A stretch of DNA of 61,711 nucleotides from an uncultured virus (IMG/VR IMGVR_UViG_3300042549_004976). Its lineage: Duplodnaviria; Heunggongvirae; Uroviricota; Caudoviricetes. The stretch lies in the IMG/VR virus record IMGVR_UViG_3300042549_004976; one strand, 5' to 3'. A program made the position numbers and the translations under genes. Within the stretch, counting starts at the first letter, position 1. Each line of letters begins with the position of its first letter. Below are positions 1 through 61,711 of this stretch, one piece after another. The notes beneath the pieces were generated by a model. It did no database searches. It was not told where the DNA came from and saw only the letters and a program-made list of their open reading frames with translations.

Positions 1-390
1 ATGAGATGGAATGGATCATACTTTGTAAGCAGTTGTTTAAATTCTCCATATGATGGAGTAGTGGTTACCTATGATGAAAGCACTCCAAAAAATAGTTACG
101 CCAAATTGAATTCTCGTGGAGATGTGATTCGAATCGAAGAAAAAAATGTCATAAGCAATGTGTCTTTGAATGGTATACATTTTTGGAAACACGGTTCGGA
201 TTTTGTTAGTTCTGCGGATTCCATGATAGAAAGTAATGAGCGGTATAACAATGAATTTTATGTTGGACCAACATATAACCACATGATCAAGACGGGAAAG
301 CGAGTTGGCATTTTTCACATACCACGCGAATGTCATAATCCAGTCGGTGTTCCGAGTGATCTTGGAGACTTCTTGGAAAAAAATAAATGA
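1..390 (+). CDS. Sugar-phosphate nucleotidyltransferase-like protein, C-terminal part (probably truncated at window edge)
   Basis: SYAKL..VIRIEEKNVISN..GIHFWKHGSDF..NNEFYVGPTYN..GVPSDL, typical of NTP-transferase-like proteins of capsule/LPS loci. Confidence 0.7.
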   Translation: MRWNGSYFVSSCLNSPYDGVVVTYDESTPKNSYAKLNSRGDVIRIEEKNVISNVSLNGIHFWKHGSDFVSSADSMIESNERYNNEFYVGPTYNHMIKTGKRVGIFHIPRECHNPVGVPSDLGDFLEKNK

Positions 391-716
391 AGAAATATAA
401 ACTTAAAGATATGCATAGAGGATGGTTAATTGGTGATTTTGAACCGTCTGTGCTAAGGACGCAAGATTTTGAGGTGGGTGTTCTCACTCACAAAAAAGGC
501 GAACATTGGGATGAACACTATCACAAGATAGCAACCGAAATCAATGTGTTGGTTGAAGGAAGTATGACGATAAACGGCATACATATAGAGGTTGGAGACA
601 TCTTTATCATTGAGCCAAACGAATCCTCTGCTCCAATTTTTCTAGAGGATTGTAGAGTGCTGTGCGTGAAAACCCCTTCTGTGATTGGAGATAAATATGC
701 AACTATTCGTGAATGA
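387..716 (+). CDS. Cupin-domain protein
   Basis: HYHKIATE..EG motif; 109-aa beta-barrel pattern. Confidence 0.75.
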   Translation: MKKYKLKDMHRGWLIGDFEPSVLRTQDFEVGVLTHKKGEHWDEHYHKIATEINVLVEGSMTINGIHIEVGDIFIIEPNESSAPIFLEDCRVLCVKTPSVIGDKYATIRE

Positions 717-1890
717 GTCTGCACTTGACAGCGAAAAGTATTTCGTAGTCACCTACAAGTTGGAGTCCGACAAGAACCTACGCGATGCCGCTTGGAACAT
801 TGCCATCGGTCAGAGTGTTGGTAATCCAAATGTGCGGAACCGTTGGGAGACAGAGGATTTGTTTAAGAATCACTCTTGTCTAATACTCGCTGACGAGATT
901 GAACTACAGAACAAGACATCAGGAGAAGTCAAGATTGCGTTCCCCGTGATCAACACTGATTGGGAAACAGATGGAATCAGCCATCTGCTGTGTCAGATCA
1001 TGGGTGGTCATGTTGATATTGACTTGGTGAAGAAGTGCCGCGTAGTCAAGTTGGATCTTCCACAAAGTGTTACCAAGCACTTCGCAGGACCAAAGTTTGG
1101 CATCAGTGGTATGAGGAAGTTCACGGGTCAGTACGAAAAGCCACTGCTTGGCGCGATCATCAAGCCCAAGATCGGTATCACTCCAGAAACCCTGTTGGAC
1201 ATGGTTAAAGAACTCGTTGATGGCGGAGTTGACTTCATCAAGGAAGACGAGATCATGTCAAATCCGTCTTTCTGTCCACTAGACAAGCGTGTGCACATGA
1301 TTTCAAATTATCTGCGCTCACAATCTCGTAATGTAGTATTTTGTCATACCATCAACTGTGATCCGCACATTCTTGCGGGTCGTGTTTGCAGAATCCACTC
1401 CCTTGGCGGAAACGGTGTACACATCAATGTGTGGAGCGGATATGGTGCTTACAACAGCATTCGAAAACTAGATCTTCCAATCTACCTGCATTTCCAAAGC
1501 AGCGGTGCAAAGGTTGCGACAAGCGTAAACAATCAGTTCAGTATTAGTTGGTCTGTGATTTGTCAGTTGGCTACTCTCATGGGTGTAGACACCATTCAGA
1601 CAGGAATGGTGGGAGGTTACAGCAATGACGATCCTCAAGAAATACTTGAGTGCATCAAGGTGCTACGAGAAGGAAACACAGTTCCTGCACTCAGTTGTGG
1701 CTTGCATCCAGGATTGGTTGACAAGATTACATCTCTTGTCGGAAATGACTATCTTGGGAATGCGGGTGGAGCCATTCACGGTCATCCAAACGGAACATTG
1801 TCTGGTGCGAAAGCGATGCGACAATCCGTTGATAAGACATACGGAACAGAATATACACACGCAATTGAAAAGTGGGGAAAGATACTATGA
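697..1890 (+). CDS. RuBisCO-like protein (form IV/RLP)
   Basis: IIKPKIG, GGVDFIKEDE, SCGLHPG, GGAIHGHPNG motifs; GGAG RBS before ATG 697. Confidence 0.85.
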   Translation: MQLFVNESALDSEKYFVVTYKLESDKNLRDAAWNIAIGQSVGNPNVRNRWETEDLFKNHSCLILADEIELQNKTSGEVKIAFPVINTDWETDGISHLLCQIMGGHVDIDLVKKCRVVKLDLPQSVTKHFAGPKFGISGMRKFTGQYEKPLLGAIIKPKIGITPETLLDMVKELVDGGVDFIKEDEIMSNPSFCPLDKRVHMISNYLRSQSRNVVFCHTINCDPHILAGRVCRIHSLGGNGVHINVWSGYGAYNSIRKLDLPIYLHFQSSGAKVATSVNNQFSISWSVICQLATLMGVDTIQTGMVGGYSNDDPQEILECIKVLREGNTVPALSCGLHPGLVDKITSLVGNDYLGNAGGAIHGHPNGTLSGAKAMRQSVDKTYGTEYTHAIEKWGKIL

Positions 1891-2507
1891 AGTGGAAAGA
1901 AGATTTGACTCACGACATTAGATTTGGTTCGGTTGTAGACGATATTGACCACCCAATTCCTGAATTGGGATTGAAACCAGCAAGCCCTCCTGCTGAATTC
2001 ACAGATGATAATCATGCGGCTATTCAAAAGGCTATAGATCGGTGCAAGAATAAGCCAAAGACATTCCTAGAAATAGGTGTCTGTAGAAACGGTCATCATT
2101 CATCGACACACACCATATTTAAGAATCTTCCGAGTGATGGAGTTTATCTTGGAGTTGATCTTGATGATAAAACCTTCCTAGACAACAAAGAAAATGGAAT
2201 TCATACTATAAAAACATCTTCTTCCAACTACGAAGAAGTAGTATCTAAATTGAAATCTCTTGGTGTGGATAAGTTGGATTTTATATTTATAGACGGATGG
2301 CACAGTATCAATCAGGTTTTATCTGATTGGGAATACACCAATCTTCTTTCTGATGGCGGTGTTGTTGCTTTACACGATACTACTGCTCATCCTGGTCCTT
2401 TCTTCTTTATGAAATTTTTGAATAGATCCACATGGGAAGTGCACCCTAATCTGTGTCCAAACGATCACGGTTTGGGGTATTGCTTGAAGAATCAGGATAC
2501 AAAATGA
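1887..2507 (+). CDS. Class I SAM-dependent methyltransferase (Methyltransf_24-like)
   Basis: FLEIGV, DFIFIDGWH, GGVVALHD motifs. Confidence 0.8.
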   Translation: MKWKEDLTHDIRFGSVVDDIDHPIPELGLKPASPPAEFTDDNHAAIQKAIDRCKNKPKTFLEIGVCRNGHHSSTHTIFKNLPSDGVYLGVDLDDKTFLDNKENGIHTIKTSSSNYEEVVSKLKSLGVDKLDFIFIDGWHSINQVLSDWEYTNLLSDGGVVALHDTTAHPGPFFFMKFLNRSTWEVHPNLCPNDHGLGYCLKNQDTK

Positions 2508-3502
2508 TAAAGGTTCTATTTGTTACTGCGGTTGGAAATGCCAAATCATATGACTACTTAACAGATGGTATTCTTCACGGACTGAAGACTCGAAAAGATA
2601 AGTTTGATGTATATGAGTGCTTTGGTATGAAGCATCTGTATAAAAATTATCCAACTGATGATAGTCCTGCTTTGTTCGGTAGAAGAAATCTGAATGGTGG
2701 ACCAAACGAACTAGGTTTGGGTCTGTGCATCAAGATGGTTGCTGACAAATTTTTTGATGTGATTGTTTTTGATTGGAGAACATCGAGCAATTTTTGGAAC
2801 AATCATGGGCATTGTCCGTATTGGAAAGAAACAGTTGCAATACAAAATGTTGCATTCTCTGCATATCCAAAAGAGAAGATTGTATTCTTGGATAGTAGCG
2901 ATGACAATGTTGGGAAGTATGAGATGTTTACTCAACCGTTTGTTGGTAAATCAACATACTTCAAACGAGAATTGTATATTGATGATCCATACTTTCATCC
3001 CATAGACATACCTTTTGCTGCGGAAAAGGGAAGCCCTTTGATTTTGTCTAATTCTAAAGACAAGTATCTATCCCATGTAATACCAGAAAAAAAAGATACC
3101 TATATTTTTAAAGATGAATCTTCTTATTATGGAGATTACGCAAAGTCTTATTTCGGGGCAACATGGAAAAAGATTGGTTGGGGATGCTATCGCCATTCCG
3201 AGATCGTGTTTGCTTCATGTGTTCCTTTGTTTCCAGATATTACTCACTGCCCTATGCGAACACTGACTTTTTTTCCAAAAAGCCTTTTTCAAGAGGTTCT
3301 TAATCGCGGTGTGTTGCGTAATACCGCCACAAAGGTACAGAAGTATTCGGATATGTACACTTATGAAAACATTGAAATTAACGAATCTGCTATTGACAAG
3401 TCCTGGTATGATGATATTCTTTACCAAGTATATGATCACGCTCACAAAAATCTCACCACTACAGCAATGGCAGATTATGTTCTGTCTAAACTAGACATAT
3501 GA
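2504..3502 (+). CDS. Putative glycosyltransferase
   Basis: YFKRE, YYGDYAKSYFG..KKIGWGCYRHSEI pattern; glycan-cluster context. Confidence 0.5.
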   Translation: MIKVLFVTAVGNAKSYDYLTDGILHGLKTRKDKFDVYECFGMKHLYKNYPTDDSPALFGRRNLNGGPNELGLGLCIKMVADKFFDVIVFDWRTSSNFWNNHGHCPYWKETVAIQNVAFSAYPKEKIVFLDSSDDNVGKYEMFTQPFVGKSTYFKRELYIDDPYFHPIDIPFAAEKGSPLILSNSKDKYLSHVIPEKKDTYIFKDESSYYGDYAKSYFGATWKKIGWGCYRHSEIVFASCVPLFPDITHCPMRTLTFFPKSLFQEVLNRGVLRNTATKVQKYSDMYTYENIEINESAIDKSWYDDILYQVYDHAHKNLTTTAMADYVLSKLDI

Positions 3503-4320
3503 AACAATCAATTGTATTTCGCGGTAGTATATGCAATGACCGATACAAGACTAATTTTTTGAAAGACTCTGTTTCGGAACTGCGTAAATGGTTTTTTGGT
3601 GAAATCATAATTTCTACATGGCATGGTCAAGAAGAAAATGCCAATTGTATCAGTGGTGTTGATAAGATTGTTTACACTCAAGACCCCGAATCGGGATTGG
3701 TTGCACATAATCGGAGGCAGCATATTTCGTTCAGAGAAGGAGTAAAGGCTAGTTCTGGCGATGTTGTTTTTGTGACACGAACAGATTGTCTTCTGACGAA
3801 GGATCCATTTTATTTAATGGACTGCAATCAAGATCATGATACTCGTTTTCGTTTTGTTAGCAGAAGAATGGTTGCTGGAAACATGATGACATTTTCCCCA
3901 AACCAAGGTTCTTCTTCTAGTGAAAAGTGGGACGGCTATTTTAGACTGGGAGATTGGTTTCATATGGGAATGCGTAAAGACATTCTTTTGTGGGGAGATG
4001 TTTTAGAATTTTCAGAACAGTTAAATGCAGATGTGAATGGAATACAGACACCGAATCGTTCGGTTGAACAGTTGTGGCTGATGTCTGCCATAAATAAATA
4101 CAGCAAAGACAAGATAGATTTGCAGAAATATCAGTTTATGGATGTATATGATGCATGGGCTGGAATTCTAAATAATTTTAGAGTAGTCAATACCCGATCC
4201 ACTGCGGGAGTACACAACTTAAACTGGAATCATAAGTCCGAGTTTCATCCTCTGTATGTGACAGAGGATGAATACAATACTGCTTTTTTAAATCGTTATG
4301 GAACTATCATAAAAGGATAA
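3499..4320 (+). CDS. WavE-like LPS/glycan synthesis protein
   Basis: SIVFRG..EIIISTW..DP..NRRQ..RTD..DWFHMG..EQLW pattern. Confidence 0.6.
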   Translation: MKQSIVFRGSICNDRYKTNFLKDSVSELRKWFFGEIIISTWHGQEENANCISGVDKIVYTQDPESGLVAHNRRQHISFREGVKASSGDVVFVTRTDCLLTKDPFYLMDCNQDHDTRFRFVSRRMVAGNMMTFSPNQGSSSSEKWDGYFRLGDWFHMGMRKDILLWGDVLEFSEQLNADVNGIQTPNRSVEQLWLMSAINKYSKDKIDLQKYQFMDVYDAWAGILNNFRVVNTRSTAGVHNLNWNHKSEFHPLYVTEDEYNTAFLNRYGTIIKG

Positions 4321-4322
4321 TC

Positions 4323-5243
4323 GTGGAAACCAAAGACTTCCTGTTTTTCAACTATTCGTGGGTGGTTAACTCTACTTTCTACTTTGAGTCCTTTGCCAAG
4401 AAAGGACACAGCATAGACATTGTTACAGAAAAAGATCTCCATTCTTTTGTTCCGCAGAACAAGTACAAAAATGTTGTGCTATATCTCCATGAACCGTGGA
4501 GTCTTCCTATAACTGATCACCTAATAAACACATACTTCAACGATGCTGTTTTGATTCAGCATGATGATACGGATTTTGAAGATGTTCAATATTGGAGCAC
4601 TCGCGTTCCTGATCTGGTGATGCAGAGGGAATATACAGACAATACTAAAAATCCTCGTGGTTCTGCTATGGGTGCTTTCCATTTCCCCATTCATTCGTGG
4701 TACAATCCGTCCATAACAGAAAAACCGTATGATCTGTGCTTCCTGGCAAACATGACGCATCCTAGACGAGTCATGTTTGCCAGGAAGATGATGGAGTTGA
4801 TGAACGGTAGACTAAATCATTTGGTTTGGAAAGTAAACATAGAACCTCATGTGAATACATCTTCTCAGTTCTACAATAAGAATGCCTTCAGTGAGCAGAA
4901 GGAAGACACAAAGATAATTGTTAACAAGACCAAGATTGGACTGAACGATTTTGGAAATTCTTATGAACAGTGGAGAACATGGGAATACGCAAGTGCTGGT
5001 ACGGCAATACTTATGCCAAAGATGAAAACCAAGTGTGTATCAGAAGGCTTTATGCCTTTCAACGAATACACTGTATTTCGTGATGATTACTCTGATTTGG
5101 AGGAGAAGATACTTTTCCTGCTAGAAAACAATCGGTATATGGAATACGGCACGATGGCTAAAGAAGCCTATGATAAAAGACACAATCCCGAAAAGTGTTT
5201 TGAGTTTTATTACGAGCAAATTATGAGGTATGCCAAACAATGA
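4323..5243 (+). CDS. Putative GT-B glycosyltransferase (CgeB/Glyco_trans_1_2-like)
   Basis: C-terminal KIGLN..RTWEYASAG..DLEEKILFLL. Confidence 0.6.
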   Translation: METKDFLFFNYSWVVNSTFYFESFAKKGHSIDIVTEKDLHSFVPQNKYKNVVLYLHEPWSLPITDHLINTYFNDAVLIQHDDTDFEDVQYWSTRVPDLVMQREYTDNTKNPRGSAMGAFHFPIHSWYNPSITEKPYDLCFLANMTHPRRVMFARKMMELMNGRLNHLVWKVNIEPHVNTSSQFYNKNAFSEQKEDTKIIVNKTKIGLNDFGNSYEQWRTWEYASAGTAILMPKMKTKCVSEGFMPFNEYTVFRDDYSDLEEKILFLLENNRYMEYGTMAKEAYDKRHNPEKCFEFYYEQIMRYAKQ

Positions 5244-5680
5244 ATATCATTTCTCATCGTGGAAATCTATATGGACGAGATCCTTCACAGGAAAACTCTA
5301 CACAGTATATTCAAAAAGCACTTGAACACGGATTTGATGTTGAGATAGATGTTTGGTATAACACCGATCTAAAGCAGTTTTATCTTGGACATGATATGCC
5401 AACATATTCCGTGACAACTTCTTTTTTAAAAATTGATAGGTTGTGGTGTCATGCTAAAGATGAAGAATGTTTTTCTAAACTTCTTGATCTTGGGGTGAAT
5501 TGTTTTTGGCATGAAAATGATAGATTTACACTTACATCACACGGCATTGTTTGGTGCTATCCCAACAATTGGTGTGAGCGAGGAGTAACCGTGGTTTTTG
5601 ATCCACCTTCATCTGAAATACTTTCAAAAAACATTTTTGGTATATGTGTTGATGATCCTGTGAATTGGAGAAAAATCTAG
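5240..5680 (+). CDS. Glycerophosphodiester phosphodiesterase-like protein
   Basis: ISHRGN..EN..GFDVEIDVW..LGHD..LWCHAK. Confidence 0.75.
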   Translation: MNIISHRGNLYGRDPSQENSTQYIQKALEHGFDVEIDVWYNTDLKQFYLGHDMPTYSVTTSFLKIDRLWCHAKDEECFSKLLDLGVNCFWHENDRFTLTSHGIVWCYPNNWCERGVTVVFDPPSSEILSKNIFGICVDDPVNWRKI

Positions 5681-6294
5681 TGAAACCATTTATAGTATCA
5701 TCTCATTACAATGAGGATTTGTCTTGGATTGTGCATCAAACAGAGTACAATTATAAGATATACACAAAGAATCACAATCCATCAGATTTCATTCCGAAAG
5801 ACAAGATTGTTTACATTCCCAATAAAGGGAACGAAGCGTCTTCTTATTTGTGGTATATCATAAACAACTACGATTGTCTTCATGAGAGCGTTGCTTTTGT
5901 TCATGGTCACTATACGGCATGGCATCAGAATATGGACATTCTGACCGCTATAAGAAAATACGATGGCTCGGATTACATGACTCTGAATGATCTTTCGCGG
6001 AGAAATGTGTTTCACGATAATTGTGGGATAGAAGGAAACGCTATAGGAAATTGGAATTGGGCTAGGCAAGGCATGATTGAGATTGGTATGGAAGTTCCTA
6101 TTCCAACAAGACTCGAATTTACTCAGTGTGCTCAGTTTGTTGTTACAGCCAGCAGGATACGGTGCAATAGTTTGAATTTCTATAAGCGTTGTATGGATTG
6201 GTTGATGAGGACTCCATTTCCTGACGCTATCTCTGGTAGAGTTTTTGAGCATATCTGGCATTACATAATGACACACAAGGAAATTGAAAAATGA
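5680..6294 (+). CDS. DUF3431-like protein (glycosyltransferase-like)
   Basis: SHYNEDLSW, NKGNEASSYLWYIINNYD, FVHGH, CAQFVV, FEHIWH; GTG start inferred. Confidence 0.65.
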   Translation: MKPFIVSSHYNEDLSWIVHQTEYNYKIYTKNHNPSDFIPKDKIVYIPNKGNEASSYLWYIINNYDCLHESVAFVHGHYTAWHQNMDILTAIRKYDGSDYMTLNDLSRRNVFHDNCGIEGNAIGNWNWARQGMIEIGMEVPIPTRLEFTQCAQFVVTASRIRCNSLNFYKRCMDWLMRTPFPDAISGRVFEHIWHYIMTHKEIEK

Positions 6295-7385
6295 TGTATG
6301 ACTATATGATCGTTGGTTCTGGTCTATTTGGGGCAATATTTGCCAGACAGATGACTGATGCGGGTGCACGGTGTCTTGTTGTAGACAAACGCAAGCATAT
6401 TGGTGGAAACTGCTATACCCGTAACGAAGGTGGAATTCATGTTCACGAATACGGTCCACATATATTTCATACGAGCAGTGACCGCGTATGGGAATACATG
6501 AATCGGTGGACTCGGTTCAATCATTTTGTGTATCGCCCCCGTGTCATTCATGGAGACAACCTATACTCGTTCCCCATCAACCTGTTTACACTATATCAGT
6601 TGTGGGGGGTAAAGACACCTCAAGAAGCACAAAACAAATTGGCTCAAGTGCGGCTCACCATTCCATCCCCGTCAAACCTAGAAGAATGGGTACTGTCCCA
6701 AGTGGGAGAAGAAATTTACGAGAAGTTCGTGAAGGGCTACACCATGAAGCAGTGGAACCGCGATCCCAAGGATCTTCCTGCGTCCATCATCAAGCGACTT
6801 CCCATTCGGCTCACTTATGATGACAATTACTTTGATGACAAGTATCAAGGTATACCTGTCGATGGATACACGCCCATCTTTGAAAAACTATTGAGTGATA
6901 TTCCCGTTGAAACAAGTGTAGACTATCTTAAAGATCGTGAGCGTCTTGAGAATATGGCAAAAAAGATTGTATACACGGGAGCCATAGACGAATTCTTTGG
7001 CTGCGATCTAGGCAATCTTGAGTGGAGAAGTCTGAGGTTTGAACATCAGACACTTCAGATTCCTGACTATCAGGGAGTAGCAGCAATAAACTACACCGAT
7101 GCCACGATCCCATATACTCGCGTGGTGGAACACAAGCATTTCATATTTGGAAAACAGGATCATACTGTCATCACCCACGAGTACCCACAGAATTGGGATA
7201 ACACAAAGGAAAAGTTTTATCCAGTGACTGACGATAGAAATAATGAACTGTATATTCAGTATAAGAATAGGATTGACACCGAGAGATACATATTCGGTGG
7301 TCGTTTGGCGGATTACAAATATTACGATATGCACCAAGTTGTAGGGTCTGCCCTAACACGCAGTGAAAAGGAAATTGAAAGATGA
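6291..7385 (+). CDS. glf: UDP-galactopyranose mutase
   Basis: GSGLFG FAD motif, HIGGN, HEYGPHIFHT, GRLADYKYYDMHQ. Confidence 0.95.
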   Translation: MMYDYMIVGSGLFGAIFARQMTDAGARCLVVDKRKHIGGNCYTRNEGGIHVHEYGPHIFHTSSDRVWEYMNRWTRFNHFVYRPRVIHGDNLYSFPINLFTLYQLWGVKTPQEAQNKLAQVRLTIPSPSNLEEWVLSQVGEEIYEKFVKGYTMKQWNRDPKDLPASIIKRLPIRLTYDDNYFDDKYQGIPVDGYTPIFEKLLSDIPVETSVDYLKDRERLENMAKKIVYTGAIDEFFGCDLGNLEWRSLRFEHQTLQIPDYQGVAAINYTDATIPYTRVVEHKHFIFGKQDHTVITHEYPQNWDNTKEKFYPVTDDRNNELYIQYKNRIDTERYIFGGRLADYKYYDMHQVVGSALTRSEKEIER

Positions 7386-8323
7386 AAGCATTAGTAACAG
7401 GTGGAGCGGGTTTTATTGGATCGAATTTGGTTGATCGGCTAATTTTGGAAGGTCACGAAGTCACAGTGATAGACAACGAATCATCTGATGCCCATGATCA
7501 CTTCTATTGGAATTCAGCAGCAAAAAACTACAAGTACGATATCAATGATTACACGATGGTTCGTGAATTGTATGAAGGAATAGACATGGTGTTCCATTTT
7601 GCTGCTGAGGCTCGTATTCAGCCGTGCATTGTTGATCCACTAAAGGCTGTGAAATCCAATATGCTTGGTACTGCTAGTGTGTTGCAGTGCGCTCGTGTAT
7701 GCGGTGTAAAGCGTGTCATCTATTCATCCACATCATCCGCTTATGGACTGAAGAATACTCCTCCTCTTGTTGAGACAATGCCAAACGATTGCCTTAACCC
7801 ATACTCGGTGACCAAGACAGGTGGTGAGGAATTATGTAAAATGTTCTCCAAACTGTACGGCTTAGAGACAATCATATTTCGATACTTCAATGTGTACGGA
7901 GAGCGTCAGCCACTGCGTGGACAATATGCTCCAGTGATTGGCATCTTCTTGCGTCAACGGGCAGCAGGAGAATCCATGACCATTGTTGGTGACGGAGAAC
8001 AGAGGAGAGACTTCACCCATGTTAGCGATGTGGTTGAAGCCAATATCAAGGCTTCTCAGTTTATTGCTCCTCGTTATAATATTACCGACAATGGCTCGTG
8101 TCAGACTTATCGAGGATGGGAATGGGGTCAGATTTACAATATTGGAACAGGAACCAATCATTCAGTGAATGAGATTACTGCATTTATGGGTGGTCAAACT
8201 GTAAATATTCCTCCACGCGCAGGGGAATCCCGAATCACTCTTGCTAATGCAAATAAAGCAAAGGAACATCTTGGATGGATTCCCCAAGTTCGTCTTGAAG
8301 AGTGGATTGCCAAGCATAAATAA
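7382..8323 (+). CDS. NAD-dependent nucleotide-sugar epimerase/dehydratase
   Basis: TGGAGFIG, YSVTK (YxxxK), RYFNVYG, RDFTHV. Confidence 0.92.
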   Translation: MKALVTGGAGFIGSNLVDRLILEGHEVTVIDNESSDAHDHFYWNSAAKNYKYDINDYTMVRELYEGIDMVFHFAAEARIQPCIVDPLKAVKSNMLGTASVLQCARVCGVKRVIYSSTSSAYGLKNTPPLVETMPNDCLNPYSVTKTGGEELCKMFSKLYGLETIIFRYFNVYGERQPLRGQYAPVIGIFLRQRAAGESMTIVGDGEQRRDFTHVSDVVEANIKASQFIAPRYNITDNGSCQTYRGWEWGQIYNIGTGTNHSVNEITAFMGGQTVNIPPRAGESRITLANANKAKEHLGWIPQVRLEEWIAKHK

Positions 8324-8343
8324 CCGTACAAGGAGATCGTGAA

Positions 8344-9552
8344 ATGTCTACAGTATGCCTCTCAATGATCGTTAAGAATGAAACGCACATTATCCATGAA
8401 TGCCTCAATTCAATGTGGCAAAACATTGACTATTGGGTGATCGTGGACACAGGATCCACAGACGGAACCCAAGACCTTATCCGCACCTTCTTTGCAGAGA
8501 AGGGAATTCCTGGCGAACTCATTGAGAAGCCGTGGGTAGACTTTGGCTACAACCGTAGCGAAGCCCTTGCTCTCTGTGATGGCAAGGCAGACTACGCTTG
8601 GATGATTGATGCCGATGACAAGATCACAGGCAATTTTGTGTATCCCAACGGCAAGAATCTCGTGCACGATGCGTATGCTCTCAAGTGTGGACGAGACGGA
8701 TGCGTGTGGTGGCGTAATCAAATCTTTAAAACGGGTATTGGTTGGAAGTATGTCGGCGTTCTCCACGAGTACGCCCATTGCGAAAAGCAGCCACTAAATC
8801 AATTCCGTATTGAGGGTGATTATGCTCTTGAGGCGCGTACACTTGGTGCGCGTAATGTAAATATTACACAGGTAGAGAAGTACACAAAGGACGCAGAGAT
8901 GCTGCTCAAGGCTCTAGAAACAGAGCCAACGAATTCTCGCTACCAGTTCTACCTTGCTCAGTCGTACTTTGACTCACAGCAGTGGGACAACGCCATTGCA
9001 GCGTACTACAAGCGCGTAGAGATGGGTGGATGGGAAGAAGAGTGCTACTACTCCTTGTTCCGCATTGCCCTGTGTGAAATCTCAAAGAATTCTGATTGGT
9101 CAATTGTTCAGCAGAAATTCCTTGACTCGTATGACTACCGTCCGTGCCGCGCAGAACCGCTTCACGCCATTGCCAGATTCCTTCGCATGAACGGTCGTCC
9201 ACGCGCTGCGTACCTGTTTGCGAAGGAAGCCGCGCAGTTGCCGTACCCACAGCAGGACATTCTCTTCATTGATACAAATGTGTACAAGTGGATGGCATTG
9301 GATGAACTAGCCGCTACGGCATTCTTTACCCACGATTTCAAGATTGGCTACTCCGCTTGCGAAACCCTGCTAAAGCAGAGCCGCTTGCCAGAGAGTGAAA
9401 TTGAACGAGTTCAGAAGAACCACGCTGCGTACCTTGAGAAAGTCAAGGAAGTGGATGCACTGACACAGAAACTCGCCAAAGACACCAAGATGCCCCCGCT
9501 TGCTCCCGTGCTAAATACAAAGCAGCACACCTTTAAAAAGCGGAGAAAGTAA
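8344..9552 (+). CDS. GT2 glycosyltransferase with C-terminal TPR repeats
   Basis: CLSMIVKNE, DTGSTDGT, IDADD, VLHE, FYLAQSY TPR helices. Confidence 0.85.
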   Translation: MSTVCLSMIVKNETHIIHECLNSMWQNIDYWVIVDTGSTDGTQDLIRTFFAEKGIPGELIEKPWVDFGYNRSEALALCDGKADYAWMIDADDKITGNFVYPNGKNLVHDAYALKCGRDGCVWWRNQIFKTGIGWKYVGVLHEYAHCEKQPLNQFRIEGDYALEARTLGARNVNITQVEKYTKDAEMLLKALETEPTNSRYQFYLAQSYFDSQQWDNAIAAYYKRVEMGGWEEECYYSLFRIALCEISKNSDWSIVQQKFLDSYDYRPCRAEPLHAIARFLRMNGRPRAAYLFAKEAAQLPYPQQDILFIDTNVYKWMALDELAATAFFTHDFKIGYSACETLLKQSRLPESEIERVQKNHAAYLEKVKEVDALTQKLAKDTKMPPLAPVLNTKQHTFKKRRK

Positions 9553-9977
9553 TGGCATCAGGATACTACGATATTAACGCACAGCAGTACTCCACATTTA
9601 ATTTTCATGTGGAGTATTACGACGAGAACGGCAATCGCGTAGACTTAACCAATTACACCGCACGATTCCATGTGCGTCCGTTTGCCAATAGTTCGGTGAA
9701 GTACATGGAGATTAGTACTTCGGGTGTTACTAGTGGTGGTATCACAGGTGAGTACACAGGCACTGCTGGCATTAGCGGAGCGGGTCGAGTCTACATGAAC
9801 AAGGGCGAGACGGGTGCGGCTCTCACGGGAGGCATTCTTATTACTGCCGATGCCACCACAATGGGATACATTCGAACAGGCTCGTGGAAGTACTCTATTG
9901 ATCTTGTTCAAAGCGGTGTAACTACCGATGAATTGCTGTACGGTCAATTCATTGTTACTCCCAAAGCCACGAGATGA
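9552..9977 (+). CDS. Putative virion structural beta-sandwich protein
   Basis: QYSTF..VDLTNYTARFHVR..YSIDLV..GQFIVTP pattern; CTAAATA late promoter upstream. Confidence 0.5.
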   Translation: MASGYYDINAQQYSTFNFHVEYYDENGNRVDLTNYTARFHVRPFANSSVKYMEISTSGVTSGGITGEYTGTAGISGAGRVYMNKGETGAALTGGILITADATTMGYIRTGSWKYSIDLVQSGVTTDELLYGQFIVTPKATR

Positions 9978-10189
9978 GAATAAAGGTTTTTGAAACTGCC
10001 TACACAGTAAAGCCCAAACAAAAAAAGGGTAAACTTGTGGCTCCTGCGTATACGGTGGGGGTTAAACCAAAACCTGGTGGTGTGGTTTTGAATTTATCAA
10101 AATACGACCGCGTGGTAAAGACAGATCGTAGTCTTGGTGTGATTATTCAAAAAATCAAGAACACCAAAATTATCAAGCAGTGGGATTGA
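9974..10189 (+). CDS. Small basic hypothetical protein
   Basis: ATGA overlap with upstream gene; internal AYTV..KPK repeat. Confidence 0.45.
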   Translation: MRIKVFETAYTVKPKQKKGKLVAPAYTVGVKPKPGGVVLNLSKYDRVVKTDRSLGVIIQKIKNTKIIKQWD

Positions 10190-10213
10190 CTCCTCTCTGA
10201 GTTGTGCTATACT
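10186..10213 (+). promoter_or_regulatory. Sigma70-type promoter with extended -10
   Basis: TTGACT-N16-TATACT with TG at the extended -10 position, followed by AGGAG and ATG 10234. Confidence 0.7.
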
Positions 10214-10233
10214 CCTCTCTAGGAGATTTCATT

Positions 10234-10740
10234 ATGAGTACTGAGACGCTAGGCATTTATATTATTCCCGATTCGGGAGCAGAACTTCCTCAATTCTCAA
10301 CCGAAGGGTCTGCTTGCTTTGATGTGTGCGCTCGTCTGTGGAAATCAACAATTGCATATGGTCCTCAAAATGTTCGTGTAGAGATTGACTGCACGGATGG
10401 ATATGTTGATATTCCTTGTGGATGGCGTGTGCTTGTCCCCACAGGGATTGTAATGGACATCCCCAAGGGATTCTCTGTGCGTCTACACTCTCGTAGTGGA
10501 CTTGCCCTGAAGGAAGGGCTTATCCTTGCAAACGCAGAAGGTGTAATCGACTCAGACTACACAGATGAACTCATGGTTATGGTTACCTCTATTAGTGGAG
10601 GAATCATTACTGTTAATGATGGAACTAGAATTTGTCAAGGCGAACTAGTTCGTAATCAACCCGTTGCCTTTACTCGCAGTGAATTCCCACCCCAACAAAA
10701 AACCGACCGCGTTGGCGGATTCGGTAGCACAGGAGTATAA
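10234..10740 (+). CDS. dut: Trimeric dUTPase
   Basis: SACFD, SRSGLA, GVIDSDY, RICQ, RVGGFGSTG. Confidence 0.93.
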   Translation: MSTETLGIYIIPDSGAELPQFSTEGSACFDVCARLWKSTIAYGPQNVRVEIDCTDGYVDIPCGWRVLVPTGIVMDIPKGFSVRLHSRSGLALKEGLILANAEGVIDSDYTDELMVMVTSISGGIITVNDGTRICQGELVRNQPVAFTRSEFPPQQKTDRVGGFGSTGV

Positions 10741-10741
10741 C

Positions 10742-11143
10742 ATGACACGAGACGAACTACTAGCATTTCACGCAGAACTCTGCACCGAAGCCCGTGATCT
10801 GATGAGCCTAAAGAACCGCGACTACGCTGGCAAGGAAGGCACAGAGCCGTTTGCCAACTTTACCCGCGTGGAGTCAATGGGCATCTGCAAGACCGAACAA
10901 GGTTTCATGGTGCGCCTTACCGACAAGATGAGCCGCCTGTCTTCCTTTGTACACGCAGGAAAAATGAATGTACAGGACGAGTCATTTATGGACACCTGTG
11001 TGGATGTAATTAATTATATGGTTTTACTTGCTGCATACTTAAAGGATAAAGAAGCGCAGAAGCAAGACGCTCCCACAATCAAATATACAAGCACACCGAT
11101 TCCTGTTGATTTAAATATAGGTGGTGGTAAACTAGGGGCATGA
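10742..11143 (+). CDS. Nucleotide-modification-associated (Nmad1/DUF1599-like) helical protein
   Basis: KNRDYA..PFANF..RLTDKMSRL..DESFMDTCVDVINY. Confidence 0.7.
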   Translation: MTRDELLAFHAELCTEARDLMSLKNRDYAGKEGTEPFANFTRVESMGICKTEQGFMVRLTDKMSRLSSFVHAGKMNVQDESFMDTCVDVINYMVLLAAYLKDKEAQKQDAPTIKYTSTPIPVDLNIGGGKLGA

Positions 11144-12072
11144 TACGACACCTTGGCTACGCCTGTATGAATCTGTCCTTGTCAGAAGGACAGAAAAAAG
11201 TAGATCGGTTCTTCACAGATCGAACTCTACGGATGGATCGCTTTACCCTTGAGCGTGTGGGAGAACTCGGTACGCGGAACGCCGCCGATCTTCTTCCCAT
11301 CCTCAAGTGGAATGTCGCCAACGGCATCCACTTCTTCCGCATTGGCAGTGGGATGTTTCCGTTCATGGATCATCCCACGCTTGGGTACGGGATGGGTGCG
11401 CTATCCCCAAAACACAGCGATTCTATTGTTAACAGCCTTGCAGCAGCGGGTGCGTATGCCAAGGAACACGGCATACGCTTGTCATGCCATCCTGGTCCAT
11501 ACACTTGCATTGCTTCACCTGACCACGATATAGTAGACAAAAGCATTTTATGTTTGCGGATGCACTCCCTTATCGCCGACCTGTTGGGCTGCGGCGATGA
11601 GTTTGCCATTAATATTCATGTGGGTGGTGTGTACGGCGACAAGACAGACACAGCAAAACGATTCACTGATGCTTTTAATTCCCTACCGCTAAACATTCAA
11701 AATCGTTTAACAGTTGAGAACGACGACAAAGCGTCTATGTGGAGTATGAGCGATCTGTATGAACTACTGTGGTCGCGATGCCAACGCTTAAAGTTGGTGT
11801 TGGATGTGCACCACCACCGCTTCTGCAAACGAGAGTTGCTGCACCACGCAGCAGACATGGCGTTCACCACATGGGACGGCTTTTGTGAAATTCCAAAGGT
11901 TCACTACTCGGAATCAAAAGCAGGTGCTAGACCCCAAGCCCACTCGGACTACATTAGTGAAGAAATTCCTGTACTGTCGGATACCGTTGAGTACGATGTA
12001 ATGATTGAAGCCAAGGCAAAGGACTTGGCACTTCTCCAATACCGAAAGGCTTACGCCCCATGCTTGCTGTGA
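11140..12072 (+). CDS. uvsE: UV-damage endonuclease
   Basis: LGYAC, FFRIGS, RLSCHPG, NIHVGG, LTVENDD, LDVHHH, HYSES, AHSD, MIEAKAKD. Confidence 0.92.
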   Translation: MIRHLGYACMNLSLSEGQKKVDRFFTDRTLRMDRFTLERVGELGTRNAADLLPILKWNVANGIHFFRIGSGMFPFMDHPTLGYGMGALSPKHSDSIVNSLAAAGAYAKEHGIRLSCHPGPYTCIASPDHDIVDKSILCLRMHSLIADLLGCGDEFAINIHVGGVYGDKTDTAKRFTDAFNSLPLNIQNRLTVENDDKASMWSMSDLYELLWSRCQRLKLVLDVHHHRFCKRELLHHAADMAFTTWDGFCEIPKVHYSESKAGARPQAHSDYISEEIPVLSDTVEYDVMIEAKAKDLALLQYRKAYAPCLL

Positions 12073-12497
12073 TTCTTGCTACCGTAATTTGCTCTGCCGC
12101 CACCTTTAAGGATGTAACGGTTCGCCCCCGCGAGAATCCTGTGAAGATTATTGATTTTCACACCGTTGACCAATTGCTTGATGCCATGTACACTGTTGAG
12201 TCCAACCGTGGACTGATTCTTGTGGGAGATGAGGGTAAGGCGATTGGTCCTTATCAGATTTGGAAGGCGTATTGGCAGGACGCTGTGGAGTTTGACAAGT
12301 CTATTGGTGGGGAATACCAAGACTGCATGAAAAAGGCGTATGCCGAAAAGATTGTTCGTGCGTATTGGAAGCGGTACGCTCCCAAGAGTGCAACGCTTGA
12401 GCAGTTGGCACGAATTCATAACGGTGGTCCGCGTGGACATCTGAACCCGAACACAATTAAGTATTGGAACAAGATCAAAAAGGAATTAGTCAAATGA
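12060..12497 (+). CDS. Invertebrate-type (destabilase-like) lysozyme with N-terminal hydrophobic segment
   Basis: VES..GPYQIWKAYWQDA..YWKRY..ARIHNGGPRG. Confidence 0.7.
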   Translation: MLAVILATVICSAATFKDVTVRPRENPVKIIDFHTVDQLLDAMYTVESNRGLILVGDEGKAIGPYQIWKAYWQDAVEFDKSIGGEYQDCMKKAYAEKIVRAYWKRYAPKSATLEQLARIHNGGPRGHLNPNTIKYWNKIKKELVK

Positions 12498-12889
12498 GTA
12501 AACCATTCGGATATTCGTATTACCTTGATATGTACACCTGTCGCATTGGTGCAGCCGATGACTTGGAGTTGCACTACCGCTTTCTTGAGCGCGTTGTGGA
12601 CAAGATTGGCATGACTCGTATGTCACAGCCTGTGGTAATGCATGGTCCAACTAAAAATGGACTTGAGATTTATCCCGACAAGGCAGGGGTAAGTGGTTGG
12701 GTTCCGCTTATTGAGAGCGGCATTCAGATTCACTCAATGGAACCCAAGCGGTTCATTACCCTTGATGTGTACTCCTGCAACAAGTTTGATCAGAACATCA
12801 TTTTTGAATACGCACGAGAATGCTTTGGCTTTGAAGAGTACGAAGAGAAATTCTTTGAGCGTGGTATGGGCTACGGCGATATTGCCTGA
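12494..12889 (+). CDS. S-adenosylmethionine decarboxylase-like pyruvoyl proenzyme
   Basis: GVSG..LIES.I.IH..LDVYSC motifs. Confidence 0.7.
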   Translation: MSKPFGYSYYLDMYTCRIGAADDLELHYRFLERVVDKIGMTRMSQPVVMHGPTKNGLEIYPDKAGVSGWVPLIESGIQIHSMEPKRFITLDVYSCNKFDQNIIFEYARECFGFEEYEEKFFERGMGYGDIA

Positions 12890-12902
12890 TGTGAGGTGTG
12901 CC

Positions 12903-13502
12903 TTGCCACAAGACAATGAAAAGAAAAAAGAACAGAAACGAAAATGGTGGAAGACTTTCTATCAAGAACACAAAGAACAGATACTTGCAGAAAAGCGTGA
13001 GTATCGTGAATCCAATAGACAGGTGATACGAGACACCCAAAAAGTCTACCGCGATTCTGAAAAAGGCAGATCAAAAAATGCTGAAGAGGCTAGAGAGCGC
13101 AGGGCATTAAAGAAAAACTGCACAATTCCATTGACGGAAAATGAACGCGAACGGCTTATGCTTTTAGAAAAAACTCGCAGAGAACTATCTGTAGAAACAG
13201 GTAAAGAGTATCATATAGACCATATTCTCCCTCTTTCTCACGGTGGTATTCATCACCCCATGAATTTAAGAATACTTGATGGTGCAGAAAACCTTTTAAA
13301 AAATGCAAAACTAATTCCCGAAGCGATTGCACTTGCACCCGAACACTTCCGCTTGTATAGTGAGCGTGTTAGTCCTGAACGCGCATGGGAGTTTGTGCGC
13401 CAACTTGCAGCAGGATTAGGATTGAGTGAAAAGGATTTGGACGCGCTCATCACAGGCAAGCCGCTGAAGAACAAGCCCACACTAGAGGATTTCATGCTAT
13501 GA
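12903..13502 (+). CDS. HNH endonuclease
   Basis: YHIDHILPL..GGIHHPMNLRIL..EN..K; basic helical N-terminus; TTG start after GAGGT inferred. Confidence 0.8.
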   Translation: MPQDNEKKKEQKRKWWKTFYQEHKEQILAEKREYRESNRQVIRDTQKVYRDSEKGRSKNAEEARERRALKKNCTIPLTENERERLMLLEKTRRELSVETGKEYHIDHILPLSHGGIHHPMNLRILDGAENLLKNAKLIPEAIALAPEHFRLYSERVSPERAWEFVRQLAAGLGLSEKDLDALITGKPLKNKPTLEDFML

Positions 13503-14458
13503 ACACCCACCACATTATTCTTGGCGATTGTATTGAAGGCATGAAAACGCTATCCGACAAATGCGTTCAGACTTGCATTACATCTCCTCCGTACTTCGGC
13601 TTGCGTGATTACCAAGGAGGAGAAGCCGAGATTGGTCAAGAAGACACCGTTGAGGGCTATGTGCAGAAGATGGTCGAGGTGTTCCGCGAGGTGCGCCGTA
13701 TTCTTCGTAATGACGGTACGCTGTGGCTGAACCTTGGCGACTCGTACATGAGCGCAAAGAACTGTGCCCCACCACCGCAGACGGTAGCCAACGGCAACGC
13801 TCGTAGTATGCCCACTGATTTTATTCCTGCAAACCGTAAGGATCAGGATGGGCTGAAGACAAAGGACTTAATTGGTATTCCGTGGCGGGTCGCTCTTGCG
13901 CTACAGGCAGACGGATGGTATCTGCGGCAGGACATTATTTGGAGCAAGCCCAATCCCATGCCTGAAAGCGTGGCAGACCGCTGCACGAAGTCGCATGAGT
14001 ACATTTTCCTGCTGTCCAAGAAGCCCCACTACTACTACGATCACGAAGCGGTAAAGGAACCTGCTCGTAATTGGGGAACCCGTGACCGCACCGAAATGCG
14101 GGACGGAACCACTGATCCCAAACTAAAGCACCACGGACTACAGGGCAAAGAGTGGGAGGAGAATCCACTGAAAAACAAGCGATCCGTATGGACGGTGAAT
14201 GCGAAAGGCTACAAGGGCGCACACTTTGCGGTGTATCCTGAAGAACTAGTAACGCCGTGTGTGCTTGCAGGATGCCCCGCAGGAGGCACGGTGTTTGATC
14301 CATTCACAGGCAGCGGAACAACTGCTGTGGTGGCTTTGAAGAACGGACGGAATTATATTGGGACTGAATTGAATCCCGAATATGTTAAGATTGCAGAAGC
14401 GCGTATTAAAGAATCAGTTCCACAAACTCTAGAGGGGATTTTAAATGAGCAAGTTTAA
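13499..14458 (+). CDS. DNA N4-cytosine/N6-adenine methyltransferase (beta class)
   Basis: TSPPY before FDPFTGSGTT; IIWSKPN; HFAVYP. Confidence 0.92.
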   Translation: MNTHHIILGDCIEGMKTLSDKCVQTCITSPPYFGLRDYQGGEAEIGQEDTVEGYVQKMVEVFREVRRILRNDGTLWLNLGDSYMSAKNCAPPPQTVANGNARSMPTDFIPANRKDQDGLKTKDLIGIPWRVALALQADGWYLRQDIIWSKPNPMPESVADRCTKSHEYIFLLSKKPHYYYDHEAVKEPARNWGTRDRTEMRDGTTDPKLKHHGLQGKEWEENPLKNKRSVWTVNAKGYKGAHFAVYPEELVTPCVLAGCPAGGTVFDPFTGSGTTAVVALKNGRNYIGTELNPEYVKIAEARIKESVPQTLEGILNEQV

Positions 14459-14708
14459 GCCGATTGGAAAATGGATTTGGGTGCAGTCTGAACTTGGTGG
14501 GCAAACCGAAACCGAAGCGGGAATCATTTACAATGAAGTAATACGATCTCGGAACATTTGGGCGCGGGTTGTCGCAATTGGTGATAAGATAACGGAAGAC
14601 ATTCGTGTAGGCGACCGTATTCTGTGGGACAGAACACTGAACAAGGGTCAAGGACATGACGGCAAAGACATGGTTCATCAGGATTGGATTGCACTCGTAG
14701 AACGATAA
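14445..14708 (+). CDS. GroES-like co-chaperonin
   Basis: KPIGKWIWV..TEAGII..VVAIG..IRVGDRIL. Confidence 0.65.
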   Translation: MSKFKPIGKWIWVQSELGGQTETEAGIIYNEVIRSRNIWARVVAIGDKITEDIRVGDRILWDRTLNKGQGHDGKDMVHQDWIALVER

Positions 14709-14716
14709 GGACACCA

Positions 14717-17272
14717 GTGGACTTCTATACTTCCGTTGACATTCGTGGTAAGAACATTCTCTATCGTGGTTGGAAGAACGGACAGCGGCAACACTTGCGC
14801 GTTCCGTTTTGCCCCACGCTCTATATTCCTGGCAAGGATAAGAGTGGAGAGTCTACGCTTACTACGATTCACGGACAGCCTGTACAGCCGATGCAGTTTG
14901 AGGATATGCAGGAAGCACGGGGGTTCATTGATCAGTTCAAGGATGTTTCTAATTACGCAATCTACGGCAACACGAACTATGTGTACCAGTATCTTTACAA
15001 GGAGTTTCCCCACGAAGTCGAATACGATTTCAAAAGCCTCCGCGTAGCAAACTTTGACATTGAGACATCTTGTGACGGCGGTTTTCCCACGCCCGATTCT
15101 CCGACTGAAAGGATTATCGCGATCACAATCTCAATGGGTGAAAAGACCTATGTGCTAGGCTTGGGAGACTTTCACATTGAGGGAGAGGGAGTTCAGATCA
15201 CCCCGTATGATGACGAGCGAGAACTTCTAGAAGGCTTTATTGCCATTTGGAAATTCCTCGACCCCGATATCGTGACAGGATGGAACATTCGCTTTTTTGA
15301 TATTCCGTACCTTGTGGCGCGGATGAACTATCTTGAAGACGGGTGGGCGAACTCCCTCTCTCCTTGGGGGAAGATGCGGGAAATGACTGTGAACCGCATG
15401 GGGCGGGATCAACAAGCACACATCATTAGTGGTGTGGCTACGCTTGATTACTTTGAGTTGTACCAAACCTTTACTTATGTAAAGCAGGAATCGTATTCGC
15501 TCAACCACATTTCCAAGATGGAATTGGGTGAGGAGAAACTGTCCTACGGTGAATACGAAACCATTCAGGAGTTCTACACCAAAGACTTTCAGCGATTCAT
15601 GGAGTATAACCTACAGGATGTGCGACTCGTAGACAAACTAGAATCCAAACTAAAACTCATGGAACTAGCGGTGGCGTTGGCGTATTCCGCCCGTGTAAAC
15701 TTTGAGGATGTGTTTTCTCAGGTTCGCACATGGGATGCCATTATTCACCATCACCTGATGAGCAAGGGCATGGTGATTCCACAGAGAACAAGCAACAAGA
15801 AGGACGATCAGTACGCGGGTGCGTATGTGAAGGATCCACTTGTGGGCAAGCACGATTGGGTTGTGAGTTTCGACTTGAACTCTCTGTATCCAATGTTGAT
15901 TGCGGGTTACAATATTAGTCCCGAAACAATGGAGCAGAATCCTGTTTGGAAACGCGGAAGCATTAGTCCTGATTCCATTTTGAGCAGGAACCGAGCAGAG
16001 CCTGTTTCGGAGTTCCTTGACCCTGCGGAATATTTGAGCGAAGCCAAGCGGTGCAATCTTTCTATTGCTGCTAATGGAGTTGCTTTCAGAAAAGACAAGC
16101 AAGGCTTTCTTGGAGAACTCATGGAGAAGATGTATGCGGAACGCAAACACTTCAAGGGGTTGATGATCCAAGCGCAGAAGCGGCTTGTGGAATTGGATAA
16201 GTCTGCTCCCGCCGAAGAGCGGCAGCGGATTGAATACGAGATTTCCAAGTACCACAATTTTCAATTGGTTCGCAAGATTCAATTGAACTCCATGTACGGC
16301 AGTCTTGGCAATCAGTACTCCCGATGGTTTGATGTAGCCCTAGCAGAAGCCATTACACTATCAGGTCAGTTAAGCATTCAATGGATTGGTGACGGTATCA
16401 ATCGCTTTCTCAACAAGGTGTTGAAAACCGATGGGGAAGACTATGTGATTGCTTCCGATACTGATTCCGTATATCTGCGTCTTGGTGGCGTGGTGGGGAT
16501 GAGCAAGAAGCACCAAGCCCAAGATCAGGTAGACTTCCTGAATGATTTCTGTGAGCGAGTTCTACAGCCGTACATCAACAAGCAGTTCGCCGAACTTTCA
16601 TCTGTAATGAATGCGTATGCGAACAAGATGGCAATGGGACGCGAAGTTATTGCAGAGAGTGGCGTGTGGACTGCCAAGAAGCGGTATATGCTTTCTGTTT
16701 GGGATAGTGAGGGTGTTCGGTACAAGACTCCAAAGTTCAAGATCATGGGCATGGAGACTGCTAGATCGTCTACCCCTGCGTATGTTCGTAAGGCACTAAA
16801 GACTGCCATTGAAATGGTTCTTGTTGGTGATGAAGTAACGCTTCAAAAGTTTGTTGTAAAGACCGAGAAGGAGTTCAAGTCATTGCCTGTGGAAGAAGTG
16901 GCTTCTCCCCGTGGCGTATCTAATATAGACGAGTACTCTGACTCCCTGACTATTTACAAGAAGTCTACACCCATTGCTGTTAAGGCTGCGCTGCTTCACA
17001 ACAACATGATCAAGCAATTAAAACTTGGTCGCAAGTATCGGCTTATTGGTGAGGGCGAGAAGATGAAGTTCATCTATCTGAAAACACCTAATCCTATTCA
17101 CGAAGGTGTTATTGGATTTCCTGTTACCATGCCTAAAGAGTTTGATCTTCAAAAATACATTGACTACGATACTCAATTCAAAAAGACTTTCCTTGAGCCT
17201 CTACGCACAATCACCAATGCGGTGGGGTGGAGTCCTGAAGAAAGAAATAGTCTTGAGTCTCTGTTTGCTTGA
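14717..17272 (+). CDS. Family B DNA polymerase (T4 gp43-like)
   Basis: FDIET, GWNIRFFD, YNLQD exonuclease motifs; SFDLNSLYP, KIQLNSMYG, SDTDS, KKRY; GTG start inferred. Confidence 0.96.
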   Translation: MDFYTSVDIRGKNILYRGWKNGQRQHLRVPFCPTLYIPGKDKSGESTLTTIHGQPVQPMQFEDMQEARGFIDQFKDVSNYAIYGNTNYVYQYLYKEFPHEVEYDFKSLRVANFDIETSCDGGFPTPDSPTERIIAITISMGEKTYVLGLGDFHIEGEGVQITPYDDERELLEGFIAIWKFLDPDIVTGWNIRFFDIPYLVARMNYLEDGWANSLSPWGKMREMTVNRMGRDQQAHIISGVATLDYFELYQTFTYVKQESYSLNHISKMELGEEKLSYGEYETIQEFYTKDFQRFMEYNLQDVRLVDKLESKLKLMELAVALAYSARVNFEDVFSQVRTWDAIIHHHLMSKGMVIPQRTSNKKDDQYAGAYVKDPLVGKHDWVVSFDLNSLYPMLIAGYNISPETMEQNPVWKRGSISPDSILSRNRAEPVSEFLDPAEYLSEAKRCNLSIAANGVAFRKDKQGFLGELMEKMYAERKHFKGLMIQAQKRLVELDKSAPAEERQRIEYEISKYHNFQLVRKIQLNSMYGSLGNQYSRWFDVALAEAITLSGQLSIQWIGDGINRFLNKVLKTDGEDYVIASDTDSVYLRLGGVVGMSKKHQAQDQVDFLNDFCERVLQPYINKQFAELSSVMNAYANKMAMGREVIAESGVWTAKKRYMLSVWDSEGVRYKTPKFKIMGMETARSSTPAYVRKALKTAIEMVLVGDEVTLQKFVVKTEKEFKSLPVEEVASPRGVSNIDEYSDSLTIYKKSTPIAVKAALLHNNMIKQLKLGRKYRLIGEGEKMKFIYLKTPNPIHEGVIGFPVTMPKEFDLQKYIDYDTQFKKTFLEPLRTITNAVGWSPEERNSLESLFA

Positions 17273-17314
17273 TCCCGTCCCTACATACAGTAACCCCTAA
17301 CAAAAGGATTCATT

Positions 17315-17635
17315 ATGGCTACAAAGATCGTGAAGGTGCTGACTGGCGAAGAAATTATTGCAATGATTACGGAAAACTTTGAGGGCGACAAAGTTGTGTC
17401 GTATACTTTAAAGAATCCGTGCATGGTTGTGCCTGTGCCAAGCAAGGGCGGCGGTACAAATATTGCAGTCGTGCCGTGGATGGCATCAGTCAAGGATACA
17501 AAGGTTACAGTTCCTGCATCGTATGTAATGTTCACTGCTGATCCTGCCACGGATCTTGCAAATGAATTTAATGGTGCATTCAATGGACTAGTTGTTCCGT
17601 CCACTGGCTCTTCAGGACTGAAACTCTCTACCTGA
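17315..17635 (+). CDS. Conserved T4-like hypothetical protein (Sm-like fold)
   Basis: KIVKVLTGEEIIA..LKNP..PW pattern; AAGGA RBS. Confidence 0.55.
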   Translation: MATKIVKVLTGEEIIAMITENFEGDKVVSYTLKNPCMVVPVPSKGGGTNIAVVPWMASVKDTKVTVPASYVMFTADPATDLANEFNGAFNGLVVPSTGSSGLKLST

Positions 17636-17820
17636 TGCAAACCTTAAACATCGAATATTTGAAAGGTCTTCTCCAAAAAAGAAAAGACCTGCTTCGACAT
17701 GAAGTAAAGCAGATGATCGTTGACAAACTCACTCCTCTTGATACAATTAGGAGTTGTGAGGCAGAGATGGAATTGATTGACACTCAACACAAGGCATTAA
17801 GACATTATGAAACTGAATGA
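17635..17820 (+). CDS. Small coiled-coil hypothetical protein
   Basis: TGATG coupling to upstream gene; heptad-like pattern. Confidence 0.4.
   Translation: MQTLNIEYLKGLLQKRKDLLRHEVKQMIVDKLTPLDTIRSCEAEMELIDTQHKALRHYETE
17720..17747 (+). promoter_or_regulatory. Sigma70-type promoter upstream of uvsX
   Basis: TTGACA-N16-TACAAT with extended -10 TG. Confidence 0.65.
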
Positions 17821-18856
17821 TATTTTGAAGGCGGCAAACAACAAGTACGCAACCATTGCAGCAGATGGATTGGAGGGCAGCGATGTCAAGGGATTTATTT
17901 CCACGGGATCGTATTCTTTTAATGCTCTACTGAGTGGTTCTATTTACGGCGGCATTCCCGACAACAAGATTATTGCTCTTGCGGGTGAACAAGCCACGGG
18001 CAAGACTTACTTTGCGCTGAATGTGGTTCGTGAATTTCTTGATAGTGATCCCACCGCAATGGTGCTGTATTTTGATACAGAGCAAGCCATCACTAGTGAA
18101 ATGCTTGACTCTCGCGGAATTGATCGTTCGCGGGTGGCTGTGCTGCCTGTTGCCACGGTGGAAGAGTTCCGTCACCAATGTGTTCTCACCGTGGACAAGT
18201 ATTTGGAGACAGACAGCAAGTCTCGTCCTCGCATGATGATTGTGCTTGACTCTTTGGGAATGTTGTCCACAGAGAAGGAAATGAACGACACCGCCGAAGG
18301 CAAGGGAACCCGTGACATGACTCGCGCACAGGTTCTCAAGGCTACCTTCCGTGTGCTCACCATCAAGTTGGGCTACGCCCGTATTCCACTTATTCTTACG
18401 AATCACACTTACGATGTTGTGGGTGCGTATATTCCAATGAAGGAAATGGGTGGGGGCAGCGGTCTGAAGTACGCTGCGTCCACTATCATCTACCTGTCCA
18501 AGAAGAAGGACAAGGTTGACAACGAGGTGGTTGGCAATATCATTCACTGCAAGACCAACAAGAGCCGTATGACGAAGCAGGACAAGATGATTGATGTGCA
18601 GTTGAATTTTGAAACAGGACTCAACAAGTACTACGGGCTATTGGATGTGGCAATCAAGTACGGCATCTTCACCAAGGTGTCCACGAAGATTCAGTTGCCC
18701 ACAGGCAAGACGGCTTTCGAGTCACAGATTAATCGGGATCCTGAGAAGTACTACACTCCCGATGTGCTTGCAGCAATTGAAGTTGCCGTGAAGAAGGAGT
18801 TCTGCTACGGAACGGATGAGAAGCCTGAGCCTGAAGCCACAACAGACGAGGAGTGA
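17807..18856 (+). CDS. uvsX: RecA-like recombinase UvsX
   Basis: AGEQATGKT, YFDTE, VLDSLG, NHTY, MGGGSGLKYAAS. Confidence 0.93.
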   Translation: MKLNDILKAANNKYATIAADGLEGSDVKGFISTGSYSFNALLSGSIYGGIPDNKIIALAGEQATGKTYFALNVVREFLDSDPTAMVLYFDTEQAITSEMLDSRGIDRSRVAVLPVATVEEFRHQCVLTVDKYLETDSKSRPRMMIVLDSLGMLSTEKEMNDTAEGKGTRDMTRAQVLKATFRVLTIKLGYARIPLILTNHTYDVVGAYIPMKEMGGGSGLKYAASTIIYLSKKKDKVDNEVVGNIIHCKTNKSRMTKQDKMIDVQLNFETGLNKYYGLLDVAIKYGIFTKVSTKIQLPTGKTAFESQINRDPEKYYTPDVLAAIEVAVKKEFCYGTDEKPEPEATTDEE

Positions 18857-18857
18857 T

Positions 18858-20270
18858 ATGAGTCAGACGGAACGAACGATCCTATCGGGACTGCTTAATG
18901 ATTCTGAATTCTGCAAGAAGACTATTCCATTCTTGCAAGAGGAATACTTTATTGATCGGGTAGACAAGACGGTTTTTCGTTCTGTTCAGAAGTTTGTGGA
19001 AGAGTACAAGGGGGTTCCAAGCAAAGAAGCCCTGCTGATTTCCATTGAGGGAGACAAGAGTATTAGTGAGGATGAATTCTCGCGATGCAAGACTCTTGTT
19101 GGAGAGATGTGCAAGTCTACAAAACAGGATACTGATTGGTTGGTAAAAACCACCGAGAAGTTCTGTCAAGACAAGGCTATCTACAATGCTATTCTTGAGT
19201 CAATTCAAATTATTGACGGCAAAGACAAGACACGCACCCCCTTGGCTCTTCCCGAAATTCTATCAAAGGCACTTGCTGTTTCCTTTGATACCGATGTGGG
19301 TCACGACTTTCTTGAGGACTACGAAGAGCGGTACGAGTTCTATCACAGGGTAGAGAAGCGCATTCCGTTTGACTTGGAGATGTTCAACACCATTACCAAG
19401 GGCGGTATCTGCTCCAAGACCTTGAATATTTTCATGGCAGGAACGGGTGTAGGTAAGAGTGCGTTCATGTGCCATCACGCTGCGGCGTGTCTCATGCAAA
19501 ACAAGAATGTGCTGTACATTACTCTTGAGATGGCAGAAGAGCGAATTGCCGAACGCATTGACGCAAACATCATGGATATTTCAATGGAAGACATGACTGA
19601 CTTGTCTTTGGAAATGTACAAGAAGCGGTTGCAAGCGCACACACGGGGAGTCAGCGGTAAACTCATTGTTAAAGAGTATCCCACATCGTCTGCGAATGCA
19701 AATCACTTTCGTATTCTGTTGGACGAGTTGCGAATGAAGAAGCAGTTTGTTCCCGATATTATATTCATTGACTATATTAATATCTGCTCGTCTTCCCGCT
19801 TCAAGAGCGGTGGCACAATTAATTCATACGGATATATCAAGGCTATTGCCGAAGAGTTGCGTGGCTTGGCAATGGAACGGGATGTTCCTATCATCTCTGC
19901 CACACAGACTAATCGTGGTGGCTTCTCGTCTACCGATGTGGACTTGACTGATACTGCGGAATCGTTTGGACTTCCTGCAACAGCAGACTTGATGATTGCC
20001 CTGATCACCACCGATGAATTGGAAAAGTCGGGACACATCTTGGTGAAGCAGTTGAAGAACCGATACAATACAAAGGCAGCAAACAAAAAGTTTATTGTGG
20101 GGTTGAACTACTCCAAGATGAAGTTCTTTGATGTGGACAGCAGCGAGTCGGAAGACTTGATGGACGCAAACATCAACAAAAAGGAAACAGACGGCTTTGG
20201 AAGTGGTTACGGCAAGGACTTAAAGAGTAAGTTTGATACTAAGCGTGATACCTCTGATTGGAGTGTGTGA
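18858..20270 (+). CDS. Replicative helicase (T4 gp41-like)
   Basis: AGTGVGKS, ITLEMAEE, IDYINI, SATQTNR, KQLKNRY. Confidence 0.95.
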   Translation: MSQTERTILSGLLNDSEFCKKTIPFLQEEYFIDRVDKTVFRSVQKFVEEYKGVPSKEALLISIEGDKSISEDEFSRCKTLVGEMCKSTKQDTDWLVKTTEKFCQDKAIYNAILESIQIIDGKDKTRTPLALPEILSKALAVSFDTDVGHDFLEDYEERYEFYHRVEKRIPFDLEMFNTITKGGICSKTLNIFMAGTGVGKSAFMCHHAAACLMQNKNVLYITLEMAEERIAERIDANIMDISMEDMTDLSLEMYKKRLQAHTRGVSGKLIVKEYPTSSANANHFRILLDELRMKKQFVPDIIFIDYINICSSSRFKSGGTINSYGYIKAIAEELRGLAMERDVPIISATQTNRGGFSSTDVDLTDTAESFGLPATADLMIALITTDELEKSGHILVKQLKNRYNTKAANKKFIVGLNYSKMKFFDVDSSESEDLMDANINKKETDGFGSGYGKDLKSKFDTKRDTSDWSV

Positions 20271-21262
20271 TGTCTGCCTACATCGACAAAAAATATATCA
20301 ACATGGTGTCGCCGCAACTACAGCGGTTCAAGTGGAAGAGTGCAGAACTAGCCAATTGCCGATGTCCTCTTTGCGGAGACTCACAACGCAACAAGACAAA
20401 GGCTCGTGGTTTTTTCTTTCCGAAGAAGAACGACTACTTTTTTAAATGCCACAACTGTGGTATTGGTCACTCCATGTATCGGTTCTTGCAGTTCGTGGCT
20501 CCTGCTCTTGCACACGAGTACGCGCTTGAGCGGTGGCGCAACGGCGAGAACGGAAAAAGTAATTATGTAAAGCCTGACGAGCAGATTCTTGCCCTGCCAA
20601 AAGCGGATATCCGTCTGCCAAAAATTGCATCGCTTCCCACCGATCATCCCGCACAGAAATATTTGGAGTCTCGCAAGGTTCCACACCTTGACCGTTTCTA
20701 TTTTTCAAATAGTTTTGGTGATTGGGTTAGATCCATTGACCCTACATACCTTACCGTTCCGAATGACGAGCGTATCGTTATACCGTTCGTGAACAAAGCA
20801 GGGGATCTCGTAGCAGCGCAAGGACGCAGCCTAAGTGGTTCCAAGAATGCCATCCGATACATCACCGTGAAGTTCTGCAAAGACGGCAGAGCCATTTACG
20901 GCGAAGATCGTTTGGACTACTCTAGGAGAGTCTATGCAGTTGAAGGTCCGATTGATTCTGTATTTTTGGATAATGGCATTGCTTTGGCAGGTTGCGAACT
21001 CGCCCACGCTACTAAACTCTTTAGTGATTGCGTTATTGTATACGATAATGAGCCTCGCAACACGGAGATTGTCGCCAAAGTGCAAGAAGCCATCTCCGCA
21101 GGGTACACCGTATGCGTGTGGTCTGACAGCGTAGACGAGAAAGACATTAACGACATGGTGCTTGCAGGACGCACACCACAAGAAGTTCAGAAGTTGATTG
21201 ACGAGTGTTCGTGTAGTGGTCTTGTTGCCCATGCACGGTTTTCACAATGGAGGATGCGATGA
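20270..21262 (+). CDS. DNA primase (T4 gp61-like)
   Basis: CPLCGDS..CHNCG zinc ribbon; VEGPIDS, YDNE, KDIND. Confidence 0.94.
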   Translation: MSAYIDKKYINMVSPQLQRFKWKSAELANCRCPLCGDSQRNKTKARGFFFPKKNDYFFKCHNCGIGHSMYRFLQFVAPALAHEYALERWRNGENGKSNYVKPDEQILALPKADIRLPKIASLPTDHPAQKYLESRKVPHLDRFYFSNSFGDWVRSIDPTYLTVPNDERIVIPFVNKAGDLVAAQGRSLSGSKNAIRYITVKFCKDGRAIYGEDRLDYSRRVYAVEGPIDSVFLDNGIALAGCELAHATKLFSDCVIVYDNEPRNTEIVAKVQEAISAGYTVCVWSDSVDEKDINDMVLAGRTPQEVQKLIDECSCSGLVAHARFSQWRMR

Positions 21263-21942
21263 AAGAAGTAAAGGTTCTTGATAACGGATTCGTGCAGTAT
21301 GTTTCTCATATGGGAAATGATTTAACTGTTGCAAATGCAGCGCGTGTATCGTTTCACAAGATTAGCGAAGAGTTCACCGACAAGGACGGTAAACTTATTA
21401 ACTATCTTGCCAAGCACAAGCATTGGACTCCGTTCGCCCATCCACAAATCACACTGCGGATCAAGGCTCCCATCTTTGTTCGCACCCAACTCTTTAAACA
21501 TAAAGTTGGCATGACTGAGAATGAAGTAAGCCGCCGCTATGTTTCCGATCCACCCGTGGTGTACCTTCCTCGTTGGCGTGGCAAGCCTACAGGTGGAGCC
21601 AAACAAGGCTCCGAAGACTTTATGCCTATAGATGACGAGTACAACACTGTGAATCGACACTACGAAATAACGGTGCGGGAATGCCTACTAACCTATGATG
21701 AACTCCTGAAGCGGGGCGTGGCTCCCGAACAGGCTCGTGCGGTGCTGCCACAGGGAACCTATACCGAATGGTGGTGGACGGGATCGCTCTCGGCATTCGC
21801 AAGAGTGTACTCACAACGCAGTGATTCTCATGCACAATGGGAATGTCAAGAGTACGCCTCCGCAATAGCAGCAGTAATCTCTCCACTATTCCCCCATTCT
21901 TGGGGTGCTTTAACCGCCAAGCCACCCATCTCCCTCGCCTAA
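21259..21942 (+). CDS. thyX: Flavin-dependent thymidylate synthase
   Basis: AARVS, HWTPF, NEVSRRY, PEQARAVLP, HAQWE. Confidence 0.93.
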   Translation: MKEVKVLDNGFVQYVSHMGNDLTVANAARVSFHKISEEFTDKDGKLINYLAKHKHWTPFAHPQITLRIKAPIFVRTQLFKHKVGMTENEVSRRYVSDPPVVYLPRWRGKPTGGAKQGSEDFMPIDDEYNTVNRHYEITVRECLLTYDELLKRGVAPEQARAVLPQGTYTEWWWTGSLSAFARVYSQRSDSHAQWECQEYASAIAAVISPLFPHSWGALTAKPPISLA

Positions 21943-21945
21943 ATA
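21939..21945 (+). promoter_or_regulatory. T4-type late promoter (CTAAATA)
   Basis: CTAAATA 5 nt before ATG 21951; same or related motif at 8315, 9511, 31325, 35473, 36341. Confidence 0.65.
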
Positions 21946-21950
21946 CGGGG

Positions 21951-23612
21951 ATGACCGATTCACCTAGTTCAAACTCACCCACAGAGCCGCGCCGAACTGC
22001 TGCCATTTCCAGTGGTAAGTATTCATCGGGTTCTGTATTTCGTTTAGTACGGGAGATCCGTGGTTCCGCGTACTCTGTGGGTGACGAGTTTATTCTTTCA
22101 GAAGAGCAGGACTGCTTTAATCCTAGCATTCTACGGCTTGGTGGCGTTGGCGAAAACTATTTTGCTGACCCAAGTGGTCGCCCTCTTAAAATTGAAGCGG
22201 GAGACAAGCAGATTGATTCTATTTTTCAATTGGTAGAACCCACTGCTGTACCATTACTAGAAGAAATTAAAGTGGTTTCGCCTCCTGTACGAAATGTTTC
22301 AGAGACAGAGTTTTCTGCATTCCGTTCAGGGTTGGCTGATCTACTCACTGAGATTTCTGCTGTTACGCCCACACAAGGTGAACGAGGCGAACGGGGTACT
22401 CGTGGATACACAGGTGTTCAGGGAGCAAAAGGCGATAAGGGTGACAAGGGAGATCAGGGAGAACAAGGACAAGCAGGAATCACTGGTGAACGGGGACAGC
22501 AAGGTGAGCAGGGAGTTGCTGGTGTTCAGGGTGATAAGGGAGACAAAGGCGATACGGGTAGTAGTGGTGCTGATGGAGTGCAAGGAGTTCAAGGCAACAA
22601 GGGTGATAAGGGTGATCGCGGAGATCAGGGGCTGCAAGGAGTTCAGGGCAAGAAGGGCGACACGGGAGTTGCAGGTAAAAAAGGAGACAAGGGCGACAAG
22701 GGAGATCGCGGTGAGCAAGGACTTCGCGGTGTTAGTGGTGCGCGAGGCGAAGCAGGAGTAGCAGGAGTAGCAGGTAAACGCGGTGCTGATGGTGCTGACG
22801 GCAAGGCGGGAGTCAAGGGAGTCCGAGGAGCCAAGGGAGATAAAGGCAGCACTGGCGATTCAGGTATTGTTTCTGCTAAGTTTCCACTTGTTTATGACGC
22901 AGCCGAAAAAACCATCTCAATTGATGAGGCACGGCTAGACAAAATTCTCAAGAAGATTCTTGGCGGCGGCAAGGTGTCTCCACAAGACATGGGTTGGCTT
23001 GCGTCCACGGGTGGTGGCGGCAAGGTGGCTGTGCACATTAACGGCTCCAAGATTACTCCTGATGTTCGCACACTAGACTTTACAGGCGCAGGAGTCACGG
23101 CTTCCAAGGTTGGTGGCAAGGTCACCATTAATTTTACAGGCACAGGTGGTGGAACCGCCGCAGCAGGAACAAACTTCTACTATCGAGAAAATCCACCTGT
23201 TGCGATTGATGGAGTTACTATTGGTTCTCGTTGGATGGACTCCGACAACGGACAAGAGTACATCTACATTAATGACGGAAATACTCAGCAGTGGGTGCAG
23301 CCAGCAATTCCAAATGTAATATCAAGTGTTGTTCACACCGTTGTGACTATTAGTGCCGCAACTTACGAGGCAAGCAATCTAGACTATTACATTGGGGTTA
23401 GTTCTGGAGTTCCATCAACTATTACTCTGCCTGAAGGACCAGCATACGGGCGAGAGGTAATAATTAAAGATGAATCAGGGCAGTCAAACACCTACCCTAT
23501 CACGGTGGTTGGTGCAGATTCCGCTCTCATAGATAATCAGGCTGGTGTTACTATTGATACCAACAATAGAGCAATTCATTTTATATACAACAGTGGATGG
23601 AGAATAATATAA
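21951..23612 (+). CDS. Collagen triple-helix fibre protein
   Basis: About 50 G-X-Y triplets (~22375-22865); C-terminal ITLP..GREVIIKDESG domain. Confidence 0.85.
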   Translation: MTDSPSSNSPTEPRRTAAISSGKYSSGSVFRLVREIRGSAYSVGDEFILSEEQDCFNPSILRLGGVGENYFADPSGRPLKIEAGDKQIDSIFQLVEPTAVPLLEEIKVVSPPVRNVSETEFSAFRSGLADLLTEISAVTPTQGERGERGTRGYTGVQGAKGDKGDKGDQGEQGQAGITGERGQQGEQGVAGVQGDKGDKGDTGSSGADGVQGVQGNKGDKGDRGDQGLQGVQGKKGDTGVAGKKGDKGDKGDRGEQGLRGVSGARGEAGVAGVAGKRGADGADGKAGVKGVRGAKGDKGSTGDSGIVSAKFPLVYDAAEKTISIDEARLDKILKKILGGGKVSPQDMGWLASTGGGGKVAVHINGSKITPDVRTLDFTGAGVTASKVGGKVTINFTGTGGGTAAAGTNFYYRENPPVAIDGVTIGSRWMDSDNGQEYIYINDGNTQQWVQPAIPNVISSVVHTVVTISAATYEASNLDYYIGVSSGVPSTITLPEGPAYGREVIIKDESGQSNTYPITVVGADSALIDNQAGVTIDTNNRAIHFIYNSGWRII

Positions 23613-23616
23613 TTCC

Positions 23617-24048
23617 ATGCCACTAGATTTCCCCCCATCACCAAGCGTAAACAATACCTACTCCTTTGGCGGAAAAACATGGAAGTGGAATGGTGCTGCA
23701 TGGGAGGTATTTTTCAGTATTGATAGCGGTGCTGCTGTCGTGGGCACTTCATTTGAAGTGGAAGTAACTGCTGGAGCAACTCAATACATTATTGGATTAC
23801 CTAATAATGTGGTGATAGGCAGTGGAATCAGCACAAATTATTTGAATTTTGCTAATGGATCCACCTTTTCGGGAAACTCTTCAGGCGTAACTCTTTCTAA
23901 TACTTTGAATGTTTCGGGTGATCTAAATATAGCAGGACGACTCCTCGTAGATGGGGTCATTGTCAGCAAATCAGGATTCAGTGGATTTACTGGAAACGGT
24001 ATAGTTGAGCCAGTAACTGATGTAGACCTAGACGGAGGAGAATTCTAA
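23617..24048 (+). CDS. Virion fibre-associated protein
   Basis: MPLDFPPSPS..GKTWKWNGAAW N-terminus; ends DGGEF. Confidence 0.6.
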   Translation: MPLDFPPSPSVNNTYSFGGKTWKWNGAAWEVFFSIDSGAAVVGTSFEVEVTAGATQYIIGLPNNVVIGSGISTNYLNFANGSTFSGNSSGVTLSNTLNVSGDLNIAGRLLVDGVIVSKSGFSGFTGNGIVEPVTDVDLDGGEF

Positions 24049-24049
24049 A

Positions 24050-25531
24050 ATGGCAATTATCCGTATAAAACGATCAACAGGAACCAATTTACCATCAGGT
24101 CTTACCTTTGGCGAGTTGGCGTTTGTGCAAGGCAGTGGAGCCACCGCAAATCGTTTGTATATTGCAGGTAGTTCAGGTGGAACCGCATGGGTCGGCGCAG
24201 AGATTCTCAATTCTCCCATCTATTGGAGTGGACTAACTGCACAAACCACTCTTGCAACCATTTCTGCAACCGAAAACCGAATTGTTGCTGGTGGTGGTGT
24301 AACATTTGCATCAGATATAACAGTAAATATTAGTGCAGGTAAATATTTTGGAAAGTATACTCGCGGAGACATTATTCCCGCAACAGGAAAAACTGTTAAA
24401 GAAGTGGTAGAGTTGTCACTTAGTGAAGTGATTACACCCCTGATAACTATTGTCCCATCAGGAACTATTGATTTTGGTCAGACATCTGGAAGCATCTCCC
24501 TTGCTGTTACCTACACCATCAAGACCGCAGGAGCAAGCGCAGCAGGTTCCACGCTAGAATTCCAGTATAACGGTGCTGCAAGTTGGACAACTCTATCTAC
24601 TGCCCTAAAGGATGATGCCAAGGGAACGGATCAGCAATACACTGGTTCATTCACGCATAACACATGGAATCGTGCGAGTGATGCGGGATCTGGTGGTACA
24701 TACGGAACCACAGTATTCAACTACAGATACACCATTCACGACACATTCGGTGCAACCGCAACCATATCAACAACGAGAACTCCTGGAGGTGCATCTTCTC
24801 CAACTGTTGACACTTTTGTTGCTGCTGGAAATGTGTCTGCTCCCGAAACCAATACCGTGCGAGAAAAAGGAAATACTTACTCCACCATTACAGCCACTTT
24901 AAGAAGAGTGAATCAGTATGTTCCTCTGACATTCTGGAAACTCCAATACAGAGAAAATGGCATTGGTGCATACGCAGACACAAACACGCCTTCTGCTGGT
25001 TTTCAAGCAGTTAGCGGAAATCCTGGCACTGTTTCTATCAGTACCAATCACGCCCCTGCTAACACAGTGAATCGGGTTGACTATCAAGTTGTGGTTCGTG
25101 ATCAGTATAGAGACACGATAAACGCAAATGGTGTAGATGTCACTCCAACACCTAATCCTGGTGTATCTTTTGGTTACAAGATATTCTACGGGGCAACCGC
25201 TTCCATTCCAACGAATTCGGCGGGTGTGCGTACTCTTCCTGGTGTAAGCATGGCAAGCGGAACCAATGCGTTCCCTAATCCATTCACACTGAACAGCGGA
25301 ATTGCATTTAAAAACTTTGTTATTGCCTTGCCTACAAACATAACCGTATTAACACAAGCAGATTTGGAAGCAATTAGCGCAAGTCCAGGCTACGCACTAA
25401 GCGGTTCGCTGACCGCTGTTAATGATGTAGCAGGAAACTCTAAAAATTATAATGTGTATACCCTGACGAACGGAAGTACCTATGCCGAAAATCACCGTCA
25501 TGTCATAACAACCACAGGAACGGTAGCCTAA
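24050..25531 (+). CDS. Fibre/structural protein with Mtd_N-like N-terminus
   Basis: IRIKRS..PSGLTFGELA; Thr/Gly-rich beta domains. Confidence 0.6.
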   Translation: MAIIRIKRSTGTNLPSGLTFGELAFVQGSGATANRLYIAGSSGGTAWVGAEILNSPIYWSGLTAQTTLATISATENRIVAGGGVTFASDITVNISAGKYFGKYTRGDIIPATGKTVKEVVELSLSEVITPLITIVPSGTIDFGQTSGSISLAVTYTIKTAGASAAGSTLEFQYNGAASWTTLSTALKDDAKGTDQQYTGSFTHNTWNRASDAGSGGTYGTTVFNYRYTIHDTFGATATISTTRTPGGASSPTVDTFVAAGNVSAPETNTVREKGNTYSTITATLRRVNQYVPLTFWKLQYRENGIGAYADTNTPSAGFQAVSGNPGTVSISTNHAPANTVNRVDYQVVVRDQYRDTINANGVDVTPTPNPGVSFGYKIFYGATASIPTNSAGVRTLPGVSMASGTNAFPNPFTLNSGIAFKNFVIALPTNITVLTQADLEAISASPGYALSGSLTAVNDVAGNSKNYNVYTLTNGSTYAENHRHVITTTGTVA

Positions 25532-25532
25532 T

Positions 25533-27497
25533 ATGCCACTTCATCAATTCACAAGCGGTCTTCAATTAGGATACGGAATACAGCCCGTAAATCCTGTTCC
25601 TGTTGATTCATTTTCTGGTCCATATGCTGCGGGAACAACCACTGCCGCAGTTGAATTGGCAAATGCCACCATTCCTGCTGCCCTGCGATTCTTGTCACTT
25701 GAAGTACGAATTTTGGCTCCTTATGAGGGTGCAACCCTTGCATACAAGTACTGGTATCGTGGCAGTACAGCAGATAATGGACTTGTAGAATTTTCGTCTG
25801 CTTCCAATTCCACTGATTCTGGAGTAACACTAGCAGTCGCTGGCGCAGGAATTGTGCTGTCTCCCGCAGGAGGAACAGGAACAGTTACATTTATCAATAA
25901 TGGTGTGTTGTCATTCAACGGCAATACTGGTGCTGTTAGTGGTGCTTCACTTGGTGCAAACACCTTTACGGCACTCAATACCTTTAATGCAGGTATCACC
26001 ACATCATCTATTTACGCTTCGACAGGATCCACTTTTGGTGCACGAGTTGATGTTGCTGGTGTTCTTGATGTTGCTGGTGGTGTCACACTAGAAGCAACTC
26101 TTGATGTAACTAGTGTTGCTAAATTCAATAGCAATGTTACTCTCGGCGATGAAGTTGCAGATATTATAACCGTAAATGGTCGGTTTATAGCAAATGCAGG
26201 TATTACAGCAAATGCAGGTATTACTACAGCATTCATCTACGCTTCCACAGGATCCACTTTCGGTGGAACCCTCGTAGTAAACGGTGGAGCAACCTTTGCC
26301 GCGACAGATCACTCTGGTGTTGCTAGATTTGCAGCAGGACTCACCACAAGTACTCTTGATGTTGTGGGCATCTCCAGGTTTGCAGGTGGTTCAACCTTCT
26401 CAGGCATCGCTACATTCACTTCTGGTATTACTACTTCATTCGTCTACGCTTCGACTGGTTCTACCTTTGGCGCACGAGTCGATGTTGCAGGTGTTCTTGA
26501 TGTTGTTGGTGGTGTCACACTAGAAAATACTCTTGATGTTAGTGGTGTAGCGCGGTTCACCGTAGGTATTACCACATCAACTCTTAATTCTTCAGGAGCA
26601 ATTAGAGCCAACGGAGGACTGACTGCTTCCACTCTTGATGTTCAGGGTGTTTCCAAGTTTGCAGGTGGAGCAACATTCGCTTCCCCTGCTGATTTTGCTT
26701 CTGCTGCCAAATTTGCTGTGGGGTTGACCTCTAGCGGAGATGTGGTTGTTGGTTCTGCTGGTACCGTACTCAAGACAAACGGCGATGCCACCATTGGTGC
26801 AACTCTCACGGTGAACGGAAACTTCTTTGTTGCAGGAACACTGACCACTGTTAACCGAACCGATCTTTCCATTGACGATAAGACCATTACTCTTGGTAGA
26901 ACTCTTGCAGATGATGCTCTTGCAGACGGTGGTGGACTGTCTCTCAATGGATCATCTCCTAGAACACTCACTTGGAGCAACAGTGCCGATGCGTGGACAA
27001 GCAACGACAACTTTAATGTTACTACTGGTTACGGCTACAAGGTAAACAACACCACAGCCCTTGCTTCAGGCATGGTTCACGGGTTGAGTGCTTCGACAGG
27101 AATAATTACTGGTGGTACATGGGCAGCAAACCTGATTGGTCTTACCTACGGGGGAACAAACAAGGATCTATCGGGAGCGGCTGCTTTTGGAGTTGTATAC
27201 AAAGATGCCGACAGTATGGAAGTCACGGCAGCAGGAACTTCAGGACAAATTCTAAAGTCCAACGGTTCTGCTGCCCCAACATGGATAGATGTGACTTCTC
27301 TGTCTGGTCTAACAGCAGCAAAGGTCAAAACCACCGCCACGAATACCGCAGGAACATACTTCCTTACATTCGTAACGGCTGCTTCAGACTCTACTGATCT
27401 GTTTGTTGATACCACCACAGGCGTAACCTACGATGCAAACACAGGTTTATTGTCCTGCACAAAGTTAGAAGCACTTGTTGATGGTGGTACATTTTGA
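25533..27497 (+). CDS. Tail/head fibre protein with internal repeats
   Basis: Repeats of GITTSxIYASTGSTFGARVDVAG; IDDKTITLG..ADGGGL; ends DGGTF. Confidence 0.7.
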   Translation: MPLHQFTSGLQLGYGIQPVNPVPVDSFSGPYAAGTTTAAVELANATIPAALRFLSLEVRILAPYEGATLAYKYWYRGSTADNGLVEFSSASNSTDSGVTLAVAGAGIVLSPAGGTGTVTFINNGVLSFNGNTGAVSGASLGANTFTALNTFNAGITTSSIYASTGSTFGARVDVAGVLDVAGGVTLEATLDVTSVAKFNSNVTLGDEVADIITVNGRFIANAGITANAGITTAFIYASTGSTFGGTLVVNGGATFAATDHSGVARFAAGLTTSTLDVVGISRFAGGSTFSGIATFTSGITTSFVYASTGSTFGARVDVAGVLDVVGGVTLENTLDVSGVARFTVGITTSTLNSSGAIRANGGLTASTLDVQGVSKFAGGATFASPADFASAAKFAVGLTSSGDVVVGSAGTVLKTNGDATIGATLTVNGNFFVAGTLTTVNRTDLSIDDKTITLGRTLADDALADGGGLSLNGSSPRTLTWSNSADAWTSNDNFNVTTGYGYKVNNTTALASGMVHGLSASTGIITGGTWAANLIGLTYGGTNKDLSGAAAFGVVYKDADSMEVTAAGTSGQILKSNGSAAPTWIDVTSLSGLTAAKVKTTATNTAGTYFLTFVTAASDSTDLFVDTTTGVTYDANTGLLSCTKLEALVDGGTF

Positions 27498-27538
27498 TCA
27501 CCTAGTTTGATCGCCTAGATAGAGTGAAAGGCTTTACT

Positions 27539-27754
27539 ATGAACGAACCAAATTACAATGAGACTGTTGTGATTCCGTTGCTTCAGAAGAAGTTTCAGGA
27601 ACTCACTAACGCAAATCTAGTATTGGAGGCTAATCTTCTTGTGGAAAAGGAGAAAAATGCCTATTTACAAAAGCAGATAGCGTACATTCGTGGCGACACG
27701 CCACCAAAGAAAAAGAAAAAAGATGACTTGGTGATAGACGGCAACTCCGTCTAA
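27539..27754 (+). CDS. Small coiled-coil protein, paralog of 30810-31328
   Basis: NETVVIPLLQKK..ANLVLEANLL. Confidence 0.55.
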   Translation: MNEPNYNETVVIPLLQKKFQELTNANLVLEANLLVEKEKNAYLQKQIAYIRGDTPPKKKKKDDLVIDGNSV

Positions 27755-27762
27755 AATATTTA

Positions 27763-28620
27763 ATGGCAAAAATAATCACAAAATATTCAACGACTGGTGG
27801 CTCATCTCCAAGTGGTTTGACCACTGGCGAGTTGGCTGTGAATATTTTAGACAAAAAACTGTATGTTGGTGGTGCAGCAGGACCTGTAAGTCTGTCTGAT
27901 TCGTATGTAAACTCTTTTAATGGTAGAACAGGTGCAGTTCAGGGTGTGTCTGCCGCCAACGGACTTACAGGTGCGGTTACATGGGCAGCGGGTACAGGTC
28001 TAGATGTTTCCTCTGGTGGTGGAGCCATTACCTACGGAATTGGTGCGGGATTCGCACTACTACGCTCTGTTGGAAACACAGCCGCCTTGGATAATATATC
28101 TAATCCGAGCATTGGTGACTTGGTGTTTGTGCAGGATCGAGGAACTTACTACTACTGGGATTACTACGCCGCAGGAGGGACACTCGCGTGGATTAACATT
28201 AGTTTAATTTCAAATGCATTGCAAGGAGATCTGAACGGTGACGGATCCGTTAATGGTGCAGACCTCGGCATTTTGCTTAATAGTTGGTCTGTACTATCTG
28301 GTAGCAATTCCTTGACTATCGGTGTTAAAGACGGCATAACAGGTGCTTTTAAAATATTTGCAGACGGAAGTGCCAATCCCAAGAAGCAAGAAATGGTTGT
28401 GGTGTCAACCCAAGGCACCACATCAGCATTCTCAGTAAACACAGACACTCTGTATTTTACGGGATTAGTTGAAATAGACGGCGAGAATGTGGATAAGGTT
28501 GCGTTAACCGTCTACAACGGAAAAACAGAACTGTATGGCGACACCACCGTTAACGGAACCCTACAACTCCTTAACGGGGGAATTTCGGGTGGATTTATAG
28601 ACGGTGGAACATTTGTATAA
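27763..28620 (+). CDS. Fibre protein with Mtd_N-like N-terminus and dockerin-like loop
   Basis: PSGLTTGELAVN; GDLNGDGSVNGADLGILL; ends DGGTFV. Confidence 0.65.
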   Translation: MAKIITKYSTTGGSSPSGLTTGELAVNILDKKLYVGGAAGPVSLSDSYVNSFNGRTGAVQGVSAANGLTGAVTWAAGTGLDVSSGGGAITYGIGAGFALLRSVGNTAALDNISNPSIGDLVFVQDRGTYYYWDYYAAGGTLAWINISLISNALQGDLNGDGSVNGADLGILLNSWSVLSGSNSLTIGVKDGITGAFKIFADGSANPKKQEMVVVSTQGTTSAFSVNTDTLYFTGLVEIDGENVDKVALTVYNGKTELYGDTTVNGTLQLLNGGISGGFIDGGTFV

Positions 28621-28671
28621 TTACCTATATAGTAACAGCATACTTTACTATTAACTTTTAAGGAACGTATC

Positions 28672-30723
28672 ATGGCAACTCAACTAACTTTCCGCAGAGG
28701 CACATCCGAACCAACTCAAGCATCAGGATTGACTCTTGGTGAACCAGCGTTTAATACCTCGCTGAGTACTTTCCATATTGGAAGAGGTGCAGGTGTTACG
28801 GCTGCTTGGGTTGGTGCACAAATCAGTGGTCTGTCTACGGGCATTGCTGCGGGACTTACCTTGCAGGTTCCAACCATGTCTGCGGTTAAAGACTATGTTG
28901 CAAGCACCACATCGGGTGTTGCCACTCTAAACAGTTTAACAGGCACAGTTACCCTTGCTGCTGGCACTAATATTGGAGTCACCACTGCTGGCAGTAGTAT
29001 TACTGTTACGAACTTGGGTGTGCAAACCTTTAACGGACTCACGGGTGCTGTTGGCGGTGTCACCACATCTGCTGCAAACACCTTTACCGCACTTAATACT
29101 TTCAACGCAGGTATTAGTGCTGCTGGTGGTGTGACTTTTGCAGGTGACATTGCAGTCAATGGTGGTGATATCACCACTTCAAGTGCTACTGCAACAGTAT
29201 TTAACACAACTACAACTAACTTGAGTATTGGTAGTGCTGCTACTACTTTGACAATGGGTGCTACTTCTGGTACTGCATCTATTAGAAACTCTAATATAAT
29301 TTTGGGCACTTCGAGTAGCACCTTTATTGCAACACCTGTCAGTACTAATAATGACTTATATATTAGTCCATATGGAAATTTGTTATTAGCACCAAGTTCA
29401 AGTAGTGTAGGTGACGGTACATATGCATCAGTGGTTGTCACCAATAGTACTGATGCAGCAGGTCAAGTACAGATTGCTGGAGGTGATCTTTATCTTGGTA
29501 CAAAATCTGTAGATGGAGCGGTGTTTACATCTGTCAATGTAATATTTGAAGGTTCGGGGAATGCCGATTCCAACAAAACAACAGTAACTGTAGACAACCC
29601 AACAGCAAATCGTACAATCACCTTACCTAATGCTTCTGGTACTGTTGCACTCACTAGTCAGTTAATGGGGGCAGTGAACGGCTCTACGGCTGCAACCAAC
29701 GCAGTGACTTCTTTCAACGGACTCACTGGTGCAGTCACAGGTGCATCACTTGGTGCAAACACCTTTACTGGACTCAACACATTCAACTCAGGTATCACCA
29801 CATCATTCATCTATGTTTCCACAGGATCCACCTTTGGTGCACGAGTTGATGTTGCTGGTATTCTTGATGTTGTTGGTGGTGTCACAATGGAATCTACCAG
29901 TGATCATGCTGGTGCTGCCAGATTTGCTTCAACGCTTGTTTCCACAGGTTCAATAACCGCAAATGGTGGATTGACTGCTTCCACCCTTGATGTGAGTGGT
30001 ACTGCCAGAACAACAGGCAACATGACTGTTGGTGCAACGCTCACAGTCACGGGAAACTTACTTGTTAACGGCACAACAACCACGATTAACTCCACTACAC
30101 TTTCAGTGGACGACAAAAATATTGTGCTTGCTGATGGTAATGTACTAGATGCATCCGCCGATGGTGGTGGTATTACTCTTAAAGGAGCCACAGATAAAAC
30201 CTTTAATTGGGTGGATGGAACCGATTCGTGGACAAGCAGCGAACACATGGATCTTGCCGCAACAAAGGTGTTCAAGATTGGAACAAGCACGGTTCTATCA
30301 TCAAGTGCTCTTGGCAGTGGTGTTACTGGATCTAGTCTTACCGCAGTTGGAACACTCGCAACAGGCGTATGGCAAGCCACAGCGATTGGTGCAACCTACG
30401 GTGGTACGGGACTTACTTCATACACCATTGGTGATGTGATCTACGCAAACGGCACAAGTTCTCTTGCTAAACTTACTACTACCACGGCAGGATATCTGCT
30501 GGCGGCAAACGGTGCTGGTGCTGCTCCTGAGTACAAGCAAGTACTGATTAAAGACGCTGCTGCAAACTCTATTGCCACGATCCTATCTGGATCAGGAACT
30601 CTTACTGCTACTATTCAGAATGCTACCTCATCACTAAAGGGAGTTGCATCGTTTGATAACACAAACTTTACTGTTAGTACTGGAGCAGTTACGATTACAG
30701 GAGTAGACGGTGGCACTTACTGA
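28672..30723 (+). CDS. Fibre protein
   Basis: LTFRRG..GLTLGEPAFN; PTANRTITLPNASGTVAL; VDDKNIVL..ADGGGITL; ends DGGTY. Confidence 0.72.
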   Translation: MATQLTFRRGTSEPTQASGLTLGEPAFNTSLSTFHIGRGAGVTAAWVGAQISGLSTGIAAGLTLQVPTMSAVKDYVASTTSGVATLNSLTGTVTLAAGTNIGVTTAGSSITVTNLGVQTFNGLTGAVGGVTTSAANTFTALNTFNAGISAAGGVTFAGDIAVNGGDITTSSATATVFNTTTTNLSIGSAATTLTMGATSGTASIRNSNIILGTSSSTFIATPVSTNNDLYISPYGNLLLAPSSSSVGDGTYASVVVTNSTDAAGQVQIAGGDLYLGTKSVDGAVFTSVNVIFEGSGNADSNKTTVTVDNPTANRTITLPNASGTVALTSQLMGAVNGSTAATNAVTSFNGLTGAVTGASLGANTFTGLNTFNSGITTSFIYVSTGSTFGARVDVAGILDVVGGVTMESTSDHAGAARFASTLVSTGSITANGGLTASTLDVSGTARTTGNMTVGATLTVTGNLLVNGTTTTINSTTLSVDDKNIVLADGNVLDASADGGGITLKGATDKTFNWVDGTDSWTSSEHMDLAATKVFKIGTSTVLSSSALGSGVTGSSLTAVGTLATGVWQATAIGATYGGTGLTSYTIGDVIYANGTSSLAKLTTTTAGYLLAANGAGAAPEYKQVLIKDAAANSIATILSGSGTLTATIQNATSSLKGVASFDNTNFTVSTGAVTITGVDGGTY

Positions 30724-30809
30724 TTGAAAATATTACAGTGGTTGGGTAGCAGAGCGTAAAGGCTCTGCTGTCCACATACATACTACAGCCTCTTGAAAGG
30801 AGATATATT

Positions 30810-31328
30810 ATGGAAAGCAAGAACCCGAACGAAACTATTTTGATTCCCCTTCTAAACAAGCGACTCACTGATCTTGTTGTTGCAAATATTTTAACTGAAG
30901 CGAAGTTACTGTACTGCGAAGAAGAGAAAACAGAACTAAAAACACTGTTGGAGAAAGAGCAGACTGCGGCAAAGCAGTTGGTTGAAGACAACTCATCTGC
31001 TTTCTCCAAAGCACTACAAGAGCAAACGCAGAGCATTCGTGATACCTGTGAGCAGGAAAAAACTGCTGTGCAACAGGCTGCGGAGCACAGCAAGCAAGAA
31101 ATTGCTAAAAATTGGGAGCAAGAACTTGCAACCCAAACAGGAAACCTTAATGCAAGGATTAATGCCTTAACGGCAGAACTCCAATCATCCAATCAAATGG
31201 TTAGTTCTCTCCGTAAAGAAATTCGGGAGTTAACGGTACCAGTCGTTGTTGTGGAGGAAAAAACTACCACACAACCGAAGCGAAACAGCAAGAAACTGGC
31301 TCCTGCAATGAGTAGTGATACCTACTAA
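30810..31328 (+). CDS. Coiled-coil protein
   Basis: NETILIPLLNKR..ANILTEAKLL then long heptad region; AGGAG RBS. Confidence 0.6.
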   Translation: MESKNPNETILIPLLNKRLTDLVVANILTEAKLLYCEEEKTELKTLLEKEQTAAKQLVEDNSSAFSKALQEQTQSIRDTCEQEKTAVQQAAEHSKQEIAKNWEQELATQTGNLNARINALTAELQSSNQMVSSLRKEIRELTVPVVVVEEKTTTQPKRNSKKLAPAMSSDTY

Positions 31329-31349
31329 ATAGGGGTAGGAGAATTTACA

Positions 31350-33023
31350 TTGGCAACACAAATTCAAATCAAGCGTGGCTCTACCACTCCAGCAGGACTA
31401 ACTGTTGGCGAAAGTGCCATGAACACAAGCACCAACCAAATCTACTTGGGTGGAACGGGTGGAACTGTTTTGGTTGGTGGAGAAGTCACGGGTGGTGTAG
31501 ACATGGGTGCAGGTTCGGCTGTTTCTGCCAATCGCATTCCCACACAGAGTGGTGTCTACAACTATGTTCGCAATAGTACCGTTACTTCGTTTAATGGACT
31601 CACAGGAGCCGTGGGTGGTGTTACCACATCTGCTGCAAACACCTTTACGGCACTCAATACTTTCAATGCAGGTATTAGTGCAGCAGGATCCACTTTCTCG
31701 TCCACCACAAACACACTTGATGTGATTGCGTCAACAGAAGGCGCAGGGCTTCGCATCGCAAAGGCTGTTACAGGAACAAACAGCAGAGTTGGTGGAATTC
31801 GTCTAGGCAGATCGGGTACTACTGCAAGCAACACATATCTTGAAGGTAGTGCTGGTACATTTACTATTTACAACGGAGTAGACAACACAGCCAATGCTTT
31901 TGCATTATTCTCTAGTACAGCATTCACTATTGGTGCTACTACAGCCTCTCAAATGAACCTGAACTGTCCAGGGACAGTGCAGATTGGTGATGCTACTGGT
32001 ACTGTTACACTACACGGTCAAAAGTTCACACTTGACGGTTCAACACGCTTCTTTACTTTTGGTGATAATAGTGGTACTACCGCAGGATTCGTGGGCATAA
32101 ACCGCGCATACAACGGTCTGTGTGCAGACTACGCCCTTGAAGTAAACAGCCCCACTGGCAAGGGCTTGCAGTTAATCTACAACGATAACACGGGGGCTGC
32201 GTCCAACTGGGTGAACATGGATGTGAGCAGCGGTGGTAACTACACACTGCGTCCAAGCGGTGGCTTGGCTACGGTTACGGGAACGCTGAATGTGTCTGCT
32301 GGTGTTTGTGCTGCTGGTGCAACATTCTCAGGTAATGTGACAGCCCAAAGTACATTGTATACTGATAATATACAAGCCATAGGAAATCAAATAAATATTG
32401 CTAATGTAGCAAGTGGTAGAGTTGCTTTTGGTGACTACGATGGTGCTGGCAACTCTACTTTTGTGTTTATAAGAGATGCTACATCTAGTCTATTAATTTC
32501 AAATCCAAATGGGGTTGTCGGAATTGGTGATCCTAACAATGTGGGCAGCGGATATGCCCTATTATATGATGCTGCTGTTGGATCCTTGGACGGTAATAAT
32601 TCTTCTCTTACTAATTTTAGTAGTGGAGATTTCAATGGTCGTCTTGATATGAATGGTGGGTACTCCGAACGGGGTGCCACGGCTTCACAGGCAACAAACA
32701 CCATAACATTCAATGCTGCTTCAGGAAACACACAGAAGTTTGTTCCTAGTGCAGTGGTCAACACCGTTAATTTTACTAATATAAACACCGCCTCAACACA
32801 ATGCACATCCGCAACTCTAATATTCCTTCACGGTGCAACTCCTTACGGACTTACTACGGGAACATTCTCTGTGCAACTAGCGGGAGTAACCAAAACTGTG
32901 AAGTGGTCTGGCGGATCTGCACCAACGCTAACAAACACTGCAAACAAAACAGATATTCTTAACTTCCTGACATATGATGGTGGAACTACTTGGCTTGGAT
33001 TTGTTGGAGGTCTGAATTTCTAA
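31350..33023 (+). CDS. Fibre protein, possibly distal/receptor-binding
   Basis: IQIKRG..GLTVGE; C-terminal VKWSGGSAPTLT..DILNFLTYDGGTTWLG; TTG start after AGGAG. Confidence 0.7.
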   Translation: MATQIQIKRGSTTPAGLTVGESAMNTSTNQIYLGGTGGTVLVGGEVTGGVDMGAGSAVSANRIPTQSGVYNYVRNSTVTSFNGLTGAVGGVTTSAANTFTALNTFNAGISAAGSTFSSTTNTLDVIASTEGAGLRIAKAVTGTNSRVGGIRLGRSGTTASNTYLEGSAGTFTIYNGVDNTANAFALFSSTAFTIGATTASQMNLNCPGTVQIGDATGTVTLHGQKFTLDGSTRFFTFGDNSGTTAGFVGINRAYNGLCADYALEVNSPTGKGLQLIYNDNTGAASNWVNMDVSSGGNYTLRPSGGLATVTGTLNVSAGVCAAGATFSGNVTAQSTLYTDNIQAIGNQINIANVASGRVAFGDYDGAGNSTFVFIRDATSSLLISNPNGVVGIGDPNNVGSGYALLYDAAVGSLDGNNSSLTNFSSGDFNGRLDMNGGYSERGATASQATNTITFNAASGNTQKFVPSAVVNTVNFTNINTASTQCTSATLIFLHGATPYGLTTGTFSVQLAGVTKTVKWSGGSAPTLTNTANKTDILNFLTYDGGTTWLGFVGGLNF

Positions 33024-33424
33024 TGTTTCCATCAAAGGTAGGTTTTCACTCCTCTATTCTTACTCCGAGGCTGACCAGTACTCTTGGGGCTTTGAGCAGA
33101 GGCGTAGGCAATTACGGTACGATGGGGTATGTTCTCATGGGTAACATAAACAAGCGTGAAAGATTTTTCGTAACAACAACGAATGCTAACATTACAGTTC
33201 AAATAGAAACTACAAGCACATCAGCAAATCCTTTTTCTGTGATTACAGGAACAAATGCGTTTGCTACTCCTATTGAATTAAAAATCAACAATGGAGAGTA
33301 TATTCATATTGGTATGAAGGGATCCGTTGTAGGTACTGGAACTTTATCCTTGCGTTCAAATAGTTCTACAGGAACAATTTTGGCAAGCGTTGCATACCAA
33401 GTTATCACTGGTGGCAGAGGCTAA
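33023..33424 (+). CDS. Hypothetical fibre-associated protein
   Basis: TAATG coupling to upstream fibre gene; beta-rich. Confidence 0.5.
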   Translation: MFPSKVGFHSSILTPRLTSTLGALSRGVGNYGTMGYVLMGNINKRERFFVTTTNANITVQIETTSTSANPFSVITGTNAFATPIELKINNGEYIHIGMKGSVVGTGTLSLRSNSSTGTILASVAYQVITGGRG

Positions 33425-33448
33425 ACCAAATAATCATCCGAATACTTT

Positions 33449-33472
33449 AGAGGGGCGAAAGCCCCTCTTTTT
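33449..33472 (+). terminator. Rho-independent terminator
   Basis: AGAGGGGC-GAAA-GCCCCTCT followed by T-tract. Confidence 0.85.
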
Positions 33473-33520
33473 GTTATGATTTGCTCTACATACTCTACCT
33501 AATCAACACAGGAGTTCGCT

Positions 33521-35440
33521 ATGAAATCACTTCCCACGCTGTACCAATCTTTCATTCACCTTTCACGCTATTCTCGTTGGCTTGACACCGAAGGACGGCG
33601 TGAGTCATGGGAGGAAACAGTTGACCGCTATTTCCGCTTCTTTGATGAACACTTTGCGGAAAAGGGTGTAAAACTAAATAAGACTATACGCGATGAGTTG
33701 CGTGATGCAGTTTTAAATTTAGAAGTAATGCCTTCTATGCGTTCACTAATGACCGCAGGAGAAGCACTGAAGCGTGACAACACGGCAGGATACAACTGCT
33801 CGTATGTTGCCGTAAACAAGGTTCGTGCCTTTGATGAGATTCTGTATGTTCTCATGTGTGGCACAGGAGTTGGCTTTAGTGTAGAAAGGCAGTATGTTGA
33901 AAAACTTCCTACAATTGCTGAAGAGTTTACACAAAGCGATACGCTCATTGTGGTCAAAGACTCCAAAGAAGGTTGGGCAAAAGCCTACCGCGAGTTGGTG
34001 TCCCTACTTATTGGAGGTCAAATCCCCCGATGGGACACCTCTAAAATTCGTCCTCTTGGTGCGCGTCTCAAAACTTTCGGTGGACGCGCAAGTGGACCGC
34101 AACCACTGGAAGACCTCTTCCGATTTACCGTCAGTACTTTTAAGAAGAGTGCTGGCAGAAAACTCACATCTATCGAATGCCACGACATTATCTGTAAGAT
34201 TGCGGAAATTGTCGTGGTCGGCGGAGTGCGTAGATCTGCTCTTATCTCTCTCTCGAACCTCACCGATGAGCGAATGCGTGATGCTAAAGTGGGGCAGTGG
34301 TGGTTGGAAAACCCACAGCGAGCGTTAGCAAACAATTCGGTTTCATACAAAGAGAAGCCAGAGATTGGCGTGTTCATGGAAGAGTGGCTGTCACTCTACA
34401 AGTCCAAGAGCGGAGAACGGGGCATCTTTAATCGTCAGGCTGCACAGAAAACTGTGGAGAAACTTGGTGATCGCCGTGATGCCACTTACGAGTTTGGTAC
34501 GAACCCCTGCTCCGAGATTATTCTGCGTGACAAGGAGTTCTGCAATCTGAGCGAAGTCATTGTTCGTGCAGACGATACCCCCGAAACTCTAAAGCGCAAG
34601 ATTCGTCTTGCCACCATTCTTGGCACATGGCAAGCCTCGCTCACGAATTTCCCGTACCTGTCAAGTGAGTGGAAGAAGAACTGCGAAGAAGAGTGCTTGC
34701 TTGGTGTTTCACTCACAGGCATTCTTGACAACAAACTCATGCGTGATCAGGGTGCTGAATTGGAAAGACTGCTTGCTGGTCTTCGTGCCACTGCTGTTGA
34801 AACGAACAAGGAGTGGGCAAAGAAGATTGGTATTAATCCTGCTGCTGCGATTACTTGCGTGAAGCCTAGTGGAACGGTGTCTCAGTTAACTGATTCCGCA
34901 AGCGGTATTCACGCTCGTCACAACGAGTACTACATTCGTACTGTTCGTGCAGATCGCAAGGATCCCATGTGTCAGTTTATGATTGACAAGGGATTCCCTG
35001 CTGAACCGTGTGCCATGCGCCCTGATCACACAATGGTGTTCTCGTTTCCGCAGAAGGCAGTGGGATCTGTCACGCGCACAGACTTGACTGCTATTGCTCA
35101 TCTAGAGTTGTGGCTCACCTATCAGCGGCACTTCTGTGAACACAAGCCGTCCATCACCGTGACTGTCAAGGAGTACGAGTGGATGGCGGTGGGTGCGTGG
35201 GTGTACGATCACTTTGATGAAGTGTCAGGTGTGAGTTTCTTGCCCCACTCCGATCACTCCTATGTTCAGGCTCCGTATCAGGACTGTACAAAAGAAGAGT
35301 ACGAAGCAGCAGCAGCAAAACTGCCCCTGTCTATTGACTGGAGCGAGTTGACGAAGTACGAGAAGGAAGACACTACCAAGGGCACACAAACCTTTGCGTG
35401 TAGTGCTGGCTCGTGTGAAGTAGTAGATTTGACTAATTAA
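33521..35440 (+). CDS. nrdJ: Class II (adenosylcobalamin-dependent) ribonucleotide reductase
   Basis: YNCS, GGVRRSA, TNPCSEI, TCVKPSGT, C-terminal CSAGSC; no beta subunit nearby. Confidence 0.88.
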   Translation: MKSLPTLYQSFIHLSRYSRWLDTEGRRESWEETVDRYFRFFDEHFAEKGVKLNKTIRDELRDAVLNLEVMPSMRSLMTAGEALKRDNTAGYNCSYVAVNKVRAFDEILYVLMCGTGVGFSVERQYVEKLPTIAEEFTQSDTLIVVKDSKEGWAKAYRELVSLLIGGQIPRWDTSKIRPLGARLKTFGGRASGPQPLEDLFRFTVSTFKKSAGRKLTSIECHDIICKIAEIVVVGGVRRSALISLSNLTDERMRDAKVGQWWLENPQRALANNSVSYKEKPEIGVFMEEWLSLYKSKSGERGIFNRQAAQKTVEKLGDRRDATYEFGTNPCSEIILRDKEFCNLSEVIVRADDTPETLKRKIRLATILGTWQASLTNFPYLSSEWKKNCEEECLLGVSLTGILDNKLMRDQGAELERLLAGLRATAVETNKEWAKKIGINPAAAITCVKPSGTVSQLTDSASGIHARHNEYYIRTVRADRKDPMCQFMIDKGFPAEPCAMRPDHTMVFSFPQKAVGSVTRTDLTAIAHLELWLTYQRHFCEHKPSITVTVKEYEWMAVGAWVYDHFDEVSGVSFLPHSDHSYVQAPYQDCTKEEYEAAAAKLPLSIDWSELTKYEKEDTTKGTQTFACSAGSCEVVDLTN

Positions 35441-35484
35441 AAAATCTAGACATTTTTACTCGACAGCCTCTTCTAAATAATAGT

Positions 35485-36249
35485 ATGAAGAGGCGCGTAG
35501 TCCAATCTCTTCTGATGGCTCTAGCACTCGTCTTGCTGCAAGCCTGTGTTCAAGATATAACTGCCGCTGCGCCGAAGAGCGTGGAGCCGCCGAAGAGCGG
35601 GGCAGTCGATCCAATGGCAGAAGCCCCTGTGGAGACTCAGTTCTTCATGAGGGGTTTCTCGCCGTTGGCGGCAGACGAGGAAGCCGCTGTGGGGCATCTA
35701 GAGGGCGAGAACGGGGAGGTAATAGGTAGTGCCGTTCTCATTGCTCCCGATGAAATCCTTACAGCAGGACACTGCCTAGACGATACGGGGGCAGCGTGGT
35801 TCTCCACTGGCAACCACTGCTACAGAATAATTAAACACACCACCCATCCGTTTTATAAAATTGGTGACACCATGCTGTACGATGTGGCAGTGGCGTGGCT
35901 AGAGGAACCGTGCGGTGTTCAACCCCTTCGGGTGGTGACAGCACCCCATTATTTCACTCGTACCGAACCACTCACCGTTATAGGATTTGGTGGGGGCATT
36001 AAGCGTAGAAGCAATCCCAACACATTCCACTACTTTGGAACGGTGGTGGAAGACCCCACATACTTTAAGTTTATTCCCTTTGAGGGCACCGTTTGGTTTG
36101 GTGACTCAGGTGGTGCAGTCATAGATGCCAACGGAGTACTTGTAGGGATTGTGTCTTCATTTACTATATTCAACGGTCACTTGTACGAAAATTCCGCAAC
36201 TCGTTTGGATCTCGTAAGCGATTGGATCGCAGAACAGAAGGGCAAATGA
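35485..36249 (+). CDS. Trypsin-like serine protease, probable lipoprotein
   Basis: TAGHC, DVAV, GDSGG catalytic triad; LLQAC lipobox. Confidence 0.85.
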   Translation: MKRRVVQSLLMALALVLLQACVQDITAAAPKSVEPPKSGAVDPMAEAPVETQFFMRGFSPLAADEEAAVGHLEGENGEVIGSAVLIAPDEILTAGHCLDDTGAAWFSTGNHCYRIIKHTTHPFYKIGDTMLYDVAVAWLEEPCGVQPLRVVTAPHYFTRTEPLTVIGFGGGIKRRSNPNTFHYFGTVVEDPTYFKFIPFEGTVWFGDSGGAVIDANGVLVGIVSSFTIFNGHLYENSATRLDLVSDWIAEQKGK

Positions 36250-36332
36250 AACTCACCCAAATTCAGCGTGTGCTTCTTGGTGCTTGCAGTTTTTTAGTTG
36301 GTGTTTTACTGGCTCGCGCAGTAGGTTTCTAG
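36246..36332 (+). CDS. 28-aa hydrophobic mini-protein
   Basis: ATGA overlap; MKLTQIQRVLLGACSFLVGVLLARAVGF. Confidence 0.35.
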   Translation: MKLTQIQRVLLGACSFLVGVLLARAVGF

Positions 36333-36353
36333 TATTGCACCATAAATACTTAC

Positions 36354-36932
36354 ATGATACTAGCGGGAATAGATTACTCATTGTGTGGACCAGCCGTGTG
36401 CCTGTTCAAGTCGAACGCCACGGGGAAATTTTCATACAGTGGATGCTCATTTTTTTTCCTTACTGAGAACAAGCGGCAATCGGAAATTCGTTGCATGAAT
36501 GTGTTTGGTGAGCGGCTGAGTGATTGGAACTCAGACGAACACCGCTACGAAAGCATTGCAGATTGGGCTGTGGACATTGTAATGGGCTGCTCCCATGTGG
36601 CTCTTGAAGGCTACGCGTACTCCGCTAGTGGCAGGGTGTTTCAGATTGCCGAGAACACAGGCATCTTAAAATATAAACTGTACCTGTTAAGCATTCCTGT
36701 TACGGTGATTCCTCCCACCGAAATAAAGAAGTTCGCCACAGGCAAGGGCAATGCAGACAAGAACGCCATGTACGCGGCGTTCTCGCATGAAACAGGAGTT
36801 AATCTAAAGTCGGTGCTGACACCAAAACGAGCAGACTCAGTGAGTCCTGTTTCGGATATTGTTGACTCGTACTACATCTGCAAGCGAATGTTTGAATCGC
36901 TTCCCGAAGAATTACGCTGCGAAACCGATTAA
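36354..36932 (+). CDS. RuvC-like Holliday junction resolvase
   Basis: GIDYSL, ALEGY, PTEIKKFATGKGNADK, DIVDS. Confidence 0.85.
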   Translation: MILAGIDYSLCGPAVCLFKSNATGKFSYSGCSFFFLTENKRQSEIRCMNVFGERLSDWNSDEHRYESIADWAVDIVMGCSHVALEGYAYSASGRVFQIAENTGILKYKLYLLSIPVTVIPPTEIKKFATGKGNADKNAMYAAFSHETGVNLKSVLTPKRADSVSPVSDIVDSYYICKRMFESLPEELRCETD

Positions 36933-37231
36933 GGAGTCGGCAGGTCTACGGTGTTGGGAGTTGATACGGGAGCAGCCTTTGGAGTTTTGGGGGCAGCGTT
37001 GTCTCGCTTGCGACCAAAGAATTCCTTCCACGCCCACGCCACAACCAAGAACACAATGGGAAGATACCACAGTATCCATCCCCAATTGCCGACAATCTTG
37101 TCGCCGCTCAGGATGTCGTGCTTGAGTTTCAGCATGACAGGACTGTCTGATGTGGTATCAGGAATAATAATGGGGGAGGTGTTGCATCCCGCAAGGAAGA
37201 GCAAACAAAGAATATAGTTTAGTTTAGACAT
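36929..37231 (-). CDS. Lipoprotein with a downstream transmembrane segment
   Basis: LFLAGC lipobox; WGWILWYLPIVFLVVAWAW. Confidence 0.55.
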   Translation of the reverse strand: MSKLNYILCLLFLAGCNTSPIIIPDTTSDSPVMLKLKHDILSGDKIVGNWGWILWYLPIVFLVVAWAWKEFFGRKRDNAAPKTPKAAPVSTPNTVDLPTP

Positions 37232-37241
37232 GGCTTCTCCT

Positions 37242-37679
37242 TTAAGACTTGTTTGAAGCAGCGGCTGAACCAAAGTAGAAGCCTACAATGCTCACCAAGA
37301 TTTGACGAGTTTCAGACGCAAACAAGAATCCGTTGATCTCAACAAAATACTTGCGGGTTGATTGCGGAATAAGTCCAAACAGCCCTTCGGGTGTGGTAGC
37401 GTCTACTTCAACGAATGTGGGCAGACCAAAGAACGGCAGAATGAACGGAGCCAGCATAGTAGCAAACAGCACTGCAAGAACAATGAGTTGGCGAATGCCC
37501 CTACCCACATCCATAGGAACACGCTGTGCTGCCTTGTCTTGGTTCTCTGTGGTCTGCTTGTTGGCAGCAATAAGCCGCTCAAAGATTTCTTTTTGATCCT
37601 GACTCTTCTGAGCCATGTAACGAAACAAGAATCCTGTAGCCGCTCCTCCAACCAATGAAATCAATTCGGTACTAATCAT
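37242..37679 (-). CDS. Membrane protein, holin-like
   Basis: Hydrophobic N-terminus, IRQLIVLAVL.. TM segment, IVGFYFGS C-terminus. Confidence 0.5.
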   Translation of the reverse strand: MISTELISLVGGAATGFLFRYMAQKSQDQKEIFERLIAANKQTTENQDKAAQRVPMDVGRGIRQLIVLAVLFATMLAPFILPFFGLPTFVEVDATTPEGLFGLIPQSTRKYFVEINGFLFASETRQILVSIVGFYFGSAAASNKS

Positions 37680-37716
37680 TTCAATCTGCCTTTCTATAGC
37701 ACAACTGCACTACTGT

Positions 37717-37899
37717 TTATTTAGGCTTCATCTTCTTCCTACGAGCAATATTTGATTTGAGTCTTGGGTTGCCAGGCGGCATATCAGGAGGCAAACCTGC
37801 AATGCTGCCGCCTCCTGCGGTATTTGTTGGTGGTGGCGATGCCATTGGGGGTGGAATTTCTTCGGAAATAAACTTTGAGAATTTTTTGATTGTAGACAT
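37717..37899 (-). CDS. Small protein with CTS-like N-terminus
   Basis: MSTIKKFSKFISEE; PTNTAGGGSIAGL; basic tail; AAGGA RBS. Confidence 0.5.
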   Translation of the reverse strand: MSTIKKFSKFISEEIPPPMASPPPTNTAGGGSIAGLPPDMPPGNPRLKSNIARRKKMKPK

Positions 37900-37907
37900 G
37901 GTTTCCT

Positions 37908-40900
37908 TTATACGATGGTGTAAACAGGTGGAACTGCGGACTTGGTGAGTAGCCATGCTCCTCTTACTCCGTTTGGAGCCACACCATGATAGTCAGTAGC
38001 AATATCGTCTATCGTGATGGTGAGTGGAATATCTGAGCGAGCACTTTGAGCCAACACGATTCTTTCTCCAATAAGACCAGGACGAACCGTGAGTCTCCAT
38101 GCGTACAGTCCTGCGTTTGCGCCAGATAGCAATGGAGCACCCGAAACAATCACTTGATCATTTAGTTGTGGATAGTCTATGATACGCGGAGGACCGCATT
38201 TACTATTACCTGATATAATTCTCCAATTGTTCAATGCAGTATGAACCAATTTAGCATCGCCGTCCAATTTTCCTCTAGGATCAGGAGAAAGTGCAGCGTA
38301 GGTGGAATCACACCATACAGCAAGAGGACCTGCTCCTGCTAGTATAAGATGATAATTCAGTTCCCACCAATATCTACGATCATCGGCAAATCCACCATCT
38401 GTCCAATACGGAGTGGTTATCCACGGAGTAAATCTCTTCCACAAATCAGGAGACGCTCGTTGTGCACTTCGTATAGTTCTCATTTCGATCATGAATCCCA
38501 AGAAGCCCATGTTGTTTCGGGCTTCTTCCACCTCAATGGCGGCTCCTTCTACTCCTGAAACACCAATAGGTCCGTGTAGACGAATATACACCTTTCCACC
38601 AACACCAAGATTTCCTGCCGTTACATACGATGCAATCGTAATTCCTCTTCCACCTACCCATAGAATATCGGTAGGAGAATATCTAAAGCCCTTCCATGCA
38701 GTAATTCCTGTATCTGTAGCAGAGAAAGCGGCTGCGGCAGAGCGTCCCTCACCAAGTGAGAGTGTTACTCCGTAATCGTACTTTGATACTCCTGCCAATC
38801 CTGTTTTGTGATAGAATCGCACAGTATCATTAACGGGAGTGTAGTCGTAGCCTGTTCGGTTACCATCATACGAATTTCCATTGAAGAAATATTTTTGTAA
38901 AAAGTTTGTTGGGTTGGGGTAATACGCTGCCAACTTTCCAGGATTAGCCCCTGCACTGTCTGCTTTAGAACCAACATACGCGTAGAAGTTTGGGCAAATA
39001 AGATCTTTAGGACCAGGAGGAGGACTGTAAGTTGGATCGGAGTTTCCACTTGAATTAAACAGAATGTCTCCTATAGTACTGTGCTGTCTATAGTAATTTC
39101 CTGCACTCAGTCCCATATCGCGTAGGGTGTTGTACACTAGATTTCTGTAGTGTCCACTCTCAGTTAGTTCTCGCATTGTGCCATCCCATGCCATTTGAAC
39201 ATAAATTTGAGAGATATTTTCAGGATTTAGTTGTCCTAAATCTCCACCAAGGTATGAAGTAGGCAAGTAATTGGTTGCAGAAGCAGAAAGCCGTGAGTCT
39301 TTGTATTTTCCGCCTCCACCGAAACAAGCACCAGCAACATACGCAATTTCTATTGCTTCAGAAACAGATCCCACGGTTGATCCTACACCTTTATATTTTC
39401 CAAAAGTTGATAAGAGTCCGTTGTATATCTCCATGAAACGAGAATTGAATGTATGAGAAGCATCCGTGGTTATTCCTGACGGATGGAACTTATAAGTGGT
39501 CATTCGAGGATCGTTTGCCAGTGCTCTCAGAAGATCGGGATCCACTGCATTGATTGGTCCTGTGTACCCTGCGGAAACTCCAAGATCATCGTACAGGAAT
39601 GACAGGGTGAATCCATTTGGATTGGCAGCAGGATTATTGTATCCGAATGTACCACCGTAGCCAGTGTATCCTGATGCTCTAGTCCATCTCTTTCGTGGAA
39701 CGCCATCACCCACTCCGAAGTAATACAGAGTATGATAGTCTGAATTTTCGGCATCATCAATAATGTAATTGATTGGTGTTGGTACAATATTTCCTACGGT
39801 ACGATCTCCAATTACTCCAGCAGAAATACCGTTTACTAAATCTACCATTACACTTTTAAGATAAGCGGCTTGTTCATCACAGAACAGAGAAGGCATTTTT
39901 CTTCCGCTTAGTAAGGTTGCTCCTGGTATTACAAAAGCACTCTCTACTGTAAAACCTGCTCCTATACTTTTTGTAAATGTTGACGCGCTTACTAGAGGAA
40001 TTCGCTTGAACTGTCCAGCAAATGCTGTTGCACCTTCCGCAGCAACATATAATCGTTCTGTGGAGGTAAAGTGTATGGTGTCGTTGAATTGCAGAGTAAA
40101 TCCTGCTACTCCTCCCCATGCTGTGATTCCTGTGTCGTCAACAGCAAGTGCAGATTGCAGAGTGATTCCTGTGTACAGAGTAATACCAGGAAATGATGAG
40201 GCTGCTCCAAACTTATTGTATGTAACATATTCGTGAGCAATTGTTCGTGCGTCTGGACTCATGGTTCTACCAAATACCGCAGTAGTTGCTGCCGCAGTGG
40301 AACCGTAGCCTGTCCATCCCAATCCGTAATTTACTCCGTCCGTAGTGTTTGCCCAATACTGATGCACAGCATGATATGCTCGTTCGTAGTTTCCGTCTTT
40401 GTTCATGACAGGAATAAGATTTGGCAAGAATCGTGGATATAAACACCGTCTGGATGGAGGAACATTTTTAAGGCGGTCAATTATTCTCCACTTTAAGCGA
40501 TCAGACACAACAGACCCACCCAGATGTTTATGCAAACTATTTTCTATAGCACTGGATTCGTATGGAATAACAAGCGGAGCCGCCGAAAGTATTCCTGCCG
40601 CTACAGCAGATTGTGAATTGGCAAGTGGATAGTTATCAAAATTACCAGGAAGATCATATCCAACACCAGTGTGAGCCTTTCCGTAATCAATATCAATCCA
40701 GTTTGCACTCCACACTGCATAGTCGGCTGATGTACTAGGAGAACTCAAAGAATTAATTGTAGGATTGCTCAAGTAGAACGACTGCCCTTGCAGCATTTCA
40801 CCAAACACCATGAAGTGAATGCGCTCGGTGAGTCCGCTTTGGTAGATTACACCCTGCTGTGTCCACGAGTTGTCCGCAGGGTTTTGCTTTAGTGATTCAA

Positions 40901-42248
40901 CACGGAATCCTGAAGTAGTTTTGTACTTGTTGTTTAGTCCTGCTCGAATCAGCAACAGGGAGAACTCAGGAGTTGCCGCAGTAAGATTAGTTTCGGTGTT
41001 GGACTCGTACTCACCCGTGAGTATGGTGCAGTAGGTGTTCGATGTCATGGGAGTCACAAACGAAACATCAAACAAGGAGTTTGCTCCTGCCGATACGCCT
41101 TTCACATTGAATCCGTTTTCAATGTACGCGCTTACCGTGCTGCTGTTACCTTTGTTTGGTGGAATCACAATTGTTCCGTATGCCACTGCCTTGCGCTTGT
41201 CTGCTTTATTAAACAGAGAAGACGAGTAGGTGTTCCCCACCGTGCCAAAGCCTCTCGCACCAGGCACAAGCCGCTTGCGTGCGTCTTGGTTGCCTTTAGT
41301 ACCAGTATAAGTAGTTGGTTGTGCTCCAGGTGGAGTAGTAACAAACTCCGTCATTAGACTTCCTGGTTCTAGTTGTGCTGCCTGAACATAGTATGTGGCA
41401 GAAGTGGATGTGGATATGAATCCCAATCCACTCACTGTGTTGTCTTGTAGCCCAATTTGTATTGGTACCAGAGTAAGTGCATTAACTGGAGCATTACTAG
41501 TGACAGAATATCGTTTCCAAGTATTGGTAAGTGTGATCATTGTTTTGACATTGGTGGCATTTCTAATGAATATCTGCTCTCCACCCAACTCTCCCTTTAT
41601 AAAAATGCTAAATGTCCACGGTTTTCCTGCGAACCAAGCAGGAGTAACAGCAACTGGCAGTGAAAAGAAAGAGGAATTGTTGGGGGCAGCAATGCTTTGG
41701 ACAATCTTTACTGAAGTGGGTATTCCTATTGGACCTGGTACTTCGCTAGGAGTAGAGGCAGTAAATTTGCTGTCTTGTATCCAATTTCCAACTTCTGGAA
41801 TACGCAAATCACTTTCGGTTGCAAACGAAAACACTGCCACATTAGAACGAACTGCATACTGTGGGCTTGAGTCTCCTATACTGGCAGTTCCGCCACTTGG
41901 ATGAAATCCATCCTTGTATTCAAAGTTTACTACTCGTATTCCTGCGGACTTGCCAGTGGCGGTAATAACTCCTAATGCTACGGGTTCTATGGTCTGCGGT
42001 CTGTATTCTGTATCGTAACCTATTTCGGGTGTACAAATCGAAACATACGAGCCACTACCAAACTGTTCGGGATTGGAAAATGAAATCCCGTACAGTCCTG
42101 CACTTACTCGATGGGTTCCCAAAATACCGTAACCATCGTTCACCGTGGGAGCCTTGTCCGTGTCGTACTGCATATTGATCCACGCATCACAGGTGGGAAC
42201 AGTAGTAGTAGAAGAAGTAATTTGTGCTGCCGAACGAGAAGAAGTCAT
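37908..42248 (-). CDS. 1446-aa putative receptor-binding/depolymerase protein
   Basis: Two N-terminal AW/AYG..GFN..FVTPM modules, CBM-like TFSIFIKG..WKRYSVT..AQLE insert, large aromatic-rich C-terminal region. Confidence 0.5.
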   Translation of the reverse strand: MTSSRSAAQITSSTTTVPTCDAWINMQYDTDKAPTVNDGYGILGTHRVSAGLYGISFSNPEQFGSGSYVSICTPEIGYDTEYRPQTIEPVALGVITATGKSAGIRVVNFEYKDGFHPSGGTASIGDSSPQYAVRSNVAVFSFATESDLRIPEVGNWIQDSKFTASTPSEVPGPIGIPTSVKIVQSIAAPNNSSFFSLPVAVTPAWFAGKPWTFSIFIKGELGGEQIFIRNATNVKTMITLTNTWKRYSVTSNAPVNALTLVPIQIGLQDNTVSGLGFISTSTSATYYVQAAQLEPGSLMTEFVTTPPGAQPTTYTGTKGNQDARKRLVPGARGFGTVGNTYSSSLFNKADKRKAVAYGTIVIPPNKGNSSTVSAYIENGFNVKGVSAGANSLFDVSFVTPMTSNTYCTILTGEYESNTETNLTAATPEFSLLLIRAGLNNKYKTTSGFRVESLKQNPADNSWTQQGVIYQSGLTERIHFMVFGEMLQGQSFYLSNPTINSLSSPSTSADYAVWSANWIDIDYGKAHTGVGYDLPGNFDNYPLANSQSAVAAGILSAAPLVIPYESSAIENSLHKHLGGSVVSDRLKWRIIDRLKNVPPSRRCLYPRFLPNLIPVMNKDGNYERAYHAVHQYWANTTDGVNYGLGWTGYGSTAAATTAVFGRTMSPDARTIAHEYVTYNKFGAASSFPGITLYTGITLQSALAVDDTGITAWGGVAGFTLQFNDTIHFTSTERLYVAAEGATAFAGQFKRIPLVSASTFTKSIGAGFTVESAFVIPGATLLSGRKMPSLFCDEQAAYLKSVMVDLVNGISAGVIGDRTVGNIVPTPINYIIDDAENSDYHTLYYFGVGDGVPRKRWTRASGYTGYGGTFGYNNPAANPNGFTLSFLYDDLGVSAGYTGPINAVDPDLLRALANDPRMTTYKFHPSGITTDASHTFNSRFMEIYNGLLSTFGKYKGVGSTVGSVSEAIEIAYVAGACFGGGGKYKDSRLSASATNYLPTSYLGGDLGQLNPENISQIYVQMAWDGTMRELTESGHYRNLVYNTLRDMGLSAGNYYRQHSTIGDILFNSSGNSDPTYSPPPGPKDLICPNFYAYVGSKADSAGANPGKLAAYYPNPTNFLQKYFFNGNSYDGNRTGYDYTPVNDTVRFYHKTGLAGVSKYDYGVTLSLGEGRSAAAAFSATDTGITAWKGFRYSPTDILWVGGRGITIASYVTAGNLGVGGKVYIRLHGPIGVSGVEGAAIEVEEARNNMGFLGFMIEMRTIRSAQRASPDLWKRFTPWITTPYWTDGGFADDRRYWWELNYHLILAGAGPLAVWCDSTYAALSPDPRGKLDGDAKLVHTALNNWRIISGNSKCGPPRIIDYPQLNDQVIVSGAPLLSGANAGLYAWRLTVRPGLIGERIVLAQSARSDIPLTITIDDIATDYHGVAPNGVRGAWLLTKSAVPPVYTIV

Positions 42249-42694
42249 AGTACCACCACCCTTATTTGATTTGTCGTAAACTGGAGTGTGGTGAATGGTA
42301 CGGCAAGAACTCTATTACCATTTGGACCAGTTAGAGTACTAATACCCACTCGTATCCAAAATGAAGTGGTTAGTTTTGGAAATTGAGTTGAGTTTAGTGC
42401 ATGAGCATATACTGTAGTAGGTGCAGGTCGCGAAACTCCAGGCTGTATAAAAATTTTATATTTGGTGTCCTGCATGGGAGTAATAAAAGAAAACTTGAGT
42501 GCTCTACCATCTATTGAACTACCACCAGCATAGTTAGACGGATCCAAACGAAGGTTGTATCCGTCTACAAAAATTAAATTATCCCACTTGTTGGTGGTAA
42601 ACGAGGTTATAGCAGTACCAGACACAGCCGTATGGCACCACGCCTTAACGGTGCTGTTGTGTGCAAAGAATGGAAGTTGCGGTGAGTTTGCCAT
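42245..42694 (-). CDS. Fibre-associated small protein
   Basis: VKAWC..DGYNL..FITPMQDTKY, resembling N-terminal modules of the downstream gene. Confidence 0.5.
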   Translation of the reverse strand: MANSPQLPFFAHNSTVKAWCHTAVSGTAITSFTTNKWDNLIFVDGYNLRLDPSNYAGGSSIDGRALKFSFITPMQDTKYKIFIQPGVSRPAPTTVYAHALNSTQFPKLTTSFWIRVGISTLTGPNGNRVLAVPFTTLQFTTNQIRVVVL

Positions 42695-43077
42695 TACAAT
42701 TGCCTCAGAATCTGTGCTAGTTTGCCGTCCATTGGGATGTCCGAGACTACGATGCCGTCAAAAATCATCCGCTCATCTATGTATTCCAAATACATGAGAA
42801 CGGTTTTGAGTGCAGGGTAGATGTCCGCTTCCAATTTGTGAAACAGCATACGAGACGCTGCCGCACGACCAAACACATTCCCAAGCACCATGATATGGTT
42901 CAGGAGAAGAATGGTTCGCAAAGTGCCGCAGCGGTTATACCGCTTCAGCAACCGCTTTACATATTTGATTTTTGAAATATCTTCCAAGAATTCATCCATC
43001 CCCATGCAATCAGGATTGGTGTAGTTTCCCATTGCATAGAGAGAGAAGTTGTCTTTGGTCAATATATTAATGTCCAT
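42694..43077 (-). CDS. Conserved T4-like hypothetical protein
   Basis: YAMGNYTNPDC..EFLED..KYVKRLLKRY..LLLNH..NVFG. Confidence 0.65.
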   Translation of the reverse strand: MDINILTKDNFSLYAMGNYTNPDCMGMDEFLEDISKIKYVKRLLKRYNRCGTLRTILLLNHIMVLGNVFGRAAASRMLFHKLEADIYPALKTVLMYLEYIDERMIFDGIVVSDIPMDGKLAQILRQL

Positions 43078-43092
43078 GATAAAAGTATTCGC

Positions 43093-44370
43093 TTACCAGC
43101 GCATACCGTACTTGTTTAGTCTGTCTTTAATTGCATGACTTTTAGCACTTTGTTCTGCTCCACCTGGTAGTGTAGTCCGCTTCTTCATAGTCTTCTTTGG
43201 GGTCTTTGCGGCTTCATCCACAACCTTCTTGATGCGCTTGGTTCCCTTGCCGCTTTGATCAGCAATGTTTGATCCAAGAGCAGGATCCATGATTGGAAGA
43301 CCTGTGGTGAATTCTGTGGTTACATCTTCCTTTACAGACTTCTTGGAGCGAAGCATCTTGAAGTCTTGCGAGTCAAGCCGCTTGTTCTTGTTTGCATCAA
43401 GTTTCTTCTGACCGCCAACAAGTTCTTCCTTTACAGACTTCTTTGATCGAAGCAGTTTGAAGTCTTGTGAATCGAGACGCTTGTTCTTGTTTGCATCAAG
43501 TTTCTTCTGACCGCCAACGAGTTCTTCCTTGACACCCATAGCCGTCTTGATGCCCTTCACAGCATTGGCTTGCTTTTTGCCCGTGAGCGAATTGTAGTTC
43601 TTGTCGGAACCGTACTTCATGGACGACAGTTGTGATCCACGCTTGGCAACATACGCGTCCTTGGTCGCCTTGCTCAACTCGTCAATCTGCTCTGCGCCTT
43701 CCTTCACTTCCACGCCTTCTTCAGCCATCACAGGCTCTTCCTTTGGTGAAACAAAAGCGGTTACACGGTACATGGAATCATCGCCCAATTCAACCTTAAC
43801 GGTAAGCGTGAACTCTTGGAATCCGTCTTGACTGCCAGCGCGACCATCAAAGCGAATGCCGCCAGTCAGTGCATCGTATCCATCAACACGACCAAAGCGT
43901 GTCAGCGGAAGAGTAAACACACCAACCACAGCATTGTTTTCTCCTGGTGCCGAAGGTGGAACCTGTGCGTATCCTGACCACACGCGTGGTGTCCACGGAA
44001 AGTCAAGCAGCAGCACATTGAGCCGTGCACGAATCTTCACCAGTGCATCGGTGGTATTCAAGTACGAGTACTTTGAAAGAGCATTAAGCATGGCATTGGC
44101 GTTGGCAATGAACTGTGCGTTGAACTTGAATGCGCCAACATCAGTATCAAGCGAACGATTAGGATAGCCTGTAAGGGTTTCCTTGTATTCGCTCTCGTTG
44201 AGTGTGTTGCGGAACGCTTTGAATTGCTTGGTTTCTTTCATGTGCTTTGCCTTTGAAATTTCGATGGCAGCCAGTTGCTTCTGTGCCTTCTCTTTGGATG
44301 GGTGGGTTCCTAGAATCTTGGAACCTGTAGAATCAGTGACTACGAATTTGCTTCCGCTTTTCTTGATCAT
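43093..44370 (-). CDS. Mosaic putative head internal protein
   Basis: Internal KQFKAFRNTLNE; IDELS module; 33-aa tandem repeat. Confidence 0.55.
   Translation of the reverse strand: MIKKSGSKFVVTDSTGSKILGTHPSKEKAQKQLAAIEISKAKHMKETKQFKAFRNTLNESEYKETLTGYPNRSLDTDVGAFKFNAQFIANANAMLNALSKYSYLNTTDALVKIRARLNVLLLDFPWTPRVWSGYAQVPPSAPGENNAVVGVFTLPLTRFGRVDGYDALTGGIRFDGRAGSQDGFQEFTLTVKVELGDDSMYRVTAFVSPKEEPVMAEEGVEVKEGAEQIDELSKATKDAYVAKRGSQLSSMKYGSDKNYNSLTGKKQANAVKGIKTAMGVKEELVGGQKKLDANKNKRLDSQDFKLLRSKKSVKEELVGGQKKLDANKNKRLDSQDFKMLRSKKSVKEDVTTEFTTGLPIMDPALGSNIADQSGKGTKRIKKVVDEAAKTPKKTMKKRTTLPGGAEQSAKSHAIKDRLNKYGMRW
43326..43530 (-). repeat. Two tandem ~99-bp repeats encoding KEELVGGQKKLDANKNKRLDSQDFKxLRSKKSV
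   Basis: Direct comparison of DNA and protein. Confidence 0.85.
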
Positions 44371-44373
44371 GGT

Positions 44374-45819
44374 TTAGTCTGTTGTTGTGGTTGAACGGTA
44401 GTCTGCATCACCTGAGCGGCGGCGTTGACTTGTCTTGGTGTCTTTGGTGCGCCGATCCTTTGCCCACTCCATCTTTTTACCTTTTCCCATACGAGCCATT
44501 GGATTCGTTGATCCACGAGCAGGTGGAATAGGCTTGCGAAGTTCTTCTGCGTGTTTCGCGTAGTCTGCTTTCAGACCCTGAAGTTTTGCAGTGACCTCAC
44601 TGGCTTCATTCACTTTCTTCTTGACGATAGGTCTTTCTATTTTTCTCGCGTGTTTCAAATCGGCTTTTAATTCTCGATCCTTGAGTTGATTTGAAGTACT
44701 ATTTTTTGGGTTGTATTTCAAATCTGGATGTTCTTCAGCGGTTCTTTTGTCTGATGGTTTACCCATCATTTTAATTAAGTCAACTCTTCTCATTCTTGCG
44801 TGTGCGATCTTAGAATCCCTAAGTCCTTTACTTGAATAATCATCTTCATCAGTAACACGATTGGCATCACTTGTTGCTTTACTCTTAATTTTGTCCAACG
44901 CGGCTCTTCTTGCAGGAGTAATTCTATAGATTTCAGTAACCTCACTGGCTTCTTTCACTGGCTTTGGCTTTGGCAACTTTTCGGATTCCATTTCATCGCG
45001 CAGTTTACGAGCCTTCTCTCGCGCAGTAGCATTTTCCTTTGGACTCTTGCGGTTCATGGTGGTCATGTACTCGTTGAGTTCACTCTGAAGATCAAAAAAG
45101 GTTTTGCCTTCGCTCACACTTTTCCAACCGCCGCCTTGTTCGTTGTACCACTTAACAGCCCAACCGTTGGCGTAGGCAGAAGGGTACACATCAAACTTGC
45201 TACGAGCCTTGGACTTCGCTTGTGACCACAGTTCAGGATTTGTTGGCTTGTTCTTTTCCATTAGTTCCTGTGCGGCTTCAACCAAACCAAACTCATCCAT
45301 GCTTTCGGTGTTTGGTGTTTCGAATGACTCCTCAACGGTTTCTCCACCAAGAGTCTTGCGGAAAGCGTTGAACAGAACAGGTGATCCTGTAATCTTCTTT
45401 ACCATTGAGTCCATCATGTCGATCATAAGATCGCGATACACTTTGGATGCACCCATCTTGACGGCTGTCTCAGGAGATTGCAGAGCGCGGCGAGCCACGA
45501 TTACATCCTTCTTCTTTACAAGACCACTACGAAGCAGGGTCTTTGTGCGTTCGCCTTCAACACTTTCGGTGGTGATGTTTGATTCCTTGGACAGACTAGT
45601 GCGGAGAGCGGTGTACAGGTTGCGGTTATTCAGAACACGATCCACCACATCGACAAGAATTTCCTGCATAAGCATACGGTATGCGGGATTCTTCATTGCC
45701 TTGTCGGGATCCTGAAACAGAACCGCTGCACGGCGAATGTTGTTCTTGGAAACAAGACCAAGCCGCAGCAAGGTGTTGAGTTTCGATGTGATTCCGCTAT
45801 CGTGTCCGATTCCGTCCAT
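44374..45819 (-). CDS. Mosaic putative head internal protein
   Basis: Duplicated TLLRxGLV domain; NKPTNPELW..YPSAYANGW..GGGW module; basic C-terminal modules. Confidence 0.55.
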   Translation of the reverse strand: MDGIGHDSGITSKLNTLLRLGLVSKNNIRRAAVLFQDPDKAMKNPAYRMLMQEILVDVVDRVLNNRNLYTALRTSLSKESNITTESVEGERTKTLLRSGLVKKKDVIVARRALQSPETAVKMGASKVYRDLMIDMMDSMVKKITGSPVLFNAFRKTLGGETVEESFETPNTESMDEFGLVEAAQELMEKNKPTNPELWSQAKSKARSKFDVYPSAYANGWAVKWYNEQGGGWKSVSEGKTFFDLQSELNEYMTTMNRKSPKENATAREKARKLRDEMESEKLPKPKPVKEASEVTEIYRITPARRAALDKIKSKATSDANRVTDEDDYSSKGLRDSKIAHARMRRVDLIKMMGKPSDKRTAEEHPDLKYNPKNSTSNQLKDRELKADLKHARKIERPIVKKKVNEASEVTAKLQGLKADYAKHAEELRKPIPPARGSTNPMARMGKGKKMEWAKDRRTKDTKTSQRRRSGDADYRSTTTTD

Positions 45820-45838
45820 AGTAGAGTCTCCCTTTTCT

Positions 45839-46900
45839 TTATTTAGACGATTTCAAGTGGCTAGTCATGCGGGGGGCGTTTCCTTTTCCGCTTTGTTGTG
45901 TTTCTGGTTCAACTCGTCTTTTTTGAATTACAGCGCGTTTTCTCTCTTTGGGAGTCATCTCTCCCACCGTCTCAGGAGTCTTGCTGCTTACTTTGTTTGC
46001 AGGACGGCATTTAGGGTATTTACCCTTGGAGGTGTCGGATCGACCACATGGGGGGTATTCCCCTGTCTTGGGGTCTTTCTTGCCGCCAATGTCCACCCAC
46101 TTCTCTTTGAACCACCGCGAAAGGTCTTCGTCCATTTTACATGGAGGCGTGGGAAATATTTTATTGTGCTTGGAGAATCCCCCTGTTTGACCAGGAGTAT
46201 CGGCTCTTCGCTTTTTCTTGTCGCTCTCAAGCAGTCGCTCTGCGGCGGCACGGTAAATATCTGTGTAGTTAATGCCTTCTTTAATCATCGTTTTCATACC
46301 CCGTTGTAGGTCTTGGTACAAATCCTTTACATCAGAGGAATTAGCCTGTCGGGGCATTCCGCTCTTGAAAGTCTTGAAGTCGTTTGCGGCAGCAGCAGCA
46401 CGAAGTTTGGACGCGCTCATGCCCTGCACACCTGTTGCGTTCTCGTCTCGTTTTCCTGCACCAACAATCGTCAGGCTCTTTAGTTTAAGGCGGTCTTTCC
46501 TGCGAGTGGAACTCATCAGGTCTTTGAAAGCCTCGTAACTTCCTTGACGATCTTCTCCGCCCACAAGGTGTACATGATCGTATCCCTTTTCGGCAAGCCA
46601 GTACAGCATCTCCACAGGGTTCTTGATTGTATTCAAGTCCTTGAAGTTTGCGTCAGGAAAGAACCGCTTCAGGTACTTGAATTTCTGTCGGGGGGTGAGT
46701 GGGTTCTTCTTGGGGTCGTTTGTGCGACTGCTGAACATAGCGTACTCTGCGCCCAAACTCTTTGCCGTGCTAATGACCTTATCGACTAGCAGTTGGTGAC
46801 CTGATGTGGGGGGTTGAAAGCGACCAAAGGCAACAACGATAGACTTGCCTTTAGTCTTGGGTTTAACAATATCCCGAACTTTTTTTTCCACTGTGATCAC
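45839..46900 (-). CDS. Cytidyltransferase-like (HIGH-family) protein with C-terminal RWFKEKW module
   Basis: FGRFQPPTSGH, KNPL, GEDR, SASKLR; RWFKEKWVD..CGR..YPKCRP. Confidence 0.75.
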   Translation of the reverse strand: MITVEKKVRDIVKPKTKGKSIVVAFGRFQPPTSGHQLLVDKVISTAKSLGAEYAMFSSRTNDPKKNPLTPRQKFKYLKRFFPDANFKDLNTIKNPVEMLYWLAEKGYDHVHLVGGEDRQGSYEAFKDLMSSTRRKDRLKLKSLTIVGAGKRDENATGVQGMSASKLRAAAAANDFKTFKSGMPRQANSSDVKDLYQDLQRGMKTMIKEGINYTDIYRAAAERLLESDKKKRRADTPGQTGGFSKHNKIFPTPPCKMDEDLSRWFKEKWVDIGGKKDPKTGEYPPCGRSDTSKGKYPKCRPANKVSSKTPETVGEMTPKERKRAVIQKRRVEPETQQSGKGNAPRMTSHLKSSK

Positions 46901-46933
46901 CTCTTTATTGTTACACCAGACACCAACTGCCAG

Positions 46934-48142
46934 TCAAGGTTTATTCCAAGTCTTTTCTGTGGTCAGATTGCTGCGTGAAAAATCCAATCGGTCTACCAAT
47001 TTAACTGCATTGTTGCTCAAGCGGTCGATTGCAACAAATCCTTCAGGAGTAGTAACTCGATATCCGCTCTTGTCCTTGATAAAGGTTCCTACGCCTGTTT
47101 GCATGGAAGCCATCTTCTGAACAATTGTGAGTTTCAACTGAGCCAGTGCATTATGTAGTGCAAAAACACGAGCAAGTTGGTTTCTGTTGTTGCGAACCCA
47201 ATCAATAGATGGAGTAGTTTTTGTGCTTGCTACTTTGCGTTTGCCTTGTGCGCGGTCAAGCATGAATTGCAGGAGTTGATTCACATCAGCATGAGAAGTA
47301 GCAACTCCTCCACGCACCAATCCGTTGATGTAGGTCTTGATTTCTATCTTTACTCCCTCGTTCTTGCCAATGCCGTTCAAGACAACACGCAAGTCAGCAG
47401 CAGTCTTGGTAAGACTAGCAATAGAGTTTTCAATTGTGCTGCGTTCCGATGGGGAGAATAGTCCTGATCCGTTTGCAAACTTCATTGTGGCGTTATCAAA
47501 CCAAACATCCTTTACTTTTTTCATGTAACTAATATCGGGATTGAATCGTGCAGTCATGGTGGCGATTGATTCGCCCTCGTATGCGGTATGGAACACAATG
47601 CCAATCTTTGCTGCTGCCATGCGTGTTCCCAAATCACTTTTTGGATCCACGGCGTATTTGATTGTGTTCGGCTGAAAGGTAAGGTAACTCTTGCCGTCAA
47701 TGAGTTCCCGCTGTTTTGATTCCCCATCGAACATCATGTCGCCTTGCAGCACACCACGAATACCAAGTTTGGAAAAATGCTTTAGCGCAAGTTTAAGTTT
47801 TAAGTTCAATCCCTCTACGGGATGGTTGGCATCAATATCTGAATTGGTAAAGTTCAATTTGGGAGTCACATTGAACACACTCTTTGTGCCAACAAAAAAT
47901 CGACCGCTTTGGGGGTCGATTCCACAAATAATGGCGGGTGCGCCATCCCACTTTACCGTGATGTCGTATGCACTAGGAGCGTTCGCTGTGAGAGCCTCCA
48001 CAACGCCCCGTAAAGCCTTTATGGCGCGTCCGAACCCTGCGTAGCCGCTGTTGAGGATCTCGTCCTCAAGATGCTCCAAATGGACATTCTTTCCACTTGA
48101 TTTTTTAAATGCTTCGACTAGGTGTTCGGTAAATGCTCTCAT
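46934..48142 (-). CDS. Conserved T4-like protein (DUF6267-like) with CTS-like leader
   Basis: HLEHLED, TVKWDGAPA, FVGTKSVFN, QGD, PNTI, PEGFVA, KLVDRLDFS; begins MRAFTEHLVE. Confidence 0.7.
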   Translation of the reverse strand: MRAFTEHLVEAFKKSSGKNVHLEHLEDEILNSGYAGFGRAIKALRGVVEALTANAPSAYDITVKWDGAPAIICGIDPQSGRFFVGTKSVFNVTPKLNFTNSDIDANHPVEGLNLKLKLALKHFSKLGIRGVLQGDMMFDGESKQRELIDGKSYLTFQPNTIKYAVDPKSDLGTRMAAAKIGIVFHTAYEGESIATMTARFNPDISYMKKVKDVWFDNATMKFANGSGLFSPSERSTIENSIASLTKTAADLRVVLNGIGKNEGVKIEIKTYINGLVRGGVATSHADVNQLLQFMLDRAQGKRKVASTKTTPSIDWVRNNRNQLARVFALHNALAQLKLTIVQKMASMQTGVGTFIKDKSGYRVTTPEGFVAIDRLSNNAVKLVDRLDFSRSNLTTEKTWNKP

Positions 48143-48159
48143 AATTCTCCTGTGCTTCT

Positions 48160-48825
48160 CTATTTAGAAGCATAGGAGTTCCGCTCGGAGCGGTAGAACT
48201 TGATTGCATCTGCCAAATCTGCAATATATTCCCGTGGATCGGCTGTAAACACCTGACAGCCACCCTGTTCCACACCAATCAGAATGGCAATATTTCGGAG
48301 TTCCACTCCTGTGCGATCCTGCCACATAAGCGAATACGCCGTGGCTTGCATGAAGTAGTCTTGAATTGCGTCTTCGCTTTTCGGATATGTGGAAGACTTA
48401 AAGTCGATAACCGACGGCTTGTCGTCAAAAAATCCAATGCAGTCCGTCCTTCCCGCCAATCCCACACGCTTTGACCACAGCGGCACTTCGATAGCGTGGA
48501 TCGTGCCGATGCGGTCGATAGACTCCTGCATTTCGAAAAATAGGTCGGACTCACAAGTCCCCGCATTCGTCTGTACGGAACTGTGATCGTTTTTGAGATA
48601 CGACTCGATAATTGAGTGAAGTTTCGTGCCACGGCTGAGTACTCTCTTTGATTCTTCGGGGTTTTCTCGCCGCCACTTGGCGAAGAAGGCTCGCTTCTTC
48701 CATCCCGTAACGGTGGTAACAGAGGGAAAAACGCCATCAGGGGTCTGATAGCGTCTGCCGCCGTCTGTGTCTACGCTGTTTACATTTTCGTCTAGCGTCA
48801 CTAATTCATGATGAAAGGTTTTCAT
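48160..48825 (-). CDS. PD-(D/E)XK exonuclease (T4-like exonuclease A / Cas4-like)
   Basis: PSVTT, RGTKLH, AGRTDC, IDFKS, YFMQATAY. Confidence 0.85.
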   Translation of the reverse strand: MKTFHHELVTLDENVNSVDTDGGRRYQTPDGVFPSVTTVTGWKKRAFFAKWRRENPEESKRVLSRGTKLHSIIESYLKNDHSSVQTNAGTCESDLFFEMQESIDRIGTIHAIEVPLWSKRVGLAGRTDCIGFFDDKPSVIDFKSSTYPKSEDAIQDYFMQATAYSLMWQDRTGVELRNIAILIGVEQGGCQVFTADPREYIADLADAIKFYRSERNSYASK

Positions 48826-49008
48826 TTATTCGTCTGGTGTTTCTTCAATGATCTCCGTGCCTTCAGGCAATTCGTCATTGCGTTTCTGCTGCGGAGGAGG
48901 AGTAATGGGAGTCTGATTGCGATTCTGTTGTCGCTGTGCAGCCTTCCACTGTGGATTGTTCTGCTGATTCTGCTGTATCCAACTCAAATAATTTCTCATG
49001 TTGCTCAT
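48826..49008 (-). CDS. Small Gln-rich hypothetical protein
   Basis: AGGAG RBS and sigma70-type promoter upstream. Confidence 0.45.
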   Translation of the reverse strand: MSNMRNYLSWIQQNQQNNPQWKAAQRQQNRNQTPITPPPQQKRNDELPEGTEIIEETPDE

Positions 49009-49021
49009 AGTAGTCTCCTGT

Positions 49022-49049
49022 AGTATATAGGGTGAATAGTCAAAGTCAA
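49022..49049 (-). promoter_or_regulatory. Sigma70-type promoter
   Basis: TTGACT-N16-TATACT on the minus strand. Confidence 0.65.
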
Positions 49050-49861
49050 GAATCAGAGCCAAGTATTTCTGCGTGTGTGTCCATGAACTCCTGAGACGCA
49101 GCAATGTACTTGGATGTGGTTTTAGAAAACTCTGCGAATATTCGCTGAGTGAACGGATGGGTATTTCCGAATTGCACAATACACGGAAGCAGAATAGCAT
49201 TAGCGGCTTCTTGTATGTAGGAGTGCTTTACATCAAATCCTCTTCCACCTTCTTGCTGCTTTGCTTCCAACAGCCCAATTGCTTGAATAAACGGCTGTTG
49301 TTTCTTTTCGGTTAGCAGTGGAAGCGCAGCAGTTGCAGCAGAAACAATATCACGAACGCAGTTCACACACGAACTTCTAATGCTGTAGTCGCACTCTTCT
49401 TTAATAGACAAGAACTCGAATGGCATGGTGTTCTCACGAATCTTCTTCAGCACATCACGGCTTTTAAAGAATTGAATGTCTTCTTTCTGAACTCGCACCA
49501 AGTCGTATTTCTGCATGGCAGCAGACATACTGCACACGCGATTAAAAAGATCACGCGAAGAAAACGCTTCCGCATATACCGATTGAGAGTCCTGAGTCCA
49601 ACACCTGAACATCTGTGCAATCTTTGGTTTGTATCGCAACTGAGTGTTGTCTGCTTCCACCACAAGCACCGAAGGGTGGTATCGTTCGACTAGATTCTCT
49701 ACAACAACACCTGCAAGGTGGGAAGAAGATCCCGCCGAGACTCGACATTGTAGTGATAGGGGTTGTGTTGGATTAGAGCAAGCAAAGGTTAATACGGCAA
49801 ACCCTTCGGTTGTCTTCACACGAACCGATCCACATCCATCGGTTTGTTCATATTCAATCAT
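49046..49861 (-). CDS. Hypothetical protein
   Basis: 271-aa ORF in operon. Confidence 0.55.
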   Translation of the reverse strand: MIEYEQTDGCGSVRVKTTEGFAVLTFACSNPTQPLSLQCRVSAGSSSHLAGVVVENLVERYHPSVLVVEADNTQLRYKPKIAQMFRCWTQDSQSVYAEAFSSRDLFNRVCSMSAAMQKYDLVRVQKEDIQFFKSRDVLKKIRENTMPFEFLSIKEECDYSIRSSCVNCVRDIVSAATAALPLLTEKKQQPFIQAIGLLEAKQQEGGRGFDVKHSYIQEAANAILLPCIVQFGNTHPFTQRIFAEFSKTTSKYIAASQEFMDTHAEILGSDS

Positions 49862-49864
49862 TTG

Positions 49865-50404
49865 CTATTTCTTCTTTCGTGGTCGAATCCCGAATGTTAA
49901 CCGCTTACGCATCGAGAGTTTTCGTTTTCTGTTTGCCTGTCCTCGTTTTGATCTAGCCTTTCGCGCAGATCGTTTGGAACGGAACTTTATTTTTCGCAAC
50001 TGGCTTACATTGCGGCGAACACAGGTACGCTCTCCGCGTTTCATGAATCCTGGTCCGCACTTAAACAGGATTCGTTTCTTGCCCTTGCGAACCACAATCT
50101 TGCGCTTCGCAGCAACCTCGTTCAGAATTTCGCTTTCAATGTCAACTGATTCTTCTATGTCTTCGGAGTCATCGTCTTCAATAGTGATCTCGGCTTCTTC
50201 CACGGGATCAAGAATGTAAATAACACCGTCCTTCTCTTCCCACTCAACATCATTATCTTCTAGATACGCAACCACATCTTCATGTGATAAGTTTGGCATA
50301 TCAAGCACAATCTTTTCCTCTGTGAGTTCGGCATCGAACTCTTCGAAGATGATTCGCTGTAGTGAGCAAAAAGCGTGGTCGCGTAAGTCTTTGAATGGTT
50401 TCAT
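49865..50404 (-). CDS. Putative prohead core protein (acidic N-half, very basic C-half)
   Basis: Acidic region ending ILNE, then RKIVVRKG..KCGPG..C..RKxSMRKR. Confidence 0.5.
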   Translation of the reverse strand: MKPFKDLRDHAFCSLQRIIFEEFDAELTEEKIVLDMPNLSHEDVVAYLEDNDVEWEEKDGVIYILDPVEEAEITIEDDDSEDIEESVDIESEILNEVAAKRKIVVRKGKKRILFKCGPGFMKRGERTCVRRNVSQLRKIKFRSKRSARKARSKRGQANRKRKLSMRKRLTFGIRPRKKK

Positions 50405-51630
50405 ATCTGTATGCCTATTCTATCGGATGCGCGTGTGTATCCGTTTTTGCTGCGAAGAAAAACTTTAGACTTTACTTCTTCGGGAGTGTCACCAATGAGA
50501 TCGAATTCGGGAACTCCTGTATTATCTAGGGAAAACTTAATGTAGTAAACCTGTTCGTCTACAGCATCACGAAACAGTTTGGTGAAATCAAGTTTGGGAG
50601 TTTTTGAAAGATTTCCAATGGCTTTTTCACACTCGTACATTATTTCATTTGCTGTGGGAGACTTCTTTTTCTTTAGGTACTCGTTTCCCGAAATGAATGT
50701 GGCAAATAGACTCTTGTTGTACGCCGTGGAACTAGATCCCTTCGCCTTTGCAATAAAGTCATCTGCGGCTTTTTGTGTAATGCCACCAAACTCCTTGAAG
50801 CCTTTTCCTGTGAGATATGCTGCAACAAGTATTGGTCCGTAAAGAATACTTGCACCCGACAAAATTTCAAGCACTTTGTATTGTACGGTTCGTTGCCATT
50901 TTGTTTTCTTGGCAGGGGTCTTGTTCAGGAGATTGATGATGTCTCCAGGCTTTACAACATTGGAAGTGGTTCCTGACTTGGCGGAAATGATATAACGCCG
51001 ATTCTTGGTGGTGTCTATCACCGAATAGTCCATTAGCGGTTCATTTGGACGAGCAGGAATGAAAACTGCTGTATTGCTTTCATTGAGTCCTTTAATGAGT
51101 TTATTACTCAACACTCCGAAAGGACCAGCCACCTCACCAAAGTCTTTCACGATGTCTGCCACAGGAACAGTCTTTGCAGAACTGTAAAATTTCTTTAAGT
51201 GTACTTTATTCTTTTCGGTTGGATCATCACAGTAGTCGATAAGCGCAGACAGATACGCCCGTACACTACTAGTCAAGTCTTTGCGTTCCTCAATGCTTTC
51301 ACGAATTAGTTTAGCGTAATTCTTGAAAGTATATTCTGTATCCTTAACACCGAAAGCCTGTGGCTTCAGGCTTGCAGCAGTGCTTGAGCGAACACCTGGC
51401 TTGGCAATCTTGTCGAACTCAACACGAACTATCTTTCTACCAACAAGAACGGGTGGATGCTTATCAAATGCTTTTGATGTGATAAAGACAATCTCGGTTC
51501 CTGCGTCAAGATTCCCGACTGGCTGATTTGTTTTAAAATCAAATACCTTTGAAGCCTTCTTTAAAACTGAAGGAATATCCTTCCCTGTATTAAAGTACTT
51601 GCTCCAAGCAGCCGTGCCTGTTGTTGCCAT
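50401..51630 (-). CDS. Hypothetical protein, possible PD-(D/E)XK endonuclease
   Basis: FGEV..PNEPLMDY..IISAKS pattern. Confidence 0.4.
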   Translation of the reverse strand: MATTGTAAWSKYFNTGKDIPSVLKKASKVFDFKTNQPVGNLDAGTEIVFITSKAFDKHPPVLVGRKIVRVEFDKIAKPGVRSSTAASLKPQAFGVKDTEYTFKNYAKLIRESIEERKDLTSSVRAYLSALIDYCDDPTEKNKVHLKKFYSSAKTVPVADIVKDFGEVAGPFGVLSNKLIKGLNESNTAVFIPARPNEPLMDYSVIDTTKNRRYIISAKSGTTSNVVKPGDIINLLNKTPAKKTKWQRTVQYKVLEILSGASILYGPILVAAYLTGKGFKEFGGITQKAADDFIAKAKGSSSTAYNKSLFATFISGNEYLKKKKSPTANEIMYECEKAIGNLSKTPKLDFTKLFRDAVDEQVYYIKFSLDNTGVPEFDLIGDTPEEVKSKVFLRSKNGYTRASDRIGIQI

Positions 51631-51640
51631 GAATTACTCC

Positions 51641-53968
51641 TCACTTCTTTGCTTGGGCATCCGTCTTCTTGTTCATAGTTTCGCGTTGCTTTACATCAAC
51701 CTTCCACAAATCCCAATCAGATAGTTTTCGATTTTGTGGCATCTTGGATTCCGTTTCAGTAATGCAGATCATACCAACATCGGTAAAGTCCGCAGACTCC
51801 CAAATCATATCATTGCCACGATCAAGCACCATGCGGCGGGTCTTTTTATTTATGATCTGCAAGCCAGTACCTGCAACATTCAGTTCTACTTGATTAGCAC
51901 CCATCATAAACACAACGGATCCCATTACGCGAGTCTTCTTGATCTTGACAGAAGTTTCCTTGCCGTCCTTCTTGCCGTAAATTTCAAAGGTTGTTCCCTC
52001 TGGCTTCTTGTTTGCAAGTGCAACTAGATCAGCAGCAGTCTTTTCGTTCTTCGCGATTGTGTTTCCTGCAACAGCATCACGAGTTACCTGTGATGCAACG
52101 CTTGCAATCTGTTTGCCGTGTGAATCTGAGCGGTTGGTTCCTCTACCAATACGAGCACCCACACCAAATGTATCGGGAGCGTCTCCCTCGATCTTTGGCT
52201 TCTTCATCTTTGGCTTTGCCGCAGCCTCGGAAAGACTATCGTGGTACGCATTGAAACTTGTCATTACCGCACTCACGCTTTGATTCTCGCGTCCCATCAA
52301 TTTGGAAACCTTGTGCTTCTTGAGGATCTGCTTGATCTTGGCTTCCTGTTGGGCAGGAGTCATACTGTTCTCTGCCTCTAGATTCATTACCTTCTTCAAG
52401 TCTTCAATCGCCCCATCAGGAAGAGCGTAGATCCAGTCTTCAAGAGCAGCCTTCATGCCACCTTCATTCAACTTTACAGAAACAGATTCGTGAAGTGATT
52501 GTGTGATACGACTGATACGACCGCTTCCGAACTTGCTCATGTGATATCCTTCTGTCTTTGCCTTGGGCTTTTCTTTGATTGCTTCACCACCACGGGTCTG
52601 ACTCATCAGCCCCACACTCTTCTGAAATCCATTAGAGAACTTAATCATGTCTTCCACAGCAACAGGCTTACCACCTTTAGTAATGGTTCGCGTCTTCATC
52701 GTGGTGTTTGCACCGCTTCCGTTTGCAATATCCATTGCACACTGTGCAGCCCAACGGTGGTGTCCGTCAATAACATAACCGTCACTCACATAAATTGGTT
52801 CAAGAAGGCGCGATGCTGCTTTGCCGTAGTTCGTGGGATCCGCTGCGGCAGCAGCAAGAGTTCCGTACATTCCTGCAACCTTCTCACCTTTCAATTGACC
52901 TTGAATTGGTTTTAGTGAAGTCACATCTACTTCTTCTTCCTTTACCTCGTATCCCGAATCTTCAAGAGCCTTACGGTACTCTTTTTCCATATTGATTTCA
53001 CTCTTCAAGTCTTCGGGTGTTACTTGATCAGGAGTAGTGTACCCCTTGCTTGCCATGAGAGCCTTGTACGCAACCGATTCGGTATTCTTCGGATCAACCT
53101 GTGAAGAAAACTGTGGCATCTCTTCGCGAGGAATACCCTTGGTGACTTTTTCCTTTGTCTTTGCGTCAAAGCAGAATCCAATATGTGAGAATACTTCCGA
53201 GCACAATTCAAAATCGTATGCAGTTTGTCCACGCATTGCCGATAGAGCAGCGTGGTTCAGTTCATCAATAAAGTCGCGTTCTGCTTGTGCATCACCGAAT
53301 ACAGATTCCGAATCATCCTTTGGACCAGCAAGTTCTTTTTGGTGAATGGCTTTTGCAACCACATTGGCTTTACGAATGTCTGGCTTTGCAGCAGCCTTCT
53401 CCGTAGCCTTTGCGTCTTTTGCGAATGCGCCGTCCATTTTTGTGGTTGGATTCTTTGTGCCAACATTACTTAGTTGCGCTGTTTCGGCATCTAGTGCTTT
53501 CGGCGGTTCGTTTGTTTGGCTACTTTGCGGTTGTGCTTGATACTTCGGATCAGCGGTTGTCGCTTTCGCTTGGGTGGCGGGAGTTCCTCGTCCATTGGGT
53601 TCGGCTGCTGCTGTGGGTTTTCCTGCATTCGACTTTGGTGCTCCTGTTGCTGAAGGCTTTTGTTCGAATCCGTCCTTGTCCAATTCTACAGACTGTGAAG
53701 TATCTCCTGGTTTGTCTACTCGTCCTGCGGGTGCAGACTTACCTGCAATCCACGCCTTGGCTGTTTCATCTGAATCAAAGTAATCAGTAACTCCGTCTTT
53801 GTTCTTGGCTCCCCATGCTCCGCTTGCTGTTTGCCATGTTTTACCCTTCTCGCGTCCACCTAAAACCCCGCCGAGTTTCTTCTCTGCGGATTTCACTGGC
53901 TTTACGGCTGTCTGAACTTCAAGAATAACTGAGTGCAGACTTTTATATGGTTCAATGTCCATGTTCAA
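51641..53968 (-). CDS. Mosaic protein with ParB/Srx-like domain
   Basis: LKPIQ..PIYVSDGYVIDGHHRWAA; N-terminal WGAKN module. Confidence 0.65.
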   Translation of the reverse strand: MNMDIEPYKSLHSVILEVQTAVKPVKSAEKKLGGVLGGREKGKTWQTASGAWGAKNKDGVTDYFDSDETAKAWIAGKSAPAGRVDKPGDTSQSVELDKDGFEQKPSATGAPKSNAGKPTAAAEPNGRGTPATQAKATTADPKYQAQPQSSQTNEPPKALDAETAQLSNVGTKNPTTKMDGAFAKDAKATEKAAAKPDIRKANVVAKAIHQKELAGPKDDSESVFGDAQAERDFIDELNHAALSAMRGQTAYDFELCSEVFSHIGFCFDAKTKEKVTKGIPREEMPQFSSQVDPKNTESVAYKALMASKGYTTPDQVTPEDLKSEINMEKEYRKALEDSGYEVKEEEVDVTSLKPIQGQLKGEKVAGMYGTLAAAAADPTNYGKAASRLLEPIYVSDGYVIDGHHRWAAQCAMDIANGSGANTTMKTRTITKGGKPVAVEDMIKFSNGFQKSVGLMSQTRGGEAIKEKPKAKTEGYHMSKFGSGRISRITQSLHESVSVKLNEGGMKAALEDWIYALPDGAIEDLKKVMNLEAENSMTPAQQEAKIKQILKKHKVSKLMGRENQSVSAVMTSFNAYHDSLSEAAAKPKMKKPKIEGDAPDTFGVGARIGRGTNRSDSHGKQIASVASQVTRDAVAGNTIAKNEKTAADLVALANKKPEGTTFEIYGKKDGKETSVKIKKTRVMGSVVFMMGANQVELNVAGTGLQIINKKTRRMVLDRGNDMIWESADFTDVGMICITETESKMPQNRKLSDWDLWKVDVKQRETMNKKTDAQAKK

Positions 53969-53996
53969 ACTCCAAGAGAAGAAAGTCTAAAATTAA

Positions 53997-54040
53997 AAGG
54001 GGAAGTTGGTGGTGTATTCCACCTTTCCAACTCCCCCTCT
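53997..54040 (-). terminator. Probable Rho-independent terminator
   Basis: Minus strand GGGGAGTTGG...CCAACTTCCCC followed by TTTT. Confidence 0.6.
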
Positions 54041-54064
54041 ATTGTGTCAATCCAAGTCAAACTA

Positions 54065-54790
54065 TTAGGAAACAGTCCAAGTACCACTACCACCCGCTGG
54101 AGAGGTGTAGTAGATGGCTGCGGTGAATCCGTTATTCACCCGCGTTCCTCGTGCATATCCTTCAAAAGTACTTCCTGCAATACCCGAAGTACCGCGAGTC
54201 ACACCAACGGTAGTGACATCGAATGCTGCACCTGTGGCGTAAGTACTAGCCACGGTTCCGTTCACACGGAAAGCGGCTGTTCCGCCAGCGGCAGCAGAGG
54301 TTGCTCCACCTGCGGCTACAACATAGAATGCATCCGAGAACACGATTCGATCATTAGGCTGTACGCTGATTGGTCCACGCGCAGTGAAAGTGTTTCCTGT
54401 GGTGTACGAAAGAGCAAGAGTAACACCTGATGCCATTGTTGCTCGATAGTCTGCACCGTTACGAACAAACTTCTTCAGATAGATACCAACCGTTTGTCCT
54501 TCAAGCGCACCAAGAACAATGCCGTTTGCCATTGTTTCGCCACGAGGATTCTGAAGTGCAGCACGCATTCCTGTTGCGTAGGACGGCAGAACCGTTCCAA
54601 ACGGAGGAAATCCTGCGCCTGTGGTCAGACCCGTGATGCCGAAACCCAGTTTTCTGGCGTAGTTCTCAAGCATCTTCGCGCCTGTGGTTCCTGCGGCACC
54701 AGTTAAACCATGCGATGTGAATAGATGTGCTAATTGGTTGCCGAGTTTATTCGCCTTGGCGAGTTCGACTGAATCTGCTGTGAATGCCAT
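54065..54790 (-). CDS. Putative virion structural protein (Gly/Thr/Ala-rich)
   Basis: Own CTAAATA promoter (54829-54835), AGGAG RBS and terminator. Confidence 0.5.
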   Translation of the reverse strand: MAFTADSVELAKANKLGNQLAHLFTSHGLTGAAGTTGAKMLENYARKLGFGITGLTTGAGFPPFGTVLPSYATGMRAALQNPRGETMANGIVLGALEGQTVGIYLKKFVRNGADYRATMASGVTLALSYTTGNTFTARGPISVQPNDRIVFSDAFYVVAAGGATSAAAGGTAAFRVNGTVASTYATGAAFDVTTVGVTRGTSGIAGSTFEGYARGTRVNNGFTAAIYYTSPAGGSGTWTVS

Positions 54791-54874
54791 AAGAGGTTCT
54801 CCTTTGAGTGATTTTGGCTTGTCGCTATTATTTAGCATACGCGAAGCCTCGCCTCGCGCTAATAGGGTGAATAC

Positions 54875-55723
54875 CTATAGTGTTTTCGTGAACGCCTGTG
54901 CTGCTGAACGAGAATCAAAATATTGAACGGAGCCGCTCTCGTTCTTTGCTCCCCATTTTTTGTTTTCGGTACGCCATACGGTGCCCACAGGGAACTGCTG
55001 TCCTGCTGTTGCGGTTCGTCTTACTTCGGGTGGATCAATCTTGCCCTGTTTGCCACGGAGTGAAACGGTGGTGCGTACAATCTTTTGCAGTTGGCGGACA
55101 CGCTTCTCCTGCTCAGGAGTTCGTTTTACCCCTTGCAGTGCTTCTAGTTCCGCTTCTCCTGAGTCTCCAAGCCACACGCCGCTTTCCATGCCTGACTTGA
55201 ACCGCTGCATTCTAGTGGGAGTCATGACCTGTATATTCTTCATTGCTTCTGCGTCTTGCATGAGTCCACGCCAAATACTTTCTCCGCCAGCAGACTGTAC
55301 GCCACCCGTAACAATGGTGTACCCCTTCCCATTCAGGAACTTGTACAGGCTTTGGGCAAGAGAAAATCCAATTGCACTGCTGCGGTACTCTTTTCCTGCC
55401 GTAATCATTGTGACTCGCCATCCACTGCTTCCCGTCTTGCTGCTACGCTTCATTGTGAGTTCCACAGCCACCGTGTTCGTGGGGCGATGCACAACCAATA
55501 CAACTAGTTGAGGAGCCGCCGTAGTCTTGGACAAGAACACACTAAAATCGTTTCCGATTTGTCCAATGCGGCGAACAGCCTTCTTTGTAGACTTGCCTTC
55601 ATCCTTTGCGTCATCAGCAATATTCTTTAAGTGTTTACTTGCACGCAAGCCCACACTACCACCAGCCACTCGTGACACGAGTACTGATTCAATCTCATTT
55701 AATATTTGAGAGAATGATTTCAT
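54875..55723 (-). CDS. CTS-tagged protein with GNAT-like domain
   Basis: MKSFSQILNE; EYRSSAIG..SLYKFL..TIVTGGVQSAGGESIW. Confidence 0.55.
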   Translation of the reverse strand: MKSFSQILNEIESVLVSRVAGGSVGLRASKHLKNIADDAKDEGKSTKKAVRRIGQIGNDFSVFLSKTTAAPQLVVLVVHRPTNTVAVELTMKRSSKTGSSGWRVTMITAGKEYRSSAIGFSLAQSLYKFLNGKGYTIVTGGVQSAGGESIWRGLMQDAEAMKNIQVMTPTRMQRFKSGMESGVWLGDSGEAELEALQGVKRTPEQEKRVRQLQKIVRTTVSLRGKQGKIDPPEVRRTATAGQQFPVGTVWRTENKKWGAKNESGSVQYFDSRSAAQAFTKTL

Positions 55724-56229
55724 TTCTTTACCAGTGCGTACATCTGCACAAACTGATCGCTTGACTGATCCTTTAATCTATATCCGTGCTGTCCTGCAAA
55801 TCGCTTTATCATGGAATCGTACAGGCGAACGCGAGAATCATTTTTCTTTTTCTCTTTTGCTGCCGTAAAACGAATTACCTCTGGATCGTATTCTTCGATG
55901 AGTTGTTTCATAGCCGCAAGGGCTGTTGCGAATATTCGTCCTGTTTCGGATTTCATCTCCGCTTCCTGATCTGGTGGTGGCGAAGCCTCATCATCCACAG
56001 TGAATCCAAACACCCAACCCGCAATGGTGCCCTCGTCTCTTCGACGATCAGATTCACCGTATCGGATGGGGCGACCATACGCTTCAAACAAATGCGGCTT
56101 TCCGTCCACCAACCAGTTTCCGTACCACACCACACCACCATGATTCAGGTACAGCGGTGTCTTCACCATTGTTAATGGGATAGGAGTTGAGTTGAAGATT
56201 TCTTGAAGATGCTGTCGAAATGCTTTCAT
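55720..56229 (-). CDS. CTS-tagged paralog A
   Basis: MKAFRQHLQE; RIFAT..FTA.K..SRVRLYDSMIKRFA..GY. Confidence 0.6.
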   Translation of the reverse strand: MKAFRQHLQEIFNSTPIPLTMVKTPLYLNHGGVVWYGNWLVDGKPHLFEAYGRPIRYGESDRRRDEGTIAGWVFGFTVDDEASPPPDQEAEMKSETGRIFATALAAMKQLIEEYDPEVIRFTAAKEKKKNDSRVRLYDSMIKRFAGQHGYRLKDQSSDQFVQMYALVKK

Positions 56230-57452
56230 AGTGACTGCCTCTTGACTTTACCGTGAAGTTGACGATCATATCTATTGGCGCGGTAGTCCATTGGAACATC
56301 AACTTCTTTGTTTGCGTTACGGTCGTACTGTGTACGCACTCCTCCAACCACAACGGAAAGAATAAGATTTTCTATGAATGCGGTATCACCCAATATAATC
56401 TTGGGTAGTTCTTCTTTTGCCTTTACCGATCCAATGTAGCCCATGAGCATCCAACCTTCAGTTGTTTGAATGCGAACACGCCAACGCCAAACCTTTGCAC
56501 TGTCTTTCCAATACGGAGAGTCTTTGGACGAACTAGGTGTGTAGTTTTTACCGTCTATGCGAACTGTTTTGGGAGCATTGAAATTCTTCATGGACTTTAC
56601 AGGCACACCGTACACAGGATACAACTCTACAATCTTTCCACTAATATTAAATGGACGAGCGTAGTACTCCTTCTTTGGACGCGGAATGTCGCCGTGCTCC
56701 ACTCCTTCGCTCATGCCCCGCCTCCACTTGTTGTTGTCTTTGGAGCGATTGGTTGCGCGAGTCACGAGTCGAATGTTCTTCTTGCCGTTGTTCAGCGCGT
56801 TGCCGTCCTTGTGGTCAATCTCGCGTCCATCGGTGCTTTTTCCTTCGCGTCCCATCTTGCGAAGAATACGCTTGCGCGATGTTTTCTTTTTCATTGCAAT
56901 GCGCTGCTTGGGCGTGGGGTTTGCACCACCGTACATCTTGGCGTACTCTGCTTTGTAGTCGCGGTCTTCTGCAAGTTTAGCCGTGGTCACGGTTCGCTGT
57001 TCAGCACGGCGGCGACCGTAAACTTCGGTGTTTGCAATCTTGTACCCGTACTGCTTGCCGAAACGGCGCATCAGTGCACTGTACACCGCATCGCGCTTGC
57101 CTTCGGAGGTCTTGGATATCATGTCTAACTGTTTGGGTAATTGATTAAATGTTTCCATGTGCCACTTCAAGAACATCTGCACCGCTTCCACAACTGTAGC
57201 CAGTATGCGATACGGCTTTCCTGCGTGTGTGAGTTCGTGTGAGCCATCCAAGGTGAAATTGATTTCCCACCCTTGGTTAATCTTTGTGATATCAATGTTC
57301 AAATACTGTGGTATTCCCAAATACGGGTCAGCATCGGTTTGTGCTTGGTATGTGATTTCAATTACACTGCTCTGCCATCCAATACGCTTTAGTTCACGCA
57401 CAGAGAAAGGCTTATCGAATAGTTCGGTAAGGTAGGAGCGGAAGTCAATCAC
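56226..57452 (-). CDS. CTS-tagged three-module protein (paralog domain + HNH + unknown)
   Basis: MIDFRSYLTE; RILATV..RDAVYSALMRRFG..YGY; EIDHKDGNALNN..NIRL..NRS. Confidence 0.62.
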   Translation of the reverse strand: MIDFRSYLTELFDKPFSVRELKRIGWQSSVIEITYQAQTDADPYLGIPQYLNIDITKINQGWEINFTLDGSHELTHAGKPYRILATVVEAVQMFLKWHMETFNQLPKQLDMISKTSEGKRDAVYSALMRRFGKQYGYKIANTEVYGRRRAEQRTVTTAKLAEDRDYKAEYAKMYGGANPTPKQRIAMKKKTSRKRILRKMGREGKSTDGREIDHKDGNALNNGKKNIRLVTRATNRSKDNNKWRRGMSEGVEHGDIPRPKKEYYARPFNISGKIVELYPVYGVPVKSMKNFNAPKTVRIDGKNYTPSSSKDSPYWKDSAKVWRWRVRIQTTEGWMLMGYIGSVKAKEELPKIILGDTAFIENLILSVVVGGVRTQYDRNANKEVDVPMDYRANRYDRQLHGKVKRQSL

Positions 57453-57928
57453 GCTGCACCTCGCTTTGGCTTTATGCGTTCAAGCACAAACATATTTTCG
57501 AAATAGTCTTCTTCGTTCTTAATCAACTTGTATCCGTACTGTGGAGCAAACCGCTTGATCATTGCCGTGTACACACGGGATCTTGATGTGGGTCTGTCCT
57601 GCTGAAGAGTTCGGTCAAAGTCTTGTTTGCTTGCAGTAAATTTAAAGTACTTTGGGCGATCACTTTTTTTCTCCATGAACCGCTTGAACGCATCCATTAC
57701 TGATGCAAATACTCTTGCGCCATCGCCTTCGGCACGAATGCCTGTGTCTCCGTCCACATCAAAGGAAACTATTATAGTTTCTTCGGTGGGATACCTGTTA
57801 AAGAGTACTTCAAGTATTCCACCCTTTGCACCCGTATAGGAGTACCTCTTGCTTGATACGCCAGCCTCTTTCACAAAGGTGAACGGCTCATCAAAGAGTT
57901 CGGTGATGTAGGAGCGAAATGCTTTCAT
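57449..57928 (-). CDS. CTS-tagged paralog B
   Basis: MKAFRSYITE; GEGD-like GDGARVFASVMDAF..SRSRVYTAMIKRFAPQYGY. Confidence 0.62.
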   Translation of the reverse strand: MKAFRSYITELFDEPFTFVKEAGVSSKRYSYTGAKGGILEVLFNRYPTEETIIVSFDVDGDTGIRAEGDGARVFASVMDAFKRFMEKKSDRPKYFKFTASKQDFDRTLQQDRPTSRSRVYTAMIKRFAPQYGYKLIKNEEDYFENMFVLERIKPKRGAA

Positions 57929-57930
57929 GG

Positions 57931-58431
57931 TTACTCAGAGAATGCAGGAGAATACTGGTCGCCCAAACCTTTTTTACGAACAATAAAAATCATTACCTTT
58001 TTTCTTTCGTTTGACGAACTCAACTCGTATCCGTATTTAGGGGCAAACCGTTTAATCATTGCGGAGTACACACGCGCTCTTGATGTGGGACGGGTTTCCA
58101 TGCTAACACTATCCCAGTCTTCTTTGTTTGCACTAAACTCAAAGTAGTCAGGCTGATTCTTTTTCAAGAACCGCCCAAACGCGTCCATTACTGATGCAAA
58201 TATTCTTGGGGCATCGCCTTCACCACGAACAGCAATAGATCCACCCACATCAAAGTCCACATACACAGAGTCGCCTTGATTGCTGAAGTTTACTTCAAGA
58301 GGTCCACCCTCTGCGCCTTTGTACTCGTAGGTCATTGTTCCTGGCTTTTGCCAGTTTTTATCTGCTGTGGTTTTGACTAGCCTGAACGGCTTGTCAAACA
58401 TTTCGCGGAGGTGCTGGCGGAATGAATTCAT
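57931..58431 (-). CDS. CTS-tagged paralog C
   Basis: MNSFRQHLRE; GDAPRIFASVMDAF..SRARVYSAMIKRFAPKYGY. Confidence 0.62.
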   Translation of the reverse strand: MNSFRQHLREMFDKPFRLVKTTADKNWQKPGTMTYEYKGAEGGPLEVNFSNQGDSVYVDFDVGGSIAVRGEGDAPRIFASVMDAFGRFLKKNQPDYFEFSANKEDWDSVSMETRPTSRARVYSAMIKRFAPKYGYELSSSNERKKVMIFIVRKKGLGDQYSPAFSE

Positions 58432-59000
58432 ATCACGCCTTCCACATCATTGTCAACCACGGTGTAGCCTGGGAACATACGCGCAAGGTTGTTCATCACG
58501 CGGTTCTTGCCCCGTTGAAGCGCACGATCACGCAGCAGATTCTCGCCTGTTGCGGCAGAGATAATGGAAACAGTTTTACGAAAGCGATCCACGCGTCCTT
58601 GGTAGTCTGTCATGCCGCTGTAGTTGGGTGCCTTCTTCGCAGCAGCAAGGTATTCAGGAATGTCACCGTGAATCACATCCTGCGCGGTTTCGCTTGGCGG
58701 AATTTCGTACACCACAATCTTGCCACCGTCCCACCACCACAGCAGCGGCAAGTACGAGCGCAGAGTCTTTACATCACTTGTGGGTGGAAGCCCCCACTTC
58801 TCAAGCCAACGCGCATTGGGGTTGTCGTGCCCTGTATCCGTGTACGATGCGTACTGTTTGCCGTCATAGGTGGTTTCGCCACGCAACCGCTGGAGCGTCT
58901 TGGCAGCAATAGTCTTGTAGCCCTTGGGCTTGCGGACACCCTTCACGGCTTTGGTGGCAGAGATCACGGCTTCGCGAAGATGTTGACGGAATGTATGCAT
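58428..59000 (-). CDS. CTS-tagged hypothetical protein
   Basis: MHTFRQHLRE; CTAAATA 5 nt upstream of ATG. Confidence 0.58.
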   Translation of the reverse strand: MHTFRQHLREAVISATKAVKGVRKPKGYKTIAAKTLQRLRGETTYDGKQYASYTDTGHDNPNARWLEKWGLPPTSDVKTLRSYLPLLWWWDGGKIVVYEIPPSETAQDVIHGDIPEYLAAAKKAPNYSGMTDYQGRVDRFRKTVSIISAATGENLLRDRALQRGKNRVMNNLARMFPGYTVVDNDVEGVI

Positions 59001-59013
59001 CTCCATATTTAGC

Positions 59014-59038
59014 AAAAGAAAAACCCCCTTGCGGGGGC
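59014..59038 (-). terminator. Rho-independent terminator
   Basis: Minus strand CCCCC-GCAA-GGGGG followed by TTTTTCTTTT. Confidence 0.8.
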
Positions 59039-59045
59039 TAATCGT

Positions 59046-59783
59046 TTACGAGTTCAGGTACTGAGAGTACCCGTTCTCTAGGAAGATGTTCTTCTCTGTG
59101 CGGGGCACCAAACCTATTTCAATAATTGCTGCTTCGGGTTCGGATCCCACCACATCCCGCACCTCTCGGAGTGCGCTCTTGATGGAGTCACGGGATATGC
59201 CTTCAATGATTGGGGAGGGTGAGTTCGCAGAGAACTTTCGTGCGTACACTTTCAGCCACCCCTTCATGTACGCAAGCCGCTGCACATGGTAGGCAAGATC
59301 AATGTACAGTTCCTTGATACGCTGCCCAACGAGTTCGGGAGTCCAGTCTATTACGATTCCGTCCCGTGAGAACGCTAGTACCCTTCGGGAAGTTAGCCAC
59401 TCCCCTTCTGCTGCCAGTGCCTTTTTCAATTCTGCTGGCGAGATGCCGAACCGCTCTGGATGGTTTACTATTTGGGTAACATGGAACTCCCCCTCACCCC
59501 CAAAGGTGAACCACGGTTTCGTGGGATGCCACCACCCTGCATTGGTGCTTGTAGCCCACTGGTAGGGAGCGCGTGAAGGCTTTCGTGCGCCCCGTTCACG
59601 CTGATGCCTGGCAAGATCTCGTGCTGCCATCCTTGCCATGACTCCACCGTACAGGCGGGTTTGGCGGCGGGAGTACAGCAAGTCCTTACGAGACTGCGGA
59701 GCAGTATCACGGGGAGGCGTGTACGCGTTGGGATTGTCCTGAATCTCTAGCCGCTCGGAGATGTACTGCCTGAACGGAATCAC
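59046..59783 (-). CDS. CTS-tagged hypothetical protein
   Basis: MIPFRQYISE (GTG start). Confidence 0.58.
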   Translation of the reverse strand: MIPFRQYISERLEIQDNPNAYTPPRDTAPQSRKDLLYSRRQTRLYGGVMARMAARDLARHQRERGARKPSRAPYQWATSTNAGWWHPTKPWFTFGGEGEFHVTQIVNHPERFGISPAELKKALAAEGEWLTSRRVLAFSRDGIVIDWTPELVGQRIKELYIDLAYHVQRLAYMKGWLKVYARKFSANSPSPIIEGISRDSIKSALREVRDVVGSEPEAAIIEIGLVPRTEKNIFLENGYSQYLNS

Positions 59784-60151
59784 CCCTCGGATCCCTCGTC
59801 TAGTACACTTCCCGCACCCTTGGAGCGGAGCAGTCCACGAATGTCGGCGAGTTCACGAGCGGCATCCCGATCACCCTTCACCACTAGCCCTTCGTACTTC
59901 GTTTTCAATTCACGCAGACGGGTGGTGGTCATCTTCTCTAGTTGGGCGCGAGTATGGGATTCCTGTACAGGTTTCGCCTTTACGAATTTACCAATAGTCT
60001 TGTGTAACTTCTTGTGTGCGGCTTCACCAGCGGCACCAGGTAATTCTTTTAAGTCTTGGGCTTCTGCTGCCTTGAGTTCTGCCTTTGTGACTTCTTGAAC
60101 AGTGCGAGTAAAGTCGGGAAGGCGGTCAGTAGTGAATGGATTAGGTTTCAT
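59780..60151 (-). CDS. Hypothetical protein
   Basis: AGGAG RBS; internal VQE sites. Confidence 0.5.
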   Translation of the reverse strand: MKPNPFTTDRLPDFTRTVQEVTKAELKAAEAQDLKELPGAAGEAAHKKLHKTIGKFVKAKPVQESHTRAQLEKMTTTRLRELKTKYEGLVVKGDRDAARELADIRGLLRSKGAGSVLDEGSEG

Positions 60152-60368
60152 TTGTACGGTTCTCCTGTGAAATTATGTAGGCGCGTACAGGATCTGATTC
60201 CCCACTCCACCGCAGCATACGATTAAAGAATTCACGCCGCCGCTCGCATCCTGTACAGCCGCTGATCCCCATAGCAGAGGTAAGAGTATGAAGCGCATCA
60301 CCTAATCCCCGTACAGGAGGCGTTTGAGGAGAAACCGCATTAGGAGGTTGTGGAAGAGGATCTGCCAT
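60141..60368 (-). CDS. Small CxxC protein
   Basis: GLGD..GISGCTGCERRREFFN. Confidence 0.5.
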   Translation of the reverse strand: MADPLPQPPNAVSPQTPPVRGLGDALHTLTSAMGISGCTGCERRREFFNRMLRWSGESDPVRAYIISQENRTNET

Positions 60369-60509
60369 GATTATTTAAAAGTATGCCCCGTGTTTCCCCC
60401 ACAATACGGTGCCTTTCGAAAGGGTTGAAATAATGGGGGAAGCCCCTGTATCGCGTGGGGCGGTGTGGGGTGATGTGGGAGTGTACGCGCAAACTATTTT
60501 TTCACTGAA

Positions 60510-60797
60510 CTACTGCGCCCCATACTTTCGTCCGCGCAATGACGCAGCACGATCTAGATTCTCTCTGTACCTCTGAGGTACACCCGCACCAATTTTTTTA
60601 GTTAACTCGCGGAACTGCGCCCCTGGTCCCACAGTGGCATCAACTCCTGTCACGGGTGGAGTATTGAACGCACGAGCAATAGATTTTTTCTTACACTTTG
60701 CACACTTGCCCTCTAGTGGCAGATCACGGTCTGCAACAGAGTGAAACTCGTCCCATGAGTGGGTGCATTTAGTACAGGTGTATTCGTATGTGGGCAT
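60510..60797 (-). CDS. FmdB-family zinc-ribbon protein
   Basis: MPTYEYTCTKC..CAKC. Confidence 0.75.
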   Translation of the reverse strand: MPTYEYTCTKCTHSWDEFHSVADRDLPLEGKCAKCKKKSIARAFNTPPVTGVDATVGPGAQFRELTKKIGAGVPQRYRENLDRAASLRGRKYGAQ

Positions 60798-60819
60798 GAT
60801 ATAGATTCTCCTACTGTAT

Positions 60820-61239
60820 TTATCCCTCTTTAGCCAAGCGTTTCATGTATTTGCGGTGTTCTTTCAGGAGGAAGCACTGTTTAATTGGGAGTTTATACTG
60901 GCGACACAGGGCAATAGCCTGTTTCTCAGTGGCTTCCTCTAGTTTAAAGTAGTCTTTCTCGTTGAACACAGGGTCTTCATCACGCCATTGGATGAAATGG
61001 GCGTACTCGTGCACTAAAGTAAAGAGCCATTGGCGTGTGGAGCGTGAGCCAGTGCCCACTATAAGGGTTCCGCGCTCCCCTGCCTTGTGATCAGGAGACT
61101 GAAAGTACCCTTGAACACGGGATCCCCCGCAGTTAACGCGGAAACCAGTGGACAGCACCACTCGCACATTACATTTTTTGCATTCACGACGAACTAATTT
61201 CAGGAATTGCTGTACCCGTGGGTTCTTCATGTAGGACAT
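60820..61239 (-). CDS. HEXXH metallopeptidase-like protein
   Basis: TLVHEYAHFIQW..LEEATE; start inferred after GAGG. Confidence 0.6.
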   Translation of the reverse strand: MSYMKNPRVQQFLKLVRRECKKCNVRVVLSTGFRVNCGGSRVQGYFQSPDHKAGERGTLIVGTGSRSTRQWLFTLVHEYAHFIQWRDEDPVFNEKDYFKLEEATEKQAIALCRQYKLPIKQCFLLKEHRKYMKRLAKEG

Positions 61240-61492
61240 AAGGCGAATCCTCCTCTCTATGTTGTCGAGTATATTGGAATCATGCGATTTAAATCCAATT
61301 AATGTATTCGTGTACTCTAATGCCGTGGATTTCCACGGGTTTTGGTAGGAATCGCGTTCTCCCTGCGCTCTCACCTGTGAAAAATTGCACAATGTAGGGG
61401 GTAAGTGGCAAATAACAGGGTCTGATAATGAAATATTCAGTATTATTGGACATTCGCCCTGTGAAAAACCCTATTTTTTCACTCCAAACGGG

Positions 61493-61521
61493 TTGTAAAA
61501 CCCCTATATTTCATGTACAAT
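61493..61521 (+). promoter_or_regulatory. Sigma70-type early promoter
   Basis: TTGTAA-N17-TACAAT with AT-rich upstream region, 6 nt before ATG 61528. Confidence 0.6.
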
Positions 61522-61527
61522 TTGGGT

Positions 61528-61711
61528 ATGTCGAATACTTCGCTCGTCTCTACCTCGTCCGCACCTAATGCCGCCAAGTCTACGCTTGCGCGACTGCTTG
61601 CCGCTGAAAATATTACTGTTTCACATGAGCGCGTTGAAACCGCGTCATTCGATTTGAAGTCGCGCCAATTGCGTCTGCCTATGTGGTCAGGTGCATCGGT
61701 GCAGTTGTACG
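61528..61711 (+). CDS. N-terminus of a conserved T4-like peptidase/CobT-like protein (truncated by window end)
   Basis: Hand translation: KSTLARLLAAENITVSH..TASFDLKSRQLRLPMW. Confidence 0.6.
   Translation, partial: MSNTSLVSTSSAPNAAKSTLARLLAAENITVSHERVETASFDLKSRQLRLPMWSGASVQLY

Follow-up and report, generated by a model that had tools for sequence, protein, structure and literature searches.

A T4-like phage carries a gene for a divergent RuBisCO-like protein (RLP) which, as judged from its aligned catalytic residues, is not a form I–III carboxylase. The RLP is linked across many loci to a nucleotidyltransferase (NT), a GDPD-like phosphodiesterase and a cupin. Its fold, its residue pattern, this conserved linkage and its natural fusions are direct observations. 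The cassette very probably takes part somewhere in the synthesis of a glycan donor. The RLP clade has been published before; no description of the cassette or its chemistry was found in the open-access literature, and its pathway context likewise appears to be undescribed there.

The RLP gene and its phage setting

The window, that is, the whole stretch of 61,711 nucleotides that was analysed, is part of virus record G000 (123,711 bases, estimated to be 68% complete). The RLP gene occupies positions 697–1890 on the plus strand and runs from ATG to TGA without an internal stop, giving 397 amino acids; GGAG lies six bases 5′ of the ATG at 697. The gene placed at these positions by an earlier note, made from the sequence alone, is thus confirmed as an intact open reading frame of the RuBisCO fold. 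It stands in a glycan island with the following genes.

1..390, plus strand: C-terminal part of the NT (247 aa in full); RmlA/GlmU-like fold, closest PDB sequence 4evw
387..716, plus strand: cupin-like protein, 109 aa; HxH-x4-E motif, PHROG 24762
697..1890, plus strand: RLP, most probably of the Form IV-like clade, 397 aa; Pfam, NCBIfam and PDB matches, model, alignment
1887..2507, plus strand: SAM methyltransferase, Methyltransf_24-type (Pfam); adjoins the RLP gene here, optional elsewhere
2504..3502, plus strand: 332-aa protein within the island; no Pfam, NCBIfam or PHROG match
3499..4320, plus strand: WavE-family protein; Pfam E 1.4e-11
4323..5243, plus strand: Glyco_trans_1_2-like glycosyltransferase; profile match
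5240..5680, plus strand: mini GDPD-like phosphodiesterase, 146 aa; core partner, motif residues
5665..6294, plus strand: DUF3431 protein; profile match
6291..7385, plus strand: UDP-galactopyranose mutase; above the NCBIfam cut-off
7382..8323, plus strand: NAD-dependent nucleotide-sugar epimerase/dehydratase; profile matches
8344..9552, plus strand: GT2 + TPR glycosyltransferase; profile matches, last gene of the island

The start of the NT gene lies 5′ of the window edge, by which the gene is cut. The full 247-aa gene is present in locus L002, which shares 9887 identical bases with the window; two viral RLP loci are identical to the window. The genes around the RLP are tightly packed: the cupin start overlaps the NT stop at 387–390, the RLP start overlaps the end of the cupin gene at 697–716, and the methyltransferase start overlaps the RLP end at 1887–1890. 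The cupin itself has no Pfam match, and homologous domains match Cupin_2. The WavE-family protein is regarded as a candidate ketosyl transferase. The island (G000:C1 58500–71500; window 1–9550 and upstream) has about 40% GC compared with 45% for the genome, and reaches about 3.5 kb upstream of the window with more glycosyltransferase-like genes and DUF6165.

The carrier of the RLP gene is a T4-like phage. The window encodes DNA polymerase B, RecA/UvsX, a DnaB-like helicase and dUTPase, and T4-like head and tail genes were recognised by eye upstream of it in G000. Other genes of the window include a class II (B12-dependent) ribonucleotide reductase at 33521–35440, found here in a T4-like phage. 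The segment 11140–14458 encodes a UvdE UV endonuclease, a destabilase-type lysozyme, an AdoMet decarboxylase, whose end is overlapped by an HNH protein, and an N6/N4 DNA methylase. The segments 21837–33023 and 37908–42248 encode a collagen-repeat protein, tail-fibre-like genes and several large proteins without a Pfam match, among them a minus-strand reading frame of 1446 amino acids; these proteins are possible targets of phage glycosylation. No RLP match was obtained among the 50,697 phage records of INPHARED, and thus no cultured carrier was found there. A plasmid search with the RLP returned only OiaX/RbcL types of about 30% identity. For window positions 1–3500 no RNA holder was listed, which is evidence in neither direction.

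Family placement of the RLP

Both RuBisCO domains were detected by Pfam (RuBisCO_large, E 4.6e-37; RuBisCO_large_N, E 2.5e-4), and a PDB sequence search gave 99 matches, the best of which are of the form III and MtnW types. The AlphaFold model of the RLP (mean pLDDT 93.8) is tied between form III 2cwx (Z 45.0, rmsd 2.2, 380 aligned) and MtnW 2oem (Z 44.5, rmsd 2.5, 368 aligned). The best-scoring NCBIfam model, form III, reaches 186 bits, far below its cut-off of 497; the two MtnW models give 161.5 and 132.9 bits against cut-offs of 409 and 513.6, and OiaX gives 151 bits against 700.

An unrooted tree, in which long branches meet, was built with 7 form I, 4 form II, 1 form III and 14 proteobacterial RLP references. 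In it, 18 of the 44 rows, including the window RLP, form one side of a long branch (SH-aLRT 100). In agreement with the RuBisCO-like assignment of the earlier note, this clade stands apart from forms I–III and from other RLPs. Jaffe et al. (2019, PMC6389311) reported about 80 phage ‘Form IV-like’ sequences that group with Beckwithbacteria, and their main text leaves the function unclear. A homologue from a Beckwithbacteria MAG (L086) is 50% identical to the window RLP over residues 7–396 and falls into the same clade with support of 100. The 2019 set (about 85 sequences) and the loci collected here have two of 12 sample prefixes in common and no identical scaffold name (PMC6389311, as far as its published names go). 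On sequence grounds, the window RLP most probably belongs to this Form IV-like phage/Beckwithbacteria clade, whose members are likewise phage-borne, divergent and outside the other RuBisCO forms (PMC6389311). The NT, the GDPD-like protein, the cupin and the glycan context are not named in the main text of that paper, although its Fig. S1 on genomic context may show them. The earlier note had called the RLP step undescribed; this does not hold for the clade, which had been published, but it stands for the function, since none is given in the main text of PMC6389311.

Several relatives are unusual in architecture. Two short Form IV-like RLPs (about 358 aa, 38% identical) lie beside an NT on phage-like contigs that were binned into Sphingobacteriales and Balneola MAGs (L089, L090). 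In P0167, a Form IV-like RLP carries an unassigned domain of 325 aa fused to its N-terminus.

Active site of the RLP

To map the catalytic residues, the RLP was aligned with genome-derived sequences of form I (7), form II (4), form III (1) and other RLPs (14); the numbering is that of spinach (RLP residues in brackets). K175 (K156), K177 (K158), K201 (K182), D203 (D184) and E204 (E185) are kept, as are H292 (H265), S379 (S333), G381 (G335) and G403/G404 (G357/G358). Replaced are E60 (G38), N123 (G104), H294 (Q267), R295 (S268), H298 (A271), H327 (Q301) and K334 (Y308). The alignment agrees with the earlier reading that K175/K177 and the K-E-D-E carbamate/Mg site are kept, and all five replacements called by eye, at E60, H294, R295, H327 and K334, proved right; that at N123 had not been listed. 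An intact form I–III set of catalytic residues was looked for in the alignment and was not found.

The replacements are shared by the relatives of the window RLP. G38, G104, Q267 and Y308 are invariant in 199 of 199 close relatives. At residue 268, 161 of them have S and 38 have K; at residue 301, 170 have Q and 29 have H, so that the loss of H327 is not clade-wide. H242, N244 and R47 are clade-specific and invariant among the close relatives (n = 199), and K175/K177/K201/D203/E204 and the P1-phosphate site are invariant in the clade. The metal site and the P1 phosphate site, next to the carbonyl, are thus kept, and the distal phosphate site is remodelled. The invariance of the replacements points to a maintained but different catalytic site rather than to decay.

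The view that the protein is a carbon-fixing RuBisCO boosting host metabolism has a complete fold, a carbamate site and a best NCBIfam score to form III on its side. Set against these, E60, N123, H294 and K334 are replaced invariantly in all 199 relatives, the form III score stays far under its threshold, and the clade is separate on a long, fully supported branch; we consider this view practically untenable. The statement of the earlier note that the protein does not fix carbon is borne out by the replacement of E60, N123, H294, R295, H327 and K334.

The comparison with MtnW (2oem, 2zvi, 4nas) is closer, the fold (Z 44.5), the Mg/carbamate site, Gly at E60 and the loss of K334 being common to both. 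The RLP might accordingly be an MtnW-like enolase or a phosphate-eliminating lyase that yields a diketo or deoxy sugar, processed by the cupin before nucleotidylation, and its exchange for an HAD in other cassettes would resemble that of MtnW plus MtnX for MtnC. MtnW, too, is without E60 and K334 equivalents (4nas alignments; L368), its structure is equally close, and the swap of an RLP for a single HAD has a precedent in methionine salvage (PMC6302742). However, the window RLP is only about 26% identical to MtnW, keeps K177, scores below the MtnW cut-offs (161 and 133 bits against 409 and 514) and has Gly in place of the MtnW Lys at the N123 position. This Lys is presumably the general base. 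No dehydratase gene was noticed among the conserved RLP neighbours either, and we regard the MtnW-like reaction as unlikely. From the OiaX/OiaT apiose-pathway RLPs, the window RLP differs in its score (151 bits against 700) and in the replacement of H294, R295 and K334.

Conserved partners of the RLP

The surroundings of RLP genes were scanned with purpose-built profiles over ±8 kb, and a non-redundant set of 58 loci was defined (RLP below 90% identity, flank of at least 3 kb). The NT is present in 56 of the 58 loci, in 50 of them within 2 kb; the mini-GDPD is found in 49 and the cupin in 48. WavE or WavE-like genes occur in 42 loci, the methyltransferase in 21 and a β-PGM-like HAD in four; 54 loci are without this HAD and 56 without a kinase. 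Among the best 80 of 180 viral loci, NT was scored in 76, GDPD in 68, cupin in 53, methyltransferase in 33 and β-PGM-like HAD in seven. The corresponding numbers for the best 80 of at least 374 metagenome loci, many of which are short, are 65 for NT, 55 for GDPD, 66 for cupin and six for HAD. The linkage of the RLP to NT and cupin is strengthened by natural fusions, namely RLP–NT–cupin (P0121, P0122) and RLP–NT (P0125); a partial GDPD–RLP fusion also exists (P0163). NT was scored in seven of nine RLP loci on genome contigs; of the other two, L084 shows the start of an NT where its contig breaks off, and L083 is without one. Glycosyltransferase genes surround three of the nine, and two look phage-derived. 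On MAG contigs of Beckwithbacteria, Patescibacteria and Planctomycetales, the module is likewise placed among glycosyltransferase genes. A marine/SAR11 subclade of RLPs has no cupin nearby.

The coupling to an NTP-transferase and a cupin that the earlier note had read from this one locus is therefore conserved (56 and 48 of 58 loci, with fusions), and linkage to glycan genes in the form of NT, GDPD and WavE-like genes is seen in most of the 58 loci. The methyltransferase was likewise named there as a coupled gene. It does adjoin the RLP gene in the window, but with 33 of 80 viral and 21 of 58 non-redundant loci it was rejected as a core partner. The third core partner, absent from the earlier note, is the GDPD-like protein at 5240–5680 (68 of the best 80 of 180 viral loci; not within 8 kb in nine of the 58 non-redundant loci). 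H6, E35, D37, H51 and K73 are invariant in 15 aligned rows of the mini-GDPD; the two His and the ExD metal motif are, we assume, catalytic as in GDPD/PI-PLC proteins. The window protein has no Pfam match. Weak matches were obtained in the PDB (E 0.028) and, with a longer homologue, in Pfam (E 0.022), and a longer homologue is annotated as PI-PLC/GDPD.

This neighbourhood also bears on the idea of an auxiliary metabolic gene for methionine/MTA salvage that serves the SAM decarboxylase and methyltransferases of the phage. The window does encode an AdoMet decarboxylase and several methyltransferases, and the isomerase RLP of R. rubrum acts with a cupin (PMC6302742). Yet no MtnA-like (PF01008) or MTA nucleosidase/phosphorylase (PF01048) match was found in the roughly 68% complete G000, and no methionine-salvage genes are among the conserved RLP neighbours, which, like the fusion partners, are NT, GDPD and glycosyltransferase-like genes. 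A salvage role is considered very improbable.

The NT family in cassettes without the RLP

The NT family also occurs apart from the RLP. Among the best 80 of 584 NT-anchored viral loci, HAD was found in 79, GDPD in 73 and the RLP in one, the ratio of HAD to RLP being biased because the loci were ranked on an HAD-type first sequence. Of 161 NTs placed in a tree, nine that lie beside an RLP, from SAR11 and marine phages (support 100), nest within the HAD-adjacent NTs at 67–70% identity, which indicates that an NT with hardly any change is able to pair with an RLP as well as with an HAD. With HAD-type NTs, the window NT shares only about 45% identity. In the cultured cyanophages S-CAM9 and B23, the NT is fused to a β-PGM-like HAD. 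Their cassette resembles that of the window in its NT (about 40–43% identical to the window NT), mini-GDPD and WavE-like genes, and differs in the HAD fusion and the lack of an RLP. In the cultured cyanophage Bellamy the NT is fused to RpiB and in S-SKS1 to a DHBP-synthase-like domain, there beside a kinase, a small HAD and a transaldolase; a cluster on an E. coli plasmid (L094) adds PRK and a class II aldolase. These neighbours tie the NT family to ketose-phosphate chemistry.

Three arrangements merit separate description. The S-SKS1-type cassette (L274:5001–8539; L278–L320) is conserved in phages and combines an NT with a DHBP-synthase-like protein (36 of 43), a kinase, a small HAD (39) and a transaldolase-like protein (37); it possibly makes a branched or otherwise unusual ketose donor, and no published description of it was found. 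The L094 cluster (NZ_CP145712.1, 6022–13224) comprises tandem NT, GtrA flippase, GT2, GDPD, HAD and class II aldolase genes and a membrane protein fused to a phosphoribulokinase-like domain, and is a candidate periplasmic pentulose-addition system. The PRK-type cluster was found on only two plasmids among 5426 E. coli genomes, and with these two matches no link to O95/O97 xylulose was made; a blastn search of E. coli genomes with NT or HAD–NT DNA gave no match. Finally, some RLP-less cassettes (L190:9019–10116, L192:8711–9820) have, next to the cupin, a second NT that ends in a small HAD-like domain; this may be a fourth route of supply.

The GDPD gene is partitioned over the cassette types. 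Among 43 kinase-anchored viral loci it is present in eight, each of which also has an HAD or RLP cassette, while the remaining 35 are without it; in enterobacterial kinase-type loci it is found in none of four. HAD and RLP do not strictly alternate, since 13 of 160 RLP loci contain an HAD, and in eight of these HAD and RLP have one NT between them (L007, L027–029, L054, L121, L152 and L156; three are near-copies, and in L007 the HAD does not adjoin the NT). The cupin is a much more frequent neighbour of the RLP (53 of 80) than of the HAD (9 of 80). A rule by which the substrate is a bisphosphate with HAD and a monophosphate without it was rejected, as the P2-site residues do not track the presence of HAD.

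Link to fructose-containing capsules

A relative of the phage NT (E 4e-39, 26% identity) is found in E. coli locus L324 (NZ_CP128888.1), together with a small HAD, a 522-aa kinase-domain protein and a WavE-like piece. From its gene order and size, not from its annotation, we take L324 to be a K4-type capsule locus. A possible link between wavE and fructose in V. cholerae, on which no paper was found in the open-access literature, was not counted as evidence. Deletion of kfoE removes fructose from the E. coli K4 polymer (PMC8858990, PMC7925653), and P. multocida bcbE or bcbG mutants lose the fructose branch (PMC13552107). BcbE and BcbG would correspond to the kinase fusion and the NT, and the small HADs of the kinase cassettes match the BcbF model below its cut-off. 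The kfoE and bcbEFG systems thus share a same-family NT and, in the K4-type locus, a WavE-like piece with the phage cassette; they have a kinase and a small HAD instead of the RLP, and neither GDPD nor cupin. C. jejuni HS:1 was rejected as a further example, since its fructose relies on HS1.08, and IA3902 showed no second capsule despite an HAD/NT-like insertion (PMC7901785).

The 522-aa KfoE-like protein (L324:8435–10003; L321–L323) has a choline/aminoglycoside-kinase-like domain at residues 212–509 approximately. Its sequence suggests a sugar kinase and not the fructosyltransferase named in the literature, the WavE-like neighbour being the better transferase candidate. Locus L322 (E. coli NZ_CP025842.1, 67903–77000) is a galF-linked ABC-type O-antigen locus with a small HAD, a kinase fusion, NT, WavE and two WavE-like genes, and may be the O92 fructan locus.

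Proposed biosynthetic route

We propose, with somewhat less than even confidence, that the RLP shifts a carbonyl to yield a ketose 1-phosphate, which NT and GDPD convert into an activated ketofuranose. A sugar-phosphate isomerase or similar step towards an unusual glycan monomer, as inferred in the earlier note, is also the reading preferred here. In the first step, the RLP would form an enediolate and move the carbonyl along the chain of a ketose monophosphate of the host, such as xylulose- or ribulose-5-phosphate or possibly fructose-6-phosphate; by renumbering, the shift would yield a ketose 1-phosphate, in the reverse sense of the R. rubrum MTRu-1-P 1,3-isomerase. The NT would then make an NDP-1-ketose, which the GDPD-like enzyme would cyclise to the 1,2-cyclic phosphate and open to the ketose 2-phosphate. 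In the fourth step, the NT would make the NDP-2-ketofuranose, unless the cyclic phosphate itself is the donor, and a WavE-type protein would finally pass the ketofuranose to a virion or host-surface glycan.

The reasoning starts from the phosphate on the anomeric O2 that a ketofuranose donor would require. A kinase and a phosphatase, which place the phosphate in the heptose route, could put it there directly, making GDPD unnecessary. The GDPD fold works through cyclic phosphates. The path from ketose 1-phosphate through NDP-1-ketose and the 1,2-cyclic phosphate to ketose 2-phosphate would fit the presence of a GDPD in cassettes without a kinase and the retention of its His/ExD motif. An HAD could derive the ketose 1-phosphate from a bisphosphate. 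As most RLP cassettes are without kinase and HAD, the RLP step should be phosphate-neutral. The RLP of R. rubrum converts MTRu-1-P into MTXu-5-P, and the same fold thus interconverts pentulose 1- and 5-phosphates (PMC6302742). The R. rubrum RLP resembles the proposed enzyme in the migration of the carbonyl between pentulose 1- and 5-phosphates and in its cupin partner (Imker 2008, PMC6302742). The likeness is one of chemistry, not of sequence: its role, as described there, is catabolic sulfur salvage on a methylthio substrate, with no NT or GDPD. Several observations speak against the ketofuranose scheme. The single NT of most RLP loci would have to act twice, and the fructose knockouts concern the kinase-type cassette, which has no RLP or GDPD and an NT of 26% identity. 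The cupin, absent near the marine subclade, has no step in it. A bisphosphate may still be the substrate, as K268/H301 are kept in many clade members.

The loci in which HAD and RLP share one NT would suit an RLP that alters the sugar instead. In the same donor pathway, it would act as a C3 epimerase or in a branched-chain rearrangement, together with the cupin, and an HAD of the cassette or the host would perform the phosphate step. HAD–NT, cupin and RLP are lined up together in L054, L121, L152 and L156, the cupin prefers the RLP to the HAD as counted above, and branched sugars are handled by the RLPs that act in the catabolism of apiose and hamamelose (PMC10176493; PMC6302742). On the other hand, most non-redundant loci contain neither the β-PGM-like HAD (54 of 58) nor a kinase (56 of 58), the sampled apiose-type RLPs keep the H294, R295 and K334 that the Form IV-like clade has lost, and the marine/SAR11 subclade is without a nearby cupin. 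A change of sugar identity is possible, but we lean against it.

Returning to the carbonyl-migration route, its most specific form is put forward only tentatively and is rather doubtful: the RLP may be the first biosynthetic RuBisCO-fold enzyme, an ATP-free isomerase of ketose 5/6-phosphates from central metabolism to 1-phosphates that feeds an undescribed cyclic-phosphate route, through NT and then GDPD, to nucleotide-activated ketofuranoses.

Implications

Few RLPs have measured functions, all of them in salvage or catabolism (PMC10176493). The Form IV-like clade is large, its members having been found on at least 180 viral and at least 374 metagenome stretches, and it has been given no function since 2019. 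Its gene context suggests a short list of candidate substrates and a reconstitution with four proteins. The present analysis adds the partition of GDPD over three cassette types, the GDPD–RLP fusion, the nesting of the NTs and the counter-examples with both HAD and RLP. Several databases label Form IV-like genes as ‘ribulose-bisphosphate carboxylase large chain’; on the result obtained here, they should no longer count as viral carbon fixation. Neither PMC7685785 nor the main text of PMC13552107 defines which nucleotide donor serves for fructofuranose and xylulofuranose in bacterial glycans, a question on which the cassette bears. If the proposed route is true, the kinase-, HAD- and RLP-type cassettes would supply one class of ketofuranose donor by three routes, KfoE would be recast as a kinase instead of a fructosyltransferase, and the activation of fructose and pentuloses by bacteria for capsules and O-antigens would be explained.
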